Part shown: positions 1-64,000 of the stretch, piece after piece | Position numbering within the stretch: position 1 is the stretch's first letter | Layout: each line of letters begins with the position of its first letter | Source: Chiloscyllium plagiosum | Lineage: Eukaryota | Direction: 5' to 3' | Length of the DNA stretch: 64,000 bases | Assembly (NCBI RefSeq): GCF_004010195.1 | Contig: NC_057718.1 | Location: 98,903,794 to 98,967,793, forward strand | Program-made: the position numbers and the translations under genes | The notes under the pieces: model-generated | What the model was told of the DNA's origin: nothing | Database searches by the model: none | Seen by the model: the letters and a program-made list of their open reading frames with translations, nothing else

Positions 1-420
1 TACTTTCTCCTATAGGGAAAGGCTGAATAGGATGGGGCTATTTTCCCTGGAGCATTGGAGGCTGATGGGTGACCAAACAGGCATGGAGAGGGTGAATAGC
101 CAACATGAATTCCCCAGGGTTGGGGGAGTCCAAAACTAAAGGGCATTGGTTTAAGGTGAGAGTGGAAAGAATTAAAAAGGACATGTGGGGTGACTAGAGG
201 GTGGTGGGTGTATCGAATAAGCTGCCAGAGGAAGTGGTGGAGGTTAGTACAATTACAACATTTAAAAGGTGCCTGGATGGGTATATGAATAGGAAGGGTT
301 TAGAGGTCTGTGGGCCAAGTGCTGGCAAATGGGATTAGATTAATTTCAGATATCTGATCAATGTGGGCAAGTTGGTCCAAAGGGTCTGTTTCCATGCTGT
401 ACGTCTCTTATGACTCTATG
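1..420 (+). mobile_element. CR1 LINE 3' fragment
   Basis: ORF2 C-terminal sequence plus ...atgactctatg tail. Confidence 0.85.
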
Positions 421-584
421 ATGTGCTTTGGGATGGTCTGAGGTTGTGAAAGGGACTACAGTGATGGAAATTTCAGAGAATTACAGCATGGAAAGAAATC
501 CTTTCACCCATTATTCCCACATTGGTCATCAATCATTAGGGGAGAAAGGTTTCTTCCTAGTTACTTTGTCTACATCCCTTGTGA

Positions 585-991
585 TGTGGAGATGCTGGTG
601 TTGGACTGGGGTGGACAAAGTTAAAAATCACACAACACCAGGTTATAGTCCAACAGGTTTATTTGGAAGCACTAGCTTTCGGAGCACTGCTCCTTCATCA
701 GGTAGCTGTGGAGCAGCATCATAAGACAAAGAATGTATAGCAAAAGATCACAATATCATGCGTGCAACTGATATGATATATTGAACAAACCTTAATACCT
801 TAAAAACTAAACAACAATTGAGGCTTGTTCAACATATCGTATCAGTTGCATGCATGACGGTGATCTTTTGCGATAAATTCAGTGTTATAATCCTGCTCCA
901 AAGCTACCTGATGAAGGAGCAGCTCTCCGAAAGCTAGTGTTTCCAAATAAACCTATTGGACTATAACCTGGTGTTATGTGATTTTTAACTT
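585..991. mobile_element. Penelope-like element terminus arranged as a long inverted repeat
   Basis: Arms ~619-792 and ~821-991 are reverse complements; each carries a CTGATGA..GAAA motif. Same family as 1600-2522. Confidence 0.75.
666..701 (-). ncRNA. Hammerhead ribozyme motif (second family)
   Basis: CTGATGA-A-GGAGC-AGT-GCTCC-GAAA-GC-TAGT-GC-TTC; related copies at 908-942 (+) and 53235-53272 (+). Confidence 0.55.
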
Positions 992-1470
992 TTATACATC
1001 CCTCATAACTTTGTTTATCTCAATCAAGTCCCCTCTCAGCCTTCTCTCCGCTAAGGAAAACAATTCCGGTCTATCTAGTCTCTCTCCATAGCTGAAATGT
1101 TCCAGCCCAGGCAACAGCCTGATGAATATCTTCAGCAATCTCTCCAGTGCAATCACATCCTTCCTAGGTGGTTTTGCAAAGTATATTGGGTTGGTACAAG
1201 ACATTGGAAAGACCAAAACCATGGTCTTCAGACTTTAATCTTGTCACCAATTCCATCCTTCTCCCCAGCTGCTAAGTTGCATGTACATCCATTGTGAAAC
1301 CATCTACCTCCACCTGATGTTAAACACACTGGCCTATATATCCTTGGTTTATTACTACCACTCTTCTTGAATAATAGTACCACATTAGCTGTCCTCCAGT
1401 CCTCTGGCACCTCTTTTGTAACCAGAGTGAATATGAAAATTAATGTCAGAGCCTCTGCAACTTTCCTTCT
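992..1470 (-). mobile_element. CR1 LINE fragments
   Basis: ORF fragments PEDWRTANVVLLFKK and RRLRGDLIE. Confidence 0.8.
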
Positions 1471-1599
1471 ATGCCTATTACAGCAGCTCCTCAGCCACTC
1501 AGTTGCAAACTTCCTTTCTCCAGCGACTGTAAGCTTCAGCTATTCCAAAACTGTACTCCATACAATTGATCTCGCACCATGACCCATTCATTCATCATT

Positions 1600-2522
1600 C
1601 TGATGTTGAGGAGTCGGTGTTGGACTGGGGTGGACAAAGTTAAAAATTACACATCACCAGGTTATAGTCCAACAGGTTTATATGGAAACACTACTTTTCG
1701 GAACACTGCTCCTTCATCAGTTGGTGGTGGAGTATAAGATCATAAGACACAGGGTTTATAGCAAAAGATTACAGTGTCATGCAACTAAAATGATATATTG
1801 AACACACCTGGATTATTGTTAAGTCTTTCATCTTTTAGAATGGGTTGCAGGTTTTGGTTCAGTAATATGTAAATCCCAGAACTTCTTTTAAGTCACATTC
1901 TCAAGATAACTTTTAGAACAAAAGGTGACATTTCAACTCAGACAATGCATTAAAGATATGAAGTCAGAGTTTGTCTGTATCCTAATCTTGAGTCAGACTG
2001 GTTCTATTTCCAAAGTGGGATTTACAAAATAATACATGTATTGACTGTCTGCATTGACTTCCTGCAGATTGTGCATTTTTGAGCAAAATAGAATATAGCT
2101 GCAAATATAATTATGCAAATACAAATTCAACCCATAGACCTATATGTATGTGTGCGTGCGTGAGAGAGAGAAAGAGAGTGTGTGCTTGTGAGTGTTTGCG
2201 TGTGAGTGTGAGTGCATGTGAGAGTGTGTGTGTTTGCGTATGCGAAAACTTGGTAAAGTGTGCGCGTGAGTGTGATGGAGTACAAGCCTGTGAGAGGGTT
2301 TGTGTGAGGTCTATACGTGTGCGTATGAGAGACAGCGTGTCTATAAGAGAGGGTCTGCGTGAGTACGTAAGAGTGTGTGTGTTTGTGTGTAGTGCAGTGC
2401 GGTCACCTGTAGTGTGCCATGAACCCAAGGTTCTGGTTGAAGCCATCCTCATGGACACTGAACTTGGCTATCAGCCTCTGCTCGGCCACTTTGCATCATT
2501 GCCTATCCAAAGTCCGCCTTAA
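1600..2522 (-). mobile_element. Penelope-like retroelement 3' end (GIY-YIG C-terminus, (CA)/(CT) microsatellite, terminal repeat)
   Basis: Minus strand 2403-2500 reads KVAEQRLIAKFSVHEDGFNQNLGFMAHYR*, a PLE endonuclease C-terminus (E..LI..F....G.N). Confidence 0.75.
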
Positions 2523-3680
2523 AAATCTGTCCAGAGTTTTATTCTTCCATGTGTCTGATCTTCCTTGAGACTGAACCACATCCCTGCTATTCTCTATTCT
2601 CCTGAGTCTAGCTTTTGCTACATCTTCCTCTCTTTATCCCCATCGAAGATCGTCATATCTTCGGTCATTTAAGCTCCAGGGTTTAGAAATTATTTCGATA
2701 TGCCTCTGCCCTCCATCAAATTCTTCATTAAATCTCAGCTCTTTGTTCAAAATTCCAGCCACACACCCTAAGCTCCTTTATTCCCAGTGTTGATTTTTGT
2801 GTCTGATTTCCACATAAGTGCATGTTTATCTACAGTAATTGTTTCTTTCTCAAACTACTTGTGTAAATAGGATATTTGACACAGAAGAAGGCCATTCAGT
2901 CCAATAAGTTTACACTGGCAGTGATGCTCCACATGGGCCTCCACCTACTTATATGTATGGTTGTACCACAGTTGGGGAAGAGTGTCCAGTTTTGGTTTCA
3001 GAAAGATGGAAAGCAGAGGACGATACCAGACTGCTAATTCCTTTAGTAGCTCTGTGTTAGGAGAGTTGGCAGCGAGCAAGAGTGTTCAAATTTACTCAAG
3101 TCCTCCCCATATATCAAGTGACCTCAACCTGCTATAGACTTTGTCCATTACTTTGCAAGATTTCAAGGCCATATCAGTCAGTCTCTCAAAAGTGGTAGGA
3201 ATTGGTCATGTCACACAACATAAGAAATGCTTCACCATTTTTCCTCCTCCAAATCAGAAATGAGTCTGCCGTGGAAATCGAGCAGAAAATGGAAAAGAAC
3301 GTACAAAAATGAGCTCTTTCCATCAGAGGTGGTGACAGATGTGGAAATCCTTCGTCAGTAATCAGGTCATGCAAAATCAAGCATAAACAGTTGTTGCAAA
3401 CAGCCTCGTACTGACACACATTTTACTGAGGATTTAATTTTCTTTTGCTTGTAAGATGCAGGTGAAATGCATCTTTTCTAAAAATGTCAGAGCTGCAACT
3501 TGCATTTCAATTAAAATTAATAGTTCACAGTGTGCTCACACTGAGTGAGAGGATAAAATTTTTAACAAGTAATACACAATGCAATACAATGTATTCTAAT
3601 CTAGATGATTACTGTGAGGGGCCTGGTTGGTTAACTAGACTGTTTGTACAGGGAGTTCCTGATTTATAAATATCCAACTT

Positions 3681-3995
3681 GGGGTGGCACGGTGGCTCAG
3701 AGGTTAGCACTGCTGCCTCCCAGCGCCAGGGTCCCAGGTTTGATTACAGCCTTGGGCGACTGTCTGTGTGGAGTTTGCACATTCTCCCCGTGTCTGAGTG
3801 GGTTTTCTCCGGGTGCTCCAGATTCCTCCCACAGTCACAAAGATGTGTAGGTGAATCGGCCAGGCTAAATTGCCCATAGTGTTAGGTGCATTAGTCAGAG
3901 GGAAATGGGAATGGGTGGGTCGCTCTTCAGAGGGTCGGTGTGGACTGGTTGGGCTGAAGGGTCTATTTCCACACTGTAGGGAATCTAATCTAATT
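3681..3995 (+). mobile_element. HE1-type tRNA-derived V-SINE
   Basis: tRNA-like head, central tgtgtggagtttgcacattctccccgtgtctg domain, (CTAAT)n tail. Confidence 0.85.
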
Positions 3996-4659
3996 TTACA
4001 GAAGCTCGTACAGATGAACGCGATTTTATACAGCAGTGTATTTTTGAAGGTCTGATACAAAGCGTTCCTGTCCTGGATTGTGTTCTGACTTTCGTACAAA
4101 GTGACTTATGAACGAAGTCCAGAATGGAACCTATTCGAAATCTGGAAACTGCCTGTGTATGGTTCAAAATAACATTAACAGTATGGGGGTGTGATTCCTG
4201 TCCTGGCTGAAGTAGCCTTTGGGTTTACCTCCTCAAACTTCAACATAGTAAAATCATAGCCTAAGCCATGATTCAGCTATCCTCAAAAAATAAATAAAAA
4301 CCTTTGAAAATATCACCTCCTGTGGCATTATCAAAATGATTATTGAAGGTAATATTACTTTCCGATGCACTAATTATGTCTGATTCCCATATTTCTTTCT
4401 CTTCCTCAATGGCTTCTCATTGCAATGTCTTTATCAAACTATTTAACTTTTTTGCAATTGCACCTGTTCCACACATTTTAAACACCTTTTCTCACCTCTG
4501 ATCTCAGGCATGTCACAGTTGGTAACACACTTCTTTCCAGTTCACAAAGTTCCTGGTATAAAACTGATCCTGTGACTGCGAGACTGAACTGAGTGTGGTG
4601 TGCACAGTGGAGGAACTGAGTGACCTGGGACTTATAATTCCCAAAGCTCACCATCATTT

Positions 4660-4980
4660 AGAGTCATCCAGTCATAAAGTTGCACAGCATGGAAACAGAC
4701 CCTTTAGTGCAACTTGTTGATATCCTAAATAAATCTAATCCCATTTGCCAGCATTTGGCCAAATCCCTCTAAACCCATCTATTCATATACCCAACCAGAT
4801 GCCTTTTAAGTGCTGTAATTGTACCAGCCTCCACCACTTCCTCTGGCAGCTCATTCCACTCACACACCAGTCTCTGCGTGAAAAAGATGCCCTTTAGGTC
4901 CCTTTTAAACCTTTCTCCTCTCACCTTAAACCTATGCCCTCTAGTTTTGGACTCCTCCACCGCGGGAAATAAACTTTGTC
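4660..4980 (-). mobile_element. CR1 3' fragment
   Basis: ORF 4769-4960 contains WNELPEEVVEA. Confidence 0.85.
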
Positions 4981-5061
4981 ATAGTATCAAAGAGTCTATA
5001 CAGATTCAAAATCATGGGCGACATGGATAGGGTGAAAAGACAAGATCAATTCAAAATATTC

Positions 5062-5152
5062 TCGTGCAGTACTGAGGGGTGTGCTGCGTTGTCGGAGGTG
5101 CCAGTTTCCGGCTCAGACATTAAACCAATGACATGTCTTCCCCCTAAGATGG
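5062..5152 (+). mobile_element. Deu-domain SINE fragment (SacSINE1/AmnSINE1-like)
   Basis: gtgcagtactgagg..gtgctgc..tgtcggaggtgcc...cattaaacc matches the Deu core as I recall it; weaker relics near 44060-44310, 55190-55430 and 63400-63570. Confidence 0.6.
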
Positions 5153-5374
5153 CACTAGTGTACTCACTTTGACAAACATCAGCAAGGCGGTACATTTCTC
5201 CTTTACTTCTCCTTTACTCATTAATTTTTACCTTGTACTCCTCCTATTGCATCCTTATCTTTAACAAAGACTATATAAATAATAATGGTTAATTTTGGAA
5301 GTTTTGCAAAAGCTGAAGTACAATTTGCACCATGTGCAGATACTTATATCTGAAAACACTGTTTAAATTTGAAC

Positions 5375-5950
5375 AAGATAACTGTGAAGTACTGCATTTT
5401 GGGAAAGCAAATCTTAGCAGGACTTATACACTTAATGGTAAGGTCCTAGGGAGTGTTGCTGAACAAAGAGACCTTGGAATGCAGGTCCATAGCTCCTTGA
5501 AAGTGGAGCCCAGAACTAGAGGGTTTAGGGTGAGAGGGGAAAGATATAAAAGAGACCTAAGGGGCAACGTTTTCACGCAGAGGGTGGTACGAGTATGCAA
5601 TGAGCTGCCAGAGGAAGTGGTGGAGGCTAGCACAATTGCAACATTTAAACAGCATCTGGATGGGTATATGAATAGGAAGAGTTTGGAGGGATATTGGGAA
5701 GGTTCTGACAGATGGGACTAGATTAGGTTGGGATATCTGGTCAGCATGGAGTTGGACTGAAGGGTCTGTTTCCGTGCTGTACATAGGCAGAAGTGGATAC
5801 TGCAGATGCTGGAGATTAGAGTCAAGATTAGAGTGGTACTGGAAAAGCTCAGTAGGTCAGGCAGCATCCGAGGAGCAGGAAAATCGACGTTTCGGGCAAA
5901 AGCCCTTCATCAGGAATCTGTGCGGTACATCTCTATGACTCTATGACTCT
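5375..5950 (+). mobile_element. Internally deleted CR1 3' fragment with a Penelope-type piece (5785-5916) in its tail
   Basis: ORF 5332-5721; tail ctctatgactctatgactct. Confidence 0.8.
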
Positions 5951-7874
5951 AAGAGGCAAACTTTGCATGTAGAAATAATAGCACAGTGATGGTGTCACTG
6001 AGCTAGTGCCACAACTGGCACTAAATATATAGTCCTAGAGATCTACAACACCAAAAAGGCTCTTCGGCCCATTGTGTTAATGCCTATCAAAAGCAACCAC
6101 CTAACTATTCTAATCCCATTTTCCAGCATTTGGCCCATAGCTTTGCATGCCTTGATGTCATGTATGATTAAAGATTTGAGTAAGTAAAGCTGTCATCTTT
6201 TCCTTGCTTCAAAAATCAAAGAAGATAATACTTTGATAAGTGTATGAGTTTCAGACTTTCCATCTTATTTAAACCATGTATCAGACATTAAGACATAAGT
6301 TTTCAATAGCCATTGTTGGCAGCCAAGTTATTGTTAGAAGAAAGTTGTAAAATTACCTTGTGTAAATGTTCTCATAACTGAGAGTAGTTCAAAAAATTAT
6401 CTTAAACAGCCTTCTTTCTCCAGTTGTCTGAATTCCTCAGAGATCTATCATGTTACATGTTAGTTTTTGCGCTGAAACACTCTGTGTTAACAGTAAATGC
6501 ACCATTATTTTAAAACTGTTAGAACTGAAGAATTGTTTTCTAACCCATATGTTCTGTGACCCATGAGATTTCTCAGGTTTATCTCATTCCAGGCCTTCTT
6601 ATGAACAATTGCAGACTCATTCACCATTTCTTTCTGCTTTCAAATTTTCTCACAGTGATTCAATGCTTCTTTTATTACAGCTGCCAAATGATGCAATTAT
6701 TAGCTGACGTTTAAGGATACTTGTTCATTTTGCAAATGCTAAATGTTATCGTTTAAGTCCTCCTTTTACTGCAGCAATAGACCCGCTGAAAGTGATTTTC
6801 ATGTGACTACTTCCAGTGAATTGGAGACACAAGAAATGAACCTGATGGAAGTATTCAGGAGCCTACACTATTGGCCCGGATTTAAATAGAGTCAGCAAGG
6901 GGAGATCCAAGATGGCGGCGGTCTGAAAAGTCTGCTGTGTTTGGCTCTGTGCTATACCCCAGGCAAGGTGGATTTCTACCCACTTCCCCCATTAGCTATC
7001 CCAGAGAAATATTGTTTACACAAAGCAGTTGGAATACCTAGAACCTTTTAAATTAGGATCTGGAAGCTCCAGAGTCGAAATGAAGACAAGGGTAAAGGAG
7101 CGAAGGGATCGTAGCAGGCAGGGCACTCCCCTGTGCCGGGCACACCTGCGGCTGCTGCTTCAACTCCCATGGCAGCGCCTTTGAGCTCGGTGGAGCAGCA
7201 ACATCCACTCTCGGAGTTTGCAAAACTCCGAAAAAAGTCGAAACAGCACTGGAGCCAATTTCTGCCATTCTGAAAAGGCATGAGCAGGAGATTCGGATAT
7301 TGGACCGACGTGTGGAAGCGGTCGAACAAAGGACCGCAGCCTCGGAGACCATGACAGAGATGGCTGAGGAGTGGATCCAAACTCGGGAAGGCCAAGTTCA
7401 GGTCCTGCTGGACCAGGTTGATGACCTTGAGAATCTTGGAGCTGGAGATCAAGTCAGGCCAGGTGAGTGTGGAGCGGGCCCATCGAATTGCAATGCGCAG
7501 ATCCGGGTTGGAACAGCACCCCTGCCCAGTCCTAGTGTGACTCCAGTACTATAAAGAAAAGCAGTTGATAATAGAAGCTTCAGAAGACTGGGAAGAGATC
7601 CACAGGCCCTGGTATATAAAGTTTCGAGAATGGTATCTTTCAAGTCTTTTCTGGACCATAATTAAGAAGAGGAAATCTTTTGATGATGTAAAGAAAAAAA
7701 GAGACTTGAATATTCAATATTCTCTGAGGTACCTGGCAGTATTGCGTTTTAATCATGGTGGATCTGTTTATAGTTTCAACTCAGCAGAAAAGGCAAAAGA
7801 ATTTATGGAGCATTCTGAAATAAATGAATTGGGCTGAGTGGGGAAGAGAAAAAGATATTTGCAGACAATAAGCC

Positions 7875-10800
7875 ACAGAGTCATAGAAATGTACAGTATG
7901 GAAACAGACCTTTCGGTCCACCCGTCCATGCCTACCAAATATCCCAACTTAATCTAGTCCTATTGCCAGTAATTGGCCCATATCCCTCCAAACTCTTCTT
8001 ATTCATATACCCATCCAGATGGCTTTTGAATGTTGCAATTGTACCAGCCTCCACCACTTCCTCTGGCAGCTCATTCCATACACGTACCACCCTCTGTGTG
8101 AAAAGGTTGCCCCTTAGGTCCCTTTTATATCTTACCCCTCTCACTCTAAACCTATGGTCTCTAGTTCTGGACTCCCCCACCCCAGGGAAAAGACTTTGTC
8201 TATTTATCCTATTCATGCCCCTCATAATTTTATAAACCTCTATGAGGTCACCCCTCAGCCTCCGATGCTCCAGGAAAAACAGCCCCAGCATGTTCAGCCT
8301 CTCCCTATAGCTCAAATCCTCCAACCCAGGCAACATCCTTGTAAATCTTTTCTGAACCCTTTCAAATTTCACAACATCTTTCGAATAGGAATGAGACCAG
8401 AATTGCACGCAATATTCCAACAGTGGCCTAACCGATGTCCTGTACAGCCGCAACATGACCTCCCAACACCTGTACTCAATACTCTGACCAATAAAGGTAA
8501 GCATACCAAACACCTTCTTCACTATCCTATCTACCTGTGACTCCACTTTCAAGGAGCTATGAACCTGCACTCCAAGGTCTCTTTGCTCAGCAACACTCCC
8601 TAGAACCTTACCATTAAGTGTATAAGTCTTGCTAAGATTTGCTTTCCCAAAATGCAGCACCTCACATTTATCTGAATTAAACTCCATCTGCCACTTCTCA
8701 GCCCATTGGCCCAGCTAGTCAAGATCCTGTTGTAACCTGAGGTAACTCTCTTCACTGTCCACTACACCTCCAATTTTGGTGTCATCTGCAAACTTACTAA
8801 CTATACCTCTTATGCCCGCATCCAAATCATTTATGTAAATAGCAAAAAGTAGACAACCCAGCACCGATCCTTGTAGCACTCCATTGGTCACACACCTCCA
8901 GTCTGAAAAACAACCCTTCACCACCACCTTCTGTCTTCTACCTTTGAGCCAGTTCTGTATCCAAGTGGCTAGTTCTCTCTGCATTCCGTGAGATCTAGCC
9001 TTGCTAACCAGTCTCCCATGGGGAACCTTGTCGAACACCTTACTGAAGTCCATACAGATCACATCTACCGCTCTGCCCTCATCAATCCTCATTGTTACTT
9101 CCTCAAAAAACTCAATCAAGTTTGTGAGACATGATTTCCCACACACAAAGTCATGTTGGCTATCCCTAATCAGTCCTTGCCTTTCCAAATACATGTACAT
9201 CCTGTCCCTCAGGATTCCCTCCAACAACTTGCCCACCACTGACGTCATGCGCACTGGCTTGTCCTTACCACCTTTCTTAAACAGTGGCACCACGTTAACC
9301 AACCTCCAGTCTTCCAGCACCTCACATGTGACTATCGATGATACAAATATCTCAGCAAGAGGCCCAGCAATCACTTCTCTAGCTTCCCACAGAGTTTGAG
9401 GGTACACCTGATCAGGTCCTGGAATTTATCCACCTTTACCCATTTCAAGACATCCAGCACTTCCTCCTCTGTAATTTGGACATTTTGCAAGATGTCACCA
9501 TCTATTTCCCTACAGTCTATACCTTCTATATCCCTTTACACAGTAAATACTGATGCAAAATGCTCATTTAGTATCTCCCCCATTTTCTGCAGCTCCACAC
9601 AAAGGCCACCTTGCTGATCTTTGAGGGGCCCTATTCTCTCCCTAGTTACCCTTTGTCCTTAATGTATTTGTAAAAACTCTTTGGATTCTCCTTAATTCTA
9701 TTTGCCAAAGTTATATCATGTCCCCTTTTTGCCATCCTGATTTCCCTCTTAAGTATACTCCTACTTCCTTTATACTCTTCTAAGGATTCACTCAATGTAT
9801 CCCATCTATACCTTACATATGGTTTCTTAACCAAACCCTCAATTTCTTTAGTCATCCAGCATTCCCTATACCTACCAGACTTTTCTTTCACCCTAACAGG
9901 AATATACTTTCTCTGGATTCTCATTATCTCATTTCTGAAGGCTTCCCATTTTCCAGCCATCCCTTTACCTGCGAACATCTGCCCCCAATCAGCTTTTGAA
10001 AGTTCTTGCCTAATACCCTCAAAATTGGCCTTTTTCCAATTTAGAACTTCAACTTTTAGATCTGGTCTATCCTTTTCCATCATTATTTTAAATCTAATAG
10101 AATTATGGTTGCTGGCCCCAAAGTGCNNNNNNNNNNNNNNNNNNNNNNNNNNNNNNNNNNNNNNNNNNNNNTCACATTTCTCAGTTCCACCCAAATAACT
10201 TCCCTGGATGTATTTCTGGGAATACCCTCCCTCAGCACAGCTGTAATGCTATCCCTTATCAAAAATGTCACTCTCCCTCCTCTCTTGCCTCCCTTTCTAT
10301 CCTTCCTGTAGCATTTGTATCCTGTAACATTAAGCTGCCAGTCCTGCCCATCCCTGAGCCATGTTTCCATAATGCTATGGTATCCCAGTCCCATGTTCCT
10401 AACCATGCCCTGAGTTCATCTGCCTTCCCTGTTTGGCCCCTTGCATTGAAATAAATGGAGTTTAATTTATTAGTCCTACCTTGTCCCTGCCTGCCCTGAC
10501 TGTTTCACTCGCTTCTGTTCTCAACTGTACCAGTCTTAGATTGATCTCTTTCCTCACTATCTCCCTGGGTCCCACACCCCACCTTAGTTTAAATCCCCCT
10601 AAGCAGCTCGAGCAAATTTTGCTGCCAGTATATTAGTCCCCTTCCAATTTAGATGCAATCCGTCCTTCTTGTACAGGTCACTTCTACCCCAAAAGAGATT
10701 CCAATGATCCAAAAATGTGAATCCTTCTCCCATACACCAGCTATGCATTCATCTGCTCTATCCTCCTATTCCTGCCCTCATTAACTCTTAGCACCAGGGG

Positions 10801-11860
10801 TAATCCAGATATTACTACTCTCAAGGACCTCCTTTTTAAATTTCTGCCTAACTCGCTGTAATCTCCCTTCAGAATCTCAATCTTTTCCCTTCCTGTGTCG
10901 TTGGTTCCAATGTGGACAATGACCTCTTGCTGGGCCCTCTCCCCCGTGAGAACATTCTGCACCCTCTCTGAGACATCCTTGATCCTGGCACCAGGGAAGC
11001 AACACACCATTCTGCTTTATCGCTGCTGGCCACTGAAACTTCTGCCTGTATGTCGGACTAGAGAATCCCTTAACACAATTGATCTCTTGAAACCCGACGT
11101 ACCCCCTCGTTGCATTAGAGCCAGTCTCAATAACAGAAACTTGGCTGTTCGTGCTACATTCCCCTGAGAATCCATCACCCCCTACATTTTCCAATACAGC
11201 ATACCTGTTTGAAATGGGTATATCCACAAAAGACTCCTGCACTAGCTGCCTACCTTTCCTGGGGTTAACCCATCTATGTGACTGTATCTGAGACTTTTCC
11301 CCCTTCCTATAACTGCCATCCATCACATACTGTTGCTGTTGCAAATCCCTCATTGCTTCTAACTGTCTCTCCAACCGATCCACTCGATCTGATAAGATTC
11401 GCAGCTAACAGCATTTATGGCCGATATAATCCGCAGTAACCCTTAAACTCTCTTTAAACTCCCACATCTGACAAGAAGTACATATCACTGTACTAAAGAC
11501 CATTTTTGCTCCTTCACAATCTACAGACCCAGAAAATAACACCGTCTTATTCCTCTACAAAACACTGCCCCAGGTTAAATTAATAATTTTGGCTTATATT
11601 TTAAACTTAATCAAGAGACATATCTCCAAAAACATATACTCAAGAAAGAACCCACTCTACTCACTACAGCAGATTCTCTGTAGGCCATACTTAAAAACGA
11701 TTAACTTATCTGATTCTGTGCTGTGAACTTCGCCCAACAGTTCCTCCAAGATCAGTTGTGAATTTCACTGTTTGTTAATTTTCCCAGATGCACTCTGATG
11801 TCTAGCAATACATGAATTCAAACAGCAAAGGCAGTAACTGTGCAGGTTCTCTCTCTCTCT
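7875..11860 (-). mobile_element. Near-full-length CR1 LINE (ORF1 with esterase-like domain, ORF2 EN-RT), frameshifted
   Basis: ORF1 CCFPGARIKDV...VHIGTND; EN segment ETWL...RKDR; RT QGSVLG and FADDTK; CR1 3' UTR and tail near 7875. Confidence 0.92.
10127..10171. other. Assembly gap (another at 54545-54560)
   Basis: Runs of N. Confidence 0.99.
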
Positions 11861-14800
11861 TTTATAACAGGCCATCTGTGGTTAAGTTACAGTAGGTCAC
11901 GGCTCTCTGGGCTGCTCTGGACTGAGTGCTGACAGAGGTGGTAAAGAGAGGGGTCTCCTTTGCAAGCAAAGGTTGTTAGAGTATGGGGATAAGCCACATA
12001 GATACCTGGTTTACCTGGCTAGGAAGAAAAGTCCATTGTATCTATTTGGGAGAAAGCTGGTACAATCACCCGGGAGCTGAAAAAGACTAATGCTGGATTT
12101 TGGGAATTCTATGCAGAGTTATACCCAGTCGAGAGGGCTGTGAGGATGGAGAAGCGAGAATGGAATCCTTTTTTGAAAACCTGAACCTCCCCGGTATAAA
12201 CGCAGAGCAGGCCTCCCTTTTAAATGCAATCCTGACGATACAAGATATACAGGAGGCAGCTCCAAAGTGGCAAAGCACCTGGCCCAGATGGGTTTCTGAG
12301 TGAGCTTTACGAGGAGTTTATAAACATGTTAGCCACTTCTGGGGATGTATAGTCACTCGTATAGACAGAACTGCCTTCCACCTCCCCTCAGGGAAGCCAA
12401 TATCTCACTCATTTTAAAGATAGGGAGAGACTCTGAGGATTGTGCATCATACAGTATTATCTCGTTATTGAATGTAGTCTTCGAAATTTTATCAAAGGTG
12501 CTGTCTCTGAGGTTGGAAAAGCTACTGCCTATTATTATAAAAGAAGACCAGACAGGTTTTATCAAGGGCTGCAGCTCTTCCAATAATAGCAGGAGGGTAC
12601 TGAACATATTACAAGTATGTCAGTAGAGATTGATTCCGGGCTTGGTGGTCTCCCTAGATGTGGAAAAGGTGTTAGATCGGGTGGAGTGGTCATATCTTTT
12701 TGGTATTTTAGATCGTTTTGGTCGTGGGGGGCCTTCGCTCGGTGGATGGCAGTGTTATATAGTGACCCCAAGGCGGTGGTCATCACGAACAGTGTAAAAT
12801 CAGATAATTTCAGCATTGGGAGAGGCAGCCGACAGAGATGTCCTCTCTTGCCGCTGTTATTGGCTTTGGTAATTGAGCCGCTGGCAGACGCCATCTGGAA
12901 GGATCCTGAAATAGCGGCGCCTAAAGTAGGAATTGGAGAGCACAAAATTACTCTTTATGCGAATGATGTCCTTCTGTTTCTGGCTAACCTGGAAAAGTCC
13001 GTACCCCGGTTAACACAAAATATTAAATTATTCAGCAGCTTCACGGGATACAGGATAAATTTTACAAAGTGGGAAGAAATGCCTATGGGAGGATTGGTGG
13101 AAGTGCCTGAGTTGGAGAATGGAACGCAGTTTCCTTTTCAGAGGTCGCAAAATGTTTTTCTCTACTGGGAATTTTCATTACCCTATCTGTCATCAGCTGT
13201 ACAGAGCTAACTTTGTGCAGTTGTTGGATAGGATAAAGCCCTGATCAAAATGAATGTTCTTCCTTGGTTATTATACCCTATTAGGATGCTCCTGTTGTTG
13301 CTGCCCTAACAGGTGCTGCAGATGCTTATTAGCTGACTTGGGTCCTTTATTTGGTGCCACAGGCATCCCTAATTAAATGTACTAAGTTGCAACTCCCATA
13401 GCGTATGGGGGTGGATCTTCCAGATTTGAAGAGATACCAAATAGATGCCCTGTTGTCATATGTGGGTGACTGGGTCGTAAGGACTCGAGGTCGATATGGC
13501 TTGATGTCAAGGCTTCGCAGGCAAGGTGTCCCTTCGTTAATTTATTGTTTATGGACATGATGTGATCCTTGGCTGAGCACTGTGAGAGCCCAATTATCTT
13601 AAATGCAGTGAAAGGATGGAGAGTAATGCAACAGGGTGAGGGCAATTTGCTTAAGACCTTGCTGTTCACCCCATTAGTGGGAGCCCAAGGAATTAGACCG
13701 GGGTCAATGGACTCTGGCTTCAAAACATGGGAGGGTAAGGGAATCACCTGTTTGGGAGACTTATTTGAGGGAGAGGTCTTGATGTCTTTTAATCAGTTAA
13801 GTCAGTAATACAGGATACCTAGTTGGGACCTCTTCTGATGTTTTCAGGTGAGGGATTATATACAGAAGAAAACCATGTGCTTAGCTCAGCCTTACAAGTT
13901 GCACATAGAGAGAAGAGTGCTCTGATGTGGGGGCATTCTCTCGGTTAGTACCATATATCATTTGCAGAGAGGGAGCACCTTGGGAGATATGGAGAGACTC
14001 CATGGGATCTGGAATCAGGAATTAGGAGAAGAAATCTCATCGGAAACATGGGAGGAGATATAGGAGAATGTGAAGAAAATTTCAATATGTAATAAAGCAC
14101 AAGCGATGCAATTGAAGATCCTTCACAGAGCCCATATGGCACCGGAGAGGTTAGCAAAGTTTAAGCAAGGATCATCTCCAGGATGTTCCAAACATAAAAT
14201 TAGCACAGGCACCCTTCCACACTGCTTTTGGTCCTGCCACAAGATTCGGGGATACCGGGGTGCCAATGTGAACAAGCTAGAGAGAATCCTGGGAATTGAA
14301 GTTAAGGCAGACCCGGCATCCCTTCTTTTGGAACTGCCGAATCTGCCCTCTCTGGGTGACACAGGAAGAGGTTATTTAACATTCTTACACAGTGCCAGGA
14401 AGAATTGGATATAAGAAAAAAACCCAGGTCTTACGGGGAGCACGTCCACAAAAAGTATCTTACAAATATAGTGCACCATGGAACAGAGCAATTTTATAAA
14501 ATGAGGGGGCCCTTTCTAAGTTACACAGACATGGATCCATCAGCGATACTGATTAGGGCCTTTATACAGTCGTGAGGGCCAGGTTTGGCGGTCCCAGGAC
14601 TCTGGAGAGGGGAGGCTTAGTAAGTATGGGTATAATAATTGCTCCCGTTGAGGCGGAGGTGCGGTAAGGAGAGTAATGTGATGAAATCTAATTTAATTGT
14701 TATTTAATTTAATTTCATTTTATTTAATTTCCTCTTAATTTAACTCGAGCTAAGTTAAGTAACTATGAGATGATCGTACCCTGTAGAGTAGTGGGTAGTT

Positions 14801-15439
14801 CACTGTTAATACTGTTGTAATATAATGTTGTATTATCTCTATTCTTCTGTATCTTTGTATTTTTATAATACTTTTTGTTAAAGAGTATAAACTTTTTCAA
14901 CAAAAATATGAATAAATAAAAAACAAAAAAAGAGTTAGCAAGCTGCCAGCATTAAATAAAATTTGAAAGGCAACTCATCATTCGAGAGATTGGAAGAACC
15001 CTGAACTTGGACCCTTATGGAGTCATGTTGGTGGCAGTCATTTAAAATGTCAAGAATGTGATCCAGGGGAGGAGAAATGAAGCTGAGGAACGTCTAGATA
15101 TTTGTTGAGCCAGGAGGTGCTTGGGTCATTTATTTTGAGGACCCCCCACCGAAATGGGAGTCATTAGACAGGCACTGAAAATAGGACTCCAAGTGCTTCA
15201 TCGTGATTTTTAATGAGCTACCACTTTATTTCTGCCTGTCAATGGCAACATTGAGTGTCGTCCAAGTCATTGTGCATACTTAAGATCGAGCTAGATAAGT
15301 TCTTGATTAGTAAGGGATCAAGGGTTATGGGGAGAAGGCAGAGTATGGGGTTGTTAAACATATCAGCTATGATCAAATGGTGCAGCAGACTGGATGGACT
15401 GAAGAGCCTAATTCTGCTTATCTTATAACATTTAACCAT

Positions 15440-16735
15440 TTATAGCAAAAATTTAATCATTTCAGATTTAAAACTATTAACTGATCCAGTATTCACCGCC
15501 ATTTGTGGAAGAGTGTTCCAAACATCTATCACCCTTTATGTGTAGAAGTGTTTCTAATTTTTTTCCTGAGTGGTCTGGAATTCTCAAATTATGCCTCCCA
15601 GTTTTAGAATTCCCAACCAGTGGAAATAGTTTATCCTTATCTACCTTATCTTTTCCTATAAGTAGCTTGAAGAGTTGATCAGATCACCCCCTAACCTTCT
15701 AAGTTCTGGAGAAACCATCTAAATTTGTATAATCTCTCTTCATAACCCTAAAGTCCAGGTTTCAATTTGGTAAACCTATATTATACTCCTTCCAAGGCTA
15801 AGGTTTGATGCCCAGATCTGCTCACAGTACTCCAAGCAGAGTCTATCCAGGGTTTTGCATAACAGTAGCATAACCTCTATCCTTATACTCTAGTCCTCAA
15901 TATATTTTTTCTAAACTTTAAAGATCTAAACAGTCTGAATCCCCAAGTCTCTTTGGATATCCATTGTATTTATCTTCATACCATTAGAAAGTACCCTGAT
16001 CTATCCTTTTCTAGTCCAAAATTGATAACCTCACACTCACTTATATTGAACTTCATCTGCCACAGTTTTGCCCATTCACTTGGTCTATCAATATCCCTTT
16101 AGAATTTTATACGATCATCTACAATGTCTGTAATTCCATCTAACTTTGTGTCATCAGCAGATTTGGATGCATGACTTTCTATGCCATTATCCAAATCACT
16201 TAATAAATAATGAGTAACTGAGGCCCTAGCGCAGATCCTTGAAAGACACCACTGGTCACATCCTGCTAATTTGAGTATTTACACATTACTCCTACCTTTT
16301 ATCGCTTGCCTCTCACTCAATTTCCCAGCCATGTCAGTAACTTGCCCTCAATTCCGTGGGCTTCCACCTTATGTTACAGTCTCTTATATGGGACTTTATC
16401 AAACGCCTTCTACGAGTCCAAATAAACAACGTCCATAGACATTACCCTGTCCACTATCTTAATCACCTATTCAGAAAATTCACTGAGGTTTACCAGACAT
16501 GACCTACCTGTCATGAATCCATGCTGATTCTTCCTGGTTAAGTGGAAATTTTCTAGGTGTTCAGTTACCTCATCCTTGATTATAGCCTCCAACTATTTCC
16601 CCACCATAGATGTTAGTGTAATTGGTCTGTAATTCCCTGAGTTTTCCTCTTTCCCCATTTTTAAAAAGCGGAGTGATTTGAGAACTATTTTCCAATGCAG
16701 AGGGATGACCCTGTTTCTAGGGAACCCTGAAAGAT
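15440..16735 (-). mobile_element. Old CR1-like LINE RT fragment
   Basis: ENSGNYRPITLTSMVGK plus decayed RT sequence. Confidence 0.7.
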
Positions 16736-16739
16736 TATA

Positions 16740-16930
16740 AAAACCGAAAGAACTGTGGATGCTGTAAATCAGAAACAAAAATTGAAATTGCTGGAAAAGC
16801 TCAGCAGGTCTGACAGCGTCTGTGGAGAGAAATCAGAACTCACTCGACCCGAAATGTTAACTCTGATTTCTCTCCACAGATGCTGCCAGATCTGCTGAGC
16901 TTTTCTAGCACTTTCTGTTTTTGTTTCTCA
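16740..16930. repeat. Penelope-type inverted-repeat element (copies also at 52550-52790, 59600-59825, 60890-61010)
   Basis: gaaaagctcagcaggtctg...cagatctgctgagcttttc arms. Confidence 0.65.
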
Positions 16931-16964
16931 AAGATTATAGTCAGGTCATCTATAATGTGTTCCC

Positions 16965-18372
16965 CTAAAAGCCAGGGAACTATAGACCAGTGAGCCTGAT
17001 GTCGTTGGTGGGCAAGTTGTTGGAGGGAATCCTGAGGGACAGGATGTACATGTATTTGGAAAGGCAAGGTCTGGTTAGGGATAGTCAACCTGGCTTTGTG
17101 CGTGGGAAATCATGTCTCACAAACTTGATTAAGTCTTTTGAGGAAGTAACAAAGTGGATTGATGAGGGCAGAGTGGTGGACGTGATCTATATGGACTTCA
17201 GTAAGACGTTCAACAAGGTTCCCCATGGGAGACTGGTTAGCAAGGTTAGATCTCATGGAATACAGGGAGAACTAGCTATTTGGATACAGAACTGGGTCAA
17301 TCGTCGAAATCAGAGGGTGGTGGTGGAGGGGTTTTTCAGACTGGAGGCCTGTGACCACTGGAGTGCCACATGGATCGGTGCTAGGTCCACTACTTTTTGT
17401 CAATTATATAAATGATTTAGATGTGAGCATAAGAGGTACAGTTAGTAAGTTTGCAGATGACACCAAAATTGGAGGAGTAATGGACAGGCTACTGTCAGAT
17501 TACAAGGGGATCTTGATCAGACCTCAGATTACAACCAGATCTTGATCAGATGGGCCAATGGGCTGAGAAGTGGCAGATGGAGTTTAATTTACATAAATGC
17601 AAGGTGCTACATTTTGGGAAAGCAAATCTTAGCAGGACTTATACACTTAATAGTAAGGTCCAAGGGAGTATTGCTGAACAAAAAGACCATGGAGTGCAGG
17701 TTCACAGCTCCTTGAAAGTGGAGTCGCAGGTAAATAGAATAGTGAAGAAGGTGTTTGGTATGTTTTCCTTTATTGGTCAGAGTATTGAGTATAGGAGTTG
17801 GGAAGTCATGTTGCGGCTGTACAGGACATTGGTTAGGTCACTTTTGGAATATCACGTGCAATATCGGAAGGATATTGTGAAACTTGAAAGGGTTCAGAAA
17901 AGATTTACAAGGAAGTTACCAGGGTTGAGGGATTTGAGCAATAGGGAGAGGTTGAATAGGCTGGAGCTGTTTTCCCTGGAGCTGAGGGGTGACCTTATAG
18001 AGGTTTATAAAATCATGAGGGGCATGGATAGGATAAATAGACAAAGTCTTTTCCCTGGAGTGAGGGAGTCCAGAACATGAGGCCATAGGTTTAGGGTGAG
18101 AGGGGAAAGATATAAAAGACACCTAAGAGGAAACTTTTTCCACATAGAGGGTGGTAAGTGTGTGGAATGGGCTGCCAGAGGAAGTGGTGGAGGTTGGCAC
18201 AATTGCAACATTTAAAAGGCATCTGGATGGCTATTTGAATAGGAAGGGTTTGGAGGGATATGGGGAGGGTGCTGGCAGGTGGGACTAGATTGGGTTGGGA
18301 TATCTGGTTGGCATGGATGAGTTGGACCGAAGGGTCTGTTTCCGTGCTATACATCTCTATAACTCAATGATT
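16965..18372 (+). mobile_element. 5'-truncated CR1 LINE
   Basis: RT ORFs 16990-18080 (FADDTKIGG) and 3' tail. Confidence 0.92.
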
Positions 18373-18489
18373 CTACTTCCTTTAACATCCTCAGATTGAA
18401 ATTGTCACTCTTCAATTTCCTCATTACTGATGTTTTACCTGTGTGAATTTCATTCAGTCCCTATTCCTGTTCAATTATTCATTTCCTCA

Positions 18490-20965
18490 GGACTTCCTCA
18501 GGCTAGCAAAGATGATCCTCAATAGGACTGACAGTAACAGAGTAATTGCTATGGGTGCTTCAACATTCCAAATATTGACTGGGAATACTATAGTTCAAGT
18601 ACTTCAGATGGGTCAGTTTTTGTCCATTATGTGCAGGATGGTTTTCTGACACAGTATATAGAAAGACCAACAAGGAGTGAGGCCACATTAGATTTGGTAC
18701 TGGGTAATGAACCCAGCCTGGTGTTATATTTGGAGGTAGGTGAGCACTTTGGTGATAGGGACCACAATTCAGTCATGTTTACCTTAGCGATGGAAAGGGA
18801 TAGGTATACACGAAGGGCAAGAGCTACAGGTGGGGCAAAAGGTAATTATGATGCGATTAGACAAGATTTAGAATGCATAGGATAGGGAAGGAAACTGCAG
18901 GGGGTGGGCACAATAGAAATGTGGAGCTTACTCAAGGAACAGCTTGGGTAGGTCATGCCTCACAATCCTTATCGAGTTCTTTGAGAAGGTGACCAAACAG
19001 GTGGATGTGTGTCCTTGCTAAGTATGTATCTGTCAGACAGGGAGGAAGTTGTCGAGCACAGGAGCTGTGGTTTACTAAGGAAGTTCAATCTCTTGTCAAG
19101 AGGAAGAAGAAGGCTTATGTCAAGATGAGATGTGAAGACTCAAGTTAGGGTGATTCAGAGTTACAAGGTAGCCAAGAAAGACCTAAAGAGAGAGATAAGA
19201 CAAGCGAGGAGGGGATATGAGAGGTTGTTGGCAGATAGGAGCAGGGAAAACCCTAAAGCTTTCTATGGGTATATAAGGGATAAAAGAGTGACTAGAGTAA
19301 GATTAGGGCCAATCAAGGCCAGTAGTAGGATGTTGTGCATGGAATCAGAGGAGATACAGGAAGCACTGAATGAATATTTTTCATCAGTATCCACCCTGGA
19401 AAAAGACAATTATGAAAAGGAAAATTTTGAAAAACAGGCTACTAGACTAGATGGGATTGAGGTTCACAAGGAGAAGGTGTTAGAAGTTCTGGAAAGTGTG
19501 AAATTAGATAAATCCCCTGGGCCGGATGGGATTTATCCTAGGATTCTCTGGGATGCTAGGGTGGAAATTACTGAGACTTGGGCTTTGATCATTATGTCAT
19601 CATTGTCTACAGGAATAGTACCAGAAGACTGGAGGATAGCAAATATTGTTTCCTTGCTCAAGAAGGGGAGTAGAGACAACCTTGGTAATTATAGACCAGT
19701 GAGCCTTACTTCAGTTGTGAGTGAAGTGTTAGAAACGTTTATAAGAGATAGGATTTATAATCATCTCAAAAGGAATAAGTTGATTAGAGATAGTCAACAT
19801 GGTCTTATGAAGGGTAGATCGTGTCTCAGAAACCTTATTGAGTTCTTTGAGAGGGTGACCAAACTGATAAAGCCGACAATCTGGTGTATATGGATTTCAG
19901 TAAAGCATTTCCCATGGTAGTCTACTGCACAAAATATGGAGACATGGGATTGAGGGTGATTTAGCGGTTTGGATCAGAAATTGGCTAGCTGAAAGAAGAC
20001 CGAGGATGGTGGTTGATAGGAAATATTCATGCTGAAGTTCAGTTACTAGTCATGCACTGCAAGGACCTGTTTTGGGTCCACTGCTGTTTGTCATTTTTAT
20101 AAACAATCTGGATGGGAGTGTGGAAGGGTGGGTCAGTAAATTTGCGGATGACACTATGGTCAGTACAGTTGTGGACAGTGCCAAAGGATATTGTAGGTTG
20201 CGGAAGAACATAGATAAGCTGCTGAGCTGGGCTGAGAGGTGGCAAATGGAGTTTAATACAGAAAAGTGTGAGGTGATTCACTTTGGAAGGAGTAACAGGA
20301 ATGCAGAGTACTGGGTGAATGGTAAGATTCTTGGTAGTGTAGATGAGCAGTTGATAGAGCTGTTAAGAAAGCATACGTGTGCGAGCTTTTATTGGTAGAG
20401 GGATTGAGTTTCGGAGTCATGAGGTCATTCTGCAGCTGTGGCCGACTTGGAGTATTGCGTACAGTTCTGGTCACCGTATTATAGGAAGGATGTGGAAGCT
20501 TTGGAAAGGGTTCGGAGGAGATTTACTAGGATGTTCCCTGGTTTGGAGGGAAGGTCTTACGAGGAAAGGTTGAGGGACTTTAGGCTGTTTTTATTAGAGA
20601 AGAAGTTTGAGAGGTGATATAACTGAGACACATAAGATAATCAGAGGGTAAGATTGGGTGGACAGTGAGAGCCTTTTTCCTTGAATGGTGATGACTAGCC
20701 CGAGGGGCATAGCTTCAAATTCAGGGGTGATAGATATAGGGCAGATGTTGGAGGTACTTTCTTTACTCAGAGAGTAGTAGGGGCATGGAATGCACTGCCT
20801 GCAACAGTAGTAGAGTAGCCAACATTATGAGCATTTAAATGGTCATTGGATAGGCATATGGATGAGAATGGAATAGTGTAGATCAGATGGGCTTCAGATT
20901 GGTTTCACAGGGCAGCGCAACATTGAGAGCTGAAGGGCCTGTCCTGTGCTGTAATGTTCTATGTT
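18490..20965 (+). mobile_element. CR1 LINE of a second subfamily, decayed ORF2
   Basis: LDLVLGNE, KSPGPDGIYPRIL, NYRPVSLTS, FADDT; tail tgttctatgttct. Confidence 0.9.
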
Positions 20966-23900
20966 CTGGCAAGCTATCCTCTTTTTCTACTGTAAATACT
21001 GAGGCAAAGTAATTATTTAATGTATCTGCTAATTCTTTATAGTCATTGATAATATCCCCACTTTCAGTGTTCAGTGGGCCAACACTGCTCCTGACCACCT
21101 GTTATCCTTTATGTAACTATAAAATTTCTTCTAATTGATGTTGATGTCCCTGGCAAATTTCCTTTCATAATCGCTTTTAGTAGCTCTTCTAAGTTGCTTT
21201 GTGGCCCTTATATCTTTTCCATTCAGCAGGATCTGTGCTGAATAACATCAGAAAAGTATAAAAGTTGCCTGTGCTTTTTTTATAAGATCAGTGAATTTAC
21301 TTTATAACATTCTAAACAACCAAAACAAAAACTCAGGAATGTATATATCCTGAACTAGTCATGAATTTCACACTTAAACTCTCATCAGTGTGACTACAAG
21401 CTTACCCAAGTGGAAGTACGATTGATGAATATTAGAAGAGCATAGCTTATCACTGTTATGTCCCAATCCTGTCTGTAGTTTGTGTAGGAGGACTAAATTT
21501 TGGGTTATTGTATAGCAGTAAGGTGCATGATTGGGTTGGAGTTTCCCTTAGAAGTGTTGATTCCAACTTTTGCGCCCCACTGACCCAAGGCTGTGAAGTT
21601 AATTCAGCATTGACAGAAGGTCAAAACTGGGGCATTTCTGAACTATATGGCTCAGCTTCCATTCTGTAAACTCACTGAGTCACTTGGGTGCTATATGTTC
21701 TCAAGCATTTCAACACAAGTTTGAGAATAATTTTGACAATTCACAGCGTTCACATTTAAAAAACAACTCCAGGTCTGATGGCAGGAAGTCATTTCTGACA
21801 TTAGTTAAAATCTCATAAAACTCATAAGTCACTGAGGCAGTTAGTCAAACGTTTATGGATGTTCAAACGGGTGCACAAAGAGTTCCGAACATGCTCATTC
21901 TCTAAACAAACAGTGTCTGATGACAGGAAGTCATTTACAAAGCTTGCTTAAAACACGATGAAGTGTTTTGAAGTTAATGGGCTGGTAAGTCAGTGTTTGT
22001 AGATACATACAGGCCCCAGCATGCCCATTTGCAAAAGTAACTCACCGCCTGACCGATTAATCACTTATGAAGTCTGGTTAAAAGTCTGACGAAGCATTTT
22101 AACTGATTGCTATGACCAGTTAGCACGAAAGTACCATAGCCTATGTACCCTAAAGGAATGGCAAGTACACACATGAACATATTATTTGGACAAGAATTAT
22201 GCTCTTTAAGATTTGTCAGCTTATTTACTCTCATGTATCGAACACAAATTACAAGATAACTCTTTGCTACGAATCTCATTCTTATGTTCTGTCAAACAGG
22301 AAATCTTCTGGATTAGCATGCAACAATTTTTGTACTTCAGCCACCAATTACTCACACTCAACCCTGTTCCCACACTTTGTCTAAAGTTCATTAAAACTTG
22401 TACCACATAAATCATTTCGACTTTTTTTTTGGACTGCAGCCCTCCTGTGTTATACAAAACAAAACTTAACAAAATGTGGTTGTTATGTAGCAGACAGAAA
22501 CAAACCCAATAGGATTAGGCATTTTTAATAGCAGCAGAGACTTGTGAAACATACAGCATGTCGGAACACATTTAAAGAGACGAAAGAGGTGACACAGTAC
22601 AAGAGATTTTGTTTTCATGCAGCATTTCTGGAATGTGTAAACTGTAAAATAGTGAGCATCATAAATATAAATTCTTTGATTTTTCTGATTCAAACTTTTT
22701 GACACAAAAGTTTATTGCAGAAAAATAAATCCACTGGAGAAAATGGTTTTATTCCCTACACAGATGTACTCTCAAAACTGGCTGTTGAAAACCTGAAAAT
22801 GTCCAAAAAACTGGGTGCTTCCGAATGTGCCATGCACTTTTTTTTTAAATGTACTCCATTAAAATTAATTTATCTGGACAATTCAACAAGGAACAGCATG
22901 GCTCCAGACTCCATTTCTGTTTTGCTATTTGCGCACTGGCATATGCCCATTACTTCCAGTGGCCCCTGACCCCATCTGACCAAATTTGCCGGATCCACCC
23001 ACTGACCCACGACCTAGTAAAATCCAAAATTCAGCATAGTTGCATTCTCGGTTCTGTTGGTTTTGAGGTAGGTACTGTATCTACGTGGACACATTCAGAA
23101 ACAAGATCACACACATTTGATTACTTTCAAGCAATTTTATTGTGTTTAAAGTGACTAAGAGAGCTGAAGAAAAACTGGCTCAAAATCTTTTGAATTGGAG
23201 ATGATTTATTTTTAAATGTTCCCACACTTTTCTGCAGCAATATATTTTTCATTGCACAGCATTTTCTCACAAGCAGGACAGTGTGGACTTCACACACAAT
23301 CACTTTGTGAGAATCACCCAAAACTGTCACAGCAAGGCTTTCAGATATGATGCGATTTATACAAAATGCAAGAAGTTTAAACATATGGGAAATATTAATG
23401 GATACAATGATCCAGTTTTCAAACAGGTGGTAGATTTGGGAAACAACTTCCTCTCAGAGTTATTGTTGCTCACCAAATGGAATGATCATGCAATGTTGTT
23501 CCAAGTTTCTGTGTGCTCCAAGCAACTTTCATGAAATTGGTCTCTTCCATTCTGGACTGCCAGAATTGAAAGAAAATATTGGAGCTTCAAATAAATCCTG
23601 CCATTTTGGACTTGATATAGGAAGGCCAAGAACATTCAGAGCTGGTGTCTTGGAGCAGCAGGTAAAATAAAGCTCACATACCATATAAGAATATTAAAAT
23701 AAAGGTGATACAACAGCGATGAGGGACTTCAGTTACACGGAAGAATTAGAGAAGCTAATTTAATGGAGCTGTTTAAAATTATACGGCATTTTAAAGCAAT
23801 AAATAGGGACAAACTGTTTCTACGGCAGATGGATTTCTAGCCAGAGGACAGAGATATCAGATAAAGGAACCAGACAGGAGATCAACAGAATTAGTTTTAC

Positions 23901-24471
23901 ACAATGAGTTCTAACCCAAGAATGCACCCCTGGAAATTACAGTACAAGCAGACTCATGACTAACTTAAAAAAACCCAAAATAAATCGGATTAAAAGGAAA
24001 TACTTGGAGACTATGGTGAATCAGCGAAATAGAGGGCCTAATTGAGCAGCCCTTTCAAAAATGTCAGCAGAAACCCTATGGGGTGAATGATTTCCTTTTG
24101 TGCTATGTGCTGCTAATTGATGTGCTTGTCACTATTATTACAATCATTAAGTGATTGCGATTGTTGGGGAAAACAATCTCATCCCTAAGACGTAGGAAGA
24201 GCTCCTTAAGGTAGTGTCCTCGGCTCAACAGTCTTCAGATTCTTCATCAATTACCATCTCTCCATCATATGGTCAGAAATGAGGATGTTCTAGTTCCCAC
24301 ATTTTAGTTCACCCTACGAGTTGCCTTCCAATTCATGTAATACCATGTCTAGGAACTGTATTTCTGTTCCTTCACTGTTGCTGGGTCAGAATTCTGGAAC
24401 TTCCTCCCCAGCAGCACGGTGGGTGTCTATACACCAGACTGACAGCAGAAACTCATCACCACCATCTAGGT

Positions 24472-25005
24472 TCCGGTCCTCAGCGGTTTCGATGGACCCC
24501 TGGCCCTCAGCAGTTTTGAAGGGCCCCTGGGCCTTGGTGGCTTCAACAGGCCCCTGGTCTTTGGCGGTTTCGGCAAGTCTCCAGTCCTTGGCAGTTTCAA
24601 TCGCCCTGGTCCTCAGATGTTTTGTCAGGACCCGGTCCTCAACAGCTTTGACAGGCCCCAGGTCCTCAGCAGTTAGACAGGATCCGGTCCTCGGCAGTTG
24701 GACAGGGTGCGGTCCTCGGCAGTTGGACAGGGTTCGGTCCTCGGCAGTTGGACAGGATCCGGTCCTCGGCAGTTAGACAGGAACCGGTCCTCGGCAGTTG
24801 GACAGGGTTCAGTCCTCGGCAGTTGGACAGGATCCATGCCTCGGCAGTTAGACAGGATCCAGTCCTCAGCAATCGGGCAGGATCCAGTCCTCAACAGTTA
24901 GACAGGATCCAGTGCTCAGCAGTTGAACAGGATCCAGTCCTCAGCAATTAGACAGGATTTAGTCCTCAGCAATTAGACAGGATCTAGTCCTCGGTAGTGG
25001 CCGGT
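24472..25005. repeat. Minisatellite, about 20 units, 25-bp core CAGTTRGACAGGATCCGGTCCTCGG
   Basis: AGTTRGACAG recurs every 25 bp (e.g. 24671, 24696, 24721, 24746, 24771); left-hand units are more diverged and 26-27 bp. Confidence 0.95.
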
Positions 25006-26048
25006 CCAAGAGGCCATGGAATGAAGAGAAAGTGATAATTGTCTCTCTTCTTGAGGGTAATTAGGGACAGACAACAAAGTGGATTTGGCCAGTGACGTCA
25101 CATCTCAAATAAAGAATTTTAACCAAATTATTTTCTTTATAAGGAACACTAGAAAACTACAGGAAGCTATTAGCCCAATTATATCATTTCAATTAGCAAC
25201 ACATTTTGGAACATTAACATCCTGTTTTTTCTCAGCCTGCTTTGCTGCAGCCAGTTTCCAGCTTATTATTGCAATAGCTGCTGATGAGGTTGCCATGTGG
25301 TCCAGTTAATGGCAATTTATTCCAACCAGTTTCTAGTGAACAGAATGCTGATGATTCATATGACATATACACAAATGTCTGTTCTGCACTGATCAGTGGA
25401 ATCTACATAATACGTTGCGTTTTGAGGAGTGTTTTACCATAAATGCACAATGCTAATGTGCAGCAATGATCGACTGTTCAAGGGTATAAATCAAATTGTT
25501 AAGTAAATGCAGGCCCAAATAAATTAAAAATTTAACTGTTAACTGCTCAGAAAACTTTGCTGATTGGAATGTGCTCCTCAGTTTCAGGGTGTGACTTTAC
25601 AATGTCAAACTTTTTAACTTTATTGGTAACAAAAAACATCTGGTGAATGATGCATGCATTCAAGTGTAGTGCTAGCGGACTTTCTTACAGAACAAAATAA
25701 TATATTTATAAATATTGTGAAAATGCACCTAAGCTTTTCAAACACCCCACTCCCAGAGACACCATTTCATCTAATTTAATAAGACAATACAAAATGATGT
25801 ACATATGCAACATCGGTTGTGTCACATGCCCTGCCCAAGAACCAGTGAATGTTAATCCTGGAGCTGTTAATCAAACATGCCAAATTCAAAGTGTGCAGCA
25901 CTCTCACAAACAATAATTCTTATTCAGGCTGCAATGTTGTGATAGCAAAAATCATGAAACTTGCTAATGCAGGGCTGAACAAATTCCAGGATAACAACAT
26001 GCAGTCAATTCAATCAACAGAGACATCTTCACCAGACAACATTTTGTA

Positions 26049-26251
26049 CAGGCAGTCCCTGGGTTGTGAACAGGTCCCCTTCTGGAGTCCAGTCACAAGT
26101 TGAATTGAATGCAAGTTGGAACACTGCACAGGATGATGTAAAGAAGCCATTCATAAGTACAGGAAATGTCCATATGTTGGTTCTTTGAAATTACAACCAC
26201 ATATGGAAATCATGTTTGTAAGTCAGACATTCATAAATCGGGGAACCCCTG
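26049..26251. mobile_element. pogo/Tigger-type MITE
   Basis: TA|CAGGCAGTCCCTGGGTTGTGAAC ... TTCATAAATCGGGGAACCCCTG|TA: imperfect TIRs with TA duplication. Confidence 0.7.
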
Positions 26252-26619
26252 TAGATCTGAGTTTATTAAAGTGCCTCCATAACAACATGACAAGTAGCGC
26301 AGCATCATTATTGAAGGTGCATTCTGATTGGTTCATAGTTAGGCACATCAATTGGCCACATTGTCAAAAACATACAGGAACTACATTTTTAAAAAAATCA
26401 TGACTGTGTTGTTTCAAAATCTGGGCAACAAAGTTAATTCTAGCTCAATGCATTTCTCCACCATCCAGTGAGGAAACTCAATCTCATCATTTTCTTCATG
26501 GCTTCGTATCCACTGTAGTATATTCTAGAAGAGAGAAAAGCTAATGGAAGATCCATAATAATGATATAGCCAATGACAGATTCTCTGCTTATTTCTCCAA
26601 ACCTTGTGGCTTCTTAGTT

Positions 26620-27500
26620 GCTCACTGGGGCTCCACATTTTTAATTTTCATTTCTCTGACATCTTTTATTCACTTTCTCCCTCTTGGGTCTCCATCCATA
26701 CAAACAGCTTCTTCAGTATGTGTTCATGCCTGACGATATGATCAATCTGAAAGATATTCACTAATAAGCTTTCCTCCATTCAACCATTCTGACAACTTGT
26801 TCATTGCTCTCATGGTCCCTCCAACTAATGTGCTCCATCTTTCACCAGAACCACAGGTCACAATTTTCTAGTCTCTGAATGTCTGCTTTTCTCAATTTCC
26901 AGGTTTCAGCTCTGTATAAGGCAAGCCAAATCACAGACTTGATCATTCTTCTTTTCTTAGGATTTCTATCATTCCATACTGAGCAATTCTTTATATTTAG
27001 TGGATGCAGTTTGTCAGTGCTATTTTAGAGCGTTTCTTTATGGCTGTGATCATCTTCTGACAAGATGTTTCCCAAGTATTTAAATTGTGACAGATGGGTC
27101 CAGATGTTGACCATTTATCGTGAGCTATGTTTTCCCACCATTGGTTGCTCCAATCTTCATAACTGTTGTACTTCAACAATAATTTTCCTTTTGTCACTTC
27201 TTTAATTTGATCTATTAGCACCCGTATTTCCTCTGCTGCTCTGGTTACCAGAGTCTGCACATCTGCAAATCTCATTATCTTTACCAACTGACCTACTTTG
27301 ACACCTTTCTGTACTGCATCTAGTGCGCCTTCTTAATCATGGGTTCTGCAAAGATATCAAAAAGCAATAGTGTCGGGAGGGAGCCTTATCTCAGCCCGTG
27401 CCCAATTTTATCAGATCCATTTTCACCAAATGCTGTCCTGATTGGAGCAATCAGTTCCATGTGCAAAGCCACAATTGCTCTTTCATCTTTTCAGTCAACT
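26620..27500 (-). mobile_element. RTE-clade LINE relic (RT and C-terminal region)
   Basis: LLFDIFAEPMIK / GVKVGQLVKIMRFADVQ / KSVIWLALYRAETWKLRKADIQRLENCDLWFW*KMEHISWRDHESNEQV, typical RTE motifs. Confidence 0.75.
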
Positions 27501-29035
27501 CTGATCACAGCTTTTGCTAAGTAATACAGGAAATGAATTCAGGTGTTTTACGGGATCTGAGTGTATTCTAATAGAATACCAATCAGTAACAATAGATGAT
27601 CTGATCCTGCATCTCATTGCTGCCTGTGGGTCCTTGTTGTTGGATGCTATGTTTCCCTTACAACACTGATTACATTTCTAAGATAATTCTTTGGCTATGA
27701 AGCATTTGGAAATATCTTGAGATGAGGTGAATGAAAGGCACTATTTAAATGGATACACTCTCTTATTTAACACTGCTGGACTTTCAGAACAAAAAGACCG
27801 CATTTTACATGTTCCGACAGCAGAACAAGTCTTAACATTTTCTTCCAATTGTGCAAACTGAGGCATTAAGTCCTTTGTTCATAATTACAAACCACTTGTT
27901 TACCCATGTAGTTTTTCTCCCACAGTAATCTTTTCAGAAATGGATATGTTTAAGGACAAAACTATCCAGTTTTAAATAACAGTGGTCAACAATAGATTAA
28001 AGGGATATACTGTTGTACTTTTGATTTGAAGTTTGTACACACACTCACGAGTGTTATCCTACTCAAGTAAGTACCTGAGTCATCTTATGATGACAGGGGA
28101 TGTCAGAATACGCTCTCTGTTTGATGACTATCTATTACTTTTACAGAAATTAGTTCTGGAGATATGAAACTTTGAACTTTTTTTTCCAAAAAAGACAATA
28201 ACTACCAATTGTTCAAACATTACGGAAATTTTATTGCAATACAATTAACTAACTGTCAGATATTCCTACTTATGATCAGGTCTCAGTTATCATGTTTCAG
28301 AGGTATTTTTACATTCATGAAACATTATATGATAATCTATTACATATTTACTTAATATAACCCTCAACTAAAACTCATACTGCTTACCAATTAGTAAATG
28401 AGTCAGATTTTAGAATACACTGTTCATATACTTGTTCACAAGACTAGTGGACTATTTTAACCAAATGTTTGAATTTGAGTCAACGATCACAGGTATATTA
28501 TTTTTAAATATACAAAATGGATCCATAAGCCCATCAAACATAAGTGACAGAAGAATAAAATTTTATCCAATGTGGGCTAGGCACCAACTTAACTCCAGAA
28601 GAGAAGTCAACCTGATTAGTTCTTGCCAACATTCAGTACCATCATCTCCAATCTCATCTCTTTCTCTCTGCAGCTTCTCACTTATGCAAATCCTGATGGA
28701 CCAAGCCTAGTTTGCTGCTTAGTCTCGAATTCCGTATTCAAGCTAATACCAAACTGTCTATTTCCACCTCTGACCCTGTCTCACTCGAATCCTGCTGAAA
28801 ATCTCAATTCATCCCTTGCTGCCTCAAGTCTTTTCTATTCAATCCACTCCTCATCAAACTTCCAAATTCCCAACAAACATATCCTGAAACTTATCCAACG
28901 GTCTACACCCACATTCTCTTGCGCCTTGAATCCCACTCCACTAACTTCAATGACTCATTTATCAGACATCAAATTCAAAATCTTTGACCTCTTCTACATT
29001 TTCCTTACAGATTAAACTCATTTATGAACAAGGAG

Positions 29036-29041
29036 TTTATT
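29036..29041 (-). terminator. Candidate MKKS 3' poly(A) signal
   Basis: First AATAAA I noticed on the minus strand after the stop, about 810 nt downstream; another lies at 28230-28235. Confidence 0.3.
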
Positions 29042-29851
29042 TTCAACTGTCGGCTATAGAGGTCTTCAATAAAAAACAAGACTGCTAAGCACTTTAAACG
29101 AAAATCAATGTAAATCAAAGTCAAGTCTTCAATGGAATGTTATATTAGCAAACCAACAACGTAAAAATTCAACAAGAATAACTATATGCTGAAAGCTATA
29201 TATATTTCCTAATGAAACAAATGTGTATACGTTAGATGTTTGTTATTAATATACATAAGGGACCAATGGATAGCATTAATATCTCCTACATCGAAAAAAA
29301 AATGTAGCATCTTGAGCTCAACTGTATTGTTTTAGGGATAAAACTATACTGTTTCTTTGTGTCTGTAGATTCTTGACTGCAACATCTCTGAAATGTAAAA
29401 GTGGGCAGAGACCAGTTACATACACTGTGCATTCCCTCTTTGACCAGCTTGTATTTTTCAGTGTTACATCCAACATTTCCTCTCCCAGTAGTAAAATACT
29501 ACGCCTGTGCCTTGTATGGTTCACTGGAGAAGAAATCAAACTAATATCCTTCCACAAATTTGCTCTGTGAGTCAGTACTTTAACATGGAGAATTAATACA
29601 TTAACACACAGCATGACCATGCGATGCAAGTCCTGATTTCTGTAAGCAAAATTGTCTGAGAAAAATTATTATAGAAGACAATGCTACAAAACATTTGGCT
29701 TTAGTTCAAAATAATACATACCTGAAATGTTATCAGAACATCTTTCTAGGTGTCATGGCAAATAATACTAAATATGCCTGTGACCTTAAGTTGGAAGTTA
29801 TATTTATAGGTCTTGTGCTGGCATGGGCTGGAATTTCAGAGTTCCAGAAGT

Positions 29852-30292
29852 TTAATTCTGGTCCTGAATAACATACCGTAAATCAACAATTAAATTTGCT
29901 GTTTCTACAGCTACATGCAAAGCATTAAGTTTCACTGAGTAAGAGTCCAATACTAATTGATCCGGGAAATACCCACTGGGTCTCTCAAGGGGCAATTCTA
30001 GGCTCACTATTTCCGCCCTATTACCTAAAACAATCCAGTTTAGATTTGGTTCTGCTGTGTATAAACCACAAGCACATCTAGAAAATACTTCTGACCAGTC
30101 TGTGTGCAGAGGCATCTTGGGCAGAACTGACCAACGATGGGAATACTTAGTATCAACAAAGTTCTCACCACCATCATGTTCCAGTGAAGAGGCAGTACGC
30201 TGCAATGAGCGGCAGAAACTGTCAGCAACAATTCCATATTCAGATCGAGAGCAGCCCAACTCCGCTAACTTATCATCAGTCACAGTTTGGCT
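29852..30292 (-). CDS. MKKS: MKKS last coding exon (441 nt including stop)
   Basis: Acceptor ctcttttcacag|AGC, phase 0. Encodes SQTVTDDKLAELGC...SLEHDGGE...CACGLY...LDSYSVKLNALHVAVETANLIVDLRYVIQDQN*. Confidence 0.95.
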   Translation of the reverse strand, partial: SQTVTDDKLAELGCSRSEYGIVADSFCRSLQRTASSLEHDGGENFVDTKYSHRWSVLPKMPLHTDWSEVFSRCACGLYTAEPNLNWIVLGNRAEIVSLELPLERPSGYFPDQLVLDSYSVKLNALHVAVETANLIVDLRYVIQDQN

Positions 30293-30402
30293 CTGTGAAA
30301 AGAGTTCAGCTTAGAAAATGCTCCACAATTTTCAATCACCAGCATGTTCAAACATGCAATTTTTTAACTAGTGAAAATTAACTAGGTTTCACCATTATTT
30401 AA

Positions 30403-30740
30403 TGGAATGGCACAGTGGCAGGCACGCGGCCTCACAGTATCAGGGACCCAGGTTCAATTCCACCCTCAGGTGGCTTCTGTGTGGAGTTTGCACATTCTCC
30501 CGGTGTCTGCGTGGGTGTCCTCTGGGTGTTCCAGTTTTTTCTCCCACAGTCCAACGTTGTGCACGTTAGGTGGATTGGCCATGGAAATTTACCCATAGTG
30601 CCCAGGGCTGTGTAGTGTGGATTAGCCATAGGAATTGCAGGGTTATAGGGATGGGGTGGGTTTGTGTGGGATGCTCTTTGGCCAGTCAGTGTGGACTCGA
30701 TGAGCTGAATTGCCTGCATCCACACTGTAGGGATTCAATG
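30403..30740 (+). mobile_element. HE1-type SINE (older copy) in the last MKKS intron
   Basis: Same head and V-domain as 3681-3995. Confidence 0.8.
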
Positions 30741-32961
30741 ATACTTTTATGATATATACCAGATTAAAGTAAGTGTATTGCTTGTTTTCATAGATGATCA
30801 CAACTTCAATGGCAGCAAATTTACCACACTAGTGAGCAAAACACCTAAATTTTCAGATTATAAAAATTTGTGTGAACATACTTCTATTACATCATTTTAC
30901 AATCTGCTCTGCTAAAATTATAAAACAAGGTAAAACTCAACATAAATAATTTAGACCAATTTTGATTGAATTTTACCCAAACGTACAGAAAAGATAGACG
31001 TTATCAACAAATCAAGTGGAAAGAATCCAGCTTCAAATCCATAAATATGGCTTTCAGCAATTCTAGTTTGTACTTCTTATTATCTATATCTGGTCAAAAT
31101 AATAACGAATTGGATAAAAATATTGCAAAGAAATCTGATAAAGGGTTCAAAAGATGTTCAATCCTGTGAGGGAAGTTTGAATGTTTTGTCATCTGAATCA
31201 TGAGATCAAATTATTTTCTTTACACCCCCTTTGTTATTTTTGAATTGAGTTCATGTTTCTTTTGTTTCTGTTTTCATTTATTTTTCCCTTGGTGGCAGGT
31301 ATCATGGAACATACTGACAACCAAACTGGCCCATGCAGCTAATGTGCAATGATAGCCATATTAAAGCATTCAAGTTGTAAGACAAGCAATTTTTCCATTA
31401 CTTCATGTATATATTAAATCTGCACACATGGGGAGTCAAGGCCAATTTTATGCTTTCAGATCAAGTTAGAGTGACTAGTACAATGCTGGGAATGAAATGC
31501 AGACAGAAGAAAAGGAAAAATGTGTGAGGTGGACAGACAGTGTTAAGAATAATTGATGGAGAGCTGAGGGAAGAGAGGTAGGACAGATGGGTGTTGGAGA
31601 GGGTAAAACTGAGGGAGGAAAACGGGAATAGAAGATGAGTCGGAGCAGAGAGGAAGAAGGGCAGCATATTTTATGTGAGGAGATAATGGAATATTGGTCT
31701 ACACTAATGCGCAGGGCACACAAATACAAATCACACTATGGCTGCGTGGAATTCAGAGTCAGTATTAAGTAAATTTAGAACTGAAAGCTTGACTCATTGA
31801 AGATGTTATGATTATGATGGGAGAAGTACTGTGTCTTTAGTCCTGAAGTACTGAGTTTAGTCCCAATACTCCATGGGCTGCAACATAAATTTAACTGGCT
31901 TACCTTGTTTGTGATATGGCCAATTGTATGTTTTTCTATATTAGGCTTAGAACAACAAAATTCAACAGATTTATTTCTAAAAACGCAAATTTAAAAAAAA
32001 TAATAGAACTTATCAAATGAAGGTGTAAAACTGGTTTATGATATCACAATATAAATGTTAATCCCTCTAAACAATCTAAAACACACACACACAAACATAC
32101 ACTGGGTAAAGACCAGGAGTGGGGGGGGATCATATTCTACCTACAGGGATTCACTATTGGCAGAAAACACTCTCGGTCAATAAGTCATAGTTCTGAAGGC
32201 AAAAAAAAAGGACAAAGCTTAAGATTTTCAGGCAGCTATCAGATGGCACATGTAGATGGATGTCACCAAATGTAAGCAGTTGGGATTTTGGCAGATGCAC
32301 CTTGTTAAGGAAACAGGGAAGTCTTCCAGACACTCTCAAGGTGTCAACAGAATTCAGACTGGATTCTTCATAAAGATGCTTCAAAAGCAGACAATGAGAG
32401 CTTAGCTGCTTGTTCATTTGCAGGCTTCTCCAGCTGGAAACCAAACTATCTTCACGCCTGCAAAACACTATGTCAACAGGACAGCTAGAAAACCTATTGG
32501 TGAAAATAGTGAGGTGTTTTTACTGGTATGAGTTCAAACAACCAATATTAACAAGATCTAGAAGCATGTGGTTTCCAAGAAATGCTTTGCTAAAAAGACT
32601 ATCCTTTCAATGTCCTCTTCAAAGAAAAAGCCTAGATAACTCCACAATCTTTGAAAATCAAATCCACAAAAATTATTAAATATGAAGCTTAAACAACAAT
32701 GATGACTGTTAGACTATTATCAATTGGTGTTAAAAACCCATCTGGTTCACTAATGTTCTTTAGAGACAAAATCTGCCATCCTTTTCTGATCTTGTCCTGT
32801 ATGTGATTCCAGATTCACATAACATAACTGACTCTTAAATGCCCTCTGAAGTGGTCTGACAAACTATCAGTTCACGGGCGATTCGAGATGGGCAACAAAT
32901 GCTGGCCTTTTGTTGCCCATCTCGGATAATGAAAAAAAGGGCTGCAATAGAAGAAAGGTCA

Positions 32962-33415
32962 GTTGGAGGATTTGAGCTACAGCGAGAGGTTGAATAGGCT
33001 AGGGCTGTTTTCCCTGGAGCATCGGAGGCTGAGGGGTGACCTTATAGAGGTTTATAAAATCATGAGGGGCATGGATAGGTTAAATAGACAAAGTTTTTTC
33101 CCTGGGGTCGGGGAGTCCAGAACTAGAGGGCAAGGGTTTAAGGTGAGAAAGGAAAGATATTAAAGAGACCTAAGGGGCAACTTTTACACGCAGAGGGTGG
33201 TACGTGTATGGAATGAGCTGCCAGAGGAAGTGGTGGAGGCTAGTACAACTGCAGCATTTAAAAGGCATCTGGATGGGTATATGAATAGGAAGAGTTTGGA
33301 GGGCTATGGGCCAGGTACTGGCAGGTGGGACGAGATTAGGTTGGGATATCTGATCGGCATGGATGAGTTGAACCGAAGGGTCTGTTTCTGTGCTGTACAT
33401 CTCTATGACTCTATA
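32962..33415 (+). mobile_element. CR1 3' fragment
   Basis: ORFs 32963-33424. Confidence 0.9.
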
Positions 33416-34292
33416 ACAGAGTAGAAAAAATTGGATGTAATCACTGTGAAGAGAGAAGGGGAAAGTAAGAAATGGAGAGCATAGAACAGGAATGGAAGGA
33501 AAGAAAGAAGGGAAGGAAAGGTTGAAATAGAATAGCACAAAGGGGCAGAGGAGGGGCTGCTGTTCATTTGGAATGGACAAAGTGCCTAATACTATGGCTC
33601 AGTGATGGCCTTGTTTAGTCCATCATGTAGTATCAAGTGATGCTTGATTTTCCCATAATATTGCACTTTTAGCATTCTGTACAGGTGCAGTATTTTTCAA
33701 TCTTGTGGTATTTTATTGTTTTCATACATTGTTGATATATTGGCATATGATTCATTTTGTAGCAAATGAGAAGTCAACATCAAATATGTATGATGAAGCA
33801 AATAGCAAGGCAGGTAAGCATTTTTCACAAATTTTGAGGCAATACATTCTGTTCCACAATTGTAAATTGTTCATTGATTCATGTTATTAATTTTATTCAA
33901 ACAACAGAAGTTACAATTATTATGGCAACGAAGCAATTACATTCTATGGAACACAAGGCTCTTTGCAGCACTGACTGAAGAATTGGGAATTGGAAAAGCA
34001 AGATGCTGCAGTGCCACCATTGATGGGAAAGTATAATTACAAAAGTGACAAGTTTATTTCGATAGATTCAATTCTAACTGTGGATGGTAGAATTTATAAT
34101 CAAGGAAAATGGACATAGTAAGTGCATTTAAGTATTTATTTGGTATAGTTTTTTTCCCCAGTATGTCATTTTGTCTCATAAGAACGCAGCCAAAGGTTTT
34201 TAATTGCATTCATTGCAAGTTCTCACATTAAAATTTCTATGGATTAACTGAAAAAGTGCAATTTTTGAAGATCTGACCAATAAAGTACACAC

Positions 34293-34403
34293 CTTATGTC
34301 CAACATAAGTAGCGAGATGGAATTCAGTACACCCTCCTCCCAGTACAGCTAAAGGCTCTTTGAGTGTAAGTCGCATCACATGTTCTGCAGATTGACAGAC
34401 AAG
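34293..34403 (-). CDS. MKKS: MKKS coding exon 3 (111 nt)
   Basis: Acceptor gttgtag|CTT, donor AAG|GTGTGT. Encodes [37 protein letters not shown], with the chaperonin GGG motif. Confidence 0.95.
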
Positions 34404-37400
34404 CTACAACATGCAGATACATAAAATTAACAAAGAATGCATGCAAGTTGAAGTGGAAAATTCTGACACAACTGGCATTTTCATTGCCAATATATTCAGT
34501 GGCATATGTTTGTAGGAAAAATAACATTAAAATGAGAGATAACAATTCAAATATTATTTGCAAGTATACATTTTCTAATTAAAGGACTATAGATGCATGA
34601 AAATATACATTTGGTGCACATTTTAAATGGAAATATTTCTATGGAATGAGAAGAGATAATTTTGAACTGTGTGCTGCATTCTGTTTTACCTGTTATTTCT
34701 CTTAGATTTTACTGTTACAAAATCATTATTATTGCATACAAGTTGGTTTTAGAAAGTTCTGAAAATCAATTTATTTCACAGATGAACACAATAAATTAGA
34801 CATCTTACAAATCAAAAATCTCTCAAACCTTTTACGATGCAACTGCAAAGGATAACCAGCAATAATAGTCTCTCCTTCCCAGAATTTACTTCATAAAATC
34901 AGCAAAAGAACAAGTTTTCTGCATGAAATTAAGTGATACATAGGGTGCTTGCGCTGGCGTTAGCACAGCCTTTCTTTATAACAAAACAGTACAACTTATT
35001 TTTGTGTCTCTATAGTACAAATGAGCTTGCAAACCTGCAACAGAAATTTGCTTGTGAGTGAACTTTCAAGAAAAGACGATTGTTAAAAGAAGACCCTTTA
35101 ATGTTAAATCTCTCCACAGAATTTTAAGATAGAACTTCAAGCTTCCTTTAAGAATGAATTCCCAAAAGCTATTCCCTTGAATTTGGTGGTAGCTTTTTTC
35201 ACAAGTTAACTATGCAGAATGAGAAAACCTTTCTTGAATTCCAGTTTTGTAAAAGTTTTATAATGTGAAAGCAATTCTCTTATCCTAGTAAAATTAAAAT
35301 TAAAACTTCATTTGCTCTTCTTTAAAATGAAAAAAAAAATTCCTAGCTCCAATCCTTGATAATCTTTGTCCTCTTATCTTGTCTTCATAGTTCAATGATT
35401 CAAAATGTCAATGTATCGCCTGGTCCTTTCTAATGCATCAATGCCTCTTTGAAGTTCTGGTGACAAACATGGAGTACAATAATTTAATCACTGTGCTGTA
35501 CAGTGCTAAATAAACCTCCTTAGAATTTTATGATTTTATCAATATAGTTAAACATTCACACTTTAGATGTTTTCAAAGTTTACAGTCTGTGAGCAATTTC
35601 AATTTCTTGTATGCTTCCAACATCATGAAACTTTTTACCACCTAAATTGTAATTGAATTTCCTTTCTGACTAAAAACAGGGCTTTACAACAATGAATGCT
35701 AAACACCAACTGCTGATTATTAGCCCATGTAATGAGTGCTTCTGGATCCCTTTGAATATCTGACTCTACTAAGCATTCTGCTGTCGCACACTTGTCTGTG
35801 TCATCAGTAAATTTACAAATTTTACTTCTAATCCTCTAATCTAGCTCATTTGTAGTCTGTGAAAAGTAGAGATCTAATGACTGGGTCAGTGGCATTGTCC
35901 ACTAGACATCTCCCAGTTCAAATAATACACATTTATAATTACTCTGAGTTTCCTGTTGTCTAACCAGTTTTTCATTCACTAATTCCACAAGTCCTTAGGA
36001 CCCTTTATCAAATAGCTTTTGAAAACCAAGAAGCTTAATTTCATGGGACGCCACAGACTCCAAAGGGGCCACATAGATTTGTGAGAGACTTAACATAAAG
36101 GCTTGCAGGCAACTATACCCCTGAGAGATTATCTTGTTTTCCAGAACACTTATTGTGAGTCTTAAACCCTATTGAGTAACCTCCAATAGAAGAATTAAAA
36201 GTTATATTTATAACTTCAACCCTGACAGGAATTCTTTACAATCATAATCTACCATTTTTTGTCAAATATTTTAGAATCACAGCTAAAAAGATCTTTCTTG
36301 AAGGGCTAACATCAGGTAACAGACCCCTCACATCTACTAAAATATACAGTTTTAGAGCTCAAAGACCTAATATACACAGGAAGATTGTGTTTTTTAGTTA
36401 ACAATCTGCAAGTTAAATTGCTAGAATGATGATATTTTGATAATTTTCATATACCCACTGGACAAACCACGAGAATTTATCTCTGCCAATTGTAAACTGG
36501 TGGGTACAGGATAGAAAAGAATATTAATTCTTTCTAAGAGTCGAGAAATCTATCATTAACTAAATTAATTTTGCAATCTTGCTTCTTTACTATAATTCCT
36601 TTGTGGCAAAGTGTGATCTGTTTTGTCGAGCATGCTTTACTCTGTTCAGCTAAAAGTGTCAAAGTAATAAAAATAACTTGAAACAGTTAGCAATCAATGC
36701 AATAATTTTATGCAGTTCTATTCTTTGATGCTTGGATGATTTTTAATAGGACAAGGAAACAAATGACTGGAACAACTGTAGGCCTAGCAGTCTTGCTTGA
36801 ATTCATTGCTTAAGCAATGTCCTGGAATTCTCCCATTAATGGTTTTATGAACCTTGGTGATTTTTTTGCCTCAATCCACATCCAATCAAAACATTTGTTT
36901 GACATACTAACCATTAGTTTAATAAAGAGAAGGCACCTTCAAGCTTAGTACAAAAAAATACAAAAAGGATTTCGTCAGAAAATCATTTTTAAATTTCAAA
37001 CTGTTAAACCAATGAACTTAGTCACTAAACTTTACATTGATATACAAGCTGAAACAGATAAATCACCATACTGAATTTTCTTTCACAATGATCAGAGCAT
37101 CAAATGATGAGACAGTATGTACAAAGTAACCATAGGGTTACATAGGCGCTACATAAATGATGACAAGTACTATTTTCAATGGCAGTGTCTTATATTGCTT
37201 AAAATAGCTATTATTAGAAGGATGTAATCTTTGCCTAGGTGACCTATTGGAAAGAAACAAAACTACTTGCAATGGTCACCTTTCTTAACGACTGAACATC
37301 ACGAAGTGCTTTACAGTGGTGAAATACAAATAGTCTTGAAGTTTGTCTGCTTACAGGAATTTAATGCTGAACATTCCAATTTTCTTTTTTAGGTCAAATG

Positions 37401-37629
37401 TCCTGCTTCAGCTTTTGCTGCTGTTTTATTCCAAATTGTGGTCACAGCCTCAATAGTTTTTTTTACATAATTAAGAAAACAGCTTCAAATAAATTGTGAT
37501 TCTGATGCAGTTGCCATTTACATGTTTTGTGATACATGTTGCTTTGAAAGATAATGAAAAATCACTACTTTAGAGTTAAAAGATGAAACACTCAATACAA
37601 AAATACAACATGCAGACCATTTAACTTAC

Positions 37630-37811
37630 CTTTAGCTCATTCACTCCAGCTTCACTTCGATTACATAGTAACAAACTACACACAGGCTTATTCTCATTTG
37701 GGATCAGATGCAGGAATTGCTTGAAACCAAACTTCACAATGTGCAGGTTCTTAATAATGCCATAGCAGTTAGGGAGAATAGGATGATAATATGAACTAAT
37801 GGATTGTGCAC
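37630..37811 (-). CDS. MKKS: MKKS coding exon 2 (182 nt)
   Basis: Acceptor ttttcatttactag|GT, donor AAG|GTAAGT. Encodes (G)AQSISSYYHPILPNCYGIIKNLHIVKFGFKQFLHLIPNENKPVCSLLLCNRSEAGVNELK; phase 1 in, phase 0 out. Confidence 0.95.
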
Positions 37812-38474
37812 CTAGTAAATGAAAAATGGCCAAAAATTACAAAACAGCAACATTATAAAGAAGCAGAGTAAACCATGAGATAAATGCATTTAGATTTGTA
37901 AAAATTCAACAACATTCCATTACAAATTAATATTTCAGATACTGCAGCACATCAATAAAAATCATTGAATCAAACATAAACTAATGGAACATGAATTAAA
38001 CATGAGCTATTACATGCTCAAGTGTAAAGCTTTGATGGTCAAACAACTGAAGAATAAACAAGCAATTTACCAGAGCAAGTGTGCTATTAAACATTCATTA
38101 AAAAAACAAAGAATCTCTTAATAATATTACAATTCAAACACAGAATCTTACAGCACAGTGGAAGACATTCATCCCATAATGTCTGTGCCATCTCTTTAAA
38201 ATTAAATTCTCTCTTTATACTAGTAGATTTGCAGTATTTATTCAGCAGATAAGAATGAAAAGTAAATATATTTGTAATATTGGTTGCAGAAAAACCTTTT
38301 GAAATGTTATAATATTATCAATTTATTTGTGATTCTGATGTACCTGCCATTATAAGTTTTGCAATATATTCTACTGTCCTGAATGATAGGTAAGAAAATT
38401 TGTTGTACTGTACTAAGAGGATGGAGCACCCATCAGGAAAATCATATTACTCTGGCATAGAGATCACTTAACCA

Positions 38475-38591
38475 CCTTAGTTAATTCACTCCAGCTTGAC
38501 TTTGACTTCACAGAAGCAAAGTACAAGTGTACTTGTTCTCTTTTGGAATCACATGCAAAAACTGCTGGAAACCAAACTTCACAACACACAG
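38475..38591 (-). pseudogene. Decayed partial duplicate of MKKS coding exon 2
   Basis: Translates LCVVKFGFQQFLHVIPKENKYTCTLLL*SQSQAGVN*LR versus the real LHIVKFGFKQFLHLIPNENKPVCSLLLCNRSEAGVNELK; 25/39 identical, two stops. Confidence 0.9.
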
Positions 38592-38599
38592 GGGTTGTA

Positions 38600-39135
38600 G
38601 ACTAATGTGGATTGAGAATTAATGTGGATGACAAACAGAAAACAAAGTAGGAATAAACAGGTCATTCTCAAGACAATAGGATTTTACTACGAGGCTGCCA
38701 CAAGGAGTAGTGCCAGGGGCGTAGCTCTCCACAATTAACATAAATGATTTGCATGTCGGGATCAATTATAATATTTCCAAATTTGCCAAAGCCACAAAAC
38801 TGGGTTGAAGTGTAAGTCTGAGGAAAATCCAAGTAGGTTTGAAGCAGACTTGGCCAGGTTAGATGAATGGACAAGAATATGGCGGATGGAATCTAATGTG
38901 GATAAGTATTAAGTTATCCACTTTGGCAGAAAAAAAAATGGAAACTTTGAATATTTCCTAAATTGGGAGTGCTTTGGAACTGTTCAAAGGAATATGGGTG
39001 AACTTGTTGTGAATCACTAAAAGCTAGTAGGTAGGTACTACATTCACTGAGAAAGGCAAATAGTATGTTGGTTTGTGAGAGAATTTGAGAATAGAAGGTG
39101 TCTTACTGCAACTGTATGGGGCCTTGGTGAGACCA
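38600..39135 (+). mobile_element. Old CR1-like RT fragment abutting the pseudo-exon
   Basis: Decayed RT-region sequence (...tccaaatttgcc..., gttatccactttggcag, gggccttggtgagacc). Confidence 0.6.
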
Positions 39136-41635
39136 AAAATGTTCTCCTCTTATACAGTATAAATGTTGGTTTCCCCTCAAATTGGTATTCCTGCAAATTG
39201 TCCTGACTGCAAAACTGTACAATTATAGGATCCAGTTCGTCGAGTTTATGTCTCAGGACTTACATATTTATGGCATCTGACTTTCCTTCATTTCCTGATT
39301 TCAGCTTTCACATGCATTAAACGTCCTATTATTTAATATTTGCAGACAAGACAGATAATTCCCATCATCTTAGACCATCACTATTACAAGCATGCAAAGT
39401 GCAAAGGCCATTAGATCATTTAGCAAGATTCAGTGATGTAGGACATAATTTCTATTTGTCTGCTAAATTATTTGGCATTGTCATGAAGACGAAAGTGAAC
39501 ACTGGAGGCAATTTTTGTCATCAATGCTAATATTTCCTTCATTTGCTTAATGTCCAATTTTTAAACATTTTTTTGTGAAACAATTTGGTACCTTCTACTA
39601 CTTTGGAGGATCTCAATAAATGCAACTTGTTATTGTTGTCACCTTAGTCTTACACACTCTGTTTATTTTTGCTGCATTCTGTAATTTGCCAATGTATCAC
39701 TTATCCAATTGTTTAAACTGTTACAGCAAAACTGAACTAAGTGGTTGTTTTTCCAACATACTTCATTTTTTAATGGATGAAGGTTATTTTCAAATTTGAT
39801 CCCTAGTAGGTCCATTTAATTGTGTAACAGGGATTCATATACTTTAGCAATACACCATATCTGACAGTCCTTTTCTTGGCAATAATTCATGAAGCAAGTT
39901 AAAAATAGAGTTGATTGTAAAAGGCTGTAAAAATATACCAATGGTGCGTTAATCTCAGAAGGTGATTTGCAAAATGCTTAAATACTTGAAGGCAGCAATC
40001 TGCACTTGACTTTACACTTAAGATAGCAAGATATTTTGCAGTCATTGATTGATATTCAGAACATTTATAAAACTATTAATTTTACAGCTGTTCAAAACAA
40101 ATAGCTTTTGCCTGCTATTTTAGTGAATTAGGAAGGCAATGCAAAATGTTGGGTGAGTTCTGAATTGCGGAAATATTAAGTATGGTCATTGAAACTGATA
40201 CAATACCCATGAGTACACCAATTACTATTTCCTATGCCAATTACATAACCACAGAAATTGAATTTATAAAAATAATGCAAATATAATAAGCAGTGTACAG
40301 ACCATTTAATTTGCATACACGAGAAAAACTTGTAGAACTCATTCACATATGCAACATCTGTAAATTACAGTACTCAGGCTTTCACAGGCTCAAAATAAAA
40401 AGGTACAGTAAACTGCCAACCCTCTATTAGTCTCCAAATAAGTATTTGGAAACAGAAGCTTGTTTCATGGACTACCCCAGTAAACTTTTATGGTGTTACT
40501 ATGGTATGAATAACCTAAGCTACTGAAAAATACAACTTTCAAACATTCCTCCTAATTATCAAAAATGCTGTGGTCTCATTAGTGATCAGTCATTTCTGAA
40601 GAAATCAGGTAGCAGTGCTCCTTCAACTTACCTACCTTAAATAGAAGCAGTCTATTTAAAATTTAAATTGTAAGATACCTTAGTGCAAGATATTATAAAT
40701 GACTGAGATCTATACACAGAAAGAACTTTACAAAACTTTTTGGATTTTGATAATTGCAAGTGCAATTTTACTCTTTGGATTCTCTCAGAATTAGTGGACT
40801 AAACTATTTACATCTGGTGATTTTATGAGTTAGTAGGTTAGCACATTGCTATTTCATTTGTAGGACTTTGGAATAAATCCAACTAACACGGACTCCATCT
40901 CTATGGGTTTTTCATGGAAATAAATTTCAAATCAGTCTCTTTTGTGGGCAAAACGCATAAAGCACTTCAATTCAATTAGATTCCTTCTCTTGGTTGATAT
41001 CCAGTGACCCTATTGGAAAGTACTTACCCAAAGAAACTAAGAATAGGGTCAAGTTCAAGGTACCATCACTAGAGAATAGTCAATGAATACTCATCATTCG
41101 GGTTTTCACAAAGTATAAACACTTTGAGAATACTTTAATTACGACATTTAAAAGGTATCTGAATGGGAACGGTTTAGAGAAATACAGACCAAATGCTGGC
41201 AAACAGGACTAGATCGGTTTAGGATATCTGGACAGCATGGATGAATTGGACAAAAGGGTCTGTTTCTGTGCTTTATAACTCGTGATTCTATCTGGTTATT
41301 GATAATATACTCATAAAAGGTCATGCTCAATTAACCTTCAGCCACCAATCTTCCACTCCAATTACATATGATTGCTCAAAAAAAAGTATCATAACTGGAA
41401 TTCATAAGATTTTACATTGGTTCAATATATTTCACAAAGAACTTCCAAAAAATATTTCTATGCTGTAATTGTTTGAACTACTTTGAACTTTTGATGTCAC
41501 TTGATTATGTTGCAGTTGAACTTCAAAAAAGTATATATTTGTTGGTATTTTAATTGGGGGTTGAGAAATTTATTTTTGAACATATCACAGAGTTTTTGGA
41601 AACTTGATCGAGAAAAATGCTGTATGACATAGTGC

Positions 41636-41752
41636 AGATTATAAGGACAAAAAATTAAGGAAATTCATTGTATTAGTACTTTTTTTTTTAACTAGATTAT
41701 AAGGACAAAAAATTAAGGAAATTCATTGTATTAGTACTTTTTTTTTAACTAG
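41636..41752. repeat. 58-bp near-perfect tandem duplication
   Basis: agattataaggacaaaaaattaaggaaattcattgtattagtac(T)n aact occurs twice. Confidence 0.9.
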
Positions 41753-44700
41753 CCCATTTCATTAATTTTAACCTCCAACAATTTTGTCTGCTAATCGTTA
41801 ACTGCCCCAATATAGAAGAGCAACTCGCACAAATATCCTACATGTATACCAGCTTTCCACAGGAGCAGGTTTAAATAAAACAATGCAAGCTTTGATGAGT
41901 GAAGAGACATGCTATTGAAATTGTTTGTTTTTCACCTAATGAGAGAAACTCAGGAATACCAAACTTCAACGGGAATAACTTATACTGAATGAGGAAAATA
42001 GATGCTAATTAGTCAAGGTATTGCCATGAAGAATTTATTCCCCAGGGAAGTTATTCCCCAGTCTTTTGTACAAACTCATGCAAAGCAAGTTGACATTGAA
42101 TGGTTCAGGCATTGACAGCAAATGCACCAAGGAACAGCTGTCTCAAAAGCTGATGTTTAATTTCAAATACAAGATGGCTGGACAAATTCCTTTTATCTGC
42201 AGACCAAGTCTGTGCATGAGTATACGTTGATTCCAGCAAACATAATTCAAGCTTGACTGATTATCTTAAATTGGTTGTTGGTGTATTGCTTGGATCGCTC
42301 GGGATTATTTAGCAATTGTAGTCCAATTGCAGAATCATGTTTAATGTTGTACATTATGATCTGAGTTTTACAATCATAGGTTAGTTGAGCATAATTAGTA
42401 TAGTTGCAAACAGCTGAAGGGACATAATTGGGATAAACGACATGCAAAATTGGCATCAAATGAGCACTGAGATTCATGTCACATTACTCTTCTATGTAAT
42501 AAAGAATATCTTTTTGTCTTGATGGCAGCATTCTGTTGGTGGAGAATATTAGTGTTACTACTGCATAATAATGGTGTGAAACAGCTAGCTTTACATGCTG
42601 CTCCAATTTGTGTGGCACCTTACCCAATTTGAGGTTGACTATATACTTTTCCAGTCCAAAACGTAGCATTTGTAAGTTAGTGAGATACACAAGGAGCAAT
42701 GATCTGATTGGGGTAACCATCATTTGCTGGATAGTTTGAAGGTACCCTATTTTTTGCATCAAATCTGCCGAGTTAGCAAATCATTTGGGCCCTATTACAC
42801 GGTTGCCAATTAGGGCCAATTTTATAGTGCATTATAATAGAGCTCCTGTGATGCATTAGTAGCATGCCAGAAGGCCCAGGTTCACATTGCACCTGCTGTA
42901 GAGATGTGTAATATCATCTCTGATTAGGTTGATTCAAATACCTATAGCACATTATAGTTATAGGAATTTGAACAGGTGCTTAACCAGTAAACAAAAGCTT
43001 GTTGAAGACAGTGATAGAAAATATATTTTCAAATTTCTCAACTAGCACATGAAGGAGGTAAGTTTGTTAGAATGCTTAATTTCATGCATGCAATTACAAA
43101 CAACGTAGGACAGCAAGGACCAAAATGATTGTTTGTGCGGTTTTACTGTGCTTATTTATTTTCTCTTTAATGAGATTTACACTATTCTTTGCCTATTTGA
43201 AGTAAATAACTTATGGAATCAAAAAGCTAATTCAATATTGAAATGCTTTCCCAATGCACATAAATAAATTTGATGGTTTCAAACATTAATTTGCATAAAG
43301 AAGTACTTAAAGGAGGAATGTAGCATCTGTTTACATGTGTTTACACTGACTTCTGGTTACTTACATTGGTTTCACTGTTATGGCATATAAAAATAGGATT
43401 GGCAAGACAATTTGCTGCTGAGTATTGACTGACAGAGAAACTAGCCTATCTTCAGATCCAGATGATCCCAGAGCAGTTGTTGCCACAATAGAAACATTTA
43501 AGAAGAGGTAGAAAATAAGAAGGTATGCAGCAAAACAAAGTTTTCTCAGGTCACAAACATCTGCTGGCATGTTCGAGAACGTAACAAGTAAAGAGAACTT
43601 AAGAATTGAGGAACACTTGCTGATGATTGCAAATTGTGAATGACTGCAGGTAGCAAACGGAACTGTGGGAAAGATTTTTTGACAGGAATAGGAAATAAAC
43701 ATGCATCCAAAATAGCAACCATTTAGATTAGGTAGGAGGGCAGACCACATTGGTATGTAAATACATAGGTTACTTAGGATGGCAACAGAAGTAGAAAAGG
43801 CAATAAAATGACAAACTGACCCATTATTTTTGTAAAGATATAAATCAAAAAGATGAAAATATCTAAGACCTTAACTAGCTGGTGTACGTGGGCACTTCTG
43901 GGCAGCCCATTGTAGAAAGCATAAACAATAATAGGAATAGTGCATTAGAAATTTAAGGAATGACTTATTAAAGGAGCTATTTTCACAGTCTGCCATTGAC
44001 CAATATTTAAATAAGGGAGCACAAGAGTCCTTCACATTACACATTAAACTGAAGTTTCGTCTACTGTTCCAAGGGAGAAAAACGTCTTGCAACGTTGCAA
44101 AGAACAAAAGGGATCTCTCCTAGCATCCAAACCAAAATTGATCTTTAGAATAAGTAGTTATATTGCGCGCGCGCTCTCTCTCTCTCGACTGAACATGCGC
44201 AAAATGGCAGCTTGATCACCTGGAAATAGCAGCTGACTTTGGTTCTAATTTATTGCTTGTAAAGTGCTCTGTGATGAAGAATCTAAAAGATGTATTTACG
44301 TAGAATCTGTCTTTCTAAGCACAAAAAACATTAAAAGTGAGGTTAGAAAAATATATTTTATCATGGTTTTGAACGAGACACTTTTTTAAAGGCAGTTCAG
44401 CACAGCTACACACAGCATACATTTGTTCAGCTATTAGAATTCTATCATTTTCACAAACATATTTCATTCTTTTATTACACTGAATTAAAAATCGCATTTC
44501 CTGCATCCATTGTCATATCCTGTTCGTTGTAGGAAAAGCCAGAATTTCTAGACTGTCACTTTATTTCCAACTATATTTTTAATTTCATGCTCAAGTGCCA
44601 CAATTTATTTATACTTTATTTCAGGAACACTTTCATCGCACACACTATATGATGAACACGTTCTGAACAATATTTAAGAAGATTGGATCTTTATTACCTA

Positions 44701-45599
44701 GAATTAAATTCAAAATTTGTCCTTCCACTAAATTAGCTTTCTGTATAAAGCATTCTGAAGCCGACACTTAAGTAATCATTGCAATTGAGACAGCAGCGTG
44801 TAGCAGTGAAAGAGAGCATGCGAGAATTAGTTTTTCACTCATTTTGTTTACAAATAGACTTTGTTTTGATAGATTCATGAAACACGATATTTCTCCATTT
44901 CATACTTATGGCTAATGACTTACTTTTGAAATAAACTACTCTTTTTCCAAACTTGATCTGGTCTTCAGACAAAGGGTGCATGTAGAAGAATTTGTGGCTA
45001 AGAATGTATCCTTGTAGGATCCAGTCCCTGAACAATGTCAAAACTCTGTATGACTATGACTCTGATTGTTCGAGCTTATATTTTCTTGCCAACCATTATT
45101 TTCATCATTCCTGTATTATTTTAGCTATACTAAGGTTGCTGTTAGCGATCATTTTTTGGCAATGGAGGATGCTGGTTAATCAAGTATACCGATAGACAAA
45201 GATCCAAGTTAAATTCCATATTTTCATCAAATCAGAAAGCTCCTGAATGATCCCATAGTAATGCAGGTATTGAGATTCCACAATAGCTGGAGCATGCAAA
45301 ATTAGTGAGCTGCACCGTTGGAACATGATATTGTAAGGCAGAGACCAGAGTTAGGGCAGGCTTCCAATAAGAATGACCAACGAGTTTGACAATTGTGAGC
45401 ATTTGTGAGACAGTGGGACTGATGTGGAATGAGTGTTAACATTGATTTCTGATGGGCAAGTGACACCTCCAGTCCCAGAATTCTAGTTAATAGAGATTTC
45501 AATGCAAGGTATCAGAAGTTTTCTGAGATAGGTATTTAACCATTTTTTGAGACCTATTCAAATTAGCAATCTACACTGAAAACAGCAACGTTCATTCTA

Positions 45600-45965
45600 A
45601 TAGGTAATAATAATCCAGAGACCCAGGCCAATACCGTGGAAACAGGTGTTCAAATCCCACAATGGCAACCGGTAGAATTTAAATTCAATTAATAAAATCT
45701 GAGATCAAAAGCTGGTCTCGGTGCTGGTGATCATGACAACTATCATTAGTTGTTTTAAAAATTCATTTGGTTTATCATTATTCTTCGGGGAAGAAAATCT
45801 GCCATTCTTACCTGGTCTGGCCTTCATGTGACTCCAGATCTAAAACAATGTGGTTGACTTTTAAATGCCCTCTGAAATGGTCCAACATGTCACTCAGTTC
45901 AAGGGCATTTAGGGATATGCAACAAATGCTGGCCTTGCGAATGAAGCCCACGTCCCATGATAATT
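45600..45965 (+). mobile_element. Shark SINE with a LINE-derived tail (partial copy at 32700-32930)
   Basis: B-box-like gttcaaatccc; the block aaatctgccat...gactccaga...aaatgccctctgaa...gcaacaaatgctggcc is shared between the two copies. Confidence 0.65.
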
Positions 45966-46815
45966 TTTAAAATTATATTTATTGACTGAAAACTGATTTT
46001 TTTTCATATTCTGATCACCGCTAATATTTCATATTTATTCATATTCTTCTACTGTTTACATCCTCCATTTTGTACAATTCCTCAGCAACGCGTGCAGGTG
46101 GGATAACATGCTCCCAAGTCTCTCTGCTGGTCACTATGGGTGAGCAATTGTGCAAGAGCAATGGGAGATTAGCTCACATATTTTCTTATGTTCTCTTGCC
46201 ACCTCTTGTACCCAGTTTGGATGACACAGAATTTATCATGTAGGAAACTGCAAGGACAAACTTGATGACTAATATTCTGTAGCCAAGCGCCAAGGATTTG
46301 TTTTTAGAAGTGCTAAAAGTAGCATCAAATGTTGAGAGGAATGACTGATTCTTAGGTCAGGTTGCTGATGTACTTTTATCTGACAAAACAGCACCTTTTG
46401 ATGTCTGATTTTCAACTGGGTATAGATATCAATTGCTGCTAGGTAGAATGGGAATCTAAACAGCAGGCAATTAATCTGATGGCCAAAAGAACCTTCAGTC
46501 ACATTTACATAGAAAATCGGTTTTGGATCACAGAATTAAATAAGTCACACAACTAGGTTAATGATATCATATTTATGATTTTAAGAAATTCTTACCACAG
46601 ACAATTGATGTAAGGCTTAAGTTATTTGTCTATTCCTCTTGCCTCCTAGGAATAAGCCTTAGGGAGTTAAAACAAAAAACAACTAAACAACCTATACAAA
46701 AACAAAGAACATATGTACACTTGCACCTTCAAAGTCTGAACCTAATCATAAACATCACATATCACTATCAGACGCACTAGTTGAAGTAAATATTGTTAGT
46801 GATTAACATACCAAC

Positions 46816-47800
46816 CTGTCATTTGAATCAGAGGCTCCATGAGGGCAACTCCAAGTCTATCTCCTACCATCACTTGTTGCTCCTGGAGATATTGTTTTAG
46901 AACAGGATGGATCACTCGCTGACACAAAACAAGGTGAACTTGGTCATAAACTAGCTGTTTTCCCACCTTCAGCAGCTGTGCAAGTGATTCATCTTCAGGA
47001 CTGAAATCTGGTGTCACCTCCCAGGTTCCATTCCCACTGTCAACAACATCTCCTGACATGGAAACATTGAATACAGCAATCTTAATGTAACCAAATGTCA
47101 ATTTTGTAATATCAACTGTTGTTGAAGGAGATGAAAATATCTCTATAAGGATCCCAGAAAGCACACAGGAGTCAGAAACACTTTGCCCCTCAATGGGAAC
47201 AATCTGCATCTTTCCCAAAGATACATGATCTCCAATCACAGATGGTATTGTGTAAAAGAATGCCTTTAACACTAAGGAACTGATGTAGTCAGCTTCTTTT
47301 GTAGTCAACATACAAGTAGGCTTATTTATCATTGTACGAACAAGTGAAAGCAAAGTCTTGCTGTTACTAAAATCTATTTGTATTCTGCAGCTACATTCCT
47401 CAGAAGTTAGATAGTCAAGGCAAATATTCAGAAGGTGTTTATGGATTTTGACAATGTGACTGCTTGGTACATTAAGTTGTTTTGCATTTTCAGCCAAATT
47501 ACAGCAGAGAATCGCTGTAAAAAGTCCAGAATCACTAAATCGAGAAACATGATTCAGCACGGAAGCTATTAGCAACTTCATCACAGGATGGGACACAGAA
47601 AGATTACGCAAAAGCGCAGAAGACTGTGATGTGGTTAGAACGTAGCCTCCTACAGCATTGTGAATTAGTTTTAGTCTACCAAATGGGCCATAACAGGACT
47701 CCACAATTCCTCTGAGAGTGGAAAGAGCCTGACAAAGTACATCACTATTTAACTGTCCAGAACTGCATGAAGATGCTATTTTAGGTGAAATTGAGGCCAT
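46816..47800 (-). CDS. MKKS: MKKS/BBS6 chaperonin-like protein, coding exon 1 (985 nt from the second ATG; an in-frame ATG also lies at 47803)
   Basis: ORF 46796-47803 reads SCYGPFGRLKLIHNAVGG...SDSGLFTAILCCNL...CQRVIHPVLKQYL...DRLGVALMEPLIQMTG, recognisable as MKKS. Donor ACAG|GTTGGT at 46816/46815, phase 1. The ATG at 47800 has A at -3 and G at +4. Confidence 0.96.
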
Positions 47801-47856
47801 CATTCAGGTAGAGTAGTGGAAGGTCTGAAAACAGCACACTTGCAAAGATTAGTTGG

Positions 47857-47862
47857 TTTATT
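47857..47862 (-). terminator. Candidate poly(A) signal for a short uORF-only transcript
   Basis: AATAAA on the minus strand followed about 20 nt downstream by GU-rich GTGTGCTGTTTTC; lies between the uORF2 stop and the MKKS ATG. Confidence 0.6.
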
Positions 47863-48064
47863 ATTTTCAAAATGAACCGAAATTTAACATGCAGCACTTC
47901 TCCTCTGATCATTAAAATGCTTGTACATTCCAAATGTGCCAGTCATATTATAGAAGATGAAAGTTATTTGAAATTCCCATTGAAATATATTTCAATGCTA
48001 AACCAACTAGAAGAGCAAAATTTGGATGCATTGTAAAAGATTTATCTTGCTTGACATTTCATTA

Positions 48065-48211
48065 TTATTTATCTATATTCTTCTGCTTCAGTTCTAAACT
48101 TGTTGATTTTTTTACAAACTTCTGCATCAGATATGTTACAGTATGGATTCCAAGTAAGGACAGTCCTGCCACTAGAAGCCAATTTTTGCGAAACCATGCT
48201 TTATTTCTCAT
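48065..48211 (-). CDS. MKKS upstream ORF 2 microprotein (48 aa, single TM; uMKKS2-like)
   Basis: MRNKAWFRKNWLLVAGLSLLGIHTVTYLMQKFVKKSTSLELKQKNIDK*; the W.RKNWLLVAG motif matches mammalian uORF2 as I recall it. ATG at 48211 has A at -3. Acceptor ttttctatttgcag| at 48262. Confidence 0.9.
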   Translation of the reverse strand: MRNKAWFRKNWLLVAGLSLLGIHTVTYLMQKFVKKSTSLELKQKNIDK

Positions 48212-48484
48212 TCTTCTGTAAGGATGCGACAACGAAATATCTGCATTCCAATTTAATATTATCTGCAAATAGAAAATATGTACAGTTAAATTGTGCTTTG
48301 AAAACATTAAGTTTTCAAATCATATAATCTACATCATTGTGGAGACTATGTAGTCTATCATGCCTCTGGCTCTGAAATAGTTTAAATCCAAACTTCGGCC
48401 TGGACTTACTCATATACCTGCAAATTTGTCCTTTTCAAGTACATATCCAATTGACTTTAATACGTCACTGTGAAATCTGATTCC

Positions 48485-51000
48485 ACAAAGACCTAAGGGG
48501 CAACTTTTTCACACAAGGTGGTACGTGTATGGAATGAGCTGCCAGAGGAAGTGATGGAGGCTGGTACAATTACAACATTTAAAAGGCATCTGGATGGATA
48601 TTTGAATAGGAAGGGTTTTGAGGAATATGGGCCAGGTGCTGGCAGGTGGGACTAGATTGGGTTGGGATATCTGGTCGGCATGGATGAGCTGGACCAAAGG
48701 GCCTGTTTCCATGCTGTACATCTCTATGACTCTATAACTCTTTCAATTTAAGTCCAATTTAAGTACAGGAGTTGGGAGGCCATGTTGCAGCTGTACAAGA
48801 CATTGGTTAGGCCACTTTTGGAATAATGCATGCAGTTCTGGTCTCCTTCCTATCGGAAAGATGTTGTGAAACTTGAAAGAATTCAGAAAAGATTTACAAG
48901 GATGTTGCCAGGGTTGGAGGATTCGAGCTATAGGGAGAAGTTGAATAGGATGGGGTTGTTTTCCCTGAAGCATCGGAGGTTGAGGGGTGACCTTACAGAG
49001 CTTTATAAATTCATGAGGGGCATGGATATGATAAGTAGACAAGGTCTTTTCCCTGAGGTAGGGGAGTCCAGAATTAGAGGGCATAGGTTTAGGGTGAGAG
49101 GGGAAAGTGGTGGTGGGCGGCACGGTGGCACAGTGGTTAGCACTGCTGCCTCACAGCGCCAGAGACCCGGGTTCAATTCCCGCCTCAGGCGACCGACTGT
49201 GTGGAGTTTGCACGTTCTCCCCGTGTCTGCGTGGGTTTCCTCCGGGTGCTCCGGTTTCCTCCCACATCACAAAGATGTGCAGGGTCAGGTGAACTGGCCA
49301 TACTAAAATTGCCCGTAGTGTTAGGTAAGGGGTAAATGTAGGGGTATGGGTGGGTTTCGCTTCGGCGGGTCGGTGTGGACTTGTTGGGCCGAAGGGCCTG
49401 TTTCCACACTGTAATCTAATCTAATCTAATCTAATCTAATCTAATCTAATCTAATTTTATATAAAAGAGACCTGGGGCAACTTTTTCAGGCAGAGGGTGA
49501 TACGTGCACGGAATGAGCTGCCAGAGCAAGTGATGGAGGCTGGTACAATTGCACCATTTAAAAGGTATCTGGATGGGTATATGTATAGGAAGGGTTTGGA
49601 GGGATATGGGCCAAGTGCTGGCAGGTGGGACTAGATTGGGTTGGGATATCTGGTCGGCATGAACGAGTTAGAACGAAGGGTCTGTTTCCATTCTGTACAT
49701 CTGTATGTATGATGGAAACACACCCTTTAGTGCAACTCATGCATGCTGACAAGGTTTCCTAAACTGAACGAGTCCCATTTGCCTGCATTTGGCTCACTTC
49801 CCTCAAAACCTTTCTTTTCCATGTATCTTTACAAATATCGTTCAAATGTTCTAACTGTACCCATTTCTATCACTATCTCTGGCAGCTCATACCACATACA
49901 CACCATCCTCTATTTAAAAAAGTTGCCCATCACTTCACTTTTAAATCTTTACCCTCTCACCTTAAATTTATGCCCTCTAGATCTGGGCTTCCCTTCCCTA
50001 GGAAAAAGACCTTGGCTATTCCCTTTATCTATGCCCCTCATGATTAAAAAAAAACTTGAAGGTCACCCGTCTGTCCCACTCGAGAGAAAAAGTCCTAGCC
50101 TCTCTTCATAACGCAACTTCCAATCTCAGTAACATCCTTGTAAATCTTATTTGCACCTTTCCAGTTACTGTACGCAGAACTTCAAATGTGACCTTACCAA
50201 TGTCTTGTAAAGCTATAACATGACATCCCAACTCATGTACTCAATGCTCTGACCAATGAATGCAAGTGTGCCAAATGCCGCCTTCATCAACCTGTTTACC
50301 TGTGACACTACTTTTAAGGAACTATGTACCTGCACCCCTAGGTATCTGTTTGTTTTAAGGCAGAGACATATTGATTCTTGTTAAGCATAGGGGTGAAAAG
50401 GTTAGGAATTGGGAGGTCATATTGTGGCTTACAGGACATTGGTTAGGCCATTTTTGGAATTGTGTGTCCAATTCTAGTCTCCTTCCTATTGGAAGGATGT
50501 TGTAAAATTTAAAAGGGTTCAGAAAACATTTACAAGGAGGTTTCCAGGGTTTGAGGATTTGAGCTATGGGGAGAGGCTGAATAGGCTGGGGATGTTTTCC
50601 ATGGACTGTCAGAGGCTGATGGGTGACCTTTAGAGGTTAATAAAATCATGAGGGTCATGGATAGGGTAAATAGATAAGGTTTCTTTTCCAGGGTGTGGGA
50701 GTCCAGAACTAGAGGGTACAGATTTAGGGCGAGAAGGGAAAGTTATAAAAGGGACCTAAGGGACAAAGTTTTCATACAGAGAGTGGTCTGTGTATGGAAT
50801 GAGCTGCCAGAGGAAGTGGAGAAGGCTGGTACAATTACAGCATTTAAAAGGCATCTGGATAGGTACATAAATAGGAAGGGTTTAGAGGGATATGGGCCAA
50901 GTGCTGACAAGTGGGACTAGATTAGGTTAGGATATCTGGTCTGCATGGACAAGTTGGACCGAAGGGTCTGTTTCTGTGCTGTACATCTCTGACTTTATAA
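48485..51000. mobile_element. Cluster of CR1 3' fragments in both orientations in the intron between the two uORF exons
   Basis: Fragments at 48485-48740 (+), 48760-49710 (+), 49710-50345 (-) and 50400-51000 (+). Confidence 0.85.
49114..49454 (+). mobile_element. Young HE1-type SINE inserted into a CR1
   Basis: CpG-rich, intact A/B-box-like motifs, perfect (CTAAT)n tail; splits the CR1 sequence ggggaaag/atataaaagagacc. Confidence 0.9.
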
Positions 51001-51979
51001 ATTTTATCAGGGTTAAGTGGGAATGCAGACTTAAGGCAAGAAACCTGATCAGTTAGGATCTTATTGAATGGTGGGGCAGGCTCGAAGGGCTAAATGGTTT
51101 ACTCCTCGACCTTGTTTGTATTTTTGTAAGCCAAGCATCCCATTCAATTTCTTATCCACCTTCTAAATTTGCCCTGGCACCTTCAAAGATTAAAGAACCT
51201 GCACTGCAGATTCACATGTTCATACATCCTCCTCAAATTAGCACCAATTAGATGATACTGTCTTTCCATGTTATTGCTCACAAACTGTAATCACTTCAAG
51301 TATATCCAAAATTAAAATTTCACTACCCATTTTTCAGTTTATTTTCTCACTTACGTCCCCTTCTTCTCCTGAACTCTACTATTATCATGCTCAATTATCG
51401 CATTACCAAGATCATAATGGGTTCCTAATTTTGGAATTGTATTCAAATCTTGGTCATTTCAATAATAAGAGTAATGGCTTTGGCGGATTTCAGTACATAC
51501 TAAGTTCCTATATATTTAAAAGCCCCAGAAATGACACCAAATCCTACTTTTCTTCTATAAATTTGCAAACTATCGCAGTTTGCATGTTAAGGATGTTTTA
51601 ACAGAACTTGACAAAAGCTGCATCAAACATATATCTTTTGTTTAAACCCCTGTGTTTTTGTTGAGTTACCACCTACCCCTCCCCCCCCCAAAAAAAGACA
51701 GTCAGCATGACCTCTGACCAATTCAAGGAAAGCACGAAAGACACCTGAAACTATTCACCTGCTCTCCCATATTCATAATAAAATTAAAAGGGATATTTGC
51801 ATCTCAAAAATACAGTCGTTTGCTTGTATTGCTACAAAATAGATGAGATGCTACAAAGTACTTATAGCCCAGTTTTGTGTATTTTTGCACACTTTTCAAC
51901 CATCATAATTTCGGAGTTGATTTTCCTATTCTTGACATAATTTATGAAGGGAGTATGGCTTACCTAGCAAATCCAGTCA

Positions 51980-52171
51980 CTAATTTGCCTTTGGTTGGCT
52001 TTCCTTTTGGATGATGCTCGTCACAATTTCAGGCTGTGAAATATAGTCTTGGTTTCTGTTCTTGAAGGTTTCACTAGACTTCATATTGTACCATCCCCAA
52101 TGAATCAATGTTAGACTTGTTCCCATAACAATTAAAACTCTGTAGTTTTTCCAGACAGTTTTAAGACTCAT
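51980..52171 (-). CDS. MKKS upstream ORF 1 microprotein (63 aa, single TM; uMKKS1-like)
   Basis: MSLKTVWKNYRVLIVMGTSLTLIHWGWYNMKSS... resembles human MKKS uORF1 as I recall it (MSLRNLWRDYKVLV...LIHLGWY). It fills a leader exon with acceptor ggcag|52190 and donor TAG|GTAAGC at 51964. Confidence 0.9.
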   Translation of the reverse strand: MSLKTVWKNYRVLIVMGTSLTLIHWGWYNMKSSETFKNRNQDYISQPEIVTSIIQKESQPKAN

Positions 52172-52899
52172 GTCTGATTTAAATAATCACCTGCCAATAC
52201 AATAACATTTAATCAGTGAAATATGAATGTCACAGCATTTAAAAGAGGTCAGAAGGGTTAGGAGAGTTAGAACAATATTGGAGATTAGACACAGGGTAAA
52301 GCAGAGACATGTAGACAATTGAAAATTAAGATTTTAAAATCAATGAAGTCAGAGATCAGGATCGATGGCTGCAGAGAACATGTGTTAGGATGTGAACTAT
52401 TGACTGAAAGAAAGGTTGGACCTTATGACAAGACAGGAATTAGAAAGATCAAATAATAAGCAGTCTTGAGTCAATGTGCTTGTGACTCATTTCAAAGACG
52501 AGTAAGGCACCAAGGTTAAACAGGGACTTTTAATAAAATGTGTGTCATCAGGCAAACAAAAATGGAAGAAGCTAGAGAAACTCAGCAGGTCCGGCAGAAT
52601 CTGTTGAGAAACCAGAACCAATGTTCCAGATTTAGTGAGACTTCAGCAATCTCAATAAAAACTGAAAGAACTGCAGATGCTGTAAAATCAGAAACAGAAA
52701 CTGCTTGAAAAGCTCACCAAGTCTGGCAAAATCTGTGGAGAGTTATCAGAGTTAATGTTTCAAGTCGAGTGGCCCTTTCTCAAAACTGGGGACTTCTATC
52801 ATTGCTTCAGCAATCTCAGTTTTGTAAACAACATAGCAAAAGAGAAAGATATACTGAATGGTTTCAACCTTGCCTGAATTGTTAAACAGAAATGCTGCT

Positions 52900-53675
52900 T
52901 AGGTGCCAGTGTTGGACTGGGGTGGACAAGGTCAGAAGTCACACGACACCAGGTTATAGTGCAAAGGTTTATTTGAAATCACAAACTTTCAGAGTGCTGC
53001 TTCTTTGTCGCGACTTCATCTGATGTAGGTGCAGCGCTCTGAAAGCTTGTAATTTCAAATAAACCTGTTGGACTATAACCTGGTGTTGTGCGACTTCTGT
53101 CCTTGTTGAACAGAAATACAACATGATTTGGAGATGCCGGTGTTGGACTGGGGTGTACAAAGTTAAATATCACACAACACCAGGTTATAGTCCAACAGGT
53201 TTAATCGGAAGTACACTAGCTTTCGGACAATCACCTGATGAAGGAGCATCGCTCCGAAAGCTAGTGTACTTCCAATTAAACCTGTTGGACTAAAACCAGA
53301 AATACAACATTCCACCTAAGTCTGTCTGTCTCGCAATCAACATTGAGGGTACAAAAAATTACATCTCTGTCACCAGGTTATAGTCCAACAGGCTTATTTG
53401 GAAATACAAGCTTTTGGAGCACTGCTCTTTCGTCAGGTGAAGTCTCTGATGAAGGTGCAGCGCTCGGAAGGCTTGCCCTTCCAAACAAACCTGTTGCTTG
53501 GAACCTGGTGTTGTGAGATTTTTAACTCACTGATGAAGGGCTTTTGCCCGAAACGTCGATTTTCCTGCTGCTCGGTTGCTGCCTGACCTGCTGTGCTTTC
53601 CCAGCACCACTCCGATCTTGGCTTAAGACTTTTAACCTTGTCCACCACCCCAGTCCAAAACTGGGCGTCACCTTG
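52900..53675. mobile_element. Cluster of Penelope-type terminal inverted repeats with hammerhead motifs
   Basis: Three caccaggttatagt...aacctgtt hairpin units plus a second-family insert at 53528-53626. Confidence 0.75.
53530..53557 (+). ncRNA. Minimal hammerhead ribozyme motif
   Basis: CTGATGA-A-GGGC-TTTT-GCCC-GAAA-C-GTC: catalytic boxes, stem II, palindromic ACGT stem III, GUC triplet. Identical core on the minus strand at 5886-5913. Confidence 0.65.
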
Positions 53676-53879
53676 TCAACCTCATTAACACACTTGTGGC
53701 ATCTTTGCTGTGTGAACATTTGGGAGTTTCCGGCCCCGGCATTTATTTGCTATCTGCATAGGGTGCAGGGACACGAAGCGGCTTTGGGGTGTCTGGAGAT
53801 GGAGATAGGCGCTATTTAAATGCAAAATATAGGGGGGGTTCAAAGGCCTACATGAGAAACGAGGAAGTACTTTACCTCA

Positions 53880-54450
53880 CAGCAGCGCCTCTCGCTTCAG
53901 CTGAGGCTCTGCCTGCGGTGTTATGTACGTGTGTGTCTGGATGATTTTTAAAGGGTTTAAATGAGCCGTAAGAACACCTCTCCCTCGCCCTCGCCCTCTC
54001 CCCTCAGGCTCTCACTCACCTTCAGCCACTCCGCCATTGCACACAGGCCCAAGGACCTTCCCGCGTCACTCCTGCTCCACCGTGAACAAAACAAATAAAA
54101 GGAAGCACGGGGCACCGAACGAAATAAACTGTTCGAAATTTAAAAAAAAAAGGTAACTGCGACCGGGCTGAAATGTATTATCAGTTTTTTTTAAAAGAAA
54201 AACAAAAATCAGGCATTAGCGTAGGCAGCTATATATTATTTAATACCTGTTTTTTTTATAAAGAATGTGTGAGGGGGAGGGGGAGGGGGCTTTCGGCTGT
54301 TCCTGGCTCTCATGGGGATCGCTGCAGCTTCACAGTTTCTCCCAGAAAGCCCCCCCTGGCTCCCGGCGGACGGTTAGCGCATGCGCCGCGTGAACCCCCA
54401 TTTGAACAGGCGGCGGGTTCGAAACGGTTAGTGAGGGCGAGGGGAGTTGA
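53880..54450. promoter_or_regulatory. CpG-rich bidirectional promoter MKKS / SLX4IP
   Basis: Main non-repeat CpG-dense stretch in the window. NRF1 core GCGCATGCGC at 54377-54386, CRE half-site CGTCA near 54064, outward-facing donors at 54019 (-) and 54427 (+, ACG|GTTAGT). Confidence 0.75.
54020..54070 (-). other. MKKS: Probable MKKS first (leader) exon; TSS uncertain
   Basis: Consensus donor AAG|GTGAGT at 54020/54019 inside the CpG-rich region; alternative donor GAG|GTAAAG at 53876. Confidence 0.55.
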
Positions 54451-57400
54451 TGGTGGTGTTCGGGGATGGTGTGGTGGTGAAGAGTTGTGGGTGGGGTGTA
54501 GTGCGGAGTTTGGGGTTGAGGGGGTGATGGTGTGAAGGGTTGGTNNNNNNNNNNNNNNNNGGGAGCTATTGGAGAGTTGAGGGAGGGTGGGGAGTGCTGA
54601 GAGGGATAGGGAAGATGGAATGCTAGTGGATGTGGCGATGTTGGATGACTGAGCCTGAGGGGAGTAAATGGAGTGGAGATGGGTGGTGGGTGAAGGAATA
54701 GGAAATGGATAGGGGAGATTGGGAGCTGGTGGAAAGTTGCTGGGGCGTGGGAGAGTAGGAACTGAATTGGGCCCATGTAATTATTGATAATTTACATAGC
54801 AACCATCAAAATTTGTTCCTTAAAGGAAGGCGATATGACAATAGTCTAGGGAGAACAATGAACATTGATTGTTGACAGCTGCTATTCTAAGTCTGGATTC
54901 TATTTCATGCATGCATATTTATATTTCTGAGTGCTGTTACTATATCTATCCAAAGGAAAGAGAATCCTAGTGGATCTGAAAACTGTTGAGGAATTGCACT
55001 TGAAATTGTTCTTAATAAAGTTGTGACTTACCTACTGTGATCTTTGGAAAGCTGCAGAGCCATGAGAAAGGAATGGGTTGGATTATATCCTTACAAGGAA
55101 TGTGAAAGGTAGTTTTTAGCCATCTCCAAGATTGCAGAGGAACCCAGAAGCCAGGAGTAATTTGCTTTCAGAGATTTAAATAAAGCGGTTGAGCCAGATA
55201 TCACCGAAGTTCTGTCTACCCATTTAGGTGGGCATGAAAGATATCCAGAAGCGATACCCAAAATTAAGTAAATATGATGGCTAATATTTGCCTTGAACTG
55301 TTATGCCTAAAATGGATTATTAGATCATCTATTTTGTTTGTGGATTGCCTGTGTGTAATTTGACTGCTACAGTTATTAGATTACAACATTAGTTACAGTA
55401 CAGAAATATTTTATTGATCATGGAACTTTTTCGACCTCCTGAATTCAAGAATGGCACTCATGAACGAACAAATCTTGGGCGTACACTGTAAAGCTTTGGC
55501 TGTCATATTGAATATGCTACCAAATTTCAAAGCTCTGTATCAGGGTGGATTGAGAAACTTGTTACAAAAGTGCGCAAAGTGTTATGTTTTTCATTCATTC
55601 TTCATTTTATTTGCACTGGAAAGAATGGAAGTAATTTTAACAAGTGTGTCCCTTGGGAAACTGATGGGATCCGATCCATCAGTTTCCTACTGGGAACATT
55701 GGCTTAAAATTACCCATTTTATGGTATGCTATTCATATTTGCAATAACTTATAAAGTAAACCTACATACTGCTTCATTCAAAGCATGGGCAAAACTTTAG
55801 GCCTGCTGTCATGTGCTCCATATATATTACTTGGTGCAAAACTTGCAATATATATCTATTTAAATATTTAACATAGCTGTAAGCCTTTCAGGATAACTTG
55901 GTTCAATGGCAAAATTATAATTTCAAAATTCTGTATTGGAATATGTTTCAGGAAACTTAAAACCCACACATGTCAAATGGGAGAGGAAAGTCACAGTTGT
56001 TGAGCAAGTAATGTCAGATTTATTCTGTCAATTATTGCAGAAGTTTCAAAATTATCCAGAAATATATAGGACCATTAACATTGGAATACATCAGTTGGCC
56101 TGGTAATGTAGTATGTTGCAAATCAAACAACCTGGGTTTACAGTGGTTGTAGAACTTTTAAAGTGTGCAGGAAACAGGATGGAGGTGTACCAGCCTGGAA
56201 TTTTTAGCCACTTGTTGGCAAGCTGGTATACAGGCATGGTCTTACCACCATGCTATTTATAAGCAGACTGATAACTACCCCCTGAATGATGCTCCCTGCC
56301 ACAAGCAGTGGTTAGCCAACTGAGGCCATTGGATCCTTCTAGCATGCTGACTGGAATTTTCTAGCCAACAAGTGATCCCCGCTGAAGAGGCCAAAAGGTA
56401 GCCAGAAAAATTAGGTGGCCTTCTGGTAGCAGACCGGAAGGGCCAGTATTCTGATTCATTAGTTATTAATCATTCACTCTCACTCCTTTCGCTCCTACAC
56501 CCACCAACCTTCCAACTTGCTAATGGCTGCAGGCCACTATACAGACACAATCTGGTTAGCTGTGGCCCATTGTATTTTCAAAGATTTTAGAAGTGCTGAG
56601 AGAGTGCTTCTCCATCTTAAGGAGCCATCTTCCTCTTTTATCTGCCACGGGGGTTGCAGCTTTCTTGCTGCTGGAGGGGCTCCAGTTGGCCCTCCAACTT
56701 TGGGATTTTGATCCTGTCCATTAGTAGGGTGGTGAGTACACTCTCTGGCGAATCCGCAAAACCTGCGTTAGGCATGGCACCCATGCCATGTTTGGTCAGG
56801 ATCTGGACACAATCCCCGCATTGGTGCCGTGATACCAGAACAAAGATCCTGCTTTTTTGGTAGAGATTAACATCTGTGACTTCTTACCCTGTAGTGTACA
56901 GAAGTACAATCTCCAAAAGTGGTCCAGTGGATGTTACTGTGGACTCTTCTTGGAGTTTCTCATTTGTAACCACAAGTGATTGTTCTGAAATATCAGTAGC
57001 AGACTTTTGGAGGAAGCAGCCTTCTTATTCTTCGATAAGAGGGTACAACTGGATCAGAGAGATTACAAAGGGTGAAGCTAGATTTTTTTTTGATTGGAGG
57101 AAATTATATGTTTGGACTAGACTTTGTTGCATGTTTTGTGCATTGAATGCCACAATTCAGAAACTATGTTAAAGTAATTGCCTTGTTTTTAAATCACCTG
57201 TGCAGTTTTATAGTCAATTGCCAACCAGTGTGGTTATGTTTAGAGATTTGTTTAAATTCAGTCTGGCAAAAATCCTTTGACAGCTCCTCCAGTATATTTT
57301 AGTCCAAATTGTAGAGGCTGTAGATATTGGGTGTAAGTTGTAACTGTAAACAAGCTGAGACTTGATCAGCCTGCTTGTAAGCACATTGTAAAAGTTACTT

Positions 57401-58019
57401 AATGTTCAGTGAACCACACAGCAGTAACAATTCAACAGTAACTTAATGTGAAGTATTCTGAGTATTTCAATATTGTGATTTTTTTTTTAAGGTACTATGC
57501 ATCTGACAGTCAATAAATCAGCATTGGCTAAGATTAATCTGAAATTATTCATTATATTTTCACCTACAAACTTAAAATATTGTTAGTTTTAAATGCAAGT
57601 TATGAAATGAATTGCTTTCTTTGGTATTTATAGATTGACTTTATTCAATATTTCTGAGAGGAGGAAATTTCCAATCTTTAAAGTAAAATTCGGTCTTTGG
57701 ATTAAGAGTTTGAAAGCATAAACAATAAGGCAAGGTTCATGGTATATATTTATAATTTAAACTGTAGAAAATAAACAGAAAGAGAGTAATTTGTTTAATT
57801 CATGACAAGGCAGATTGGGCCCAGTGGAGTGCTCCTCCAGAGCAGTGTGGGAGGTTGGAGACACTTCTAGTGTCCAGGGTGACCATATGTGCAAAAACTG
57901 TATCCAGTTGTAGCTACTGGAAATTCACATTTACGATCTGGAGCAGCAACTGGAGTCACTATGAAGTGTCCTTATCACTTAGAAAACACCTATGGAAGTA
58001 CATAAAATCAACAAACAAA

Positions 58020-59300
58020 ATCAAAGGGAAATCATGTTTGACAGACCTATTGAAGTATCTTGAGGGCATAACTGGTAGAATAGATGAGAGATCAGTGGAT
58101 GGAGTGTATCTGGATTTTCAGAAAGCTTTTGACAAAATCCCATATTAGAAGTCATTGTGCAAAAGTATGTGGGATTGGTGCTAGTGTACTGGCATGGATT
58201 GAGAATTGGTTGGCGATCGGAAACCGAAAGAACGAATAAATGGGTCATTTGAGGAATGGAAGGCAGTGACAAGTGGGGTATTGCAGGGATCAGTGCTTGG
58301 GTCCCAGCCATTCACAATATTTATCAATTACTTGGATAAGGGAGTCAAATTATGTTTCCAAAAATGCTGATGACAATTCTAAGTGGAAACGTGAATGGAG
58401 GAGGATGTAAAGAGGTTTCAATGTGCTTTAGTCAAGTTGAGTGGGCAAATACATGACAGATACAGCACAAAATGGATAAATGTGAAGTTGACCATTTTAG
58501 TGTGTAAAAGAAAATGCCAGAAACTTATTTAAAGGGTGATAGATTAGGAAAGATTGATGTAGAAAGGGTCATGGTATATATTTGTAATGAAAACAAGGAT
58601 GTCAATTCAGAAAGCAGTTAGGAAGGCAAATGTATATTGGCCTCCATTGCAACAGGGTCTGAGAACAAGTGTAAGGAAGCCTTACTGCAGTGCATAGGGC
58701 CTTGGAGATGCCACACCTGAAGTGTTGTTTGCAGTTTTAGGCTCCTTACCTAGGAAAATATATATTTACTATACAGGGAGTGCAGTCAGCATACACCAGA
58801 CTGATTTTGGATTTGAAGGTTTGTTGTATGAGGAGAGATTGGGTTGATGAGGGCTTGGTATACACTGAAGTTCAAAATAATGAGAGGGAATCTATTTGAA
58901 ACATAAAATTCTCAGAGGGCCATACAGACCAGATGCAGTCCAGGTGTTTCCCCAGCGAGTGAGTTCCAGAACAAGGGGGTCACAGTCTCAGGATATGTGT
59001 GGAAGGCCATTTCAAATTGAAATGAGCAGTTTCTTCACTCAGTGGTGAGCCAATGGAATTCCCTACCACAAGGCTATAGCGGTGAAGTCACCAAATATAT
59101 TGATAGATTTTTAGAAGCTAAAGGTGTCAAGTGTTGTAGGAGGCAGTGCTTGCATGGCTTTAAGATAAGAGGATCAACCGTAATCATATTAAATGGCAGA
59201 GCATGCTTGATAGAAACAGTGCTTGTAGGGTGTTAGAAAAGAGGATCAGCCATGATCATATGGAATGGCAGTGCATGGTTGATCGGTTGAATGGCCTAAT
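58020..59300 (+). mobile_element. Old CR1-like LINE
   Basis: KGKSCLTDLL...VYLDFQKAFDKIP, QGSVLG-like DNA, WNSLPQ. Confidence 0.8.
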
Positions 59301-61144
59301 CGTGCTCTAATTTTCTTGTAAGTGCATTACACTCCAGAAGACTTCTTTAACCCTTGAGATGTGCTGCATCAGAGATAGAATCTATTTTCTTACTGCTAGT
59401 GATTAAACTGGTTTATTTGTGTTTTCTTACTCTCCAAGAGAGTGTCCTAAATCAAAGCCAGCAGCAAACTTCTTTGTGAATTTTATAACAAAGGTTGTTT
59501 ACAATCGTAGTTTTGCCCTAGATGATTCAAAAACTGCAACATCCTATTTGCCTTTCACATGATTGCATACAAAGATTAAATACAGATGAAGAGGAAAATT
59601 GAAACTGAAAGAACTGCAGATGCTATATAAAACATAAACAAAAACAGAAATTGCTGGAAAAGCTCAGCAGGTCTGGTAGCATCTGTGAAGAGAAATCAGT
59701 TAACATTTCAGATCCGGTGGCCCTAGCAGTTCTGAAGAAGGGTCACTGGACCCGAAACATTAACTCTGATTTCACGGATGCTGCAAGACCTGAGCTTTTC
59801 CAGCAATTTCTGATTTTATTTCTGATGGGGAAAAATTGTATCACACTCTTTGTTGCAGGCCAATAGATTCTTAGATGAGTAAAGCATAATCTCAGAATAA
59901 TGAATTGCAAAGTATTGTCTGAAAGTTCATAATATACTGAATAATGACAGCTCTGTGAACTAAACGGAACCAAAGTGAGAGTAGGGATACTTCAGGGAAC
60001 CTGTTTCTCAGTTAGGAGGGACAAAGGCTCCTGGTTTCTAGTAACCTCTATTGGAAATGCAACTGTGTAGATATCGGATAAGCACTGGATTGGATTCTCT
60101 TGTGGTGATCCATGAAGTTGAATAATGTATTGGCAGTCATTCTTAATGCCCACACAAAAGAAAACCTGAATGAGTTAAAGGAGGCTATTCAGCATCTATG
60201 ATATCCCAGCTGAGAGTCAATCCTCCACAGAAGGGGTGAATAAAAAGAAACTAGCAACAAAATAATGCATGGCAGAGTTTACAAATTGAAATGTTATTCT
60301 AATTTCTTAATATTTATAAAGTCCCTCTAATGTAGTAAGATTAAAATAAGTTTCATTCTGATAAATGAAGTTGAATCACCTGTCTAGAGGCTTGGAAGGT
60401 GACCAGGATCTGTCTGAGATCAAGTTGACTCTGAAATGGCATGCCTGGTAATGGTACTTTGGAACTCTTCCACGAGGCAGATTCTGTAATCTGATATCTA
60501 AACATGTCAAGCCTCCAGAACTTGAGGATTTGTTGGTGAATGACTGGCCAGCCTGGCTCATTGATAAGACTGAAGAGTAAACCTTTGAGTAATGGGGATT
60601 CCCATCGATTGGCTCTCAGTCATTCTGCAAACCAATGCCACAATTATTAAGTTTGTCTAGCCGGTCAATTGCTAAGTTTTGATATGTATCATGCATTCTA
60701 TTACAAGAGAAAAGAAAAACTATTTGATTCATCAAACGTGCTCTGTTATTAAAGCAATAAAAGAATTTGCATTACTTGTTTAATTTAAACAGTACCATTT
60801 TAGTTGGTTAAACATCCAGCTTTTGTGCACGCACAGCATCTAATTACTATTGTGATCTAGATGCTTGTAGCAAGGGTTGAAAATTTAAAACAAGAAGAAA
60901 GAAAGTTGGCAAAACTCAGCAGGTCAGGTAACATCTTGGAGAGAAAGAGAGCAACATTCCTGTATGATGACTGCTCGTCAGATCTTCTGATGAGGGGTCG
61001 TTGACTGGGACAGTGTTCCGAGCAGTGGCAGTCACAGTCAGATTGCCATTTCACTCCTTTTTTTCATCAATACTGAACTGTTCAATTCCCGCTGGTCATT
61101 ATGATTACAGGCACTTCAGAAATGTGGAGCGTACATGAAATAGG

Positions 61145-62070
61145 GGTTTATAAAATCATGAGGGCTCAGATAGGGTAAATAGACAAGGTCTTTTCCCTGG
61201 GATAGGGGAATTCAGATCTAGAAGGCACTACTTTAGAGTGAGAGGGAAAGAATTTAAAAGGGACCTAAGGGGCACGTATGGAATGAGCTGCCAGAGGAAG
61301 TGGAGGATGCTGATATAATTACAAGACTTAAAAGGGATCTAGATGATTATATGAATAGGGAGGGTTTAAACGAATATGGGCCAAGTGCTGGCAAATGGGA
61401 GTAAATTAATTTAGGATATCTGGTCGGCATGGATGAGTTGGACCGAAGGAACATATACCACAGAAACAGACCCTATGACTCTATGAGAGCATCAGCAGAG
61501 TTTGGAAACAGGCCATTTGGCTCACCGAGTCCACAGTGACCCTCCAGAGTATCCCATCAAATCCCACCCCTCCACCACATCCCCGCAATCCCATATTTCC
61601 ATGGCTAACCCATCAGACCATCCAGACCCACACAGCCTGCACATCCCTGAACACTATGAGCAATTTAGCATGGCTGATCCACCTAACCTGCACTCCTATA
61701 TTCAGTGCTCTGATCAATAAAGGCAAGCATACCAAATGTCGCCTTTACTATCCTATCTACCTGTGACTCCACTTTAAAGGAACTATGAACCTGCACTGCC
61801 AGGTCTCTTTATTCAGCAACACTCCCCAGGACCTTATCATTAAATGTACAAGTCCTGCCTTGATTTGCCTTTCCCAAATGCAGCACCTCACATTTATCTA
61901 AATTAAGCTCCATCTGCCACTCCTTGGCCCATCTGATCAAGATCCCGTTGTACTAACCTTCTTCACTCCTCACTGCACCTCCAATTTTGGGATCATCTGC
62001 AAACTTACTAATTATACCTCCTACGTTCATATCCAAATCACGTATAAATGACAAAAAGCAGTGGATGATC
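61145..62070. mobile_element. CR1 (+), HE1 SINE piece (-) and CR1 (-) fragments
   Basis: Match the CR1 and SINE copies elsewhere in the window. Confidence 0.75.
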
Positions 62071-63802
62071 ATGATTGAAATGTTCAGCTGCACAGACAGA
62101 CACTTTAACAACTGCTGTGAAAGGGCAAGCATGTAAGCTTTGTGCGAGGTTATGGTGCCAGGTAAGAGTGCTTTGGGTAGGTTGGGCTCTTTTTTTTTGG
62201 GAAGGGAGGTTGGGTGGAAATGTCTGGCAGAAAGGAGGGATTGGCATTCATTGTTAGGAGAGGTGGTCCTGGAGTCAGCTGAGTGGGGAGAGTTAGATTC
62301 TGGGTTAGTGAGAGAGCTAGCAGCAGGGAGGTAGGTGTTGTGTCCTTGTGCAGAGGCATCTGGTCCCTTTCAGGCCTGTGGTGCAGACATCTGGTCTTGG
62401 AGGTACAACTCTATGTTATGCGGTGACCGGCCTCAGGGGTTTAGGACTATGCTCCGATGTGTCCACTCCCAGAGCTTTAGACTGTGCCAGGTATATTGTG
62501 ACCCAGTGGGATATGAGGTTTGTAATCATGGTACATTGGGTGGGCCGTTTGGGAAGATGACTCATTGGAGTTGGTGAGTGGTTACTCAGGAGTCAGACTA
62601 GGATTTTGATCCTCTATTTTCCTGGGTAACTATTAGCTTAACTGAAACAACGCCATTCAGAATTGCCAACTTTAATGGATTCTTCATTTATGCAAGGAAA
62701 TATTCCATTGAGATCTCCAATTTCTACAAAATCTGCTACTTCTGGGATTCCATATGGTCCCAATGCACTATTTCATTGAGTACTGCTCCAATGACTTTCT
62801 CGCCATCAGACTATCCGGGGCGTTCTCATGAAGGGGTAAATTAAATAGGCTCATGAGGGAGAATGGTATAGAAGTTTATACTGTGAGAAATAGACGCGGG
62901 TTAAAATGAATGATTTGCTTCTGTGCTGTACACTAATTTTCCATGGTATTGGAGTGTTCCCTATGTGGAACAACATAGGCTTAATTTTTATCTGAAATAT
63001 AGTAACTTGATAAAAGTTAACTTGGTGAAGGAAGTAGAAATTCACCGGTAACGACATCAAATTTGTAACAATTAGCTTGCTTTTGACTACAGTCGTTATT
63101 GACCTCCTGGAAATATTCCTGAGCAGAAGACTACAGAAGGAACTCAGAGAGCTGAATTACAACGAATCTTGCAGTACAGCCTTTGTGGTTTCTAAATTTC
63201 AATAAATGGCAGAACTTTCTGCATTATTGACATTCTTAAAAGGTTTTAGAGATGCATAACTCATTTACATCATGCCTTTCCATCATCAGAGCATTTCAAG
63301 TGAGTTGGTCTTGAAGGACTGTTAGATTTATTATGTGTACGGCTAGATATAAATAATAAGATAGAAAGCTTTGATGCTTTTGGTTGAGTGATCAAGATTG
63401 GATTAGCACACAAAGTTTCCTACTCCTGAAGTAATTTCTGTGGAATCTTTTGTGTTTGCCTGAACCATCCAGGTGAGGCCTTAGTTTACAATTTCACCTG
63501 AATGACTGTAAAATTGGACTGGCCCCTCTACTGCACAGAAATATTAACCCGAATTATGTGCTAATGTTATGTAGAATGGCTAAAACTCTCAATCTTTTGA
63601 CTCCTAAATGAAAATTCCATTGATAAGAGCTGGCACTTAGTATTTAATATAGTATTTATATTAAATTAATATTTGGTTTCCATTATATTTCCTTCGACTA
63701 ACTTTTCTCTCTTCACTCAGGCTGACTGCCCTGTCATGTAAATGAGTTGATAGCTTATTTGACTGCAATTGAATGTTGAGCAAGATCTGTTTTTCCACAA
63801 TG

Positions 63803-63829
63803 ATGCCCTCAAACAAATTTGTCCTTAAG
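63803..63829 (+). CDS. SLX4IP: SLX4IP first coding exon (exon 63721-63829; CDS continues beyond the window)
   Basis: Acceptor ttttctctcttcactcag| at 63720. (M)MPSNKFVLK then AAG|GTAAGG, similar to the human N-terminus MASKKFAVK. The head-to-head position next to MKKS matches known synteny. Confidence 0.8.
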
Positions 63830-64000
63830 GTAAGGCTATTTAGATTTACTTTGAATGATACTTTCCATTGTATAATCTTGCATTGTGAGTTACTTTATTT
63901 TTAGAAGATCACTTCTTTATAGATAGAAACTGCTTAATCTGCAGGGAGCAAGGCAGAGAAATATACTGACTACTGTCAGCGATGCACGGTTATTGCGCAT

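Follow-up and report, generated by a model that had tools for sequence, protein, structure and literature searches.

Microproteins encoded upstream of MKKS

The human MKKS leader is among the best documented vertebrate mRNAs for several unrelated proteins. The human 63-aa uMKKS1 sequence contains the tryptic peptide reported for it by mass spectrometry (PMC8448870), human uMKKS products occur in the mitochondrial membrane fraction and repress MKKS (PMC11837024), and repression by the human MKKS upstream ORF (uORF) is sequence-dependent (PMC7530721). A 2026 study describes the human 63-aa product as the dominant protein of the locus in brain, with a knock-out that lowers respiration and with proximity labelling at the outer membrane (PMC13577902), and a preprint links LOC128706665 to complex IV through a predicted interaction (10.1101/2024.10.01.615885). 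MIEF1-MP and the SLC35A4 uORF protein are similar in being conserved peptides upstream of an unrelated ORF, for which a dual role as protein and brake is proposed (PMC7530721, PMC10908861); they differ in having no sequence relation to the MKKS peptides, and the MKKS leader carries two in tandem.

Here we analyzed a 64,000-nt stretch of the genome of the shark Chiloscyllium plagiosum (the window), which holds what we read as the 5' end of MKKS (BBS6) on the minus strand, with a leader that codes for orthologues of uMKKS1 and uMKKS2, both predicted to be translated into single-pass membrane, likely mitochondrial, proteins and to repress the chaperonin ORF (probability about 0.85). The MKKS leader microprotein system has already been described; the shark locus is an ordinary further member and reveals no new kind of system. 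The searched literature yielded no published statement that the MKKS microproteins are conserved in chondrichthyans or more deeply.

Layout of the shark locus and contig support

On the minus strand, the uMKKS1 exon is followed by a single exon holding both uMKKS2 and the MKKS ATG, and then by the downstream MKKS exons. The leader contains the following features (slashes mark exon borders here, and start codons further below):

54020..54120, minus strand: putative exon 1 of the MKKS transcript, 3' end at 54020, proposed placement with an approximate 5' limit
52179..54037, minus strand: possible uORF0 of 9 codons, ATG at 54037 and TAA at 52181-52179, spanning the proposed exon 1-exon 2 junction
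51964..52190, minus strand: exon 2, 227 nt, with the uMKKS1 ORF and canonical AG (...TTGGCAG/) and GT (/GTAAGC) borders
51980..52171, minus strand: uMKKS1 orthologue, 63 codons plus stop, from the ATG ORF list and homology
46816..48262, minus strand: exon 3, 1447 nt, comprising uMKKS2, the AUG-rich spacer and 988 nt from the start of the MKKS CDS, on RNA contigs in 4/4 runs
48208..48246, minus strand: 12-codon ORF ending in a TGA that overlaps the ATG of uMKKS2 (ATGA), from the spliced-leader map, ORF only
48065..48211, minus strand: uMKKS2 orthologue, 48 codons plus stop, from the ATG ORF list and homology
47804..48064, minus strand: spacer from the uMKKS2 stop to the MKKS ATG, with 8 further ATGs on the spliced-leader map
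47857..47862, minus strand: AATAAA motif within the spacer that may correspond to the polyadenylation site of the human 5'UTR; contigs read through it

The donor of putative exon 1 (AAG/GTGAGT at 54020, read from the sequence) and the acceptor of exon 3 (TTTTCTATTTGCAG/, first exon base 48262) are both canonical. On the spliced-leader map the uORF0 ATG stands in the context TGTGCA/ATGG, with G at -3 and at +4; this ORF is conditional on the proposed exon 1-2 junction and on a transcription start upstream of 54037.

Contigs from four runs (four studies, three species labels) cover the locus; their RNA nature is a guess, for which the support is their exon-limited cover. Contig depth over exon 3 is 61.5-509, against 0-0.29 in the adjacent intron bin (48288-48424). 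In three of the four runs one contig extends unbroken from 48264 to 46814/46816, and in run X2 the contig spans 48264 to 47244, with a break at 47244-47246. Indels in the X6 contig (5+1) and the X9 contig (5+8) all fall in the spacer, at 47808, 47848 and 47979. Since no break separates 48264 from the MKKS start codon (47803) in these contigs, uMKKS2 shares its exon with that codon. The first-pass annotation, which gave each ORF its own spliceable exon, was thus wrong for uMKKS2; uMKKS1 lies in a 227-nt exon predicted from canonical borders. In position uMKKS2 falls after uMKKS1 and ahead of the MKKS ATG, and the contigs that hold it also carry the MKKS start, a contig being no proof of one molecule.

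The contigs stop fitting at 48264 and then carry 223-759 more upstream letters: 223 in run X9, close to the 227 nt of exon 2, and 249, 747 and 759 in the others. These last three values exceed the length of exon 2, and more upstream exon sequence therefore exists. That exon 2 ends in AG would explain why the contigs still match for 2 nt beyond the acceptor of exon 3 (up to 48264). The putative junctions 54020>52190 and 51964>48262 are consistent with these lengths, and the lengths together with homology suggest that uMKKS1 may be expressed in this shark.

The downstream ORF encodes a chaperonin, probably MKKS rather than BBS10, BBS12 or CCT, and both small ORFs lie upstream of it as placed earlier. 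Its coding parts are:

46816..47803, minus strand: first MKKS (BBS6) coding part, ATG at 47803, Pfam Cpn60_TCP1
37630..37818, minus strand: next MKKS coding exon, approximate borders, colinear tblastn match of snake model P0037 (52% identity, E 2e-13)
29852..30310, minus strand: open frame with the last MKKS coding exon, tblastn match of P0037 at 30295-30173 (49%, E 5e-8)

The ORF matches Pfam Cpn60_TCP1 with E 3.3e-44, and three colinear exons match the Crotalus protein labelled MKKS (P0037) at 49-60% identity, the end of the first coding exon (MEPLIQMTG) aligning to this model. P0037 also joins the start of uMKKS1 to MKKS exons, colinear with the window. An Atlas feature search of the chaperonin ORF placed the BBS10 cluster first (0.94). 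A second MKKS ATG, at 47800, stands in a more favourable context with A at -3 and G at +4, and a 43-codon ORF in the spacer (47912-47781) overlaps the MKKS start.

Predicted properties of the two peptides

Both ORFs were found intact on the minus strand where they had been reported, the 63-aa ORF exactly at 51980-52171 and the 48-aa ORF at 48065-48211, where it begins at an internal Met (48211) of an 80-aa ATG ORF (48065-48307); the 32 extra codons are intronic because they lie upstream of the exon 3 acceptor. A distance of about 4.2 kb separates the uMKKS1 ORF, in its leader exon, from the MKKS ATG downstream on the same strand. The 192 nt of the uMKKS1 ORF equal the 192-nt ORF listed for human NM_018848. 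Each ORF is present in a single copy in the shark genome. The purine at -3 and the basic N-terminus proposed for both are borne out: the start contexts are TCAGAC/ATGA (G at -3) for uMKKS1 and AGAAGA/ATGA (A at -3) for uMKKS2, and the N-terminal flanks carry net charges of +3 and +4. A single hydrophobic window of 19 residues is present in each peptide, at residues 12-30 of uMKKS1 (mean Kyte-Doolittle 1.04) and at residues 11-29 of uMKKS2 (mean 1.63). For uMKKS1, AlphaFold2 predicts helices at residues 3-9, 11-32, 34-42 and 50-57, and pLDDT is 76-84 for residues 1-30. Neither peptide matches any Pfam family at its cut-off.

Homologues and depth of conservation

Similarity to the mammalian MKKS uORF peptides had been set as a test for both peptides, and the 63-aa shark sequence shares 25 of 57 residues (44%, pairwise E 5e-16) with human uMKKS1 (Q9HB66, 'Alternative protein MKKS', LOC128706665, 'micro-MKKS63'). 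Both proteins have 63 aa, the core MSL..W..Y.VL.VM...L.LIH.GWY, one predicted helix near the N-terminus and a leader-exon location ahead of the MKKS CDS. Their tails differ, with ISQPEIVTS in the shark, PEPGIV in rays, turtles, marsupials and teleosts, and IPEQDSLGLS in primates. The closest database proteins, both candidates matching, are 75% (ray cluster P0001) and 58% (Callorhinchus A0A4W3H8D1) identical, so that no near-identical entry was found among the two. Of 1,835,955,588 proteins, a chondrichthyan uMKKS1 profile matched 34 with E<=1e-3, of which 18 reached E<=1e-10. The 34 include the primate cluster representative P0029 (E 2e-10), whose cluster members include human Q9HB66 / NP_001381077 / LOC128706665. 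Among the 34, P0033 (1547 aa, 14 stretches) and P0039 (641 aa) were excluded as long repetitive proteins, while the fused or long models P0032 and P0037 did not enter the family alignment. H24 and W27 are invariant in 24 rows, and G26 is a further invariant residue. In a language-model feature search the nearest Atlas cluster was 'LOC128706665 homolog' (0.97), and an arthropod-rich look-alike cluster scored 0.93. Among small single-pass proteins that serve OXPHOS as assembly factors or subunits, SMIM20/MITRAC7, UQCC6, CEBPZOS and NDUFB1-type proteins also resemble shark uMKKS1, at feature scores of 0.84-0.85 that count as leads only (<0.9), and they differ in that no sequence homology to it was found.

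All six database candidates for uMKKS2 matched at 69-98% identity, the Chiloscyllium punctatum protein at 98%; Callorhinchus A0A4W3H8C6 is 72% identical, and the alligator 'LOC128706666 homolog', which has the family motif W.R.NWL..AG....H..T(Y/W)L.Q in common with the shark peptide, is 54% identical. A database search retained 41 of 54 candidates at E<=1, from rays, a chimaera, teleosts, crocodilians and one turtle, with no mammal listed among them. Human uMKKS2 (V9GZ13, 50 aa; taken as LOC128706666 by label and neighbouring gene number) is alike in length (48-50 aa) and in its position between uMKKS1 and the MKKS ATG. The NCBI label of the alligator protein and this position make it likely that the shark ORF is orthologous to human uMKKS2. 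Eight columns are invariant in a 33-row alignment, H23 among them. An invariant His, predicted to be membrane-embedded, lies at equal depth in the two peptides (H24 of uMKKS1, H23 of uMKKS2).

The database and pairwise matches uphold the first-pass view that the two ORFs are real and conserved, both peptides being homologous to vertebrate MKKS upstream-ORF families. Both also keep the same order upstream of MKKS, and the arrangement therefore predates the cartilaginous/bony fish split, as had been proposed. A gnathostome-only uMKKS1 profile goes deeper than had been proposed and also picks up proteins of hagfish (E 2.9e-8) and of amphioxus (E 1.7e-9), which suggests that uMKKS1 is older than gnathostomes. 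A Liparis protein model fuses uMKKS1 to uMKKS2. The expectation that annotation would treat these ORFs as UTR is outdated, since NCBI or Ensembl already carry them, as uncharacterized proteins, for rays, a chimaera and several sharks. The 48-aa protein is in NCBI for Chiloscyllium punctatum, Cetorhinus, Mustelus, Scyliorhinus, Narcine and Mobula, and its Pristiophorus record is a UniRef entry; the 63/64-aa protein is in NCBI for Mobula and Hemitrygon, and Callorhinchus has both in UniProt. The shark locus thereby supports treating both ORFs as genes in fish annotation and points to a layout (uMKKS1 exon, then uMKKS2 + MKKS ATG exon, then AUG-rich spacer) fixed in the jawed-vertebrate ancestor. 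H24, W27 and G26 of uMKKS1 and W6-R8-N10-W11-H23 of uMKKS2 offer comparative material for mutagenesis of the human proteins.

Proposed function and alternative readings

By analogy with the human work, both shark ORFs are likely translated into small mitochondrial membrane proteins, and uMKKS1 may have a role in oxidative phosphorylation. Translation of the uORFs would at the same time lower MKKS chaperonin output. The leader has about a dozen upstream AUGs, and because a scanning ribosome meets uORF AUGs first, the MKKS ATG would be reachable only by leaky scanning or reinitiation.

The length of either ORF is not above chance, since ATG ORFs of at least 63 aa and at least 48 aa occur in the window at 0.56 and 1.11 per kb per strand (roughly 0.6-1.1), a rate at which a long AT-rich leader could hold such ORFs by accident. 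Homology is what lifts them above chance: E values of 2e-10 to 1.5e-29 against 1.84 billion proteins, and orthologues of the same length and position across vertebrates, make chance ORFs virtually impossible, and the homology searches rule this reading out. It is highly improbable, too, that the ORFs are purely cis-regulatory, with functionless peptides whose translation just lowers MKKS. Repression of downstream ORFs is a general property of uORFs, and reporter output rose when the human uMKKS start codons were mutated (PMC11837024); against this, amino-acid sequence, length and the invariant His and Trp are kept from amphioxus/hagfish to human, and the human 63-aa protein is reported to be detectable by mass spectrometry and to affect respiration when knocked out (PMC8448870, PMC13577902).

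A more serious alternative, which we still consider unlikely, is that the microproteins come mainly from short transcripts of their own that end before or early in the MKKS CDS, making them a separate gene that overlaps MKKS rather than part of a true polycistron. Human reports describe a short transcript that ends at a polyadenylation site within the 5'UTR (PMC12573267) and 3 of 7 MKKS isoforms that encode the 63-aa protein only (PMC13577902), and the shark has its AATAAA at 47862, between uMKKS2 and the MKKS ATG. In run X2 the uMKKS2 contig has a depth of 61.5 versus 10 for the contig downstream of 47246, although a single depth value for each contig gives no ranking of isoforms. From 46815 this downstream contig is spliced to 46656, where a stop codon comes 8 codons on, and its end at 46017 falls 22 nt beyond the first base of an AATAAA hexamer at 46039. 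The other three of the four runs speak against it; in each, one contig of uniform depth reaches from uMKKS2 through the spacer to the end of the first MKKS coding exon. Short transcripts of this kind are compatible with the polycistronic leader that we favor.

A broader proposal, speculative and rather doubtful, is that uMKKS1 is an ancient mitochondrial microprotein gene of the OXPHOS-assembly type across chordates, perhaps bilaterians; the homologues in amphioxus and hagfish and the arthropod-rich look-alike cluster are compatible with it. uMKKS1 would then be the host and main product at MKKS, the chaperonin ORF would be a poorly translated last cistron behind ~12 AUGs, and the membrane-embedded His (H24/H23) might form a shared cofactor or partner site. 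A complex prediction for uMKKS1 and uMKKS2, run without controls or alignments, scored 0.03 against a mark of 0.34 and has no bearing on binding. As to their relationship, the uMKKS1 HMM reached at best 11 bits on uMKKS2, which is not scored as a match, and hhalign with small alignments gave a probability of 15%. With 34 and 41 rows, hhalign scored 17.9 over 26 columns in the same register, a value reached by 0 of 31 controls (best of 30 column shuffles 16.5, reversed 13.1), which gives a weak hint that the two peptides may have arisen by tandem duplication.

A known polycistronic leader recognized in a shark

The leader of MKKS (BBS6) had been proposed, in a first-pass annotation made from sequence alone, to encode two membrane microproteins of 63 and 48 aa (here uMKKS1 and uMKKS2), and the proposal was correct: what it identified is an already known system in one more species. 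According to citing papers, the system was described in humans by Akimoto et al. 2013; GENCODE annotates the human ORF as a gene, and RefSeq now carries LOC128706665. The MKKS uORF peptides are 'conserved across mammals' in the available text of the review PMC11837024 and are called conserved in other papers, and no mention of cartilaginous fishes together with MKKS uORFs or microproteins was found in the searchable literature. The additions made here are modest: the exon layout, RNA support for the linkage of uMKKS2 to MKKS, and uMKKS1 relatives as distant as hagfish and amphioxus.

ORFs, start codons and splice borders

The leader elements were read as follows:
52171-51980, minus strand: uMKKS1, a 63-codon ATG ORF
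48307-48065, minus strand: longer ATG ORF, whose internal Met at 48211 yields the 48-aa peptide uMKKS2
54020, minus strand: 3' border of exon 1, AAG/GTGAGT
52190-51964, minus strand: exon 2, 227 nt, flanked by TTGGCAG/ and /GTAAGC
48262, minus strand: first base of exon 3, following the acceptor sequence TTTTCTATTTGCAG

The exon borders originally named are canonical splice sites as read from the sequence, and the peptide features described with them hold as well: a purine at -3 of both start codons, a basic N-terminus (flank charge +3 in the 63-aa and +4 in the 48-aa peptide) and a single hydrophobic stretch in each (19-residue window at 12-30 and 11-29, respectively). The AT-rich DNA of the window yields 1.11 ORFs of at least 48 aa and 0.56 of at least 63 aa per kb per strand; ORFs of such length are frequent, and therefore the two by themselves mean nothing. 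Each is present as a single copy in the genome of the window.

Conservation of uMKKS1 and uMKKS2

A word-indexed search with uMKKS1 returned two candidates, neither near-identical to the shark peptide: a 64-aa protein (75% identical, the best), whose cluster includes NCBI 'uncharacterized proteins' from the rays Mobula birostris and Hemitrygon akajei, and Callorhinchus milii A0A4W3H8D1 (63 aa, 58%). Searching 1,835,955,588 representatives with HMMER and a profile built from the shark peptide and these two chondrichthyan relatives identified 34 proteins at E<=1e-3, of which 18 reached E<=1e-10. Cluster names were sought for 19 of these 34 and for the 64-aa protein of the first search (P0001), and 16 of the 20 were named. 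Among primates they include human Q9HB66, 'Alternative protein MKKS' (NP_001381077, LOC128706665), which contains the tryptic peptide that identified uMKKS1 in PMC8448870, as far as that source is available. Other named relatives come from marsupials, sea turtles, Pogona, zebra finch, bullfrog, several teleosts, the hagfish Eptatretus (A0A8C4WSN7) and the amphioxus Branchiostoma lanceolatum (Hypp2666/2675). The expected similarity to the human MKKS uORF product was borne out, with 44% identity over 57 residues.

We re-examined the deepest matches with a profile of 30 gnathostome rows only, scaling E-values to the full library size: amphioxus scored 1.7e-9, hagfish 2.9e-8 and two unnamed proteins 2.3e-9 and 6.8e-8, a check that is not fully independent since all four were originally found with a related profile. 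Three residues (V15, H24, W27) do not vary across the 24 aligned rows, and six more (M1, W7, Y10, V12, L13, G26) hardly do. Pfam assigned no family to uMKKS1 at its cut-off. A language-model feature search of clusters (Atlas), run with 51983-52171, also returned a look-alike cluster of 103 'hypothetical proteins' of ~58 aa (score 0.93; 202 of 256 features in common with uMKKS1), in which the commonest phylum is Arthropoda; if this cluster were homologous, the family would be bilaterian.

For uMKKS2, all six candidates of the first search were elasmobranch 'uncharacterized proteins' of 48-50 aa, one from Chiloscyllium punctatum (98% identity) and the others from Cetorhinus, Mustelus, Scyliorhinus, Pristiophorus and Narcine. 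Once the profile was extended with the part of a Liparis model that resembles uMKKS2, 41 out of 54 candidates matched at E<=1. Among them are Mobula, many teleosts, a turtle, Crocodylus and Callorhinchus A0A4W3H8C6 (72%), as well as a protein from alligator, labelled 'LOC128706666 homolog' by NCBI, with 54% identity to the 48-aa ORF. We take LOC128706666 to be human uMKKS2, from its number adjoining that of the human uMKKS1 gene and from the 50-aa length, as given for uMKKS2 in the accessible part of PMC11837024, rather than from sequence. Eight columns (M1, W6, R8, N10, W11, H23, T26, Q30) are invariant over 33 rows, and the Pfam search of this peptide likewise returned no family at its cut-off. 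Orthologues are thus already in databases for rays, chimaera and, for uMKKS2, several sharks, contrary to the suggestion that annotation would likely treat these ORFs as UTR.

Linkage to the MKKS chaperonin

Downstream of the microprotein ORFs, the frame from the ATG at 47803 to the GT donor at 46816 (minus strand) matches Pfam Cpn60_TCP1 (E 3.3e-44). The top cluster of an Atlas search with this exon was BBS10 (0.94), which confirms the BBS-chaperonin family only. A Crotalus adamanteus protein labelled MKKS (P0037) carries the uMKKS1 N-terminus first and then the MKKS exons, and its tblastn matches to the window are colinear on the minus strand in four stretches:
52171-52091, minus strand: 63% identity, E 2.9e-8
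46858-46814, minus strand: 60% identity, E 0.047
37818-37630, minus strand: 52% identity, E 2e-13
30295-30173, minus strand: 49% identity, E 5e-8

In a Liparis tanakae model (P0027), uMKKS1 is fused to uMKKS2. Both fused public models are likely annotation artefacts from the polycistronic leader; they nonetheless reveal the same order in snake and teleost. Chaperonin-like BBS genes, formerly called vertebrate-specific, have orthologues reported in earlier eukaryotes, according to the part of PMC5534436 available.

RNA contigs across exon 3

Fourteen runs whose RNA nature is a tool's guess, none being recorded as RNA, contain 14-31% of the words of the stretch. We placed contigs on 45000-49100 from four runs (X1, X2, X6, X9), which represent four studies and three species labels. 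In all four, one contig aligns between 46814/46816 (47244 in X2) and exactly 48264, then continues upstream, by 223 letters in X9, 249 in X2, 747 in X1 and 759 in X6. Exon 3 is covered at a depth of 61.5-509, against 0-0.29 for bin 48288-48424 of the upstream intron and 8-27 for the intron that follows 46816; this confinement of cover to the exon supports an RNA origin of the runs.

The contigs thus put the MKKS start on the same exon as uMKKS2 and the spacer between them, which replaces the separate exon first proposed for the 48-aa ORF. Upstream exon sequence is attached to exon 3. An upstream exon with AG as its last two bases, such as exon 2, would account for the fit 2 nt beyond the acceptor; the X9 letters (223 + 2) approximate the 227 nt of exon 2, and two contigs imply ~520 further letters upstream of it. 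We infer that the attached sequence is exon 2 plus exon 1. Relative to the window, the X6 contig has indels of 5+1 nt and X9 of 5+8 nt (at 47808, 47848 and 47979), all inside the 261-nt spacer (47804-48064), with none in uMKKS2 or the MKKS CDS, a weak sign of constraint given so few events.

In another contig of X2 (depth 10), the exon 3 donor is joined 46815>46656 (minus strand) and the contig continues to 46017, where it ends; an AATAAA begins 22 nt before this end, at 46039; the frame past this junction meets a stop after 8 codons, ending in QMTGLFLGGKRNRQIT. The segment 46656-46017 may be an alternative terminal exon, giving a truncated MKKS transcript that would still carry the uORFs. X1, X6 and X9 instead show unbroken low-depth cover of 45000-46843.

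Leader layout and proposed translation

Ahead of MKKS, the spliced leader is ordered as follows:
ATG at 54037, minus strand: possible uORF of 9 codons reaching from exon 1 into exon 2, strong context, first in the leader
uMKKS1, minus strand: second in the leader, with 67 nt from its stop to uMKKS2
ATGA at 48208-48211, minus strand: overlap of the uMKKS2 ATG with the TGA of a 12-codon ORF that lies between uMKKS1 and uMKKS2
eight further ATGs ahead of the MKKS ATG, minus strand: one begins a 43-codon ORF overlapping the MKKS start

Stop/start overlaps of the ATGA kind can allow reinitiation coupled to termination. Of two MKKS ATGs 3 nt apart, the first is preceded by T at -3; the second combines A at -3 with G at +4. 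With the leader AUGs so laid out, a scanning ribosome would meet these first and thus rarely reach MKKS. This layout fits what available portions of the human literature report, namely that the uORFs repress MKKS translation (PMC7530721, PMC11837024) and that the main detectable product is the 63-aa protein, not MKKS (PMC13577902).

AlphaFold2 (24 rows) predicts a helix at 11-32 of uMKKS1; pLDDT is 76-84 for residues 1-30, and confidence is low after that. This model, with the basic N-flank, would suit a signal-anchored single-pass protein. In the accessible text, human uMKKS1 is placed at mitochondrial membranes (PMC11837024), with outer-membrane proximity labelling (PMC13577902), and a preprint, as far as available, ties it to complex IV via a predicted interaction (10.1101/2024.10.01.615885). 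By analogy, we infer the translation, localisation and function of the shark microproteins.

Surroundings of the locus

A G-rich stretch some 340 nt 5' of the exon 1 donor holds the palindromic GCGCATGCGC (54377-54386), a candidate NRF-1 type of site; such sites occur in the promoters of genes for nuclear-encoded mitochondrial proteins. A 16-N assembly gap (54546-54561) lies near the predicted end of two RNA contigs if exon 1 is contiguous. Interspersed repeats occupy 48425-51100 (intron 2) and 45685-45958, with several SINE-like heads (containing ACAGCATGGAAACAGGCCCTT) and LINE-like ORF fragments; RNA contigs stack there at depth 1e3-5e5 with many back-joints and are uninformative on MKKS. 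A (GATTA)n-type run lies near 49420-49470, and short N runs near 10100-10200. Both strands of 5300-20400 carry long open frames that, on visual inspection, resemble reverse-transcriptase (LINE) fragments, among them:
7932-9425, minus strand: LINE-like open frame by appearance
16969-18080, plus strand: LINE-like open frame by appearance
19129-20398, plus strand: LINE-like open frame by appearance

Follow-up and report, generated by a model that had tools for sequence, protein, structure and literature searches.

Evidence for a heavily used poly(A) site just ahead of the MKKS start codon in the shark Chiloscyllium plagiosum, overlapped by a splice-acceptor look-alike that is probably incidental

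What becomes of a transcript in which a poly(A) signal, a branch point and a 3′ splice site all seem to share the same 40 nt, directly before a start codon? This question is raised by the MKKS locus of the shark Chiloscyllium plagiosum, which we analysed in a window of 64,000 nt (the whole stretch of DNA studied; all gene features below lie on its minus strand). An earlier note on this DNA had placed AATAAA at 47862-47857, CTAAT at 47852-47848 and a CAG acceptor ending at 47825 ahead of the MKKS ATG, and had proposed three fates for the RNA: cleavage into a short mRNA with two upstream open reading frames (uORFs), splicing to 47824, or read-through into MKKS. The motifs are indeed present there, with CAG at 47827-47825 and ATGATG at 47803, and the spacing given for the branch-like A also holds, A 47849 being the 25th base upstream of 47824 and 24 from the last intronic G. 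A competing AAG, absent from that note, ends at 47839, between CTAAT and CAG, where cleavage falls. Immediately beyond the mapped cut comes the GU/U-rich tract at 47839-47826, with G or T at 11 of its 14 positions, which is likely to be the downstream element for cleavage.

The main ORF of the locus is MKKS/BBS6, as judged by domain content and protein identity: the exon-3 peptide carries the Pfam domain Cpn60_TCP1 (E 3e-44), and its 328 aa are 100% identical to C. plagiosum XP_043552539.1 (MKKS). The coding span runs from the ATG at 47803 to 29852, occupying exon 3 down to 46816, followed by the mapped exons 4 (37811-37630), 5 (34403-34293) and 6 (from 30292). In its read-through form, exon 3 (48262-46816) holds uORF2, a spacer with 12 ATGs and the first 329 MKKS codons. 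Candidate distal poly(A) signals lie at 29041 and 28235. In exon 6 (around 30160), 7 of the 8 annotated C. plagiosum isoforms examined diverge from the main sequence at one point, after residue 468/469, which suggests a donor inside the last MKKS exon. A 58-nt tandem duplication occupies 41636-41752.

Four of the 24 listed RNA runs were mapped on 46700-48400. X19 consists of raw poly(A) single-cell reads from one sample, of which about 2% was sampled and 337 reads mapped, while X1, X5 and X11 are contig sets; since exon junctions are present in the contigs, these sets behave as RNA. As mapping was limited to the exon-3 stretch, junctions are visible as loose ends. The exon 3-exon 4 junction was seen in X1 and X11, and at 46918 all four runs differ from the window by a change that, by eye, is silent.

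Upstream of MKKS, the spliced RNA carries two uORFs in the order uORF1, uORF2, MKKS, with exon 2 joined to the exon-3 acceptor at 48262 in all four runs. Exon 2 (52190-51964) has a 5′ boundary placed by motif only and ends in the donor TAG/gtaagc at 51964; the loose ends that match its 3′ end belong to 13 X19 reads and to a single contig per contig set, for all three sets. It contains uORF1 (52171-51980, 63 aa), which resembles uMKKS1/LOC128706665: the top Atlas match is 'LOC128706665 homolog' (score 0.97, 230 of 256 features), and by eye it agrees with the human 63-aa peptide (PMC12313729 Table 1) at 18 of the first 33 residues. The uMKKS2-like uORF2 (48211-48065, 48 aa) lies in exon 3; all six candidate homologues come from shark or ray (69-98% identity), and 18 of its first 30 residues equal, again by eye, those of the human 50-aa peptide in the same table. 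For uORF2 there was no clear match in the Atlas. Both peptides were absent from the protein collection by exact look-up and matched no Pfam family above the cut-off, and no alignment was obtained between the two. At 48191, 17 of 17 X19 reads as well as X11 differ from the window, giving Leu at uORF2 residue 7, a residue shared with five more distant homologues.

Further upstream, motif and frame arithmetic place the 3′ end of exon 1 at 54037-54020, with an ATG at 54037 and the donor AAG/gtgagt at 54020. Joined to 52190, this exon would yield a 9-codon uORF0 (54037-54020 and 52190-52179) stopping 3 codons into exon 2, which makes it a possible candidate for the counterpart of human uMKKS0. An assembly gap of N at 54560-54545 lies close to the presumed promoter, and a 5-nt microsatellite occupies 49412-49455. 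In the read-through RNA, the MKKS start is overlapped by a 43-codon out-of-frame ORF (47912-47781; no Pfam match), which would likely repress MKKS from that RNA.

The fate most clearly recorded in the RNA is cleavage. In X19, 135 tailed reads end at 47839-47845, 12-18 nt after AATAAA, within the range where the earlier note had suggested looking for 3′ ends (47830-47845). Their poly(T) loose ends comprise 5 reads at 47839, 79 at 47840, 28 at 47843, 11 at 47844 and 12 at 47845, the main site following TTTGC(AA) at 47842-47840, with templated A's blurring the exact base, and at the cut a depth of 158 in one bin gives way to 0.3 in the next. Vertebrate poly(A) tails begin 10-30 nt after AATAAA. 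The 20 genomic bases beyond the cut hold only 2 A, which argues that the tails do not stem from internal priming. The site thus combines non-templated tails after AATAAA with a GU/U-rich element beyond the cut, the latter read from sequence only. A TGTA at 47927-47924, 87 nt upstream of cleavage, is a candidate for what we take to be a CFIm element.

Together with the exon 2-48262 junction reads, these tails substantiate the proposed short uORF1-uORF2 RNA. The read-through product is supported too: contigs cross 47840-47803 unbroken, and three of them span 47824 (X1 46814-48264, X11 46816-48264 and X5 47244-48264), so that an RNA keeping the leader and entering MKKS exists. Both the short uORF-only RNA and the long read-through RNA are accordingly evidenced, from reads and contigs rather than from end-to-end single molecules. 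In X11 and X5 the part upstream of the cut is about 11-fold deeper than the coding part, a short-to-long ratio that, with only the exon-3 stretch mapped, rests on rough contig arithmetic and on depth, a poor measure of expression.

Splicing of exon 2 to 48262, tailing at 47839-47845 and read-through into MKKS were all observed, and the choice facing the RNA is therefore two-way: cleave or read through. We consider it highly probable that exon 3 holds a proximal poly(A) site in heavy use, which ends RNAs about 40 nt ahead of the MKKS ATG, and that the overlapping branch point and CAG merely resemble a splice acceptor and are likely unused. CPSF and CstF would be recruited through AATAAA and the GU/U-rich tract in the manner usual for vertebrate poly(A) sites, perhaps helped by the TGTA at 47927, and cleavage would produce an abundant short mRNA encoding the two mitochondrial microproteins. 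Where the site is occasionally skipped, the long three-ORF mRNA would result. At least 16 upstream ATGs remain in exons 2-3 of this mRNA; by analogy with mammals, little MKKS might be made from it, through leaky scanning or reinitiation past those ATGs. With a CAG behind it by chance, the GU/U-rich downstream element may simply mimic a polypyrimidine tract and its acceptor. As human MKKS is very scarce beside the 63-aa peptide, no bypass of the uORFs needs to be invoked.

An alternative, which we regard as unlikely, is that U2AF and U2 snRNP compete with CPSF and CstF for the same 40 nt, regulated splicing to 47824 dropping uORF2 together with 12 ATGs and raising MKKS where it is needed, for example in ciliated cells. 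The geometry of the acceptor fits this proposal, with branch point, pyrimidine tract and YAG correctly spaced, the branch-like A standing at -25. No ATG is left between 47824 and 47803, and, according to frame arithmetic, an RNA joining exon 1 to 47824 would contain a 12-codon uORF with its TGA immediately before the MKKS ATG. Moreover, the real cut falls between CTAAT and CAG, so that cleavage and splicing to 47824 would exclude each other. Were the acceptor used, the locus would possess a compact either/or switch that would account for MKKS translation despite some 17 upstream ATGs; such use is not supported by the data.

Splicing to 47824 was the novel claim of the earlier note, and in the RNA it found no backing. 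No joint, contig end or listed loose end lies at 47824-47826 in any of the four runs, and the junction reads that the note had named as a check were likewise not seen entering 47824, in contig sets limited to common isoforms. None of the nine listed contig pieces starts or ends at 47824. X19, with a depth of 0.3 at 47783-47839, piles up at the 3′ end, and its depth of at most 2 in the coding part is too low for a test of this junction; real power for it resides in the three contig sets, and contigs drop rare variants. A positive control is nevertheless provided by minor branches from the exon-3 donor that the contigs kept, to 44314 in X11 (depth 5.3, about 6% of the donor depth of about 82) and to 46657 in X5 (depth 10), both matched by eye. 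On this basis, use of the 47824 acceptor above roughly 5-10% would probably have shown in X11. The two branch targets, 46657 and 44314, are cryptic intron-3 acceptors on the minus strand, each found in a single contig, and the 46657 branch meets a stop, by eye, after about 13 codons.

N-terminal extensions were sought among cartilaginous-fish MKKS proteins, of which 41 of 42 start where MKKS normally does, the remaining one being a fragment; since an in-frame TGA precedes the MKKS ATG, this lack of extensions is weak evidence on splicing to 47824. Our literature search found no paper on an MKKS splice acceptor or alternative acceptor.

How often such an overlap would arise by chance bears directly on the regulated-splicing proposal. 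Splice sites were scored by rule-based counts, with thresholds fitted to the candidate site. The loose pattern AATAAA-N0-12-YTNAY-N14-30-YAG has 12 matches in the window (2 of them alternative readings of another match), compared to 10.5 +/- 3.5 in shuffles. Strict acceptor criteria (YAG, at least 9 of 16 pyrimidines, CTRAY at 18-44 nt and no AG for 12 nt) were passed by 125 of the 8391 AGs in the window, and at this density, about one per kb per strand, look-alikes are common enough to speak against the proposal. In its favour, only 2 of the 119 other AATAAA have an equally good site behind them: with the MKKS one included, 3 of 120 AATAAA carry a strict look-alike 25-60 nt downstream, rising to 13 of 120 if any YTNAY is allowed. 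Judged by strict criteria chosen after the fact, the overlap is thus uncommon (about 2%), whereas looser criteria make it not rare (about 10%); it lies within reach of chance. For a true poly(A) site with a U-rich downstream element, the odds of an acceptor look-alike should rise further. On these simple measures the candidate scores as well as the real exon-2 acceptor, with 9 versus 8 of 16 pyrimidines and CTRAY in both.

Conservation could be assessed in one close relative, organism C (X11 contigs), which differs from the shark by 21 changes and 2 indels in about 1450 nt (about 1.5% divergence), both indels of this 1.45-kb piece lying within the 70 nt of the motifs. On the conservation that the earlier note had named as a test, this relative gives a mixed picture: AATAAA and CAG are kept, whereas CTAAT carries a 1-nt insertion and the spacer a 5-nt deletion. 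Retention of AATAAA and CAG would be expected anyway at this divergence. The extra A in CTAAT would weaken the branch consensus rather than abolish it, and counts against regulated splicing, as do the 5 nt lost between CAG and the MKKS ATG: provided that organism C has the same exon 1, this loss would make the exon-1 uORF overlap the MKKS start in a different frame. On the other side stand the preserved CAG and a G>T change at 47837 that makes the tract more U-rich and improves it, a change that would suit a role in either cleavage or splicing. Weighed together with the absence of a junction from all four runs, even though X11 retained branches at about 6% of donor depth, these observations leave the 47824 acceptor unproven and probably incidental, rare or tissue-restricted use being possible. 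That the spliceosome takes over the 40 nt of the cleavage machinery in some tissue or stage outside our sample, creating a microprotein-to-chaperonin switch, seems to us improbable.

A weaker version of acceptor use, in which a few percent of read-through RNAs would be spliced cryptically to CAG in an unregulated and unselected manner, strikes us as very unlikely; it would not conflict with what the preferred explanation says about the poly(A) site. Low-level cryptic splicing does occur from the exon-3 donor in X5 and X11, and one of the sites involved matches the strict scan: 44314 is among its 15 intron-3 look-alikes, yet is used at a low level in X11. Look-alikes are thus not always silent, a fact that cuts both ways. 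However, such noise was not observed at 47824, and cleavage between CTAAT and CAG destroys most of the precursors on which it would depend.

The genome itself holds a further trace of the cut. A search with 47700-48262 returned the gene itself and one other place, on contig C24 (L002:1501-1695, G000), where about 190 nt match 48018-47840 at 79-81% identity. This copy stops at the main cut, 47840, and continues into an A-run (8 in a row, 2 of them templated); it also contains the TGTA. It is likely to be a 5′-truncated retrocopy of the 3′ end of the short mRNA, although, by eye, it has no clear target-site duplication, and the locus is without uORF sequence. Its divergence exceeds more than tenfold that between the shark and organism C, which suggests that the cut site is old. 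Both AATAAA and CTAAT are altered in it, and as the copy decays neutrally and its changes cannot be polarized, these were not counted against the branch point. The genome search found no retrocopy that includes exon 2 or the MKKS start and would thereby preserve a junction, although the lack of a match does not show absence. That the tailed reads are an internal-priming artefact in a plain 5′ UTR, a reading favoured only by their origin in a single raw run from one sample, is already largely refuted and hardly credible, given the A-poor downstream sequence, the canonical spacing from AATAAA to the tails and an independent genomic copy that stops at the same base in an A-run.

How, then, does a leader poly(A) site of this kind compare with known systems in which two machineries meet on one precursor? 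In the SL1-type operons of Caenorhabditis, processing is mutually exclusive. There, according to excerpts of PMC1488885, the AATAAA of the upstream cistron lies beside the 3′ splice site before the downstream ORF, as it would in the switch model for the shark; the worm case differs in that it involves trans-splicing and an acceptor that is demonstrably used, whereas no use of the shark acceptor was seen. Competition between splicing and intronic cleavage/polyadenylation, as outlined in the available sections of PMC11802343, likewise gives one precursor alternative fates and employs U-rich elements for both machineries. The shark site, however, sits in an exon of the long RNA (a composite exon) and not in an intron as described there, unless the acceptor is used.

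The closest parallel is mammalian MKKS itself. The sections of PMC12573267 and PMC11837024 that were available attribute to human MKKS a 63-aa uMKKS1 (Q9HB66, LOC128706665), a 50-aa uMKKS2 (V9GZ13) and 5′-UTR alternative polyadenylation (Akimoto et al. 2013, PMID 23671934), and, as excerpted, PMC12573267 describes a long transcript besides a short uORF-only one made through a 5′-UTR poly(A) site. The earlier note likewise mentions such short uORF-only isoforms, made by alternative polyadenylation, as reported in mammals. The human MKKS leader contains several poly(A) signals, as stated in a review, and in the reporter work excerpted from PMC11837024 the MKKS uORFs repress translation and the poly(A) signals lower the mRNA level. 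In human cortex, MKKS yielded 14 spectra versus thousands for the 63-aa peptide, and two Ensembl MKKS isoforms diverge at the exon 2-3 junction, in the sections of PMC13577902 at hand, which give no acceptor near the MKKS ATG. The shark site goes unmentioned in the available parts of the other literature (PMC7530721, PMC4568590, PMC9776223, PMC4705651, PMC10908861, PMC6886504, PMC12243911 and bioRxiv 10.1101/2024.10.01.615885).

Shark and human share the order uORF1, uORF2, MKKS, similar uORF peptides, and a short RNA made by a leader poly(A) site next to a long RNA with all ORFs; the shark site is thus the counterpart of the known mammalian MKKS 5′-leader alternative polyadenylation (uMKKS1/uMKKS2). 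What distinguishes the shark case is that it concerns a cartilaginous fish, with one dominant cut at 47839-47845 and an old genomic copy of the 3′ end. Translation of the microproteins, their mitochondrial location and repression of MKKS, all reported for human, are predicted for the shark. The mammalian arrangement, in which early cleavage keeps a pair of mitochondrial microproteins apart from the ciliopathy chaperonin, itself scarce, thereby extends to cartilaginous fish, at a poly(A) site that is mapped to a few bases and hence open to direct mutation. By analogy, this suggests that RNA-level control of MKKS may be at least as old as the jawed vertebrates, or else arose twice.
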